From Dimorphilus gyrociliatus (lineage: Eukaryota > Animalia > Annelida), in NCBI GenBank assembly GCA_904063045.1, contig CAJFCJ010000003.1, positions 2,652,504-2,716,503 on the forward strand: 64,000 nucleotides of DNA, read 5' to 3'. Shown in pieces: positions 1 to 64,000 of the stretch (its first letter is position 1; each line of letters opens with the position of its first letter). The position numbers were made by a program, and so were the translations under genes. Below the pieces are notes generated by a model. That model worked only from the letters and a program-made list of their open reading frames with translations, did no database searches and was not told the DNA's origin.

Positions 1-601
1 CTTACTGTACAAAAATTGCATGACAGTTTTTATAAAAATATTTCAATGTAAAAGGAGAATTTTTAAAAGAAAGATAAGAGAAATAAGATTAATTACTTTA
101 TCAAAAAAAAGAGGAATCTCTTAAATCATCCTTTGTTGTCTTTTTTTAGAACATAGATCTTCAACTCGCTTTTTATAATCTTTGAGACAATTTTACTTTC
201 TAATTGACAAAATAATAAAGTCTTTTCATATCATTTTATCTTAAGAACGCTCCTGCTTATCTCTTTGTTTTTCTTTTTTAAAACTTTCAGTTTTTATATT
301 GTTTTACTTGTCCTTAAAAACGATAAAGACTTTAATAGAATGTTTAAATATTAGTTAAAAGCATCATCATTTTAACTCTTTATAAATTAATAATAAAGCA
401 TCACTTTATATGATTATTTTAGCTTTCTAAGTTAAATATCTATTTTCTTAAATCTAATATAAAATAGCTATAAGGAATATATGCTAAATTTAAAAAAGGA
501 TAAAATAAGAAGGAGAAGCGATAAGATGATTTAAGAGAAATATTTAAAACAAAAAAAAAAGAAGAGAAAAGTTAAAATAAGATAAAAAGAATATTTGTTA
601 C

Positions 602-755
602 CTCCATTATGTCTCTGAATTTCTTTATAATGACCATTAAATATTTGCTTATTTTGTTTTCGTGGGCTAGTCAGAAAACTAAGAGGAGTTTTTCTCTTTG
701 AGATAGCAATTGCAAATAGTTGTAAAGTTACTAAAGTTAAACCAGTTATGTTCAT
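602..755 (-). CDS. Probable first coding exon (signal peptide) of a secreted or membrane protein whose remaining exons were not identified
   Basis: ATG at 755 gives MNITGLTLVTLQLFAIAIS-KRKTPLSF...HNG, followed by a phase-1 donor G|GTAACA at 601; hydrophobic N-terminus; a GC-richer leader lies at ~760-860. No downstream exon was identified. Confidence 0.35.
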
Positions 756-1430
756 GCTTATGTCAACGCGACGGAAATGCTCTTACTGTCTAGCTACTTG
801 ATTTTATACACTTATGTGGGCGTATTTACAAGGCCTAACAGAGACAGACATTCATGCTTATTAAAAGGAGAGATATAGAAATATTTTTTTTTTTAACTTT
901 TATTCTGCTTTTACGCGAAAAGTTAAAAAATTAAAACTAAATATTTTTCAATTAATCTAAATTTTATATTAAACATTTGTCTATATGTATAGGATTAGGG
1001 TTAAGGTTAGGTTTATATACAGCATATATAATCTTATAAATGTATGAAAAATTACTTAAAATTTCAAGGAAATTCTATAAAAATATATATAATAGATTTG
1101 TAAATTATTAGTTAAACATTTTAAATGTATGATGTACAAATGGACGGTTTTTCCTCTTTATTTTTTTACTTTTTTCTATATAAATAAGCATTATATCATA
1201 GAAAGCGTGAAGAAAATTTCTATTAATTTGCCTAAACAAATTAGTATTGTCAGTTTAGTTTTGAATCGTGCTAATATACAATACTTTTGGAAGAAATAAT
1301 TAAAACTATACTCCCATATTTTCGTTAACAAAAGAGAAAAAAATTATCATTTTCTCTTATAATAACAATAATAGTAATAATACAAAGAAACTGTCACAAA
1401 ACACTATGTTACAAACGTATACTATATACA

Positions 1431-1432
<2 letters not shown>

Positions 1433-1470
<38 letters not shown>
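1433..1470. repeat. (TA)n microsatellite bounded by TACAGTA words
   Basis: Pure TA run with TACAGTA at 1427-1433 and 1470-1476. Confidence 0.95.
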
Positions 1471-1474
<4 letters not shown>

Positions 1475-1972
1475 TATATACACACTTAGTTGATGATAGT
1501 ACTAAAGAGTACTTCATATTTTTTTATTAAAAGGTAATTTAACAGGTCATCTGTAAAACAATAAGGATTGGAAGTAGTTTCAAATTCCGTAATATCAAAT
1601 AGTATGAAAACTATATAATAAAAAAGTTATTTATTATATTATTACTATATGAAAGATGTATATTTACAATGTCTATTTTTATCAAAATCATTTTTTATAT
1701 ATTAGTATATTCGTATAAAAAGCATTTAATTGTACTTATATAAGTTGCTTTTGTTTCTACCGGAAACCCCCTCTCTCTTTGAATAAAGAAATCGTATATA
1801 TCTATTTTGAAAAAGAAATTAAGAAAATCAAAGTTTAATAAACTTAATGAATGAATAACGTAAAGAAAAGGTTTTCTTCTATTTTCGTCAATTTTTCATT
1901 CACCTTTCACTATAATGTGATATTTTGGGTTATTTTTATAATTAATTAAGGCAGTGGGATATATTTTTATCG

Positions 1973-1975
<3 letters not shown>

Positions 1976-2015
<40 letters not shown>

Positions 2016-2036
2016 TTCTCTTTTCAACATCTTTCG

Positions 2037-2075
<39 letters not shown>
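1976..2075. repeat. (CT)n and (TA)n microsatellites
   Basis: CT run at ~1976-2008 and TA run at ~2039-2075; these generate the spurious ERERER/IYIYIY ORF 1896-2102. Confidence 0.95.
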
Positions 2076-2077
<2 letters not shown>

Positions 2078-2300
2078 ATAGTAAAAGATTATAGTGCATC
2101 ATCAGACCTTACTATAAAGCTAAGAATATATTAGAACAAATACAAAAGTTTATATGCGTTATTTACCGTCTAATTGATCTAAACTTTATATATATATAAA
2201 TATAAATATATACAAATACTAGTTATTGGAACCAAATATAAACCGATTGACGTAAATATAAAAAAAATTTGAATAAAAATTTCATCAATTTTGATTTTAC

Positions 2301-4412
2301 CTGCCTGCTGCCCTAGTGAAAAGCAATTGGCTTTGATTTCTGGTTGTGGAGTTCCGTTATACAAACCACGTTTGCCAATAAATGGAATAATAGCTCTTGA
2401 AGTTAGCTGTTCAATCTTCAAATTTTCTTTCCAATCCTTATTTTGGCTATCGTTCAATTGCTAAGAAAGTCGTAATGAACAAATTTAAGAAGTTCATTTA
2501 AAAAGTTTCTGTTTTTTCTCTTTTTTTATAGCAAATAAAAAATTAGCGTAAAAATTATCTTCAAAGGAAAATAAATAAGTTTGTAGGTCGAATATAATTT
2601 ATAACACTTATTGACCTACTTAAAAAACTACCATTCATAATAACAGCCAACATAAAATATATATATGCTTGAATATTTGAATAAGGTATTTCCTTTTCCT
2701 TACATAAATATTTTATACTATAATTATATTACCATAGTTCAATAGTCTATATTTAGATTCACTCCTAATGATTTTATTGATAGAGTCCTCAATAAAGTTT
2801 AAGGAAATCTACAGAATAATTCACTTTAACATATTAAACTGTATAAGAGACTATTTAGGTGAAATAAACTAAACGTTATTATATTTATATAATTAACTAT
2901 ACTAGTTGTACTATTCATTTTTGAATATCTTTCTTTATATGGCTATTTTTAGATAGTTTTTACAACAGGGTCAATAAACAAGTTTATTACATAAACATTA
3001 TTTTAAGAATGCATATCTCTATCACTTAACTAAATTAATTAATATCATTAATAATTAAAAAGAAAATAATGAAACGTACGTGCAAAATAAGTAACATTTG
3101 TTTGATTGCGTCACTAGCGTCTGGACCAACTTTGTCTAGGCATGCTAAAATAAGAATAGAAATTAGTTAATCAAAATTTATATTCTTGTACAGTAATGTA
3201 ATTAATGTATTATAAATAGAATCACGTAAGGTAACAAAAGATACAGTAGAGTCCTGTATATAAATATATATGTTTCTTTTTTTTCTTTTGGCTTTATATG
3301 CATATACTAATACTAAATATAGTTTTATACTCTAATACAGAAAAGATTATTTAATACAAACTTGCTAAATCTGTTAATTTTAAGACAACGGAATCTCTGA
3401 AGGAGAATAAGCATATTCTTCTTATTAAAGCTTCACTTTTTGCAGCTTTTGGCTATTTTGTTTTTTATTTTAGTGTTCAAATTTGAAAGGAAAGAATGAA
3501 ATATTAAGATTTTTTGGTTTGTTGAAAAACATTCGGAAATATTTAAAAGAATTAATTACGGTTATTGGAAGAAAGATTGATTGTAAATTTGGGATAGTTT
3601 CCTTATGAAACTGATTCCATTGTTCGCCAAGTCTTTCTAATAACGTTGAGGAATCATCCTGTAAAAGCATGTCTTTAATTTTGTTTAAGCTATTCTTCAG
3701 TAAAGTCTCCTGAAGGAAGACCATTATCAGTCTGGAATCAATCCTTTTCGACAGATACCTTAAATAGAGGAACATTATTTATACACATATATATATATAT
3801 ATACTGTATATATACTGCATATACTTTATATACTGTATATCGTTTCTTAAATGTATTTTTTATATAAATAAATATCATATTTTAATAATACATACACAAC
3901 ATTTTCATATGCTGAGAATACATCTTTACCACTTATTGGTTTTCTTTGTAGGACTGATAGTGCAATTCTCTGAACGCTATAGTTTTAAAAATAACTATAT
4001 TATTTATTTATTTATTTAAAGCAGAAAAGTTAATGAGCTTAATACAGATTTTTTATTATTTGCTTCGAGTGATCTATCCTCATTTTATGAGTAGTTATTG
4101 GTATTTTTTATCACTTTTTTGCATTTAATTCTCCTTTTTCTTTTCAATTGAAAATAATAGATTTTTAAAAATTTATTAGTTATTTAATAGAACAGTTGAA
4201 TTAAAGGTTTTAACTAACTTTGTCCATTTTTCTTGTCTGTGTAATAGTGCAAAATCTAGTTCATCGTCGGCCACTTTCAACTGCTCGCTAAAGACAGCTG
4301 GTTCAAGAGACATTACTGATCCATATTTTCTTCTTCTCATTTTTAAATCAGAATCGCTGGATCTTTTTAACCTAGTATTGGTTAAAGATTCATTTAATGG
4401 CGGTGAAGCCAT
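2301..4412 (-). CDS. PRR5: PRR5/PRR5L (Protor)-like mTORC2 component, HbrB domain; 3' end unresolved
   Basis: Phase-compatible GT-AG exons 4219-4412, 3896-3976, 3560-3758, 3362-3452, 3080-3144, 2301-2460 give ...EKWTNVQRIALSVLQRKP...LLERLGEQWNQFHKETIPNLQSIFLP...IRRICLFSFRDSVVLK...AIKQMLLILH...LKIEQLTSRAIIPFIG, collinear with the PRR5 core (W-x-x-F...LP-x-LQAIFYP; QMLLVLQ; VVSPYLG). Confidence 0.8.
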
Positions 4413-5640
4413 TTTTCAATTCGAAAAACTGGTAAAAATATATATGTATATATAAAAAGTAAATAAAAAAAGACGAAAAAAATATCGTATCAAAGTTAAA
4501 TTTATTCTCTAATTTTAGGCGAAAACTGATAAGACATTATCTATTTGAGGCCTTCTCAGATAGGCCTAAATCTCTTAAAAACAAAATATAAATAAATATC
4601 TAGAAATTTATTATTTTCCTGTAATAAACATTTTAAGAATTTTATTGCATGTAAAACAATATACTACGCTTTTTCTTGCTACTTCCGGCAATTCTCTTCA
4701 TTGATATCTTTTTAGTTTTATCGTTATTTAGCGTAAAAAAGATTGTAAATTATGAACAATGCAATGATAATATTATATTTTTTAATTAATTCAATTATTA
4801 TAATTTATGCTCCGTTCAATTAATTAAACATAGAAAAAATTTACACATTATATCATCTACAAAAAGTTTAAAACTCCGCCAATTACTATTTTATACTGTC
4901 GATTATCAAACATGTTACACTCTCTATATATATTAAATTTATATATAGGTATACATATTGTATATAGTCTCTATATTAGAAGAATACAATTTATTTGATG
5001 ATAATAAGAAGAGAAGTCGCATATCTTTTTTAGTAAATTTCGTGTTTTGTTTTTAAAATAAAATAGAAGATTATCATAAAATCGTAATTTTCATGCTATT
5101 ATAATATTTTTTAGAACTAGTAAACAATAGAATAACGTGCTGAATGCTCCTTTCACACTTTCTCTTTTGTAATAATCCGTCATGAAAGATCCTACATGAA
5201 AATAGGGAATAATAGCTATATATAAACATTAATAAAAGAATCATTAGTAATTTGTACAATATAAGCTTCGAGAAGAAATTCATAAATTTTTTCCATAGTG
5301 CTAAGCCTATATTTTCTCCATGTCTTGAATTTCTAGGAAAACTTTGAGAAAAAAGAAAATTAACCTATATTCAAGATCAAATACTGACTGCCTTATTAAA
5401 TCTATGATATTTAATAGAGTAATTTATAGTGAACATTTATATATGCGTATATTTAATAATTCTCTTTAAATTGAATATTGTAATATATATATATATCAAA
5501 ACCAAACATAAGAAAATAATTAATTTTTTCTTATAAGTTTGCATTTTTACTTTTGACATTTTTTTTTAATGAATAGACTGGAAGAATTTCTGTTTATATA
5601 TGTATATATAAACTTAATTAAAAGCAACAACTTTACTAGG

Positions 5641-5654
5641 CTTACCATAGCAAC
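5641..5654 (-). promoter_or_regulatory. RFX X-box
   Basis: GTTGCTATGGTAAG on the minus strand matches the X-box consensus GTTNCYATRGNAAC at 13/14 positions, just upstream of the ATG at 5667. Confidence 0.6.
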
Positions 5655-5666
5655 GATATAAACAAG

Positions 5667-7433
5667 ATGGCGGATGGAAAGAAATATAGAATTAAAAAGC
5701 CTCCAAAAGCTTCGAATAGAGAAAAAACATTTGATAGTGTTACATCGGATATTGACGAAGATAGATTACAGATGAGAAATGAGGTAAAAATGAATTAACA
5801 CAATTTACGGATGATTAAATATTCGTAAATAAAGAAAAGAACTTCTCTATACACTTTTTTCTTACCAATTTAATAATTTTTCAGCGTCACTTGCAAGTCT
5901 ATAAGCAAGCTTACAAATTAAGAGATCATTACTACTCAGAATATATGGAAGTATTAAGGGAAAAAATTGAAAAGCAAAGAGAAGAGATTAAAATTAGGGA
6001 GCAAGAGAATCAAAACAAGATGAGAATAAGAGAGAAGAAGGAGGTATTGTATTATCAGTAATCTTTTCTAATTATTTTTTAAATTGACGAACCCTTTAAC
6101 ATGTGCATCTTTTAGAAAGATAAGTCTATGAAGAGAAGAAAAAAAATGACAAGAGTTGAACTAAACACCGACGACAATTTCCTGAAATCTATAGAAAAGT
6201 CTGAGTATTATAAAAGTCTCTATCTTCTTGATAGATTGAAGAAAAAAAAATTAATACGATGTCAAGAGGATGTTGAAGAATTTTGGAAAACCGCTAAAAC
6301 TGCTGAAGGCTATGAAAGATATAAAAACCTTCTTACGAATAAAGAAAGAGTTAAAGAGGAGCCAAAAGAAGTCTTCCCTCCCGTGAATTACGAAAATAGA
6401 CCAATGTCAGATATAAAAGAGAGTAGAGATACAGTTAGAAGACCCCCTTCAACAAAAAGTTCAAGTTCTCATAAATATATGGAACCTTGGCAAATAGCCC
6501 GAGTGAAAGCTAAAGAATTAGAAGAAGAACATCCTCCAATACCACTTCCTCCTTTAAATTGTTATACAATGGAATTAGGTGATAAACCAAAACCACCGGA
6601 ACAGGTCAGTGCAAAGCAATAAATGTTAATCTTTTACCAAAAGAATGTGCTATTCTTGCATTATCTAATATAACAAACAGGTAATCCGGGAAATGAATAT
6701 GAGTAAAAGGGAAACGGAAAGAAAAGGATTTGTCAAGAGATTAAGGTCTATGTACAAACTTGCCATCTCAAATACAGCGTCAACAAGAAGACTTTTTGAT
6801 AGGCACGATGGCGAATTAGACGATAGAGAGAGTTTAAATGTAAAAGAGCTAGTAAGCACTTTTAAAAATAATGTTATAACAATGAAAAACATTATTATTT
6901 CTATGAATATTTCAGCTGGATTATATGACTGATAGTCAGAAAAGGGTTGCATCTCAAAAAGACCTGGAAGTGAATGACAGACAAATTGACTTGGAATGGA
7001 AGAGGCACTTAGCAAAAAGAATAGAACCTGTTGTAAAAGAAGATAATTTGAAGTCTGCGTCACTTCAAGTAGTATTCGAAGAAGAAAATGAATTTAGTGA
7101 ACCTATAGAAGAGAAAGAAATAGAAATAGGAGACGAATTAATTAAAGTACCTTTATCTTTAGATTCCGTACCGAATTACGGAGGTAAAATTATTGTAAGT
7201 ATTACTTCCATTCTCTATGATTTAAATTATTTGCTCTTATTTGCTCTTCATCAAATAAACAACATATATATGACTTTAATGAAATAATCTAATAGGAGGC
7301 GAAATGTTTGAGTACCCTATGGAAGAATCCTGTGGAACCAAATTCAGAAGAAGATGCTAAAGAAATTGTTAAAATGATTAAAAATAAACCTGACTGGATA
7401 GAAATATCACGTCTAAGTTTCCCAACTGCCTAA
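5667..7433 (+). CDS. Uncharacterised ~450 aa charged/coiled-coil protein, candidate ciliary
   Basis: Six phase-0 exons 5667-5783, 5885-6043, 6116-6604, 6681-6851, 6916-7194, 7296-7433 join the ORF-track pieces (6128, 6693, 6925) into one open frame, MADGKKYRIKK...SRLSFPTA*; start context AAGATGGCGG. No family recognised. Confidence 0.8.
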
Positions 7434-7936
7434 AATAGGAGTGGGCTCATTTACTCTTTATTAATACTTAATAATGTCAATTATCTTATTATAAAAAGAT
7501 AGGTATGTGTTTATGAGCTGTAAAATTTGATAAATTACTCGCCTCGTTAAAATTTATCTTACTATCATAGATATTTAAATATTTTTGGGTTATTTACAAC
7601 TCAAAAAAGTTCCTTTTTTTTGTATTTTAATTATTTAGAAACGTTCATAAGGTTTTGTTTATTATCTCTTTTATTTTTGTTTATTTTGTGTTATTGTTTT
7701 GTTAAATAAATCATTATTACAATAAAAAAAACAACAAAATAAAATGCGCTTATATAAGAAAGTAAAATGAGCATACTGGGACAAAAAAGATGGAGGGAGG
7801 CGTTTTGCTGGGATAAGTCATATTTGAGTATTCTTCTTCTTTCAGAGCCTTTGACAAAGTCGTTTTGACTAACTGCTGAGATTTTTTCATATCTCTGCGG
7901 AATGAAACATTTTCATTTTTATTGTTTCGTTGTGGT

Positions 7937-9430
7937 TTAATTTGGACAATTCCTTAATGCCTCTCTATATGATGGTGGTGGTGATTCTCCACCCATTCTA
8001 TTTTGAGAACTTGTTGTAGGCTGTCTTGTAGACCTTTTTATGGTTGATCTCTAAAATAGAAAGTAAGGATAATATGTTGGTATTGCCATCTATCGGCTTA
8101 ATAATAACTTACATTATATTTAATACAAACAACGACAAGTGCTGAAATTATTAAGATTACTAATACTGCGACTAATACGATAATCCACCATTTAAAGGAT
8201 TCTGGGCTAGATCGTTCCTCTTGAAGTTTCGGAACGGATAGTATTGTTTCGTGTTCAGCCAGCGTTCCTCTTTTACATAAGGGTCTAGCTTTGTCGGGAT
8301 TACTAACGTAATCACAAAATTGCCTCCTCCAAGAAATATCTAATAATTTGTTCAAAGGCCTTTTCAAAACCATGGCAACACATCTATTATTTCTATTAGA
8401 ATCGTCTTCTCCATCGAAGAAATCCGAAGTACTCTTATCTAACCACTCAAGTTTACCAATTTTACTTAAATCATTCAAACCAATCCAGAATTTTATAGAA
8501 CTAATTTCATAATTTCCTTGATAAATTTTTTCCAGGTCTCTTTTAAAGTCTGGATCATTTAATATTTTATTTTTGACAATATCTAACTCTTCCCTTGAAT
8601 CGAATTTAACTAAATTAGCTTTGTTATATCCACAAAATTTTTGAGAGTCTGCAAATTTGAATGTATCTTTAACTTTTGGTAAATAATAACAATTTTGATC
8701 TATATGAATCCAATTAGGAAGGCAAGTTGAATTTTTTGATATTTCTTCAAAGTCAAGAATAACACCAATAAGATTTTCAAAAACTCTTCCAATTTTGGTT
8801 CTAAGTTCAATTATTAATTGATTTGAATAGCTTAGTACATATTTAGGATTTGAATCTTTACAAAACGTTCCCAAACTTCTAACTTCACCTAAAAATATGA
8901 ATTATTTATGTATATAAATATAGTGATATAGGCTCTAAGAAAATTTAATGAAACATACCATTAACCACATCAGATACACTTAAACTATCTAAATTTGCAT
9001 CACATCCCTTCCTCGGCGCAAAACTTAAATCAATAGTTTTAATGTGTAGTCGTATTAAACTATTTTGTGATCCAATAATCTTCCATTTGCAAAACATTCC
9101 AGTGCTGAGAAATTAATGTATGTTATTATAACTTATAATTGATAAAGGACTCTTTTTTTACGTTATATATTTCTTATCCTCCTCTCTTGTGATTATGGTC
9201 CCTGAAGGCTCATTTTGGATAGTTTTCGGTGAGCTATGACAATAGAATGTTTTTTTTTCGGCACTTGCTATTCGTTTTAGAAATCAAAGAAAATCAAAAT
9301 GAGACGCAGATAAAAAGGAAGGGCTTATTATTGGTACATGTGAATAATCATATTTTACTTACTTACCATGTAAAATTGTAAACAAAGAAATATTCATTAA
9401 CAAACAGGAAAATATCTTAATTGAATTCAT
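7937..9430 (-). CDS. Type I membrane receptor: signal peptide + CUB + C-type lectin domain + TM + PPSY tail
   Basis: Exons 9367-9430 (MNSIKIFSCLLMNISLFTILH), 9162-9267, 8959-9104 (FCKWKIIG...GCDANLDSLSV), 8113-8888 (GTFC...; C-x-x-x-W...CYY...KFWIGLND...WLD...CVAM...W...C...PLC; TM WWIIVLVAVLVILIISALVVVCI), 7937-8050 (...ESPPPSYREAL...). Confidence 0.8.
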
Positions 9431-9719
9431 GATTGATCTCTGTATTTAGATCCTCAAAATCACAACAAAATGAGAAAAAAGAGCAGATCTGGTAAATATG
9501 AATCATTCGTCGAATTTTTTTATAGTGACGTCACGGTGGTTCCCTGACTAGAGGGCGTTCAGGAAGATTGATACCCGTTTTTATTTTTTTAAAATAATAA
9601 AAAAGGAAAAGAAAAACATAAATAAAAGGCTTATGAGCAAATCAGAATGCGACAGAATACTTTTGAAATATATCATATAAATAAAATTAATAAAATAAAA
9701 TAAATAAAAAACAATTTGT

Positions 9720-12395
9720 TTACAAATATTCATTAAATTTAGAATAATAATTTTTAAAAATTTCCTGAACTTTTTCTTTGCTTATTCCAAAGTCTTCTAT
9801 TGAGTGTTTGTGAACACCGTGCTTGTGCTGTCGATGTTCCTGACTATATAATGCTTGTGCTTTTACAACGCCATCCGTGAGAGGAACTTGTAAATTTTCA
9901 TAAATGTGCTTAACCACATTCTTTTGGTCAGTTACAAAACGATTAAAAGGTATATCGACAAATTTTACATTTGGAAAGTCATCTCTCATCCTAACAAGTG
10001 TATCAATGGCATTTTTTAATTGTTCAACAACAATCCGTCCAGAAGCGAGTTTATTACGTTTCCTGTAGACTGGTGAATAAAGATAATAGAGACTGGCAGA
10101 AGACGAAACAACTTTTTCAGGTTGGCGATGAATTGTAATAAACGATGCGTCAGGAAACACTTCTAATAAAGCATCCATATGCACTAAAGGAACATGATGC
10201 ATTAGGAGAGGACGATTTCCTTTTTGTAATCCATTATTTGCACCAATATATTGTAATTGGAATTTCATCTTTTCATAAGTTTCCTTCCAGAAGCTCTTAG
10301 GCCTATTATTGAAAATAATAAAAGTTTTAATAGGAAAATTTTTGTTTCCTTTGTGGCTAACTTATGTTGCTATAAATAAATTGCTTATCAATATATATCT
10401 GTGTAGACCATTTTTCAAGTATATGTAAAGTAACCAATATATTATATACATTCAAATAGCTTTCTAAAAATAGCATCCAAGCTATCTATTGAAAATATAT
10501 ATATATACTGTATACCTATAAAAAATTCTCTTTATTCGGTCAAATCAATATTTAAAAAGTCTTTTGTATGTAATACACAGAGTATATACTGTATATATAT
10601 ATATTTATATATGTAACTATTGAAACTATAAAAAAATTTCTCAACCTAATCACTATTACGTTGTTAATGATTTACAAATGGATATACTGAGATTATAGAA
10701 ATATCAAATTCAATATGATAAAACAACTTTTAAGAGTAGAGATATCTCTGTGCTTTTTCTTATTATTTATGAACAAGAAGAAGGAATATACCTATTTAAT
10801 AACCATAATCTGTAATCTGTCATTGCTTCGAACATATTCATTCTCTCCCAGGAGATAAGCTGATTTTCTAAAAGCATATTAACATCTTCCGGTTCTTCTG
10901 GATGGTTCGGATGAGCTTTCCATGCTAATGGGTCAGTAAAAGCCACACGAATAAGAATTTCTAACGTTTTCCTCCTTAAATTACAAGACATCAAATTTTT
11001 CCTCTCTTCCTCTGAAACACCCTCTGGGCAGTTAGGTTGCGGGAAGGGAAAGCAAAATTGCCATAGAGGAGGAGCCCACCAACGTTTATCTTCAGCCATT
11101 AAACAATGTAAAAATGTACTACCAGTTCTAGGTAAGGTAACAATGAAGACTGGCTTCTCGAATCGAACATTTGATATAGATGGTCGAATTTCTCTTATAC
11201 TTTCAAATTCCGCATATCTCTCCATATTCTTTCGAATACCATCAACAAGTAATAGTCTTCCAGCGAAAGAAATTTTGTCAACTGAACAAGCTTTCTGTAG
11301 TCCAAATACATACTGAAGTAAAGTATCCTTTATTTGAGACTCCACTAAAGATTTCGTAACTTTTTGAGAGCATTTACTCAAGATATTTTTGGTGGTAATT
11401 TCGTAAATTGTTCTTCCAATAATAAACTCAATAATTTTTATAACGTTATTCATTAAAACAAGGATGAATTTGACAAATGTCGTTATAAGTAAGTATCTTA
11501 TCACATCCAGCATCATCAACCGTTGCTGTTAAAAGATTATAGTATTTTTATATATACTATATACATGTAAATATAAAGATTCTATACACCAGTAAGTTTA
11601 ACGCCTAAAAAGAAGACCAGTAATAATATCTCGAATAAAAAGAGATAAAATAACATGAGAATAAAGAGATAACACGCTCTAAAAGGAATAAAATCATATG
11701 ATAACTTATAATAAAAACGAATAGAAATCAGAAAGAAAATTGCATCTGTTAAAGGTGTAATGTGTTTTTATTGAGGATAGATTACATTTTCAAATTAGAT
11801 CTGTTTTCGAATTCTTAAAATTATAATTCGTAGGAAATCGTATTTTAATAGGAAAGAAAACAAAAAAATTATAGTTTGATACATTGCTCTCGCTCATTCA
11901 CCTCTCTCTATCTCTCTCTTTGTTTGCATGCAAATATGTATTCATATATATATATACAGTATATATATATATATTTGCATATTAAAAATCAAATACAGAT
12001 GAATACTTTAAATAACAAAGGTAAATTCTATGAAATTCCTCACATAACGTATGAGTTAGAGTTAATTTTAAACCTTTCTAAAAGATATTTAACTTTTTAA
12101 ACGCTGCATAATGATATATTACTAATAATAATGCATTTTTTAATAAATTTATTAAAGAAATAGAATGTTATTCTCTAATTCGACTGTTATTTATTCATAC
12201 TTTGAAAAAAATTAAATTTTTACTGGCGTTCTAATTTACAGATCCAATTTATTAATGAAAATTTTACTCATATATAGTTGATAGATTTACTTTATATATT
12301 AACTTAAGTAATGAACAATTAATTTAAATTTAATAGTAAACGTGCAATTTTATTATTTTTTTAAGATAACTTACTTGCATTTTCTCTCTTCCCAT
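9720..12395 (-). CDS. P-loop sulfotransferase (Sulfotransfer_3-like family) with N-terminal hydrophobic anchor
   Basis: Exons 10792-11525 and 9720-10302 join in phase 2; 5'-PSB loop LPRTGSTFLH, 3'-PB motif VFPDASFITIHRQPEKVVSS, C-terminal HKHGVHKHSIEDFG. A tiny first exon 12375-12395 (MGREKMQ|GTAAGT) is phase-compatible but less certain. Confidence 0.8.
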
Positions 12396-12958
12396 GTTTC
12401 TAGAGGTCATTAACCTATCGGTATTTCCAGTTGTGCTAAAAATAGACGGGTTCAATAGCCTGTTAAAATTATTTGATTATCTGTTAAAGTCAGAATAATT
12501 CAACAAAAGATAACGCATTTATATATTCAAGTATAAAAAAATTAGAACATTTCTTCGAATTACAATCGCGGTACTCATACACCTTGTTTTTGAGTAAGAA
12601 TATACTGTCCTCGATAATTTTCATCATTCAATTAAAATAAACTTACCGAATTGTATAATTTAGAAGTTAAAAACATAAAATAGTAAAAATAATAAAATAA
12701 TGTGGATAGTTCTACTTTGCAATTGCTATGAACGCATTTCGATTTATTGTAGAGTTCCCATCTAAGCTTAAAACCATTATAACGCGCGTTCTCTTTTATG
12801 GGTCAATATTCGTAGTTGCGCAATAAATGTAATGTAATAAAATATTGAATTAATATATTATAATCTTTAAATAATTTTATAAATATTTATATAAAAAGTT
12901 CACTATGTTTTAAAAACATTTTTTATTTATTGAGTGCGGGACTTTGGGGTCAGGAAAG

Positions 12959-15260
<2,302 letters not shown>

Positions 15261-15355
15261 ATAGGCTATAGAATAAAAATCTAATTCCCTTGAATTTTTT
15301 GTCCGCTAAGCTGATAGAATACAAATAAATATACAAAATGTATTTGTATTGTTTT

Positions 15356-17130
15356 TTATTTGAAAACATAACAAGGTAATCGAAATTTCACCATTTCAAT
15401 TATATTTATAAAAGATGCTATTGACCCAGTTATAATACATACTATTGCAATAACAACTACTTCAATAGCAAATATTTTCTCATGTAGTTTGACCTCTATT
15501 TCATACTTCTTACATAATTTTAAATACATAGCAATAGGTAAAATAATTATAAAAACATTTATAGTAAGAGAACCGATTAACGATAAAATTGAATCAAAAT
15601 CTAACAGTGTTAGAGATAGAAATGAAACACAAAGGGTAATAGCAGTTCGTATTGCTATTCTTTTACATCCAAATTCTGAAATAAGTGTAATATAATTAAA
15701 ATGATTAAAGTTTACTTGTAATTATACAATAGAATATATACTAAACTATTATTAATTCGAAGAGCTTGTTCTATTAATTGATTCAATTGATTTCCCACGA
15801 TCGTAGAAGCGAAAAAAACGTGAAAAATGATGAAAATTTGACTTGCGTATCTTGTTGTGAAAATAAATTAATGAATATGAATTTTAAATACATGTAATTC
15901 CAACCTCAATTTATCATTTGTTAAATTTAATAAGATATTACTTTTTGTATCATCTCTATAAGTTAACCATGTCACGATTGAGAAGCATAAATAGAAAATA
16001 GTTGAGACTAGTTTAATGATAATGTATCATCTTAGTTAATCATGTTTTGTCTTGTCTGTACAATCATTTACCTACTGCTCCAATTTTCACCGCTAGTTTA
16101 AATTTTGAAGGTTGAATCATATCATGCTGAATATTTGGATAACTGAGCGTAGCTCCATAACTAAAGAAGAATGTTCCAATCGAGAATGCAAATGAATGAA
16201 AAGTAGGTGATGATACAGTTCGAGAAGTTCTAGTAGAGCTTAAATCAGCAATAGTACCATAACACACTAAAGTTGCTGAGAAGAAGATTGCTATTCCACC
16301 AGATAATGCTAGATATCTATTTAAAAGAGATAAAAGTAATATTAATAGTCTTATATATAGAAATATTTAATCCAACTTAATATCCTTAAAGGTTCCTAAC
16401 CAGGAACAGGGTAAATAAAATAATGTAAATATCATTATCCAGTAGCAAATTGATATGTCAATAGAAAACGCATTCTTAAAAATTGATGATGTATTTTCTG
16501 CACAAACTAGAAAGAACGTTGCAAGGGTTCCCAATAGAGTGAAAGCCAGTACGAAGGATAATAAATAGCTATTTAAATAATTAAATTAATTGTATATTTT
16601 GTAATTGTGTTACAAAATACTAGTTCTTACTGTAAATGTTTACCAAATGCTTTCTTTATTATACAACCGTATTGATTTCTCTCATTGTCATCAATTGTTT
16701 CTTGATTTGCTGTTATTGTGTAGCTATCTTCTAATTTCAATGCAGCGTACATTGCTAAAAATCCAAAAAAAGGTAAAGTAGCAATTCCAATATATCCTGT
16801 GAATTGGAAAGAAAGATTATTAGTAGTTTATTTACATTAAAGCATCTTTTTCAATTTAACCTTGATCCTTAAAGGCATTTGGCAGTGCAATCAATCCAAC
16901 CCCAATATTTTCGCCTAAAATAAAAGCTATAGCCCAAAAGATGCCGTACTTTTTAGATTTGAACTGATTAGACTCTTCATTTAACTAAAACCAAAAGAAA
17001 ATAAAATACTAATCCATTATAAATAAGATATTCAAAGCGGAAAAAATTACTACTAAACTCTTTCATCAATATTTTCATCGCTTATTCCATCATCATGTAA
17101 GCATTGATAAGAAGCACAACTTTCTTCCAT
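15356..17130 (-). CDS. Amino-acid/auxin permease (Aa_trans, AVT1/SLC32-36-like) transporter
   Basis: Eight phase-compatible exons 17059-17130, 16861-16984, 16631-16796, 16377-16568, 16072-16316, 15905-16007, 15747-15850, 15356-15675; multiple TM helices with motifs GENIGVGLIALP, AFGK, PCSWLGTFKD, FSYGATLSYPNIQHDMIQPSKF, KRIAIRT, LSLIGS, LPIAMYLKL, PCY. Confidence 0.85.
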
Positions 17131-18275
17131 TTTTTAAATCTCTTATATGATAATGAAAATCTATTTGCCTTCTAAATTTTCAATCAAAAGTAGGTTTGAA
17201 AAATATGAATAATACTTATACACTTGTATATTTGTTGAATGTTATAAACTGCATATTGAAAAGTTTTTGTCAAAATTGAATAAAAGGTTGGCCAATTTAT
17301 TTCTGGTCACGCCTTAAACACGTGATGATAAACACTATTGTCAGGAAAAATGAACTACTAGTTTTAATTTGTCATATTCTGTTGTATATCATAATTAAAT
17401 AGCTGTTACTTGTTCTTACAATTTTTCCAAACATATACAGTATAATAGAATACTATAAAATATTTAACTGGCATATATACATCGTAGAATGTATTAAATA
17501 TTCTACATTACCAATGTTTGAATGCCTGGATAATATCTTGTACGGTAAGTCTAAGTGCGTAGTGCTTAAGTATTAGTATCTAATAAAAATGAATGTAGTA
17601 TTATGTTAACATATTAAGGATACATTATACAGTATATTAGATGGAAATGGACTAGAAATTGTCATTTCGCATAGCCATCTAATCCCTATAAAATGGGTAT
17701 TCCACGAATTTTAACATTAAATGTTAGTTGGAATATAAGAAATATATTTCTAATTACTTTTAAATGCTATCTATACTGCAAGTTTGCTAACTTTAATTAA
17801 GTAGATCTAATTTATCTATAAGATGATTACGGCAGTAATTAATTTACTTCGTATCTCACTTTTTTCAATTACTGTCTCAAGGAGACTCAACCTATCACGG
17901 AAAGGGTCGTTAACTTTGAATTTATAGCAGTAGTTTGTCATGAACATTACTGTATTTTGCATATGCATACGTAAGTAATATATAAATAAATTTGTATATA
18001 TGTAATTATAAGTATGTATATATCAATAAGTCAAAGACAAAGATGCTCTGCTATATATTGACAAGAACGGAGCAGAGTATTGGAGAAAACGGCCCATTTT
18101 TTAGTGTTTTTCCCTAGCCCTAACCCAACAGTTGAGAGGATTCTTTCCACTTTATGCTTCCCAACCATCAGCCCTGCATGAACTGAAAAATACTAAAAAA
18201 AAAATTTTCCCAACCGTAGAAATGCACAAAATCATACCCTAGATTCCCAACCCCAAAATTCTGTAATACACATTT

Positions 18276-18498
18276 CACTCACCCTTGGGAGCTTTAATTG
18301 CTAAGTCGGAACACAGGATATTTGTTCAAAGGGTACTTTTGGATGGCAATTCGTGCGATCAATAGAAATTTAAACTGGAAAAACAATTATTTAAATCCTC
18401 TGAACCAGAGTTTATTAGAGGTACTAAAGTTAGTCTCGCATGATTCACTAACTAATGGCTTAATCAAATTTAATAGACTATTTAGGTCAACTTCTAAA
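18276..18498 (+). pseudogene. Decayed partial duplicate of the GPI last-exon 3' end
   Basis: Aligns by eye to 15040-15261 (for example TTGGGAGCTTTAATTGCTA, CAATTCGTRCGATCAAT, CTAAAGTTAG, ACTAATGG-TTAATCAA, TTCTAAA); TGG has become TAG and there are indels. Confidence 0.9.
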
Positions 18499-18915
18499 GT
18501 TACATTTTAAAAAACTAAACTATATAGTAAAGATAAAGAAAAAAATCCCTTTTTTCAAAATTAACAATAAAATAAACTAGGTATTTAAATACTGCTAGAA
18601 AATATGTTATTAAATTAAATTCTGTCATTTGTTACTTGGAGAGAAAGATGACTATTTATCAATTTTTTTAATTTTCTCTAAAAGTCTCTTAAGTATTATC
18701 ATAAACAATGGATTTTAGTTATTTTCTGTAAATAGAATTGTATTACATGTCATTTTAATATATACTGTATTTTGGTGTATGAATTTAGGAAATATGCTAA
18801 ATAATATATTAGTCTAAGCATTTCATCTTTGTAGAGAAGTTATGTTTACTTTTTTTCGCACAAGAATCGATCTCAAGGAAATATAGACATGTTCCTTTTT
18901 TTTTAAAATGATATC

Positions 18916-19835
18916 TTATAGGACAGGATCATTTTCAATGTCATGATCATAGTCTGGTAGTTCATTTTTTAGACGTGCCGACAAATAAATCATATGTTCT
19001 TCTGGTTCCTTTCTTATCTTTTTTACGCAATCTAAATCTTCCATGTTCTTTCGCCATTTTATTAATTTTGGAAGTTCGTCTTCTGTCATTACTTTCTCCC
19101 CTAAAGTTTTTTCGAGTACAGCAAAACGTTCAATAAATGGCCACATATGAAAATCCAAAAGCACTGGTTCTGATCCTACAAGAAAAACAGATGGCGTTAG
19201 CTTAATACTTTAAAAAAATATTGTCAAGACCATAATTGATCTTACTCTAACCTCCAAAAAATTTGTCTTTTATCTCGGCTTCATAAGGTTTTAGACTGTT
19301 TCTTAAAGCTGGCATACCAACTGACTTATCTACGCGGCTAAAGAGTAAATCGTGATATTTACCAGTCACCTAAAAGCGCACAGTTATTTGTTAGGAAGAT
19401 GAAACTACTTAGAATTAAAAGACTATACAAACTGATGAAAAGGCATCAATAAACATACGATGGCGAACCCTCGTCAAACCATCGCTAGGAATTAATGATT
19501 TAGCATACATTTCAGCCAAATATTCACAACAGGCAGAAGATTCATAAATAATAATATTATCTTTCTCAATAATTGGAGTTGCCCCGTTTGGGTTCAGTTG
19601 TAAAAACCATTTTGGTTTATTTGTAAGATTAATATTGACGGTCTCGTGCCTATTTCACAAGAGAATTTATATATAAATTGAAATATGGTTCATTTAGTTT
19701 GACTTACTGAATTCTTTTATGCCATAAAATTAGTCTTGCTCTTTGGGCAAAAGGACAAAATCTCATGCTATATATACGTAATTTTCCAGTTTTTTCTGGA
19801 CAAGTATCATTTTCAGACAAGTGTTTAGTGTTCAT
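18916..19835 (-). CDS. GSTO1: Glutathione S-transferase omega
   Basis: Exons 19708-19835, 19433-19649, 19252-19369, 18916-19175; LRIYSMRFCPFAQRARL active site, NINLTNKPKWF, IYES, LDFHMWPFIER, PKLIKW. Confidence 0.93.
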
Positions 19836-20428
19836 AATGATTCTCTGAAAATAACTGAGTTAAGAGTGAACAAATTTAGGACATATGATAACCTTCACCT
19901 TGCTACAAAAAAGTTTTATTTATTTATTACCTCTTCTTTCGTTTAGAAGATATAGATAAGGTTCGCAGTGAATTTCTGCTAAAGAAATTGATCAATTTGA
20001 GTTTTTCAAAGTAAAATAACTTGGAAACAAAGTAAATATTAATATTAACATGATAAACAACACACTATGCTGGAAAATGGATATAATAATTTCTCGATTT
20101 TTATTAGAACAGCCTTTAAGAAAGACTTGGCCAATTTTATCATATCAATAAAATTTTCTTATACTGTATTTTAGCGAGGGAATATCATAAATTATATTTC
20201 CAGCTGATATACAAGCGAAAAAAAGGGTTTTTCTTCCAATCCTCTACCATATTATAAGATTAACAGATTAATCTTCAATCTGTATTACCTATAAAATTTA
20301 TTGATATAATATATACATATCTGCAAAATAAATAAAAATGTGTTCATGAACTTCAATGTAAGGCCAGTGTTTTCAAACGATAAAAGTTTAGGCACACAGA
20401 ATAGACATTTAAAGTCTCTTAATACTCC

Positions 20429-20872
20429 TCAAGAATCTATATCTTCTTTATCTTCGTCTACTTCAGTGAGGCGGAAAACTTTCATGTAATCATGCTGCGT
20501 TAGCCAAATTTCCATTAACCTTTTTATTTTTTCTGTATATTCGTTCTGAAAATCAAATTTCACTGATTGTTATACGAGAATACACTGTTTTCTACATCAA
20601 AGATTGAATATTACTTGAATATTTTTCAAATAATGCTGTTGCCTGTGTGGATGTAGTTCATATACAAAAGATTCCCAATCGACTCTATAGGCTCCAACTT
20701 GCTTAATTATTTCTAATTTCTGGTCCAAATAATCAAAATGATCTTTGGGTCTTTCAATCATCAAAGCGGCTAATAAGCTAGAGAACATTTCAGGAATGTG
20801 ATTTGATTCAATATACGCCCTCTTAGCATCACGTTCTGAAATAGGACCCTTTGAAATTCCTGAATCCTCCAT
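20429..20872 (-). CDS. Small protein with N-terminal dimerization/docking (RIIa/DPY-30-like D/D) domain
   Basis: AYIESNHIPEMFSSLLAALMIERPKDHFDYL fits the YL-x-x-x-x-I-x-x-LF-x-x-L...L...RP-x-x-P/H-x-x-Y/FL pattern; a second phase-0 exon 20429-20555 ends in an acidic tail. Confidence 0.7.
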
Positions 20873-23830
20873 AACTAGTCTAGTAATACGTTTCTAATTT
20901 AATAAGGATTGTTTTTATTAAATTTCAAAAATTTCGAAATATTTCACTTACAGAGAAACAACGAGTAGGAAAGTCAAGTTCTTTTACAACGAGTTGTTTA
21001 CCTTCGTCGGCAACGGTAAGACTTGATTATTTTCGTATCTTTTCTAAAACTTTATTAAAAGAGCATTAAAAGATGTTTCAGCTCTTTTTAGAACAACGAG
21101 ATTTTTTGTATATTTTATATTTTATTCTATAATTGACTTTTACAAAAATATTCCAATCTTTTTATACTTTTTTTATATTATTTCAAAATTTCTCTACTCA
21201 TCTTTCACTAGTTAGTATTTTTTAAATAAATTATAATGGCTTTTATGAAATTAACGATGTTTAGATTAATTTTAAAATAATTTTTACTAGTTAAACCACT
21301 AATTTTTATATATTTTAAACATATTTACTAATTTTTATTAGAATATAATAATTTTGCTCAACTCCGTATATTATCGCTCATAATTGATTTCCTCTCCCCT
21401 TACTCTCTCTTATTAAAACTATTATAATTGATTTAAGATTTAAAATAACTTGGAATATTTTATACTTTTTGATTTTAATCAAATAGAAAAAAGTTAAATA
21501 TTTTTAATTGTCAAAATATAGAATACAAAGTTTTGAGAAAAGAACAAAAAAGTTGGAATATAAGTTTTTTCAATTGATTCTCTTTTAGAAAATTAGATAG
21601 AATGGCACCCTGTGTCTTTCATTTTTTCATTCTTAATAAAAATAATAAGATGTCTGCAAAGAAAATCAGCGCCTCCTACATAAAAAAGATATCTAATTGA
21701 GGACGTTATAAAGGCCAAAAAATGGGAGTATTTTCCCTTGCAAATGTCGTAGGAAAATACTGTCAGATATTTTGTAATTTCATAAAGATTATTGTATTCT
21801 TTCAATTTTTGTATCTCGAAATGTCATCATTTTATCAACTGCATAAATAATTTGACAATATTTTTTTTATTATTATTACCATAAATTAACATAGAGAGAC
21901 GTAATGCCTAATCTATACAGTATATTAGGCATAATCTCTTAAAAAATGTGAACAATATTACTTTTGTTCTTTTTTTGGAACAAGAAAATCATCTTATTTT
22001 CTCATCTTTCTTATATATATATATATACTGGAGAGCCTTGCAGCCAGCGAAAGAGGAAAGAAAATGTCACCAATTTTGGACGACATAATTTTGTCAAATA
22101 TTCCAATGCTTCCTTGTTTCTTTACGTAAAATTGACTAGTCGTAATGGGACATAGAGACAACGTCTAATAGAGTTTGTTTCCACAAGGTTCACCTTAAAT
22201 TGTGTCGTTGTTTCATCATTATTAATATCATTGTGAACAAGTTGTATAATAGTGTTTTAAGAAAGAATATAATTAGTCTTTACGTGTATAAAATATAAAT
22301 AGAAGAATTTCCTATATTTCACAATCTTTAAAATGGCAAACTAGAAGCAGCATTTCCAGTATAAACTCCACAGCGTTTATACTGTATATTTTATATTAGG
22401 CTTATATAGAATAATTATTACTAATATTCTATTTATTCTTCATTAGAATATATACTTTTGACTAAGAATATTACCATAAAACTCTGTAACAATAGCCTTA
22501 AGCCTGATTTATAAATAAATTGCTTTTCACAATTAGGCATTCGTTATAATTAAACTTTAATAAATATAATAATTCAATGTAAATAATATACTACATAATG
22601 GGTAATGAACACACGTTCTGTGTTTAAAATTATATACTTTAGCTAAGTATCAATACCCAAATTTTTCTAGTATTTAGCCTGAAAAACTTCTAATCCGTTT
22701 TCATTAGCTGTATATAAACCTTTCCAATATCCTTAATAAGAAAATTAATTTCCATAGTTAGTTATTACATCCATCTAATTTCTATTTATATACATTTTCT
22801 AACAGTAAATAAAGCGTTAAAACCAGGATTTCAATAGGTCGAGAGGTTGTATAAAATTTTATTATGTGTAGTTTTTCAATTAACTTTTTAAACTAGATGA
22901 AAAGAAAAAACAAAAGAAGACAAATAAACTACATAAATATTTTATATATCAATAAAGTTATTTGTTATTTAGCAATTCAACAGTTGTTGAAAAATGATTT
23001 TTTAAAAATCGATTCTACATTTTCAACAGAAGAATTCGAGTTAAAATATATCTGTTATACTAACTCGCACTTGTCGTTTTATCACTGATAATTTCCTATC
23101 AGAGATAGAGAAGTTTCTTAGACACAAAAGAGAATATCTATAATTGCCAAGGTAACTTTATTTGTATTGCTTCTCATTATTCTGTATAAGTAAAACTTTA
23201 TGGGGAAGAATAGGGAAGAGAAGAGAGTGAGGGTGTGTAGAAAAGAGGAAAAGATATTAGTTTAATGATTTTTCCTTTATTTCTAATTCTCTTTTTCTCC
23301 TGTATTCCAAACAAATGAGTATCGTTCATTTGATACTTTTATTTGTTGTTGCAGTAGCTATATTATTTTACACTCACGCAAAAAATATGTCACTTTTACC
23401 CGAATAGCATCCGAATTTTACGACAATATTACGTTTATACACAAATCTTCATCATTATAGAAAAAACGGACTACATATTCTGCTAAAATTTTTAAATGTA
23501 ACATCTAATGTCTAAAACAATTGTTATAATAGAATTTTCAGTTTTTCCAAGTGTCTTCCTCTCTGTATATACAGTATGCATATATATATAAATAGAGTAT
23601 AATAGTATATATCGCCTAGTTATAGCTACATGTAGACCTACAACCTAAAAGCATGGCCATCCCGCACGATATCTCCACTTTGATGGGAAGTCTATTGATT
23701 TCATGGGCCTGGACCTTTCTTTTATCAAAATCTAGGCATAATCGTGTAAACCATCGTTTTAGAACCGTACAACGAACAAGACTTGTTCTGACCTCATTCG
23801 ACTAGCAGCCAAGATAAGAAGGTGAAGAGT

Positions 23831-25000
23831 ATGTCTGATTTGGCCCCTTTCTTAACGAAATATTGGAAAGAGACGACGATAACTATAGCTATTGGCACGT
23901 CGGCGTTAATCGCTTATAAAAAATGGACTGCTAATAAACGACTTAAGGAGGCCACAGATGAAGAGGAAGATGATATGGACGGTAGGGAGAAGCCTGAGAG
24001 AATGCAATCAGAGAATTTCGAATCAGTTGACAACGACTTTTATGACGACCTCGCGAATTGTCCCGAAAAACAACTAGAATATCAACCAAGGAAAGTACTT
24101 TCCTCTAATGATACTGCGCTTAGCTTAATCCACATATCAGTTTATACGGCATATATTATATGTAACACACACATACACAAGAAGATATATCGATTAGGCT
24201 CAAGTCTACTGATTACATAGATGAAGTTTAAATTTTAGTTAATTTTATCTCCTACTAGCAGAATGATAATGACTATTATTTTAACAGTCGCTACACTGAA
24301 GATGAAATGTTTACCAGAGCCAAGGAATTTTTTAACTTGATGAATTTAAGACGTTCTTGTAGATTTATGAGTGACGCACCTGTGCCCAGAGAAGTTATCG
24401 AAGAAATAATTCGAACTGCTTCAACTGGTCCGTCTGGGGCCCATACCCAACCGTGGACTTACGTTGTTGTTCAGAATCCTGAATACAAGAAGGAAATTCG
24501 TAGAATAATTGAAGAAGAGGAAGAAGTTAATTACAGGAAGAGAATGGGAATGAAGTGGATTAATGATTTAAAAAATTTAAGAACATCTTGGTCTTGGAAG
24601 AAGCCCTATTTGGAAGATGCACCATATTTGATAGTCGTTTTTAAACAGGCTTACGCTCTATCTAATGGTCATAGAAAAACCTTGTACTATAATGAAATTT
24701 CAACTTGTATTTCAGTTGGTATTTTGCTTGCAGCAATACAGGTTGGCTAAAAATTAACTCTTCTTTTCAATAGCAATATTTAGAACGAACTTACTAACTA
24801 TAATATTTTTATAGAATGTTGGACTGTGCACTTTAACGAGTACACCAATGAATGCTGGACCCCGCCTACGAAGCTTATTAAATAGACCACCAAATGAGAA
24901 AGTTATCTTACTTCTTCCAGTGGGTTACGCTGCTACAGATGCAACCGTACCAGATTTGAAAAGAAAAGAATTGAAAGACGTCCTCATTTGGGAAGATTAA
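23831..25000 (+). CDS. IYD: Iodotyrosine deiodinase (nitroreductase fold) with N-terminal membrane anchor
   Basis: [48 protein letters not shown], and last exon [36 protein letters not shown]...VPDLKRK; the first intron boundaries are not fully resolved. Confidence 0.95.
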
Positions 25001-25633
25001 AACAGTTCTGAATTAATAAATTAAAAAATATTTAAATATTAAGAATCATAGTTTTTTTCGTATTTTTTCTCGATTTTTCTATACAGTAGAGATATTTTAT
25101 GGATTACAATATCACAGTTTACACAATGTGCAAATTTTAAACAATTATCATATACCTGTTTACATAATATATCTTATATACCTATATATTTATAATATTA
25201 ATATATAAAACGTATATATTAGTAATATATATACCGTATATACAGTATATATATATATATATATATATATACTGTTTATTAAAAATTATGTTAATAAATC
25301 ACTATTTTAATTAATTTACATAATAATTAATGTAAAAAAAATGTTTGTTTGTAGTTAAAATAATAGTCATCTATGCTTTTTCGTCAATCCAGCTCTGGGA
25401 TTATGAAAAGAACAGAAGACAATGAAAAACAAACAACCTTTTTTCTTGTTTTTAATTAGAAAAAATTCACTATATAATAAATTCTTGTATAGCATATAAA
25501 TATGATAGTTGGAAAAGAGAGAACGTTTCCTATATGAGCATAATTTTTTTACGCTTTTTATCTTCTTTTATCTTTTTTTTATGTTCATATTTTTAACATT
25601 TTTCTTTTTTTTCATTTTCTTGAAAAAATCTTA

Positions 25634-25752
25634 TCAGCAGAGAACGAGGAGGAAGAAAACGAAGAAAACTAGGCTATTTATTCTTGATCGAAAGCTTGCG
25701 GCGGGATTATTCATATATCTATTGTTTTCAGCCGATTGTTGATGATTATTAT
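25634..25752 (-). CDS. sol-1-like terminal exon with hydrophobic C-terminal tail
   Basis: TTTTGCAG|AT...; DNNHQQSAENNRYMNNPAASFRSRINSLVFFVFFLLVLC*; phase 1 matches the preceding exon. Confidence 0.6.
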
Positions 25753-28700
25753 CTGCAAAAAAGAGAAATAACAATAATTTCTGAGCTCCTTTCAGAGTTG
25801 AAAAAATAAGAATTGGATAATTATTTTTAAAGCTGTTGTTCTTTTTTTTTTTAGCTTTTATATGAATGAAAGGAAAGGAGCATGCAATATATATATGTAC
25901 ATCTATATGAAATTCAATATATACGACTGGTAGAGGGTGTATTGATATTTTAAGGAAAAAAAGAAATAAATATGACTATTGGAATTGTAATTTCAAAATC
26001 TGGACTGACGATGTGGAACATTGAAAATCGAAAGTTCGTTAGTGGGAAACGACCCTTTTGGGACAAGAGTATTTCGGATTTGACGCCTGTATTTTAACGC
26101 TTAAATATGCTTTTCATTCTCGTTTAAGGTTTAAATAAAAAAAAATTAATGATATTTACTTTTTCCTTAAAAAATATAAACTATAGTGAATGATGAAAAA
26201 GGAAGGAAAGTCTGATCCTTTACCTAATTACGATTGTTCGCTAAAACTATTTATATTTTTATAATATCATTTTGTCCTAAAAAGTAACACATCTATGGAT
26301 AAAAATAGAAAAACAGACATAATTTTGGCCTATAAGTTATACATTATACGAACGATGTTCTCAATAAAGAGGATTAATTTTTTTATATCTACTAAGAAAT
26401 ATAAATATACCATTGAAATAAGAATTTATGCATTTATATATGCAGTATATACTGTAGGTCGACTGTTGAGTGCTTCGTAATCGTAACGAAGATTAGTATT
26501 TTAAGACTATTTTATTATCATTCTTTCTCCCATTAAATATCTACACTTTGCATTAATGATCATTATAGAAAATGTATGAAGGGTATTTGGAAGTGAAAGG
26601 AAATCCGCTACATTTGTGGTTGAGAACAAAGTACCCTACCAAGTGAGTATGAATACATTTTAAGATGTTAAAGAGAATTTGTAGCTTACTATACATAGAG
26701 TAATATATATATATATATATACCCAAATTTACAATATACTTTATGTATACGTATATTAGCTATTGAGTAGCAGAGCACGAGAAAGCCATTATAGCTTTTT
26801 TATCCAAGTTACTTAATATTTTCTAGTAAAGTTGAATAGATGCCACCTTCGAACTCTTTATTGGGCGTCGAACCGTAATAGAGCGTGACGTTTCCGCTAT
26901 GTACGGTCACAATATTCGCTATAACGATTCTTTTTGATGACCCACATAACTCTTATTTATCTATACACCCTTATTCTATATCTAGTCTTTGTATTTTTGT
27001 TTAAATTATAGAAAGCCTTGTCAAGCAGCAGCTTGAACTTTAAGAGAATGGGAAAGAAAGTTTTAGAAACAAAGATAGGAATAAGATAGGTTTAACAGAA
27101 CAATTCTAAAATGGTTAATTCTATATCTATTCGTAAAATCTCATTGAATGACCTTTTTTCTTTTTGAACTGGTAGCTCGCTTCAAATCCTTTATCATCGT
27201 AAACCGAATTAGATTTAAAGATAACCCTGAAGTATGGGCCGTCCGAAGTGACCGTTCTTTGATGCGTACTTAAAAAATTTCCGCATAACTTGCTCATCTT
27301 CCTATCTGATATACGAAAACCAAAATTGCTGAATGACACAGAATCGCTTTTTGTTTCTTCTGTACAAGGTTTGATACCCTCGACTGAGAAAGTTAAAAAG
27401 TGAATTTGAACTATTTCTTCTTCTTCCATTTCTCCTTTGAAAACGTACTGGCATTCAGTATTCCGGGGATAATCACCAGGATAATTTGGACTAGTAAACA
27501 TGCCACTTTTAGCCTGACGGCTAGTAAAAGTGAAGATACATTTATCAGCTTTATCTTGTATCCCCGTATAAATACCAAAATTAGTTAGAAATTTGTATCT
27601 AGCTTTGAAACCCTTAAATGGAGCCTTGATACTAGACTCTTCCCGTTCTACCGAATCAAAGATAACCTCCATAAATTGATTCGGTGACATAAGTTGGCGG
27701 TTATCCATTTCCCCGCAGAAAAGTCCGATATCTTTCAAATCTCCCTCATCTTTAATTTGTACTCGTATAGAATCAATAGATGTACACCTAGAAGGGAAAA
27801 TATAAGCAATATATTATTTTATATAGTATTTACGACGTTACAAGTCTATAAAAGTATGAATTTTAATAATTCAACATAAATATCCAGTTTAAAACTATTA
27901 AAACGTATATAAACTTAATAGAAGGTGTATATATTTTACAAATATTTCACCTTAAAGATATTAGGAAATGAAACGCAGATAAATTAATAAAAAAGATTAT
28001 AGTTTCGAGCAGAAATGCGGATATTTTTAGACATTCTTCCATTGACTAAATCAGATTAAAAAGACGCTAGAGAAAACGACTAATTGCGGTAAAAAGTCTA
28101 AAAAAAACTAATAAAATATTAAACAGAATGTATAATAATTTGTATAGCAATAAGACAACATAACCACTTTATTTCTATGTGGACGACAGATTTTCCTGTA
28201 CGGAAATATATTCTACTTCTCTTTATTTACATAAGAAATGGTATAGTAAATTGAATTATAAGTATTTTTTAATCATTAATTAATTAATATTTGCATAATT
28301 ATATTAATGATTAATTCATAATTGAAAACAGGCTGTATTACTGCTTTATTAATTGTTTTTTCTCAGCTTTCTATATCAATAGACAGGACTATAAATATAT
28401 TTCTTATAAACTACCCTTTCCATACCAAAGGATGATGGTAACTATGTTAGTTTTGTGTTTGTTCCATTAGTGTCTGTTTACCAAGCAATATTCCGCTTAA
28501 ATGACACTGATACTATTCTTTTTATTCCACCTAATCTCTTCTTTATATATTTATACTTTCCTCTTTCAAAGAAAATTTCTCTTTTTTATTTAACAAGTAA
28601 ATTTACATTTACTAATTAAAATATTTTATCTATTTATCTAACTAATTAAAAAGATACTAAAATATTATAAGCGCAGTTATTATACTTACTCAGTCGGATC

Positions 28701-31700
28701 TTTAGCATCATTAGAAATGTAATATAGTTGAACTTCTTCAAATATTACTTGTACCCTTTCTTCTGGGTTACCAATGAATTCGTATTTGCATTGTTGACCG
28801 GAACTATACTCTTCCGGGTATCTTGGAGAAGTAAAAGTGCCTTCCTTGCCTTCTTCACTTTTGAAAGTTTTTACGCAGTCAGAAGCTGTTGTTATTAAAA
28901 AGATAAAAGGGAATAAGTTAAAAATTGGAATATTTACGCAAACTACAATATATCAACAGTATAAATATACTAAATATCTATATGATAAGCGAATATAAAA
29001 ATCATCAATTTCACTTTATACATACAATAAAAAAAATATGTTACTATAATGGGAATTGTGTAAAAAATGACATTTAATGAAGATAAGTGATTGATCTATT
29101 GCTTTAGGTCTTTTTTCTATGCTCTGTGGATTTCTTTTACAAGCTAAACATACGAAATATATGGTTTATATTATATTTTTCTTATATTTCCAATCATTAG
29201 TATAAAGTCAATACTCTAATGTTTAATTGATTTCTGCAACAAGCTTGTCTTGTTATATGTAACAGCTATGATATGTCAGTATGGAATATCTATCATTTAG
29301 CAATTTCCGGCACCCTGTGCTTTTCCTGCATTAACCTAATAAGCTAAGTAATCTCATAACGTTTCTTTTAATTCTTTCTCTACTCTTTCTTAGTAATTAA
29401 TAATTTGCAATAAATGTATTTATAAAATTTTCTCCAGTTAAATCCATAGGAAAGACAAGGAAGAGAGAGAAAACTTAAGTATAGAACGAGAATAGGATAG
29501 GGTAAAGAAAGGAGAACAAATAAAACTTAATCAGTTAATTTTCTTAATTTAATGAAATCCGATTTCAATAAGAGGAAAGTGATAACGAAAAGAAGATTTT
29601 TTTTTTGAAAGTTGTTTGATAGAGAGGTCTTAGTTTACAAAAAGCATTTTATCTAAGCTGACTGCAAATAATTTGCAGAAGAGAGCTGGAGTTTTTTCTA
29701 CTAAAATTATTTGGCTATAAATCGGAGTATTCCGTTTTATCTTCAACAAACTGGAAAGAATTGATTATCAATACTTAATTAAGTAAAATTTAAGAGAGCG
29801 TAAAGAGGAGTTATTAGCGTTAATCAAAAGCGGAAGGTTCTGAAAAAAACCCACCTCTTTACATACTTCTTTTACGTTATATAGAATGCCTTAATAATCA
29901 TTTGATAAAAAGAGGAAACAAGTACATAAAAAGACATAAACCCAGTATCTTTATAAGATAATGATTTTTAAACAATAAATAAATTGTTATATGCCGCAAA
30001 GCTCTTTAAAGAATTGTTTTAATATAGAATAAAAGAGGAAAGGAGGATATAAATCAATAAAATGAACCATAAGAATTTGAAATGTAATCGATAGAATTCC
30101 ATTGACACCATTTTCTTTTGCCCTCTTTTTCTTTTATTATTTTTTTATCTTTCTCTCCCTCTCTCGCTCTCTCTATGTTCTATTGTCGTTCTAATAATTT
30201 TCACTATTCAAAATAAATAAAGAGAAGGGAGGAAAACATGGACAAATAGAAATATATATGATATTTATAAACTATTTACATCGTAATTTAAAGACAATAA
30301 TCTTATTTTCGTAGATGAAATATGATAGAGAAAGAGAGAGAGAGAGAGAATATACAAAGTATGGAAAACCAGAGGTTTCCTGCCTAAAAGTTTGCAAATT
30401 TCTTTATACTCTTCCAAAATAAAAAATATTAAATACACGTTTATTATTTGCAATAAAATTTGAAATAAGCCTATTTCGTAGGTAATTGTAGATTTTTTCA
30501 CGATAGATGATAGAAAATTTTGGACGATTAGATGAATATAAAATGATGATGAGTTTAGAAATTGGCTGACAAAAATATATATTTTCATCATTGAAAATTT
30601 CCTTAAATTTGCCTCTTTTTCATCATATCTTTCTTCTCTCTCCTCATCCTCTTTCTTTAATAGAATGACAAAAGAAAATTTATCATATAAAGACGTAAAG
30701 AAAGAACGGGATGAGAGCTTTATTCAGTTTGGACTATCCTCCAATAAAGAATATACAGCTGCATATAATCCGGTTACGTAACGTTGTAAGCCGTGGGAAA
30801 GCCAAGCATTTTTCAGACAAGACGTAAAAGCGTCACTTGAAAGATTGTTGATAAAATGAAAATTTTTGCTTTTAATGTCAGTTTTATGATTAATCCTTAG
30901 AGGTTTTCTTTATAAACAATAGAGAATTTATAAACAAAATCATAGCACAATAGAAACATAGGTCGCTCATACAGTATTAGGATGAATTGATTAAACTGAC
31001 CCTCAGATAAGCACACTAGGAAAAGTGAGAAGAAAATTAAGAAGAGGAAAAGAAATCGTACACCTCATTTTAATCGAATATGATTAAGGAGAGGAAAGGA
31101 ACAACAACTGAAATAGGCCCTCAAGCGCATCGGTCTATTTTCTCTTCCTAGTCATTAACTAGGGGCGAATCGTTTATTTAGTAGTTTAAGACGAGAAACT
31201 ACGTCTTGAAGTAATGAGTAGGAGAAAACGCAAAGTAGAAGAGGAATAAGACCAATAATTGATCTGATGGGAAAAGAGACAGAAAAAGGTGTAAAATAAG
31301 TAAATTCTTACCGCTGTCGTTCTCCGAATATTTTCCTTTACTAGTTAGAGATGGAGAAAGAACGCTTATTAAAATAGCTAGCGATAGTAGCATAAGCGCT
31401 CCCGTCTGCTTCTGCGTAAGCGACTTGTAATAAAAATTGTCGACGTTCTCTCCCTCTGTCTATCTATCTATCTTGTTTCATTCTATTTCTTCACTACCTT
31501 TTTCTCTTTCTTTCCCTGTCTGTCTATCTATCTCGCTCGGTCTCTTTTCCGACACTCTGCTTCGTTCTCTCTCTCTTTCTCTTTTGTATCTCTATCACTC
31601 GTTTTCGCGGAGCAGCGCACCAGACGCCACTGGCTGTTCCGCAGGTAGCGTTTGAAGTGGCAGACGCGAAAGACGGACACAAGATCGAATAGTTTACAAG

Positions 31701-33531
31701 AGCGAATAAATCAATGAACAATTACAAATGATTGAAGAAAAAGAGCAACTTTAATTGTCTAAAATATGTTAAAAAGTATAAACTAGTAACTCAATCAATT
31801 TTCCGGGCATTAAATCTATTTCCTTTTTCTTTAGTATTATCTACCTTTATAATCATAAGTCTGTTCTAATATCTTTGTTAGATGAAAGTCAAGCGTTAGG
31901 AATCTTTCCTCCTCCCTCCAAAAGAAACACTAAGCCGTTCACCTCAAATCGATTCTAAGTTAAGCATGCAGTCAAAGATAAGAAAGCGCGATAGATGGCG
32001 TATTACTACGTTTAATAACGAATTCACAAACGTTCCTCAATAGAAAGAGCTTTAAATTGTTTTTAAATTACTTAAGTAATACTCGAATACAATGTTTTTC
32101 TAAGAAACCTATAATGAGTATACAATCCATATATTATATCACTAAACTAGTTTATAGTAGTTATACTTGTATAAACCGTTACACATAGTATAACGATTCA
32201 TATAATTGTAAAAAAAACTACCATCTCTTTGGATAAACATTTATAACCTTTAACTTAAAAAGAAATAAAGCAAATGCTGAATAAATATACAAAATAAGAG
32301 AAAATACTTTTTACAGGGGTATGGATGATAAGCCAGAACACTTGTATCAAAACAGTTTGTCTATGAATATTATACATATACTGTATAAGCTATTTAGGAC
32401 AATAAAAAATTATACTAATTCCTGTCAGGTGTTTTTTCCTCCATTTAATAACCGAATTAGTTCTTTTAATAGAACTTAATATAAGCTATTTTTAATGAAA
32501 AAAATTTCCCAAATCCATTGACATATTTTAATTATAGTAAAAAAAAACTATAATAATACAAAAACTCCCAGAGAGAATTCCTAAGAAATGATGAAGAGAC
32601 AGAGAATTAGAGACGGAGCGAGAGAGAGAGAAAGAGACGGACAGACAGACAGACAGACAGACACAAGTAGGGATTGAAAGAGAAGAGAGAGAGAGAGAGA
32701 GAAAACGAGCAATACTCTATTTTTCAAATAGGAGTATTTTAATTTGTTTATTTTAATTTAATATTGATAAAAAAAATTCAATTGAAAAAGCTATCTGTTG
32801 CTTGCTTGGTCAGACTAAAATTATTATACATAAAGTACGTTACTACATAATAAACATGATTGAGATACTTTACTACATAATTAATACAATTTTTGTATTT
32901 TACAATTTAAATAATAGAACTGAATATATGTATTTAAACTATATTTATAATTTAACTTTTAAATACTAGATGGCGATAGTGAGTTTATTTAGATGATATA
33001 CAGTATATTTCTCATTATATAAATAAACTTGCAAAGTAATACTTTAAATTATTATGTTATGTTTTATTTAAATATTCATTCAATGTAGATTTTCTACAAA
33101 TATATTTCCTTTTTGTAAAAAAAAACGAAAAAAAAAAGAAAAGCTATTAAGGATAAAAAGATGAGAGAAAAAATTTCTAAACATTTACGAAAACTTATAC
33201 ACCTGCATAGCTAGATAATTTCAATGCAGTTTGTCGGCTTTAAAAACAAAATAAGATGATGAAAAGCAAAAGAGGAAAAAAAAGGCGTGTTCTCGTGAGT
33301 TTAGAATGATAAATAGCCACTTAAATGACAAGAATGTTATAACACTATATAAAAGATGATGTAAATGAAATGTAACAGATTTTCAAGTGTAATAAATAAA
33401 GTATACCTTTGGAAGAGTTAAAAGAAAAAATCTATTAATAATTTTTGTTATATACAAACAAAGGAGATGTGAATTTCATAAATAGTTTGCTCCAAATTTC
33501 ATATATAATAAGTTTGTAGTATTAATAAATT

Positions 33532-33584
<53 letters not shown>

Positions 33585-36500
33585 TTAAGAATGAAAGTAA
33601 GAGAAGTACCAGAAAAGTAGGTGAAAAATCCATTTGATCCTAGCTGCATATATTATTTAACGAAATATCCTATTCTTAAATACATATACACATATATCCA
33701 TATGTATTTATTTGTATATTTTTTGCAAATGGGAAACATCTAGGTTTGTTCTGTTTTTCACTGTTAAAATTGATTATTAGTAGGTTTTATGCAATTTTTA
33801 GAAATAAGGATTATAGGACTTGTTCTTTTCTTTCTCTCATTTTATAAAAAAAGACTAAAATGGAAATAGAATAATTAATTATGACATATAGCGAAAAGAT
33901 AAATGTATATAACTATATATCTACATATTTTGACTGATTCCTACTGTATATATGTGCATTTTTATGATTTTTACTCTCTTTTCATATAAGAATAAGCATA
34001 ATTTTTTGGAACGTTCCACTAGCGGAAGAGTCTCTAGAGGCGCTTTATTAGGTCGCGAGTTTGTACACTTTACAGAGATCGTAAAGGGAAAAGCATAGTA
34101 TGAAAATGCTGGAGAAAATGAAAATAATAAAACACTGATAAATAAGACTCTTTATATTGTAATACAATGTTAAGTTTTCGCAAACGTTAGATATTTATAT
34201 ATAAAAATATAGACAAACTTACTACAAAGACCAATGACTGCTGTAAAACAGCAGAAAACTCTATAGAACATGGCCAGCTCGATTAAATCGATCAGAGTGA
34301 CGATGCGCATCCAAAATTTTGTAGTATATCTTACTAGATGTCGCTTTTAGTTATTTTATCAATGAACTTTCTTTTCCCTTTTACAAGTGTTATTTTTAGA
34401 AGTAATAATTACACTAAATTAAATTTTTATAGCAATAAAAGGATAATGGTGGAGCAGTTCCTGTTTTAAAAATACCTTCCTCCCCCATCAGACTACATAG
34501 TTGAATATTCCGATGGAAAAGAGATATTTTCTGAATGAATGTTTTCTTTAAACATTATCAAACTATGATAAAAAGAAAATTAACATATGCTTTATGATAC
34601 TTTTCGGTTCTTTTTTAGTGTCTTTCATTCGTTTTCCTTTTGTTTTTGTTTTTTCTTCTTATACATAAATATATATAGACAACTTTTGGATATTTCAAGG
34701 CATAATATAATAATTTCTCCATCCTCAGAGAGAAAAGAATATGCGTCAGGAATGAAAAAACAAAAATAAAAAAACAAAAAAATATAAAGCTCTAACGCTA
34801 TTGCATTCGAATTACTTCATTAATCTCTCCGTTATTTCGGATACTTTGTCATATAAAATAGAAAAATTCTTATTTTCGTAATCGAAGAAAAGACAAAAAG
34901 TTTCTTTCATCTTCTCCTATCGTTTGAGGAAAACATACTACGTAGAAACTTCCCCTCTCCCTTCTAGCTCCCGTCTGTCTAACTGTATATAAATATATAG
35001 ATATATGTATAAGTATGTGTATTTGTGTTTTCTCTCCCTTTCTCTCTCTATCTTTCTCCTTCTTCTCCTTCTACTCTCCTCTTTTTTTTAATTCACTAAT
35101 TTCTTTGTATCAAATAAATCTTTATAATCATGTTATGTCATAAGAGATTACTTTCGCTTAAATTATCTGAGCAAAAATATCATAAACTAGAATTAGCTAA
35201 TTTCCTAGTAAATTGAGTCTTATGCGGTCACTTACCTTTTAATTCAATTAATCAGAATTTAAGTTTAAGTTTACTCGGTCTTTCTTTTGAAAGCTGCTTT
35301 AAACTAGTTTATCTTTTCTATTGTAATTTATCATATTACTATTCTTTTTTTCATTCAATATATATGTTAAGACAGGCAAAAACAACCAATACTCTAAAAT
35401 TTACATTTGCCGAGATCACGTGATCAGGCGTAGAAGATGGACAGATTACGAGCTCAATTCGGCCTCCTAAAGTTCACTCATCTATCACTTTTTCCACAAA
35501 TTACAAGGAGAATAACAGTACTAAATACTGAATAAGAGAAATACAATGCAAAATTACTTTTGTTCTAGTTTTAAATTTGTTCTTTTCTGAAAGATTTTCT
35601 TATAATTTAAATTGGATACAAGATAAGATATTCCGATATTAATTTTCTTTTCTCCAACATTTCTGACTTCTCTTACTTCGTATTTTTCTCAGTTTCTCCT
35701 CCTCTTAGTTCTATTCCCTTTTCGTCATTCTTTTGCATATCATTTCTTATTCCGCTGTTAAATCCATCTAACTAATTCAATTTCTTACATTTTCAATAGT
35801 AAAAAATTTAATATTTTCTTTTCCAGTTTAAGATACGGAAATTATAAGATAAAATGATATGATCGAATAGGCAAATAAAAGTTGATCAAGGGTTGTAACG
35901 TGATATGTCATTGCCGATAGACAAGTTTTAACATCAGAGCTGGGTCTTTAAGGTTCATTTAACCATGGTTTTTTATTCTCATTAATCAACTGATTTATGA
36001 TATTTTTCTCTAATATTGATGGCTACTAAACCATTTACATGTTTTTATACCGATTATGTATGGAATAGATAAGTATACCTTAGGGTTGGTTCTGTATTCA
36101 TGATAAAATTTTTAAATAAAAGAGTTAATATTTAAAGGAATCGAGATAGCCAAGACAGACAAAGACGAAAGGAGAGTAAAAAGACGAATGGAATGAAAAA
36201 TTCCAGCATTTACTCGGGCAAAAGAATGTTATTTATGTTAATTCGTCTAGACACTTTCAAATTGTCAATTTCTCTAACATGATCAAGGTCTTTGAGACAA
36301 TAGGCCCAGAAATTTCCTAATGATTATCTTAATTCAGATGATAGTATTTAAGGGAAAGACTATAATCTCAATACAATATATGGGAGTTAATCGATATTTA
36401 ACTCAGATAAGCAGGAAGGAAGGAACAAACAAATTTTGTATAATAAGTTCAGAAACGCAAAAAGAATATAGGAATCAAATTAATAACAATTAACTTCTGC

Positions 36501-37882
36501 TTTCGAAAGTGCCGTTTCTTTTTCACAAGTATCTCTAGAGGTGTAATAAAATCTATTCTTAAAGAATGTCAGCGACTCTGTGAGTCTCTTTAGTGAGGAT
36601 ATTAAATTTGCTGGGTAAAGTAAATGGAAAGAGAAAATATTTTAATAAAAACAACTCAGAAGGTTTCAAATTGTTTATAATTTATGGAAAAACTACTAAC
36701 GTTAAGGAAAATTAAATAACGCTATTCTTTCATGGAGAAAACTTTTGGAAAATACGGTTTAAAAATAGAGGGAGACCAAGGTTTAAAAGAGATTTCTGTA
36801 GATCGTAAAAAAGTTAGATTGAAAGACGAAAGTTTAAATTAAAAGTGAGTGGAATCAAAGATGGATAATAGATGGTCGTAACAGAGGCCACTTTTGGGAA
36901 TTACTTTGACAGATAACAATAACCCCATAAAAACAAAAGAACAAATAAGGCAAATGGAAACAATCATATTTGCTATCTTTTCTATTGACAAAGATGGTCA
37001 ATAATTCTACACTAAAGATATTCACTGTATTTGGGGAGTAAGACGGGAAGAGACTATACAATAAGGAGAAACATGATTTATATTATATGATAAAGATATA
37101 TGAGAGAGAGGAACATGAGGGAAAAGTCTGGACACAAAATGAAAGAAACCAAATAGGCAGAGACGTTAAATAAAGAGAGGAAAAACCGAAGGGATTCTAG
37201 AACTTGCTATCTTTCCTTTTTTTTTTTTTCTACTCTGTATAACATAATGGATTCGGAATTTTTAAAGGTTTCTCTTTCTAGTTGGTAGGCAGACTTTGAG
37301 TCTTATTCCCTTTTAACCTAGAGGCAGAATCGCTTTATTTTTGTTTTTACGCTAAGGTCTTGACTAATGAACAGCAAGACTTGACCAAGTAAAACAGGAG
37401 TAGAGGCGGTAATGTCTTATGAAAAATAGCTTTTGATAGATACTTTTATCCAATGAACGGCTCTTTGGAATGGGAACTAAAGGAGAGAATTCATCTAGCT
37501 TTATTTAATTAGATGTTTGTTACTTGATTGTAATCAAGGCGTTTATAACGGAATCTATATTTCATTATCTTTTAGATAAACTTAAAGTAACGAAGATATA
37601 TAAAAGGAGGTTGTTTGTAACTATATAACCCTATTTCCATAAAAAAAAATTTGTTCCAATTGATGGATGACATCCTCCTCTTTTTCCTATTTTTCTTTCA
37701 ATTTTTCTAAATCCTTTCTCTAGTTTGTCGAATTCATCTTGCCGAAATACAAACCTTATAATTGTAAAGATAGTATTTACTGCAGATATCGTTCATAAAA
37801 GATAGCGTCTATGAATATTCAGACTTAATAGAAAGACCTCTATTAATCCAAGAGTTGTATTTATGATTGATAAAAATAATAT

Positions 37883-37921
<39 letters not shown>

Positions 37922-40900
37922 AATAAAGAAGAAAGAAAAGTTATATCTTTCTTATTTGAAATAAGGTCAAAAGCAATTGAAATTAATAAGGAATTTTCAG
38001 GTTATTTTATCATTAGAACACCATTGCTTCGTTATTGATGTCAATAGTTCGTACAAAAAATAGCTTAAATATAGCGGAATGAATCAATTACTTTTCTTAA
38101 GAATTTATGTCCGGGGGACTACAGGCCTAGGACCATTAAAGGCAAAAAAATTGGAAATATAGGCTTGAAAAGACTTGTCTTTTAATCTAAGATACGCAAC
38201 ATTTGACGAAATTACATTCAAATCGAGAATAGAGTATAGATCCACGAGATTCATTCTGCACAAAGAGAGTGGTGAATTTTCCAGTAATATTATTTAAATC
38301 ATGCTAATAAATATTCATGAGCATAAAAAAAGTTATTAGAACTGGATAAAACTTTAAGTTCGATTGTTGTGTTTACACTTTAGTTTTTACTAATAGACGG
38401 CTTTCACCATTCTTAAGTTTGGTCCTTAATTCAGAATAAGTCTCTACAGTCAAAGTCTAAAAATAGAGTAGAGTGATGGGGTGGAGAGAGAGCAAAAGAG
38501 AGGGGCGGGAGGCGGGAGAGAGGGAGAGAAGAGAATATGCGTAGGGAAAAAAAAACATCTATAAACGCCACACAAGCAATTTTTAGCTATTGAATGACGA
38601 TGCCAACTGCAAGGAAAATGTCGTAATTCCTTTAGATCTATTATAGACGTCTAGACGGACAGTCGATTTCGTTAATTTGTTGGCTTCTTTGCGGCGTCAA
38701 AAACTAACGGAATATCTGATAGAATTTCGAATAGGTCTTAATAAAAATGAATTGCTTCCCAAACAAGAACATTTATACTTAATAATCAAAATAAAAAAGT
38801 TACTTTTCACCGGAAATTTGAAAGGAAAAACCACAAATAAAAATTTTTTGGCGCTATCTACCGTCTAATTCCCTTATTAAAAAGTATAAAATCTATTAAT
38901 CGAACGAATTATTAACCCCCTTCATCCTTTAGTATACGTTAGAATGTTTTACTGGGCTATGCTTGGTTATATGAATGTAAATTAAGTATTTTAGGTTTTT
39001 TTAGGCCTTAGAGGCATCTAAGGAAACTAATGATAATATAAATTTATTCCACTCGTTAGATGGCGTTTGAATAAATTAATAAAATATTATATTTACTTAT
39101 TAATGACAACACGAAGAAAATACTAAAAGATAATTAGCAGTCGTATTAACCTAGAAAGATATTTATCACAACCGGTTTACTAATGGAAGATAAAAAGAAA
39201 AAGAAGAGAGAGTGGGGACAAAAAGAGAAAGTTTCTTCTCTTATAAATATGTCATATATGGAAAATATTCAAGAAATATTCGAATTATACCTTGGGGAAT
39301 TAAGTAAGCTCATATCTTTAATTGAAAATATTTATGATTTAAAAAGAGAATTGCTAATAATATTAGGAAAGAAAGAAAATTCCAACTTTTCAATATTTGA
39401 TCATTCCGTAGAAATATGGAAAAATATGAAATGATATTTTCTCTTTTCCCTTCATCTTTTGAAATATAAATATAAATATATACTATATGTATTTATATAT
39501 ATACAAATATATTTATATTTATTACATTAATCTTATCAAGGTCAATCTTTATCTTTTTGATTAGTTTCCTATCATTTCTTCATTTAAAAACCATTTCATT
39601 TCAACAAAGATTATTCTTTCTATTCTTCAAATTTTGCTTTCCTTTGTTAATCGTTTTTCCTTCTCCCCATCTAGTTTCAACCCTTCTCTGTCCCTTTTTC
39701 ATCTATATTCCCTGTTTTTTTTCAAAGCTATACAACAAATTTCTAATTAAAAATTATGTGTCGATTTAGATTAGCAACAGCTGATGAAGATAAATAATTT
39801 GTAAATAGAAAAATTATTAATTAAATCTAGTGTAAAGTAAAGCGAATTAAATGGAGAAAAAATAGATTTAACTCAATTTCAAATTTCTGTATGTATGAAT
39901 GTATCTATGTTTTTGTCAGTGTTTCTTTTATTCTATTACTATTAAGTAAACATTCTGTAAGGCTAAATAGCCTTATATACTCTATATGTATAGGATATAT
40001 ATATATATATAAATTTGTATTACATTTTCGCTGTTTTCTTTTTATTTCAGTAAAATAAATTTGTGTAAATGTTAAACAGATAAAAAGTCTGCCTGGATCT
40101 GATTAAATTTATTTAGAATGGATCAAATTTACAAAACCGTTATTTCATTTATTGGAGTGAAAGAGAGGAAATTTTTGTTCCTTTCATTTTTTCTTCTTAT
40201 TCCATTTGGATTAAATAAAATTTTTGATATTGCATTCAGAGAAATAAATAGGTAGTGAAAGAAAGAAAGGGAGAAACGAATAACACTCAACTTTGACCAA
40301 TCTATGCATTTTTTAACTCTAAAGAGAGAAAAACACTACTCAGATAAATACAAGTAATAATGAATATTGATACACACTAGAGATACTTGTATGGATTCAA
40401 TTTAAAAGGCAAGTTTCAAGTTTCAAAAGTACGAGTAAAGGAGCGGGAAAGTGATCTCAACTGTTGATGGGTAATTTCCTTGAGTAACCAATTCGAGTGG
40501 AGAAATTACCATGGGATTAATAATATCCTAGAATAACAATTACAATACCCAAGGAGGAATGGGAATTGACCAGGCTAAGTGCTTGCCGAATATATTGCCC
40601 TAACTCACAACCTTTTTACCAAATAAACAAAATAAACACTTACTGAAAGGACGCTGCGTGACTGGGCTTGGTGAAAGTTCGTTGCCATGGTTATTATCGG
40701 GTGGACGTCGCGTCGAATAATCTATATAATAAATAATAAATTTTCGTTTGAACATTTCTTGGTAAAGTATATTAGTTTTATTTTGTGATAAATAATATAG
40801 ATGGAGCTACGTACGAAAGTCGTCTGTAGGATGTACGCCATTCTTATAGGGTTTATCCCGAAATTGATATCTGGCACTGAATCCTTTCAGCTGATGTCCT

Positions 40901-42606
40901 TGATCACTTTTAAATACAACAACAAGAAGTCTACCAGGAGACGAAATCTGTTAAAAACAAATAAAAAAGAGTAAAATATTAATAAATTTTTAGCAGATAG
41001 ATGGCAGAAGTGTTGTTGAAAAAAGAAAAAAAGAAGAAGAATTTGTCCCTTATTCATACCAAATAGAAAAAAAATAAATACTTTAAATGAGGAAAAGAAA
41101 TCATTAAGAAGTGAAAACCGAAAAGACTGTAAAGAATATTTTATCAAATAATTGCATTTTAAATGATTAATAAAAGTTTATAATAATATCAGGGGATTTT
41201 AGAAGAGTGTTGATTATTTATGAGATCTAATTAAAACTATAAATTTTCGATTCCTTTTTCCTTTAATAAAATACTTAAAATTTAAAAATTAATGTTAAAA
41301 TAAGATAACAAAAAAAGGAGAAGATAGTAAAAGAGAAGAAACTATCGGTCACATATTTTAAGTGGTATTTCCAATGAATGACACTTAATAATGCTGTTTG
41401 AAAATTTCTATCCTTTTTACAAGCCTTTATAGGCTTTTAATTAATAATATTCCCTTTAAAACAGGGAAGAAAAAGTAGCAATAGGCGTCTCTCTCTCTCT
41501 CTCTCTTTTAATGCTTTTTCTTGTATTTTGTTATTATTCCATGTGAAAATTCTCTTAGTTCACTAAAACTCAAAGCTTTCGTCTCTATACTTTTCATTTT
41601 TTATCATCCAAATATTTTGAATGGGTGACAAATTTCTTATAAAAAGCGGATTATTTTTCTTATCTCTTTAAATAGGATAAATCTGAGAGAAGCAGCAAAA
41701 TCCGTTATTCATCTTCTAATACCATTTATATTCAATAAGTGTTGTTTTGCAAATAATTTGCATTTAGACATCTCTCCTTCTTAAACAATTTTTAAACGAA
41801 CAAAAGGTTCTTTATAGGCTTATACTCAAATTATAAATTTGATTAAAATCTAATCGGCGAAAGAAAGAAATTATGCAAACAGAAGCATAGAGTTTATAAA
41901 ATCTTTCTACTAAAATTTCAATATCAACAGATATTAGCTATACTTTTATAAAACATATTAGTCTTACCTCTATGTTATTCCCTAGATTATTCAAACATCT
42001 AATGGGAGCAGCTTTTTCAATGTTCATATCTTTATAAATTATAATAGCGTCTGGTGAACTATAACAGTCGCCGTCGTAATTTTGCAGTAAAATATTCTCG
42101 AATCTCAAATTGATTATATGCTTATCATCTCCCATAAATATGTATTTGCACAAGCTATTTGGCGGATAATTTTGAGGGTACTTAGGACTGAAGAATTTTC
42201 CAGATTTATTCACGCTTGGTTGAAATTTATAATCGCATTCAGATGAAAATGATTTAACGCCATTCGTTTCGAAGTTTTCTGTTTTGAAATAAAAGAAAAA
42301 TAAGACAATAATAACTAAATATATATATAAATGAAAGAGAGATAAAGATAGAAAAAATATGATTGAATTAAACGATTCCCTCATTTCTTTTACATTCCCA
42401 AAGAAACGCATAAATTGCGTAATTCAAGTAGAAGATAATGGGCGGGTTTTTTAGAGAATATATATTTTTAATACAACTACAAGATAATTAACTTAAGTAA
42501 AGCATCGATAATATTACAAAGACTTACTTAAAAATTATATACATTGCATAGTAAAATATGTATGAAAATTTATAATAGCTTAGTCTTAGTAGAAGAGATA
42601 GATAGG

Positions 42607-42638
<32 letters not shown>

Positions 42639-45600
42639 CAAAGGGGAGGTTATAGCTTTGTTTTATGCAGCCTACTTAATATTCCATACAACAGAGACAA
42701 TATATACTGTATATTAATTCAATAAGAGGAAGAATTGTAAAGATTACATGTACTTTATTTTGTGTACAGATAATCATTTAATTGAATCTAATTGCACCTA
42801 AGTAGGCTAAAAATTATACTTTTAGTCTTCATCTAAATAACTTCCTACATGGTATGTGAAGAAAATTTGACTGTGCAGCAGCATAATTTTTTGGCTGTGA
42901 CGTCACACCAAAGTAGTTTCTTGCCTATTTTCAACATTTTGGAGAGCTATTAGCTTTATTTGCAAAGCTACAACAGTTTAAAAGTGCAAATTTTATTAGA
43001 TAAGGTTAATTTTATAGTGGAGAAAATGGCGGTAGAGTAGAAAGATTTAATTAAAAGCGTTTATAATAAAAAAGAGTGTAGCCTAAGGTATTCTTTGTTT
43101 TTGATAGTCTCTCCTGTTTATATTATGAAAACCTTTAAAATATTTATGAAAGTAATTAGAAATTATTGGAATATTGTTGATAGAAGATTAATTAATTTAT
43201 AATATAGTATTCATAGGATGAACTATATACAAAACGTGGCCTGGTAATTCATTATTAAATAAAGCAAAAGCCACTCACGAATTCCCACAAGCAGGAAGAC
43301 GCAAAATTACCAACTCAAACGCGACTGAAAAACTCTACAGTACATAGAAACGCTTTTAATTCTTCATTGCAATTAGCCAGAAATATTTCGGTTAAATTTC
43401 TAATTAGTCACGTTTCGTCATTTGTATTGATAAAAAACGGGTTCTGGTTCACCGCTAAAAAATGTTCTTTTCTAACTACATCCTGTTGTCAAGTTTGACC
43501 TTTTTTTCCTTATACAAGTTCTTCCTTTCTTAAGAGTACTTTTTCTATTCCCCTGTCTTTTTTGCCTCCTCTATTCTACGTATTTTCCTTTATACTACAT
43601 CTCTATAAAATTCTACTTAATGAACTCTTTATTTACAAATATTAAAACCAACAATTAATGGTATATCGTCTATTTACAGTATTGGAAGATTTATTCTAAA
43701 CTTACACTTTTTTACACTGCTTTGCATGTCTACTAAATAGGCCTATAGTATTTCCATAGGGAGTCGGCTATAAACCTAAATTTGTTCTCATGTAGATTTT
43801 AATGTGTTTGTCACGAAATCTCTTCATGAACATTTTACTGTATCTTTTTTCAAACAGATAAGTAAAACTTTCATATCTTTTTTAAAGGATAAGAAAATTA
43901 TAGAGTAAGATTTCTTTCATTGTGAATATATTTAATTTATATCCTTTGCAAAGTAAAGAGAAAGAGAAATAGAACATTATCTTTTAGCATTTCTATATCA
44001 AAGATATTTTGTAATTAATTTTTGCTGTAGATTACAAACAAACTAATATTTATATAAACATAAAGAAAGATTAGTTTCTTAAATTTAAAACCACCGTTTG
44101 TTATAGTTCATAAATAGTATTAGTTACATAACGTAATAGATTCCCCCCATCCCTTTCCCCCAATGGATTTTTTTCTCTATCAATCAAATAACAATTATTT
44201 CTATTCATATAACATTTTCTTTTACTTGGAAATTGATAAGAAGAAACCCTAATCATATTGAATGATATTAATTAATTTATAGTTATATATTTAAATGTAT
44301 TATATATGAAATTGAGGAAAAGATGTATAAAATAAAATATATTTTCCATCCAATGACGAAACACGGATGGATATTATATTTCTTTATATATTTTATTATA
44401 ATAGTAAACTACGCTTTGTTTATCTTTTCTCTTTGTAACGAATGATGCAATAGAAAGGTTTTTTTTCACTTACTTTTATTGAGAAACCTGAATTGGCCCT
44501 TAAATCCAGTATTGCTACCGTTATGCTTATCGCTATGAAACTCTAGAATAAGCGACCTCCCTGAAGAATAATGTGTCTTTTGTATCATTGTAAAATTTCC
44601 GCACATTTCGTATTGATACGTCGTCCTTTCGCTGATTTCTGGCCGAGGGAGGTCTACAAAAAATCGTAAAAAATCCGTACATCTGTTGGGGAAAAGAAAG
44701 AAAATTAGAGAAAGTGATCCCCCCTCCTTTGAAGTGCCTAATACATCTGTGGTTCTATTTGACTTGTCCTCTAAAATATTTCGTGATAAGATGAGAAAAG
44801 TACTACCTATTAAGAGAATAACTACTTCCTTTCACTTTTCGAAAGTGTGTTAAGACAAATTTGACGCTTGTACTCTAGTTTATACTGTCTTAACCTTGAT
44901 AAATTTTAAACGATGAATTTTGTAATTAAATTTTCCTCTCTTGCTATTAGACAAAAAAAAGGCAGGAGAAAATCCTAAGTATTATAACTTATTTAGATTA
45001 TCTTCATTCCTAAAAAAGATCAAATGGAAATTCTGTTAAAATATAAAATTTAAGGGAAACTTTCTTCTTCTCTTCGATTTTCTGTCAAAACCATTTATTT
45101 CTAAGAATAAATCATTTAACATTAAAAATTGACCTCCCCATCACCCTTTTACGTAATGCTCATCTTATTACTACTATTATCAAGTTTATTAATAAACTGT
45201 AAAGAGAATGATAGAAATAGATTTATTTATTTAAGAATAGCAATCCATTATTACATTAATAGATACTATTTTTTTGTATATATTGTATAAATGGATTTCC
45301 TTTCAGAAACAAGGAGTGCTCTTTAAGGAAGAGAGAAAGAAAAAGAGTGTCACTGTTTGTTGTATGTAAGAACTGAGAAAGAGAGTCAGACAGACAAACT
45401 ACGCAAACAACATGTTGCGTATGTGAACTGGGATAGGGGGGGGGGGGGAAAGGGAATGGTAGAGAAGCACAAGATAAAAAGTGTCACAAGACCCTACTTA
45501 AAATAAGTAACTATTAAAAGTTAGTGAGCTAATACGGGTAATCTTGAATGATTGTTTAGACCATTAAACATATTCTTTATCCTATTCTTTGTTTGTTGTT

Positions 45601-48407
45601 TTTGTTTGTTTAAATGAAACAAAAAAAAAAGAAGACTCAAGAGAGATTTCCTTCAGAACGGATGAGTGAACAAGTTCGATTTTTTGTGTCGTATCTAATA
45701 AAATTGAGGACATTGATAAAATTCTCCTAAATTTAGGAAGAAAGGAGAAAAATATTTTCTAAAGTGACAACAAGTTAAGAAGAGTTTTATAGAGGGAGAA
45801 GAGCATGTATGAGGAGAAAGGAGAAGAGTTTTCCCTTCCTTCCGTGCTGTTAAAATGATTAGATGTTCCGCCAACACTTAATCCGCTCAGAACTTTTGCC
45901 ACATTGGCGGCCAAATCGATTTTCGTTTTTTTTCTCTTTACCGTATATAATTACTGATTTTCCTATAGAAAGTCTCGTTTGCTTAAAGAGAAAAGATTAA
46001 AGAAAGTGAAAAACGAAGAGATTGCAATACAAAAAACAGAGTCGTTTAAAAGAAGGATTCTTGTCGTGATTGTTCTCTATTTTCAACCCTCATCTCATAT
46101 TAATTGGGCAAAGGGACAATTTAACCCGTTGACTAGCGATAGAATCTAGAAAACTATTAAACGAAACGTTTGATGTCAAAGCTTTTATCTTTTTAGATTT
46201 TTTTTTTATTCTTCAACTTAATAATATTCTTTCTGTTCATTTTCACTGTTCTTTCTAGGCACATAAATCTTTCACTTTCATTAAATGCGGAAATTTTTCT
46301 CGCAAGTACAAGAAAAGTATAGCACTAATTAAATATCAACTATATAGGTTTTGCTTTTGTATATTTGTCCTAGATATTTCCCTCCATCCAATTCACGCAG
46401 CAATTAAGTTAGCGAGTTTATTTAAAGGAAAGTGGGTTTTTTTTTCGGAAGACAAGTCCAATAGAAAGTAAAAAGTAAATAGAAGGGAGGGAGAGAGAGA
46501 GACAGACAGAAAGAGCGATCGAAAAAAGGAATAAAGTTTTTAAATAAATGTTACTTACTTGCTAGAACTAGGAATTTGTAAATCGAAATTGAGGAAAGTA
46601 ATTTCAACTATTTCGTCACGATTACTCCCAATAAACGTGTACAATATACACGATATATTACTCGGGTAAAAGGCTGGGTAGGATGGTGACGTAAAGGTTC
46701 CAACGTGCTTTTCCGAATTAGGTACACTTTCGAAGATAAGGCATTGGCATCCTTTAATTTTTCCATTAAAGATGAGAAGAGATGATAATGATGACGATGA
46801 CGATGATAGAAGAAGAAGAAGAAGAAGAAGAATAGAAAGAGAGAAAAATAAAATTAGTAATAATTCACAATTATAAACTATTTTTTCTTTTTTTTTTGTG
46901 TTTACTTATAAATTATCATAATCACTTTAGTTGTTTTATTTTGCCTTTCTGTTACAAATATAATAATAAAAAAGTACTAGTAGAAAGATAATTAAGTAAC
47001 ACTAACTTATTTTCTTTTCCTAAATATAATAAATAATTAAATATAACTTCTAATATTTAAATTGATTAAGAAAGTTATTTAATAATAATAAATCTAAATT
47101 TAGAAAGGAAAATAAAAAAAGTTATAAGATTCTCGATAAATGCTCTTAAAAACTCCCAAAGGCATAATAATGGTCTGGCAAATAAAAAGGCTAGTTGGTA
47201 GAACCTTCTCATTTTTTTTTCGTCTCTGCGAGCAGCATGGTATTTTCAATTCATCTTTCTTTTTTCTATTTATTATTATTACTATTTTCCTCTTTTTATA
47301 CTTTTGTTTTGTTTTTTTTTAAGAAAGAGTGAGAAAGAAGAAAAAATTATCTTTATATCTTCTCTCTTTCTCTCTCCTTTGCCTTTGTTTCAAACAAAGA
47401 CTAGACTTTCTGGTATATTAATTATGTGTATACTATTAATAAGAAGTTAAAGTTTAGTATTCAAAGTATTGTTACCATGTGCTTGAACTTTTTGTCACCT
47501 TTTTATCCTTATCAATTAATTAAAAAGTCCGTATTAATCAGTTATTCATAGTACTTTTCGGAGACTCTTCTCAGCAACATATAGTTTACAGATTGACCTT
47601 TAAAAATCCATCTATTAGACAAGGGCATATTAAGAAGGCGCTAATTACATTACGTAATGTGTTACAGTTGAATTCCAATTAAAATATTTAGCTTAATTAA
47701 TTGACATTTACTATGCTGAAGCTTAGCCCTACTTTGGCTTTATTAAAGGATTCACTGCGTCATGGTAACCGAAGCTTTTGGGATTAAGTTCTCGGCTAGT
47801 AATTTCAGTGAACATTTCAAATAGGAAGATGTGCTATTTTATCATTTTGTTTGTTTATTTTATCGATCGAACTACTTGTCTTTCTTAATTTTTCAATAAT
47901 AAATATATTAGTCGTCAGAATTTTTAAAGAGCTTCTTTCCAGAGAACTATACTCTATAAAGAAACCTTTTTGTACAGTATAATGTGTAATGTAAAGGAAT
48001 TCTGAGAAAATAGTCAATTTGTTAATTATCGTTACAGTGACCGGAAATACTTAATAGAATTTATCAAAAAAACTACTTTTAGAAATTGAATTGGTTACAA
48101 ATTAAAGAGAAAATTCTTAACAGAAATAATGAATGCGTTCAATGATCCGAATTATGTAAAAATTGTAATTAAACAGTTTTATAGTTTCAAGTTTAACATA
48201 TTTCCTCCAACTCTTTTTAGCCTTCACCTTCTCTAGACAGTTTATTATTCTCTCTATTTATAATCAAGTACTATTCCCTTATTCTAAATATTTTTTTCCA
48301 ACACTTATGCTTTTTCCTACCTAATTTCACTTTTCTAGCCTTTTTTTTATTACATTTAAATTGAAAACTATAATCGATTTGTCTCGAATAAAGAAAGAGA
48401 AAAAGGG

Positions 48408-48438
<31 letters not shown>

Positions 48439-51400
48439 GAAATTACAATTCAAAATATATCAAAAAACTGACCGAAAAGAGAAAATCGCCTTAAAAAGGA
48501 AAGAAAAAATTTCCTTTCAATACAGAAAAAATGAAAGAAAGTAATTATAATTATAATAATTTAAGAAAGAGAAAAATCACAAATCAATTCTTTCTTCATA
48601 GACTTCGATTATCAATCTTTTACACCCTTTCCTCTTAAACCTCTTTTATATCATCTCCTCTATTTCTTGGTTTTCTCTAACTGTCTGTCCAGTAGGGGAT
48701 AAACTTCTATATATAAATTTGTCTTGGTTTTATATATAGAATCAAATGGAATGTTACTATATTTAATTGTAGGTTGGAGTTAAAGGCCCATACGATTGGA
48801 ATGGAGAAAGAAAGCTGATTTGATGTAATAATTAAATCATTCTAGTTAAAATATTTCGAATAGAAAGTTCTATAATACTAATCTAGGACTGCATATTGAA
48901 ATATCTCTTGTTTGTAGACTTACAATTATCATTTAACGAAATTTCTGGGAAAAACAGGACGAGAGAGAGAGTGGGAGAGGAAGAGAGGCAGATGAGGAGA
49001 AAAAATAGGATAAAGTGACATTATTAGGGATAAGGAAAGTAATAAATGTGATATAAACATAACTAAACTAATTATTGGATATGTATCGTAGTCGTAGCTT
49101 AATTAAGAGAGAAATATGAATGAAAATTCTTTAGAAATTTTATAAAGCTGTGAATAAAGAATGTGTAGCGGTATGAGAAACAAGATTAAAATAATCAAGG
49201 CTAGAAACGCAATACACCGACGACAAACACAACTATAAGCCGCAAGGTATTCATAGCCTAATGAGCTTTACTGATTTACAGCTGTGAACGTGGCAGTTCG
49301 ACTTGACTGGCTATAGACGATTGATATTAAATTGGTAAAAATTAGAGTTAATGTTGAATAGAGGAAATAAATTGAGATGCTTAGAAAAGGTATATAGTGT
49401 CTATTTGCAGGAATCATTATGTCCAATTTATATATATTTTGTATATTCAAAGAATATGAATAGTACTTTGTATCACATACTAAATAAAATCTGTATATAC
49501 AGTCTATTTACAGAATATATAGTGTTATATATTAAATTAAATTCCCAAGACTAAAATATCTTCAACATCGTAGCACCCTATGGAAAATGGCTCTATTCCC
49601 TTTTCTCTCCTTTCTTTCTAGATAGTTTCTATTGTGGAAAAATTTTTTAAAAAGGGATCAGAGAAAAGAAAGAGGTGATAGAGGAATAGGGATGGAGAAG
49701 CTCGGGAACATTACGGTTAGAATTACTAGTCGCATCGTGTCTCGCCCGCAGAAATTTTCTTAATAGAATTTTGAACTCAGAGAAAGTCACGCTATGGGAT
49801 TTTTTTTCTTCCCATCTCTTCTCTCCTTATTTCTATGCGTAGTGGCTAAGATTTTAAAGCGTTTTTGCACTTACTAAGTGATATTAGTATAAATATGTAT
49901 AAATAGACTAGCATGCTTTATATACATTACGTTACATTCTTCTGCTTCTTTTAATGACTACTCTCCTCCAATCCCATCTATTTATTTTACTATTATCCAA
50001 TCATCCCTTTTTTATTTCTCCCTATATCTTTCTCTCTATTTTGTTTCTTTATTTATATTTTTACCCTCCCAAGCTATATACTGCGGTTGGCAATTCCTCT
50101 CAATTTTCGTCCCGACGACAATTAAGCCAAGTCGTCGAAACGCCAATTGACTGATGGCGTTTTCTTTTGATGGAGATTTTTTTTCTCAATTATCGAACAA
50201 AAATTTGACTTTTCATTTCTTGTTCTCATCAGAGAGACATCATTGTTTCTTTTTAAACTAGGTCAATAAAGTTAATCATATTTAATTCACAATTTTATGC
50301 TAAACTATTCATAACTGTTTTACTGTTTTAAATTGATTTAACTATACGGTATTTATATATTAATGTATATGAGTGATGCTTATTACCTATAATACTAAAG
50401 GTTGATTTATTAACTTTAATATTGATGCTTTAACGCCAAATGAACCTCCTCCCACATACTCTTACTAAGTCTGATTTCCCTTTGTAAAGAGTCGAATCAA
50501 GGCTTCGTTTGTATCGGTAAATTAGTAATTTTCAAGCTTCATCTCCCTTATCTTTCGTCTAATGATGTAGCCTCTCAGTTGTTTTTCCTCTATTTGCTGT
50601 CCCTTTAAACTATTTAAACTACTTATAATCTTTTAAATAAATAATAAATACAAATTTTTTAACATCCTAACCATCAAGTATTCACATTACAAATTATTAC
50701 AAAAGCCCATAGAATAGCAAAGAGAGAAGAGAAAAGAGATGCACGAAATATAGATGAAGAATTTCTAAGAAAACCCCCTAAAATATTTATAACAAGAAAT
50801 ACAAGACAAACAAATACAATGATCCATTCTTTATATTACTTTTTGTTAATTAGAATAAATTAAATGCTAGAATAGCTAGGTTTAATGATAAATTTATATT
50901 TCATCTATAGTTCTTCATATCATTTTAATCATCTCGCTCATTTTTTATCTATCTTTATTTTCTTATACAAGCTTATAATCTTTCCAAAAGAATGATTATT
51001 GCATGTTGGTACCCTCTATTCGATAGTTGATGGCATCTATCGAGATTAGCACGCGATCCTATTTGTACATAACCGGTAATTGCTCTCTTTAGTAAGAAAT
51101 TTTTATCTGACTAGGCCCAAACAAAACTCTTAACTCTCCTTAAATCAATTTATAAATAAGATAAAAATTCTTTTATTGTTAGTAATGTTATTATTGAAGT
51201 AGCAAAGGAATAAAATAAGAATAAGTTAGTGTTACGTAAAAATCTATCTTTCCTCTTTTCAATATTAGATATAGTAAATTGATGTAAGATTTGAATATGC
51301 ATGAAAAGAGCTATATATAAAAGAAAATTCAATATTTCCGTCTAATTTACCCAGATTTTTTTAACATGTCTCTTATTTATACTGATTATTTTTATTTACG

Positions 51401-52927
51401 ATTGTTTCAGTCCTTTCTTTGTTTCAATTTCTACTATACCTTGATCTAAAGCATAAGTACTTTGTCCAAAAATGTGACTAAGACAACTACTGTTCTCTCC
51501 TTTAATATTTTCCAATGGCAAAGAGTAGTTATTGTAAAGGAAAAAGGGATAAAAAAAGAGAAACATATAGAAGGAGATCATATAAAATCGATATACTCAG
51601 ATCCTTAAATATAAAGAGAAATAATGAAGAAAAACATATTCTTCCTTTCTCAAATAAAAAAAAACGCCTGTAATCTTTGAAATCACATGCTGAAATTTAT
51701 ATATCTGCGTACTTTGTATATATTGAATTGCGATAGAAAAAGCAAAGCGAAGGAGCTGAGCAACCGAAAGACGAACAGCAAGAGAAAGAGAGAAAGAAAG
51801 ATAGAGAGAAGGAGTGACAGAGAGAGGGAGAAAAAGACAAAGATTGACAAGTGTCTCTATTCGCTTTTTCTTTCTCTCCCCCACTCATTCTCTCTCTTCC
51901 CCTTTCTAGCCCTGGCTCTTTACAATTTTTTAAAAAGGTCACACAGTATCGATTTTCTCCTTATCCCAAAAGCAACCGCAACGGCCGATTCGATTAGCAT
52001 ATACATTAAGCGAAAAAAATTCATTATCTAGCTAGGCAAGTGAAAAGTATCAGGCGTTTCTTTTTATGGATATAAAGATGCTTACAAGTTCTTAAAAAAC
52101 ATTCTATTTCTCCTTATATTTGCTTAATTTTTACATATATATATATATATATATAAATAAAAAGAGAAATGCACTTTTCCCATTAAAATGAAGGAAACAT
52201 TAGATATTTTTTATTACTCTTATAAAATGTTTTAGATTTTATGGTTAATTTTAAAAGCGCCACCATTTGTCTTAGTTCATGATTATTTGTTATTTAAGAA
52301 GAATCTATACAATTATTCCAGATAATTAATTTATATTTTAAATAAATGAAAGAGAAAAAAAATAGAAAAACAAGTAAGAAGAAAGAGATAAAGGTCAAGT
52401 GTGTATAGAAAATCCTTTCTGACATAAAGTCCAAAGTCTCTACGGAGACGCTATAATAAAATATGTTATAGGGAAAATGAAACGAAAAAAATTCATAGTT
52501 TCTCACCCAATTTTTATTATTTAAGAGCGCAATATAATTTTTTTTTCGCCCTCCGCCAAATTCCCAAAACCTTTCTATTTATTACCAAAAATTGATTAAG
52601 TCTTTTATTTTTTTTCTATTTGAACGAGAGGTTGAATAAATGAAAATAAATAAATAATTATATGAGGATATATACTATATATAGCTTTTGTATGAAATAC
52701 ATATTTATTCAATATATGCTTGTATCTAGTTTAATAATGCAAATAAAGGGGGCGCTCTTTTAAAAAACCAATCATCTAATCCATTCTTATTCATGATTTT
52801 AAATAAGCAACATACTTTATGTAATTTATGTAAATAATAATTTATACTTACTCGGATCTACGGCGTCACTTACGTATAAAAGCAATGTTTTTAGCAGTAA
52901 TAGAATCCATTTTGATACGGACTTCAT
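25634..52927 (-). CDS. sol-1: SOL-1-like (suppressor of lurcher) four-CUB-domain protein, about 620 aa
   Basis: Eight exons with matching phases: 52852-52927 (signal peptide), 46559-46751, 44474-44682, 41968-42278, 40815-40947, 28690-28885, 27153-27787, 25634-25752. The N-terminus PRCQCLIF...FTSPSYPAFYPSNISCILYTFIG...EIVEITFLNFDL is characteristic of SOL-1 CUB1. The 27153 donor (AAG|GTCATT) is weak. Confidence 0.8.
27153..27787 (-). CDS. sol-1-like exon: CUB3 C-half + CUB4
   Basis: Matches ORF 27127-27738; FCG...GFKARYKF, FTSPNYPGDYP...CQYVF, LCG...SDGPYFRVIFKS...GFEASYQF. Confidence 0.92.
28690..28885 (-). CDS. sol-1-like exon: CUB3 N-half
   Basis: SDCVKTF...GTFTSPRYPEEY...CKYEFIGNPEERVQVIF; ACAG acceptor, GA|GTAAGT donor. 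Confidence 0.9.
31312..31393 (-). CDS. Alternative internal signal-peptide exon for a CUB3-CUB4 isoform or gene
   Basis: MLLSLAILISVLSPSLTSKGKYSENDS + G|GTAAGA, phase 1, in frame with the 28885 acceptor; a TAG lies 16 codons upstream with no earlier in-frame ATG. Confidence 0.6.
32620..32701. repeat. Compound (GA)n/(GACA)n microsatellite
   Basis: GAGAGA runs flank (GACA)n at ~32638-32662. Confidence 0.9.
33537..33581. repeat. (TA)n microsatellite
   Basis: Pure TA run; similar runs at ~25243-25271, 37887-37918 and 63753-63788. Confidence 0.95.
35236..35423 (-). promoter_or_regulatory. Possible internal promoter and non-coding exon
   Basis: GATCACGTGATC E-box at ~35414-35425 and a consensus donor AAG|GTAAGT at 35235. 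Confidence 0.3.
40815..40947 (-). CDS. sol-1-like exon: CUB2 C-part
   Basis: AACAG|ISSPGRLLVVVFKSDQGHQLKGFSARYQF...TDDF; donor C|GTACGT (the same donor word is used in GPI intron 1). Confidence 0.85.
41968..42278 (-). CDS. sol-1-like exon: CUB2 N-part
   Basis: SECDYKF...GKFFSPKYPQNYPPNSLCKYIF...DCYSSPDAIII; phase 1 in, phase 0 out (GAG|GTAAGA). Confidence 0.9.
44474..44682 (-). CDS. sol-1-like exon: CUB1 C-half
   Basis: CAACAG|A; CTDFLRFFVDLPRP...EMCG...SGRSLILEFHSD...GFKGQFRF; donor A|GTAAGT. Confidence 0.9.
46559..46751 (-). CDS. sol-1-like exon: CUB1 N-half
   Basis: TAAAG|GA TGC...; CQCLIFESVPNSEKHVGTFTSPSYPAFYPSNISCILYTFIG...; donor AA|GTAAGT. Confidence 0.9.
52852..52927 (-). CDS. sol-1-like coding exon 1: signal peptide
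   Basis: MKSVSKWILLLLKTLLLYVSDAVDP + A|GTAAGT; an acceptor AAAATAG sits immediately before the ATG, implying an upstream non-coding exon. Confidence 0.8.
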
Positions 52928-55220
52928 CTATTTTGATAAAATAAATAATGAAAATATTAGCAATAATGAAAAAGTATTAACACTGTTCATGGTATATAAT
53001 TACAAGAACAATAGTTGGAAAAGAGAATAATGCAGAAGAGAAGAAAAATTTGAGGAAAGAGTATAGAAAACGAAGGAAAGAAGAAAAAAAAATTAGGAAA
53101 AATGGAATGTTTATTTTCAAGAATCCAAAAAGAAATCGAATCAGACGCGAGCAGGTGGCGTATTCGATAAATTCTACATGTAATTTGGGAAAATGGGAGA
53201 TTTTTTAGAGGCGCCTATCCTATAGTATATACAGTATGTATAACGTAATCAAATCAGCATAAAGAACGTCTCCAGCACGGACAATCGAACCGGAAATATA
53301 ATCATTAGGTTTGTCAGCAATATGTCCACACTCGTTTCTAATACTTTAAGCAAAGTAAGAGTAAATAGACGAATTTCTTGTGTTTCCTATTCTAGCAAGG
53401 AATAACACTGATTACAACAAACGTGCAGAATTTAAGAAAGATAATAAATTCTCTCTTTGTTATGAGAATGAAGTAATACATATACAGTATATATATATAT
53501 ACCAATAAAGAAAGAGATTGTGATATTATATCTCTCTGAAAGATTGTAAATGACAAACAAAAAATATGATTTATTGTAATAATCCTTTTCTATTTGATAA
53601 ATGAAAAAAAAATATCCATCCCTGCTAATCATTTCTCTGCCGTATTACAAATATATTTCTTATTTTCCTTAGTCTTAAATTTTTACAAATTTCCATTTGA
53701 AATGAAAATAATAATCAATTCTTATACAATACAATTATATTTGACCATGTTATAAAGTGGATAAATAGCAAAGGAATAGGTTTAGGCCTAAAGAAAGGGG
53801 ATCGAGCGTTTGAAAATCCATACGCCTATAGGGCGTAGGATTTAGTAGCAGAGCCGATTTTCATCTACTATTAATTGTTTTTAGGCTTTTGGAAAGTAAC
53901 TTTTCTTTACAATAATAACAAAATTATAAATAATAAAAGAGTATAATATTTTGTATTCCTGTACGAAATTTTATACTTAATAATTATAATAATTATTTCC
54001 CTACTTGGATTATTTTTAAACAAAAGTTCTCATTCGTCTTTCTACTTTTAATAAGGGAGGAAGAGTGGGAGTGATAATGGTTAAGGGGGACGAAAGAGGA
54101 AAATTTTCATAGTTCAGCATTTCCCCTCCACCTTCCTTCTCCTTTGTTACGTGGGAGGAAAATTCAGAAAGGATTATTTCTAGTGTTATTAGATACTGTA
54201 ACACTTCCGTTTAATTAATTCGCTAAGAAAAGATATAAATTAGATAAATAAAAAATAAAAGGATGTATATGAAGATGGAAGAGAAACGGATGTAAGGTAA
54301 AATAGTAAAAAGGTTTCTTTTTTATCTCTAATACTTATTTTATACTTTTATAAAGTTTTACTTATTTTTTAAATAGGGCTAATAAAGATGCTATTTTTGT
54401 CTTACAAACTTCGTCAATATGTCGGATATAGAGGTAATTTTCCTTTCTCATTTAGACTAATATAGGATTTATATCTAGATCTTTTTGCTGTTTCTTACTT
54501 TTCTCTAATTATGGTAACATTCCAGTATAAATAAATCTAAATAATTTCTACTCAGAGTATAATTACATTTTTACTTTATAGACGAAACAGTTAGGTTAGA
54601 CAATTGATGGACCTCTAGGAATTGTATTAATTAAGAAGAAACTTTCGTTTTAGATGCCTCAAGTTTTCCTTCATAATTTCTAGATTTATATTCATTTTTT
54701 CATAGTTTTTTTTCATGTTAGGATCTATCTGACTTGTTTTACTTATATAGAATATATACTAATATATATTGCCAATAGAGAAATAAAGAAACCACGAACA
54801 GTTAAAATGGTAAATCTTTCATTTTTGTGTAAGTCTTGCGATTTTTTTCTACCTATTTAAACCTATAAGCATTACTTGGAAAGTAGATATCATATGTAAG
54901 TGAGCTGATATATATAAGAGAAAGAGAGAGGGAGAGAATAAAAAGAGATAGAGAATAGCTAAAAAATCTGAAGAAACTGGATTTTCTTCTACTTTACTGT
55001 TAAATGGAAGAATTTGTAGTTGATAAGTGGTAGAGCTTTCATTACCAATCATGAGAAGAAACTCTTAAACACAATCCGATTACGGAAGAGAGATGCCCTT
55101 CGCGAAAGCGTCTAATTGCAAAAAGCCCTACAAGATAAACCCTATAGGCCTACAAATGAAGAAGTGCGATGAAGAATATGCGAGCAGTAAAAAGTGAAAG
55201 AAGCGACAAATTCCACTCAC

Positions 55221-55392
55221 CTCAGGAAACTTAAAAGTATAAAATTACTGCTAAACATTGCTAAGTTGATGGAATATATCCTCTGGACGCATAGTAACAT
55301 GACTTTCTTTCGACTCTGGCGTTACGATGCGATTGATGCGCCCTCTATCATCACCACTCTCAACACCCCTCCCCCATAAAATGTCACGTGAC
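55221..55392 (-). promoter_or_regulatory. Probable sol-1-like promoter and non-coding first exon
   Basis: Palindromic GTCACGTGAC E-box at 55383-55392, a GC-rich leader, and a strong donor GAG|GTGAGT at 55220; the coding exon at 52927 needs an upstream donor. Confidence 0.45.
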
Positions 55393-55956
55393 CAAATCAA
55401 TTTAGGCCGTTGGAAGAACACCGAGGAAAAAAGACTCTACGGGGTCGGACTAATGTGGTCAGATGTGTTCGGTGCCAGATGCAGACTGACAGTACTGGCT
55501 CTTGAGAACCGGACGCCCTTATGCGCTATCCATCACATTTTAGGCCTATTCTAGCCCTTTTTTTTTCATACTTATACCTCACGCCATGTAGTCATATTCA
55601 TTAAATGTCTTAGTAGTAAATTTTTACGTAGGATCATTTGATTTTCTATAAATTAGTATATATATATATATATAAAAAGATAGAAGAGGTATAATGTATG
55701 TTATAGTCGCATTCACATCCTATATACACTGTATATATATTTATAGAAGTAAGTATAGAAAGTAGTACGTAGTTTAAATTAGCGCTTGGATCTTGTTTCT
55801 CTAAATTTTGTATCATTTATCTATCATACTGTTCAATACAAAATATTAGTGTTTTTTCTATAATACATATGCTGAAACTATGCATTTATAAAAGCTTGTT
55901 TGTAGTTTGTAATGTTTGTAGCGCAACGCCTTTAAAATATTCAACAACTCGCGTTG

Positions 55957-56002
55957 ACGGTTCGCTTACAGATTAGTTGCGACTAATCTGTAAGCGAACC
56001 GT
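55957..56002. repeat. Perfect 21-bp inverted repeat with 4-nt loop
   Basis: ACGGTTCGCTTACAGATTAGT-TGCG-ACTAATCTGTAAGCGAACCGT. Confidence 0.95.
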
Positions 56003-58780
56003 TGTACATTTAAAGGAAAAAAGAAGAAGAGCCTTTCCCCCAAAGAGGTCATTTGTTTAAAGAGTGTCGATCTGCTTGTTTTCTAGTCTAGCTTTTTTTA
56101 GCTACCTCCTTTTTCTTTCACTTTTGGTCGCTCTCTCACTCATTCACTATGTATCTATCTCTGTGCCTGTCTCTTTCTCTGTTTCTTGATCGTCCTTCTC
56201 CTCTTCTTAATTTTGTATTTTCCAAGTGTAGATGTTTTCATTCTTAACTTAGGTAAATACAACAAGTCATAGACTTTGCTAATGTTAAGAATATAGAGAA
56301 TATTTACATTTTCATTTCATTATCGTTAATTACCTTATTAATATTTATGGTTATACATAGGATACCATATTCTTAAATTTATTAACAGTTTATTCTACAT
56401 AGTTCCTAATTATTGTTTTCAATTGATGGTTGTCGAAAGCCTTTTAATAATAATACTCTATAGTAAGGATAGTCTAAATCATTGTCATGTAACTCCTTTA
56501 AACATCGAAAACATTGTCTCTTTGGTCGAAAACACCCGTCAGCGAAAAAACTAGGTAGATTGCTGTTCCGGGATTTGCGCCGCAAATTCGACGCCAATTG
56601 CCAATCGCCTTCTTCACTTTGGCGATGGCGCGTCACTATTCCCCCTTCCTCCCCCCTTCCCTCTCGCCCTGTCTTTATTTCGCTATTTTCAAACTATTGT
56701 AATGCTCATCGGCCCTTCATTTTCTTCGTCTCACTATTCCTATACTTTCGTCTCCCTTTTGCACTGTTTGTCTACTTTCTTTCTATTCTATAGATTGGCA
56801 GATGGTTAAACACTCTTAGCATATCTTAGATTTACTTTTTCTTTTCTCTAACGCATGTCTGATTCTACCACCTAAGTCAAGGGAAAGAACATTGGGTCTT
56901 AAAGGCTTGAGCAACAACTAAACCCTCATTGGTGAAGCTTTGACAGATTGATGATACGCCAAAATTAACTTCACACCGTTTTGTTGAGAAATTTATTGTT
57001 AAAATTCTTCGTATATCGTGAATATTCCCAAAGGTTCTTAAGGCAAAAAGGAGAGAGGTGGGGTGAAAAACGAGGAAAACAAGAGAGAGATGGGGTGAAG
57101 GATATATTCATCTATACATAAATAGTGAAGATTTTTTCGTTTCGAGGAGACGACAGGGAATTAGAGGCAATCGGATAGCGTCATCAAAGTGTAGGGCTAA
57201 TGGAGGTGTAGGACAGGTTATGAGTACTATCAAGCGTCTCTCAGACGTGCTAACGCTGAATGCGTCAAAGTGATCGATAACAGTGATAGGTCACCCACGG
57301 TTTTACATTCGATCACGTGATTTTGGCCTGCTATAACTAATAATGTTGTTGTTACCCCTCATCTCCCTCTTTGCTTCAATCCCTCTCTTCTTGTAATATC
57401 CGCTTTTAGTATCAACTTACACAATAAATATGCTACTCTGCACTAAAAACAAAGATAAGGATGGAAAAATGGAAATTTTCTCAACAAGTTTTAGTTTTAT
57501 TACCCAGAAAGAGCAAGCTATGGAGGAAATGGGAATTAGTTCCCAGAAAGAAATGTTGGAAAGAGCGGCTAAATCGATTGTAAGATGTCTCTGATGATAG
57601 TAGACAGTCTGGTCGACTTCTCTAACCTTCCAACCCTATTACAAAATAAGGTTGAGAACTGAAGAGCAATGACACAATCCATTAGAAATGTTCACCATCT
57701 AAAACAGAAACTCTAGATTGCTAATTGACTGGTTCCGAAAGGCTAGCTAATAAATAATAGACCTAAACACAATTCCTTTCCCCGCCCTACAAAAAAAAAG
57801 GTGAAATTGGGATTGAGTTAAATTTTCCTTTTTCCTCTTTTACTCTTTTCTTAAATAACATTTTCTCTTAAATTTCCATCATTCTCTTTTTTGATTATTT
57901 GACCTTGATTTTCCTTATTCAATATGCTACAAGAAAAAAAAATCTCTGTGATTGTTCTCTTTCTTGTTTAAATTAATCTTTCTCCTCAATTAAATCTAGA
58001 GCTCTCTTCTTAAATTTTTATGTTTTTGCTTATTTGTTAACGATAACAGAAATTGAGGCATAGTAATTGTCCAAAAAGTGAATGTCTAGAGAGTTTCTCT
58101 TTACATTTATATATAGAAATTTTAAATAGAATTTACTGTATATTTTATAGTCTTTCTAAAAGAGATTTTATTCATTTATCTCTAGTTTATCTTTATCAAT
58201 TGACATAAATATTTAAATGTAGATATATATATATATAGTTTTAATAATAATTATTTTCTTTCACAATCATTTTAGATTAATAACGTTTTTATTCTAATAA
58301 CTTTCTCATTTATAATCTGAACTATTTCCCCATAGTAAGATTTTCGCTAAAGTGATTTTGTAATAGAGAAAGTGATAATTATTGTGTTTACAACACACGA
58401 AGCACTACGGACATCTAGCGTTAATTTCTCACAGGGATAGACTATTTATTTAGAAAAGGATAAAAATGGATCATAAATAGACAATAACCATGAGATATTT
58501 AATAAATCTTTTAAAATCTATAACTTTAATTGGAAATAGCATTAACTTTCTTTTGTTGTATATATAAATATAACATTTTTCTAATATAGAGATTATAATA
58601 GATTGGAAAAGTATTCTAAAGTACAGATTCTTTCTTTTTAAATCAAATTTAATCAATTGTTTAATTGTTCCTTTTCCCTTTAGAAATAGACACTCTTCTT
58701 TAACAATCTTGTGTCATCAATGAAATATTTTTTAGTAGGTCTTAATTAAAAAATAAGAAGTAAATAAGCTAGAAAAACAG

Positions 58781-58824
58781 AGGAGGAGGAGGAGGAGAAG
58801 GAGGAGGAGAAGGAGGAGGAGAAG
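58781..58824. repeat. (GGA)n / GGAGGAGGAGAA purine repeat
   Basis: Tandem GAGGAGGAGAAG units. Confidence 0.85.
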
Positions 58825-61800
58825 GGCGGAGGGCGGAAATGTAACTTAGTTTTCCAACAATTTCATTGATTAAAAGTCAAGTTTGGCAAACTTAATTAGA
58901 GTAATTTCTAAAACTTTTAGCAGGCGCACAAACAAAAGAGAAACGACTGGTCACGCTCATTAAACAATTTTAGACCTAAGAGTACTTTTAGATGTAAAAG
59001 TACTCTATGTATTCTGCCAAACATGTCCGTTTCTTTCCAATAATTTAGTTGGATAAAGGATAATTTAACGATGGCATCCAATATCTTACTAGAAAGAAAG
59101 ATACTTTTGCTCTTATTATAATTATATCACGTGACTTGTTTATCTTAAATCTATTTCGAGCCTACAGTTAACGATTTTAGACGGAATATTCTATCAATTT
59201 TCTTTATGAATAAAGCAGCAAATAATATTATTTTATTCCATTTTACGCTGAATAAACTCTTTACGCTATGAGTTTAAGTATACGGTAGATGGCGCCGGTT
59301 GTATTACTAAATTCTCCAATAATCCAAAAAAAAGAAGCCCTTATGAGAGTTCAAATGTTTCTTATCGATTACCATTGGGGTATTTTACCGATTAGAAGCT
59401 TACACTAGTTCTACTTGTGGATTATTTTGCCAAAGATAAAATATTACATCATAATAGTAAAAAATGTTTCAGTCAGTACTCACCACAGTTGCTTTCCTTT
59501 TTTAAAGAACCTAGTGACAGTCAATTTTAATTGGATCGCATTACGAAAGTCTGAAAAAAAAAACAACGAAGTTTCTTTAATGTAAACATTGTATAAAATT
59601 AGCTATAAGAGCACTAATTATCTTGACAGATTAGTAACTATTTATTTCTCAAATACGTCACATTAAACATAAACTTTCTTCCATTTCAAGCATCGCAGAA
59701 AACTTTGCATTTTTTTTTGTTTTTTCATCATTTACTTATAAACCTTATTTCTCCTTAAGACACGCTTACTTTATTATCTCTAAGCCAGTAGGTTAATAAG
59801 TAAATCTATAATAACGATAGTTAAGTAGTTTACAAATACACTTTTCTCTGCAGATGTTGTTTAAGAATTTTGTACTAACAAATATTACCACGTGTTAATG
59901 CAATTGGCTAATAAGTTTAAAAGAGTAAAAATGATGAAAACTGCTGACCGATACATGTTTATTACAAAGTCAGGTTTCTAGTAATCATTAAATTTTAAAG
60001 AGTTTAAGTAACGTCGATTAAAAATTTAGGAAAGAATGCTTTTTATATTTGACAAGAAAGGGAAGCAGTAATGCAACAGTAAAACGAGACGCTGGAAAGA
60101 AGATAGTAATAATAATAAAGAAAGGAAAGAAGATAAGAGCTTAGAAAACTAGAAATTCATTATATAGAGTTCGAGAGAGAGAGAGAGAGAGAAAAATATC
60201 CAAAATACAAAGTATAAAGTAAACTAAATAATTAGAAGAATATAAAGGTTTATATATACACAAGAGTATATATCCTTTCAAGATTTTTTTTACAAATAGT
60301 CATTTATATATCCATATATTTAAAATGTATATACAGTCTATGTTTGTAGTTGAAGAATATAAAGAAATATCCTCTCTTTCTTTCTTTTTAATCAAAACTT
60401 AAAAAGACTGATATGGACGAAAAATATATTAAAAAAATAAAAGAAAGAATATGCATACTTTTATATTAAATAAACTAACAGTTGCTATGTTTTTTGTTTG
60501 CTGTGTTGACAAACTAAGATTCAGAATTAGTGTAGAAATTTTACTGTATATTTTACTAACTTAAAAAAAAGTCGATATGAAGTCGGTAAATAGCTAAGGA
60601 ATTAGCTTAGTCATCCGTCTGGGTAGTTGAAAAAGAAAACAGAAAGAGGAAATTTCTCGCCAGAAACCTTTCTAGATAGTTTGTCTATTTGCAAATTTTA
60701 TAGGCCTGTATTTGAGGTTACTCAGAGTGAGATAAGTAGACTAAAAATAGATTTTTACATTTTTTTAATAAATATGTATCATTTAATAAAAAAAGAGGAG
60801 AATATCGTGTATTGCCATACTGCGCACAGACATATATATAAGCGCAGCTGCGATTGGAATGGAAGATAGGAAAAAGGTGCTCTTTTATCCCTCAGATTGC
60901 TCTTCTTCTCATCTCCTATTTCGCAGCTTTTGCAGATCCTGTTAAGGAGGGTCGAGAAAGGTGGAATGTTTAATCTCGTAAGAGCATGTTTCGCTTGCTG
61001 AATAGTGAATGAGACAGTTCCGCCTCTGATGTTCCAATTGTACATCATTTATAATGCACCCTTGTAGATAACTGTAGTGTGGGTCCTAATTTCCTGTCAC
61101 TCTTTGATCTCGACAGTTTTCATTGGTTATTAATAGAACAATGTTCTTGTAGCTTTTTTTCTTTTTCAGTAAAAGGCAAATATTATAATTCAATTGATTT
61201 ACTATGAAAATATTATCACTCTTTTTTCTTTCGTTTTTGTAATGATTCAAAATCTTTGTTTCCTTAATTCTTTTCCTACTAATTAACGATTTAGTATGAG
61301 AGATACCGTTATCCAATTATCATCCTCCTCTGTACCTTAAACACGGTATACGTGTTACATCTTATTGCCTATTATCTATATGTAACAATTGATAATTAGG
61401 TAAATATAAACATTGAATAAGGGGTTAGATGAAATGGAACGAAAGAAATGCGAGAAAATGAGGACAAAGCTAATTCAAAAGGAAAGGATTTCAAAAGAAG
61501 ATGAGAGAAGGGGACAAAAGCAAAAAAAAGTAAAGTATCAACGACAAACTAAGAACACACAGAGTACTGTATTTTTTTTTCATAAAAAAAACTCCTGTTA
61601 GTATATAGTATAAATTATATACTGTACTTTCCACATGTATTCTATTCATGTGCAAGAAAACATTATGTTGGTTATAGTAAATCTGAATTAATTTGAATAT
61701 ATTAAAAGGAAAACATATTACTTTTTCACCCATAACCTTGGTGCAACGATAGAAGAAAAAAAAGAACTTTGCTTATGAAATGGACTTTCTCACCGTTAAT

Positions 61801-63748
61801 CTTAGGTTATTTACTGGTTTTTCCATATTAATAAGATCCTTAGCATAAATGTATCTCGTATGCATTCGGATGTTGTTTAGCATAAAAGGAAGTTGACCTT
61901 CTGTACTATACGATATCTTTATACCTCGCGTTATCGTTTTCTATTGATATAAAATGCCTTCTTCAATTTTCTACTAAAGCATAATGTTTATATATAACGT
62001 TTAATTAAAGTTTATATTTAATTACTTAGTTAATTAAAAACAGCTTTCATTTGGCACATTCTGTTTTTTCATTTTAATACAAAGCTGTATAATTAATTTT
62101 GATTTCTTTCTATAGATTCTTTTACTATAATCAAAAGATGCTCTCACACCCAAAAATCCAATAAACATCTGCATAAATATAGCTCTAGAGGGGAAATACT
62201 ATACAGTAAAAACTGAAACGATTATCGACTATAGATATTATAAATAACGAAATGGTATATATATTAAACTATCTTCAAGTTAAAATCACAGAGTAATCTT
62301 AAGAATAAATTGGACCCGGTCTAACTTGTTAATAAATTACTAATTATCAGTAAAAGTTAATAAGAGGAGTTAATAGTCAATTAGTCAGCTAATTAAGGTT
62401 AATTTATTCAACTGCCGTAATCTCATGGGAAGAGGGGAGAGGAGCAGCGGGTACATAGTGCAAGAAGGACGATATTTGTAGTAAAGTATTTTATTAACAC
62501 ATTTTGACAAAAGTTGCAAAAGAGAGATAGAGTGGGAGAGAAAGAAACATTCGGAAATGGAAAGCAAAAGCGATCAATTCTAGTTAAAAGATGATTTATA
62601 AGAAACGGCGTATGCAACTCGGTATTGTCATTAATTAATAGATTGCACTGAAATCATTGACGAACACTCGACGTATCGATAACATTTACGCTAGACGCCA
62701 TCGATCATGACGAGAAACGCTGAGGGGGGGAGGGGGAATATTTTTACAACGTTCTCTCTTCTTCTATGCGTTTTTCCTTCGTTTTATGTCGTCTTTGCCT
62801 ATTTTCTATTATTTTGTTTTTGCTTGGACCTTTTTATCATAGGCAAAACAACACCAAAGACAAACGCCTGGAGTAAATTATCAAAAGGCTAATATCGGGC
62901 GTCTACCGACAACGCTTTTGAAGTTCTCTTAGAGAAGTTTATGAAGCGTAGGCGGTCGGTTAATTCTAATGTAATACGATTTGAGAAGAAAGTGAAATGT
63001 TTACATTTCGGCACCTGGAGGTTACCATAGAGTCTTTTCCAAAATGTTCTACTTCTAAAACAGTACGGTATACTTATAACTTATAATGCCAAAGTAGTTG
63101 AATAAAAAAAAACTCTGTCTAATCTCGTTTCTTTCTCTTCGCCTTATTGAGATCCGCTTCATACGCAAACAGTTTTTACCTGCGTTAATAGGTATACTTA
63201 ATATGCAAATTAACCGCAGGCTTTACCCATTAATATAAAGTGAACAAGAGATTTTTTTTGTTTTCTATATCATTCATTCAGTAAAAAATTTTCAAGTTTT
63301 GTTGTTGTTGTTTTTTTCCCCAATTATCATTTGACTTTCCCAAAAAGTGATAAAGTTATTCTTAACGTGACGAAATCATAGGGAAAAAAATTTCTTGAAT
63401 TCGCAAATTTTCTGTTCCGTTTGAAAAATTAGACGCCTTTATTTAATTATTAATACTGCACTTGACACTGCTAATATTTTATTGGGATTTTATAATGAAT
63501 TGTAATTAGAGTAGTTTGCTGTTACTTGACAAACACTTTCCTATTTTTCAATGTATATATAATGTGTATATTTTGATTATCTTTCTTTACAATACATATA
63601 TAAATATATACTAATAATATATACTATACGAAGTTTGTTTGATTATTTGAAAAATGAAATATAAAACCTTGTAATTGGCATTGATCGAGTACTAAAAAAA
63701 CTTCCAGTTGAAAGGTTATGACCCTTTTTCTATTCCTAGTGCTGTACA

Positions 63749-63791
<43 letters not shown>

Positions 63792-64000
63792 TTTAAATTA
63801 AGATAAAAGATATCTGTATGCCGATACAATATAAATGTATTCATTCTGAAATTAACCAAGTTAATTTACCTTGATAAATTGCTTATAATTCAATATTCCC
63901 TCTCACAATTTCTATTTCTATCTCTTTCCTCAGTCTTTCCAATACTCTATATTGCTTATTTTTATGGAAAATATTCTATAGAATGGTTGGTTTCTTTTAA

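Follow-up and report, generated by a model that had tools for sequence, protein, structure and literature searches.

Introduction

SOL-1 is a textbook auxiliary subunit of invertebrate AMPA-type glutamate receptors. Published SOL-1 proteins have been described only as four-CUB type I membrane proteins, and the third CUB domain was reported to be critical in C. elegans SOL-1 (review PMC9083331). The SOL-1-like locus of Dimorphilus gyrociliatus, located in the 64-kb stretch of DNA analysed here (the window), resembles C. elegans SOL-1, Drosophila dSol-1 and honeybee SOL-1 in that an N-terminal leader is followed by four CUB domains of matching order, with a hydrophobic segment at the C-terminal end. 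It differs from published SOL-1 in that an internal exon would give CUB3-4 a leader of their own and in that the tail is placed at the very C-terminus. CUB3, the critical domain in C. elegans, is retained in the predicted short worm product.

A similar arrangement is known from synaptic surface proteins such as alpha, beta and gamma neurexins, in which a promoter and a signal-peptide exon lying in a long intron give rise to an N-terminally shortened product sharing its C-terminal part with the longer one. The likeness concerns the internal-promoter logic and the independently targeted short product; the families are unrelated and the comparison is an analogy of mechanism only. A literature search revealed no paper describing SOL-1-like proteins built solely of CUB3-4 with their own leader.

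Results

Organization of the SOL-1-like locus

All coding exons of the locus are placed on the minus strand. The four-CUB reading starts with leader-A, its first coding exon (52852-52927), which encodes MKSVSKWILLLL…SDAVDP and ends in phase 1; the SDAV(D/N)P motif preceding CUB1 is common to this reading and a 614-aa cuttlefish protein. The two halves of CUB1 are encoded by exons 46559-46751 and 44474-44682, and those of CUB2 by exons 41968-42278 (Pfam CUB, E 2.8e-8) and 40815-40947 (CUB2b), the latter followed by a phase-1 GTACGT donor. The exon for the first half of CUB3 (28690-28885; Pfam CUB, E 1.5e-7) begins at 28885 after ...aacag, and its phase-1 acceptor can serve both CUB2b and the internal leader described below. 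The second half of CUB3 and CUB4 share one exon (27153-27787; Pfam CUB, E 5e-16), with a weak GTCATT donor after ...KKKK. The last exon (25634-25752) encodes a linker and the C-terminal hydrophobic tail (…SLVFFVFFLLVLC, stop). With CUB2b and CUB3 meeting at phase-1 splice sites, the eight exons can be joined into an uninterrupted 623-aa reading. The four tandem CUB domains of the SOL-1 family were found at the level of the locus, with Pfam applied exon by exon. Reading through past CUB2b leads to RT-stop (40809-40807) with an AATAAA at 40782-40777, and exon arithmetic gives about 309 aa for a model confined to CUB1-2.

The CUB1-2 exons aligned with CUB1-2 of four-CUB SOL-1-like relatives. The best relatives were annotated as 'suppressor of lurcher protein 1(-like)' and came from molluscs, a nemertean and arthropods, the two CUB domains being 39-50% identical. 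One match list also had multi-CUB proteins of about 2000-3800 aa near its top; these aside, the closest kin were SOL-1 orthologues rather than Neto/SOL-2, LEV-10 or cubilin, and the locus product contained no LDLa module. Exons were used singly in these searches, the whole-protein query being the public protein P0001.

The tail-encoding exon was compared with a related species. Its acceptor was conserved, a 3-base indel kept the frame and the changes were mostly synonymous or hydrophobic-for-hydrophobic. The exon ends with a 12-residue hydrophobic run at the same place as in homologues, and this predicted tail corresponds to the single C-terminal membrane anchor of the SOL-1 family. Judged by sequence, it could act as a membrane or GPI-type anchor; as it closes the protein and no cytoplasmic domain follows, it is closer in appearance to a GPI-type signal or a bare anchor. 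The only related-species contig for the locus (L001, Logan SRR23372229) is collinear with positions 25400-30135 of the window and ends about 1.2 kb short of the internal leader, which thus lies outside its reach.

Rfam and tRNA scans of the 24-48 kb region returned nothing besides a mir-14-like match at 47322-47381, which was rejected as GA/CT low complexity folding no better than shuffled sequences (z -0.77).

A candidate first coding exon in the CUB2-CUB3 intron

The original prediction placed an ATG-initiated hydrophobic leader with a consensus phase-1 donor inside the approximately 12-kb intron between CUB2 and CUB3, spliced in frame to CUB3 (…ENDS-A-SDCVKTF). The minus-strand reading agreed with this description, and the intron is 11.9 kb long. 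The exon, referred to as leader-B (31312-31393), starts with an ATG at 31393-31391 and comprises 27 codons (MLLSLAILISVLSPSLTSKGKYSENDS) and a final base, G, at 31312. It is followed by the 5' splice site GTAAGA (31306-31311), preceded by ...AGCG, in phase 1. On joining to CUB3, the G and the following CT form an Ala codon, after which SDCVKTF continues in the same frame. As for the bounds 31312-31423 proposed earlier, the first coincides with the end of the exon, whereas no feature was found at 31423, the ATG lying 30 bases further in.

The reading frame is open 5' of the ATG as far as a TAG located 19 codons before it. Three AG dinucleotides occur between this TAG and the ATG and each of them would give phase 0, so leader-B is unusable as an in-frame cassette after CUB2b and, lacking an in-frame acceptor, has to be a first exon. 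Its features are those of an alternative first exon: it is ATG-initiated, it is no cassette and its donor phase equals that of the shared CUB3 acceptor. The encoded peptide is a signal-like leader with the hydrophobic core LLSLAILISVL (mean Kyte-Doolittle value of 2.86 over 10 residues). SPS or LTS are possible -3 to -1 residues of this leader; the N-region contains no basic residue. The context of the ATG (CTT ATG C) is poor. A five-codon upstream ORF in the putative 5' leader (ATG AAA CAA GAT AGA TAG, 31481-31464, minus strand) has a better start context.

A GC- and CpG-rich patch, considered a candidate core promoter, was identified at 31514-31721, that is 120-330 bases upstream of leader-B. 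Its GC content is at least 0.48 and its CpG observed/expected ratio 1.4-1.5, the window having an overall GC content of 29%. The GC-rich patch noticed originally at about 31600-31690 is therefore real, and its limits by composition are wider. The (CT)-rich leader reported along with it was also recognized, since the stretch from the patch to the ATG is GA-rich on the sense strand and hence CT-rich on the plus strand. A search for promoter motifs shared by the regions upstream of leader-A, leader-B and the second candidate leader described below gave only 8-10-mers at chance level.

A product starting at leader-B holds CUB3-4 only and, with the last exon, would have 343 aa, in comparison with 623 aa for the four-CUB reading.

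Frequency of leader-like exons

The window was scanned for exons consisting of an ATG followed by 15-45 open codons with a hydrophobic window of 10 residues and a donor of the form GTRAGW. In random sequence matched for dinucleotide composition, 0.067 matches were obtained per 11.9-kb intron per phase, whereas the actual CUB2-CUB3 intron contained two, both in phase 1. The full 64-kb window, on both strands and in three phases, gave five matches at four loci. Three of these four loci were located on the strand of the SOL-1-like gene in phase 1, one of them being the true first exon of the gene, which served as a positive control. Besides leader-B, the intron contained a second candidate leader at 34223-34310 (minus strand; ATG at 34310 or 34271, …MFYRVFCCFTAVIGLC, GTAAGT donor, phase 1).

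The public gene model

The public NCBI protein DgyrCDS2549 (P0001) has 312 aa, and its residues 1-27 are identical to leader-B and are joined to CUB3. Leader-B thus already opens a public model and the exon is not new. The D. gyrociliatus annotation combined Augustus, protein alignments and PASA transcripts, with start sites refined with CAGE (PMC7854359). The public model omits the conserved last exon (25752-25634), and on sequence grounds its 3' end looks wrong. Protein searches found no cDNA-derived worm protein for this locus.

Short and long products in cuttlefish, and the Lottia intron

Two cDNA contigs from cuttlefish (Sepia/Acanthosepion group), L012 and L013, shared a stretch of 1284 bases at 100% identity, which begins shortly ahead of the CUB3 cysteine and runs to the end of L013; upstream of the homologous junction they were unrelated. 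L012 encodes 348 aa with its own hydrophobic leader and L013 encodes the 614-aa four-CUB product. They diverge three codons ahead of the CUB3 cysteine, as expected for the same phase-1 intron, in a gene ranging over 148 kb. As in the worm readings, the long and short cuttlefish products share CUB3-CUB4-tail exactly and the short one has its own leader. The two cases differ in that the cuttlefish leaders have no sequence similarity to those of the worm, and in the type of data, which is cDNA for cuttlefish and genomic anatomy plus a gene model for the worm.

In Lottia, the CUB2-CUB3 intron occupies the equivalent position in an identical phase and, at 29.5 kb, is the gene's giant intron. The scan detected exactly one match in it, at L014:16731-16824 and in phase 1, an outcome expected by chance in roughly one of five cases.

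Stand-alone relatives and conservation

Relatives composed of two CUB domains with their own leaders were found in leech, arthropods, nematodes and environmental cDNAs. Among the environmental cDNAs, a complete one codes for a leader followed by two CUB domains and a tail, and its start codon is preceded by an in-frame stop. Stand-alone 'suppressor of lurcher 1-like' genes were identified in Helobdella (HELRODRAFT_188109), Centruroides, Rhipicephalus, Cherax, Oratosquilla and Trichuris, several of the two-CUB genes being backed by cDNA-sized contigs. Similarly to the worm short form, they encode 330-360 aa made up of a leader, a pair of CUB3-4 homologues and a hydrophobic tail, and the Helobdella leader exon, like that of the worm, ends in phase 1 just before the CUB cysteine. 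They differ from the worm in being separate loci, with the two-CUB and four-CUB genes of Oratosquilla on different contigs, whereas the worm has its CUB1-2 exons immediately upstream of CUB3-4, with no change of strand and in compatible phase. No CUB1-2 was found within 10 kb upstream of the Helobdella two-CUB gene. In view of these proteins, which are common in databases, and of the public model, the novelty originally claimed was overstated.

In the tree, Helobdella P0045 and the cDNA-derived P0055, two short proteins each with its own leader, grouped with the worm protein. Across protostomes, short and long forms were interspersed, with 20 label changes, no fewer than with shuffled labels. 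The possibility that two-CUB proteins form one old paralogue clade apart from the four-CUB proteins was rejected, both kinds being mixed on the tree.

Among 80 JGI metagenome loci checked for CUB1-2 upstream of CUB3-4, none had this arrangement, most matches being CUB4 exons. Two annelid-like metagenome contigs kept the phase-1 acceptor, with no leader within about 1.1 kb. For leader-B, the 64-aa ORF was used as query in a word search and gave no match, a blank result that is uninformative on conservation.

Discussion

The analysis suggests that leader-B is probably a genuine first coding exon, with a promoter inside the 11.9-kb intron of a single SOL-1-like locus, which gives CUB3-CUB4 an export signal of their own. 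The sequence evidence pointing to this reading comprises the public model, the rarity of such exons in the scan, the strong donor in matching phase, the GC/CpG-rich patch, the cuttlefish cDNAs, the Lottia intron, the tree and the complete environmental cDNA. Transcription from the leader-B promoter would lead to the 343-aa product, in which a leader precedes the two CUB domains and a hydrophobic tail forms the C-terminus, provided that the last exon is spliced on; skipping of the weak donor that follows CUB4 would instead leave the tail-less 312 aa of the public model. We infer transcription from leader-B in the worm, cleavage of the leader and a retained action of the short product on AMPA-type glutamate receptors, this final step being suggested by the critical role reported for CUB3 in C. 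elegans SOL-1 (PMC9083331).

The earlier proposal that the locus may make two products is partly supported, by the anatomy, the in-frame public junction, the conserved anchor exon, the possible four-CUB reading and the cuttlefish cDNAs; for the worm, both junctions (31312>28885 and 40815>28885) are predicted from sequence. Provided that leader-B is a first exon, one gene with two promoters (623 and 343 aa) is slightly favoured over a completed split into CUB1-2 and CUB3-4 genes.

Several observations speak against the internal first exon. The public model may derive from ab initio prediction alone, and after training on 66-base introns a predictor would be prone to break the gene at a 12-kb intron and to choose the best ATG-plus-donor exon, drawing on the evidence behind the original prediction. 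The ATG context is poor, an upstream ORF has a better one, the N-region has no basic residue and the 34310-34223 leader competes with leader-B.

These points could be accommodated by a prediction artefact, in which leader-B would be a chance ATG-plus-donor combination in a regulatory intron, the worm would make only the four-CUB protein via the 40815>28885 junction and DgyrCDS2549 would be the 3' half of a gene split in annotation. The matching phases of the CUB2b donor and the CUB3 acceptor fit this explanation, as does the 623-aa reading, which has the usual SOL-1-like size (cf. 614-666 aa). The faulty 3' end of the public model makes it unreliable in detail, the ATG context is weak and strongly conserved non-coding blocks, as are typical of regulatory introns, occur between CUB2 and CUB3. 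Moreover, a four-CUB worm protein would fall outside the length range covered by the searches. Nevertheless, an artefact seems unlikely, because only 0.067 scan matches are expected per intron, yet leader-B fits in phase, strand and donor strength, with a CpG-rich patch just upstream. In addition, the cuttlefish cDNAs show an internal leader at the homologous intron, and the nearest relatives in the tree are short and carry leaders of their own.

Use of the 34-kb exon (ATG 34310 or 34271, donor after 34223) in place of or together with leader-B is very improbable: with its phase-1 GTAAGT donor it also satisfies the scan, and it encodes a longer leader with a hydrophobic core, in type like that of the cuttlefish short form, but it has no GC/CpG-rich patch upstream, is not used by the public model, is less hydrophobic than leader-B (2.42 vs 2.86) and has an acidic first part.

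Beyond the worm, an internal promoter with a signal-peptide exon might be ancient and conserved among protostome SOL-1 genes, though we advance this only tentatively. Each such gene would then make a short CUB3-CUB4-anchor protein and a four-CUB one, the short form having become a gene of its own in leech, arthropods and some nematodes, with Dimorphilus as an intermediate in which the two halves are still neighbours. The short form could represent the minimal receptor-modulating module, given the critical role of CUB3.

If a short CUB3-4 form is natural in worms, molluscs and arthropods, work with the long form only, e.g., on insect or mollusc receptors in oocytes, may miss a partner, and the deletion result that singled out CUB3 would gain a natural counterpart. 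The locus would also offer a clean example for studying internal promoters as a stage before gene fission. As regards annotation, it indicates that DgyrCDS2549 has a wrong 3' end and may belong to one gene with the CUB1-2 exons upstream.

Exon Structure of the SOL-1-like Locus

The exons of the locus were examined singly for frame and splice sites, and searches were run exon by exon. On the minus strand, the long reading comprised leader-A (E1, 52927-52852), E2 (46751-46559), E3 (44682-44474), E4 (42278-41968), the second-half CUB2 exon CUB2b (E5, 40947-40815), the CUB3 exon (E6, 28885-28690), E7 (27787-27153) and E8 (25752-25634), which together encode 623 aa in 1872 bases. In the short reading, the putative internal start exon leader-B (31393-31312, minus) is joined to the shared exons E6-E8, for a total of 1032 bases (343 aa). 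The CUB domain was recognised in the locus exons (Pfam), and the CUB1 and CUB2 exons were similar to CUB1-2 of four-CUB SOL-1-like proteins (e.g., CILYTFIG, HYSSGRSLILEFHSD and FFSPKYPQNYP). Leader-A ended in SDAVDP, and a cuttlefish protein has SDAVNP ahead of CUB1. All seven introns of the gene (25634-52927) were 0.9-11.9 kb long; the median intron of the D. gyrociliatus genome is 66 bases, and unusually long introns in it tend to hold open-chromatin peaks (PMC7854359). No further close copy of CUB3-4 or leader-B was found in the 77.9-Mb genome assembly, of which the window occupies C3:2652504-2716503.

A Probable Internal First Exon and the Public Gene Model

Leader-B starts with an ATG at 31393 and encodes 27 codons (MLLSLAILISVLSPSLTSKGKYSENDS) and an extra G at 31312, directly followed by GTAAGA. 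The CUB3 exon starts at 28885 after ...aacag, so that the G of leader-B and the following CT form Ala, succeeded by SDCVKTF. CUB2b, ending at 40815 before GTACGT, is likewise in phase 1. The leader-B frame is open upstream of the ATG as far as a TAG 19 codons before, and as all three AGs between this stop and the ATG are in phase 0, leader-B can serve as a first exon only and not as an in-frame cassette after CUB2b. The ATG context is weak (CTT ATG C). On the sense strand, the sequence leading to it from the upstream GC patch is rich in GA and includes a short upstream ORF of 5 codons (31481-31464).

The ORF at 27127-27738 (minus, 203 aa) matched the NCBI protein DgyrCDS2549 (P0001, 312 aa) of Dimorphilus gyrociliatus at 100% identity. 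The first exon of this protein is leader-B, spliced to CUB3 just as the original prediction had proposed. The hydrophobic ATG-initiated leader, its phase-1 donor and the in-frame junction to CUB3 were borne out by both the minus-strand reading and P0001, and the exon, being already present in the public annotation, is not new. The span first assigned to it, 31312-31423, was right at the lower bound, the exon end, while the upper bound corresponded to no feature. The GC-rich patch placed upstream was confirmed at 31514-31721 (GC content at least 0.48, CpG observed/expected 1.4-1.5) in a window of 29% GC.

The gene models of D. gyrociliatus were built from Augustus, protein alignments and PASA transcripts via EvidenceModeler, with CAGE-refined start sites (PMC7854359). 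For a predictor trained on introns with a median of 66 bases, the 12-kb intron would be a likely place to break a gene in two, and the P0001 model accordingly lends support without amounting to proof. The main rival reading, in which leader-B is an artefact of such prediction and the worm makes the long form only, is considered rather unlikely. We regard it as probable that leader-B is a real internal first exon, which would provide the CUB3-CUB4 half with a separate export signal of its own. The observation behind the original prediction was confirmed, and its interpretation, that CUB3-4 can be made separately, was supported in part.

Leader-like Exons Compared with Chance

The scan for leader-like exons required an ATG, an open frame of 15-45 codons, a stretch of 10 residues averaging 2.2 or more in hydrophobicity, and a GTRAGW donor; leader-A was the positive control. 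Random sequences of the intron's dinucleotide content gave 0.067 matches per intron per phase, with any match in 6%. The real CUB2-CUB3 intron contained two matches, each of them in phase 1; the remaining phases had none. In the whole 64-kb window (both strands, three phases), five matches were found at four loci, three of which lay on the gene's own strand in phase 1: leader-A, leader-B and 34271-34223. The last lies in the same intron as leader-B and is a short hydrophobic exon whose donor is GTAAGT, in which the match from ATG 34271 extends to ATG 34310 (34223-34310, minus); it could be an extra alternative start or a chance match, and that it, rather than leader-B, is the true internal start appears very improbable.

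Short and Long Relatives across Protostomes

A library-wide search with P0001 revealed many relatives in two length classes. In those of 580-690 aa, P0001 aligned to the C-terminal half, and in those of 300-390 aa the alignment began at about residue 15-60, many of these short proteins having a typical leader at the start and a hydrophobic tail at the end. The source animals were scorpions, spiders, ticks, crayfish, mantis shrimp, a midge, Trichuris and the leech Helobdella, and several were backed by cDNA-sized contigs. In one environmental cDNA, an in-frame stop precedes the start of a complete protein made up of a leader, two CUB domains and a tail. Short and long forms were intermingled in a maximum-likelihood tree for which the CUB1-2 halves served as the root, and the worm clustered with Helobdella P0045 and the cDNA-derived P0055 (SH-aLRT 89), both short with their own leaders. 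No CUB1-2 exons were found in the 10 kb upstream of the Helobdella gene, where a different gene intervenes. In Oratosquilla, two-CUB and four-CUB genes lay on separate contigs.

A single 90%-identity cluster of cuttlefish proteins contained one form of 614 aa alongside forms of 348 aa. The corresponding cDNA contigs, L012 (short) and L013 (long), from neighbouring run accessions, were 100% identical across 1284 bases to the L013 end and unrelated upstream, where the short form has its own hydrophobic leader and the long form has a leader followed by CUB1 and CUB2. Each upstream part finishes in AG and the common part opens CA ACT AAC TGC, which fits a phase-1 junction three codons ahead of the CUB3 cysteine, as in the worm (x/CT TCT GAC TGC). 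The short-form leader of the cuttlefish, known from cDNA, appears to join at the same intron position as predicted for leader-B. The same phase-1 position was seen in Lottia gigantea (x/AG F R C) and two annelid-like metagenome contigs (x/TG T D C), and in Helobdella the phase-1 junction was one codon from the cysteine. The CUB2-CUB3 intron of Lottia is the gene's giant intron (29.5 kb). Its single scan match, in phase 1 (L014:16731-16824, MNKVKPVLCFFLITVQIILSIGKRTPEIENQ followed by GTAAGA), is a predicted signal-peptide exon; chance gives at least one match in about one fifth of cases. A small basic cluster was present shortly after the hydrophobic core in all four independent short-form leaders, from worm, Lottia, cuttlefish and Bradybaena (KGK, GKR, RRK and GRK).

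In the literature, SOL-1, dSol-1 and honeybee SOL-1 are type I membrane proteins with four CUB domains; CUB3 is reported as critical in SOL-1, and partial function has been reported for a soluble form with all four domains (PMC9083331, PMC9546428); the family is regarded as protostome-specific (PMC9282427). The initial statement that no modular SOL-1 was known holds for the searchable literature, in which no description of a natural CUB3-4 form was found, but not for sequence databases, where CUB3-4-type proteins, the worm's included, are already numerous. The present analysis adds a connection with the CUB1-2 exons lying upstream, a correction of the C-terminus, the finding that such leaders are statistically rare, and a parallel across phyla at this intron.

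One Gene or Two

The long form is compatible with the splice phases and sizes and with the GTACGT donor, which has been kept. One gene with two promoters, in which CUB2b is also spliced to CUB3, is slightly favoured over a locus that has already split. Read-through past 40815 gives Arg-Thr-stop (stop at 40809-40807, minus) and, 25 bases on, AATAAA (40782-40777), and for this reason a CUB1-2-only transcript with a secreted product of about 309 aa is conceivable.

Corrected C-terminus and Conserved Intron Blocks

P0001 ends in KKKK-GHSMRFYE and a stop, from read-through past a weak donor into the intron (27127-27153). The last exon (25634-25752) is conserved in a related species, whose genomic contig is collinear with 25400-30135 at 76-87% identity: the acceptor CAG/AT is retained, there is one in-frame 3-base indel, and the remaining changes are mostly synonymous or hydrophobic-for-hydrophobic. 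The last-exon reading, absent from DgyrCDS2549, terminates in SLVFFVFFLLVLC-stop, and homologues have a C-terminal hydrophobic tail of the same kind. The donor after CUB4 is GTCATT in the worm versus GTATGT in the relative, with a 6-base insertion in the worm exactly at the donor; as it is weak, a tail-less product may also be made.

In the leader-B/CUB3 intron (minus), 29491-29857 and 29997-30119 were 86-87% identical to the related species, compared with about 76% for coding exons, with 1-base indels and many TAATTA/GATTAA-type motifs. These non-coding blocks, without an Rfam match, are probably enhancers. In the CUB4/tail-exon intron, 26817-26964 and 25961-26127 (about 81% identity) gave no Rfam or tRNA match and are non-coding, since every frame has stops in both species. 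A mir-14 candidate at 47322-47381 (+) was rejected as a chance match (Rfam 25 bits versus a gathering score of 53, GA/CT low complexity, fold z -0.77 versus shuffles). The adjoining gene at 23822-25000 (+) is convergent with the SOL-1-like gene, and its translation suggests a membrane-anchored protein of the nitroreductase or iodotyrosine-deiodinase type.
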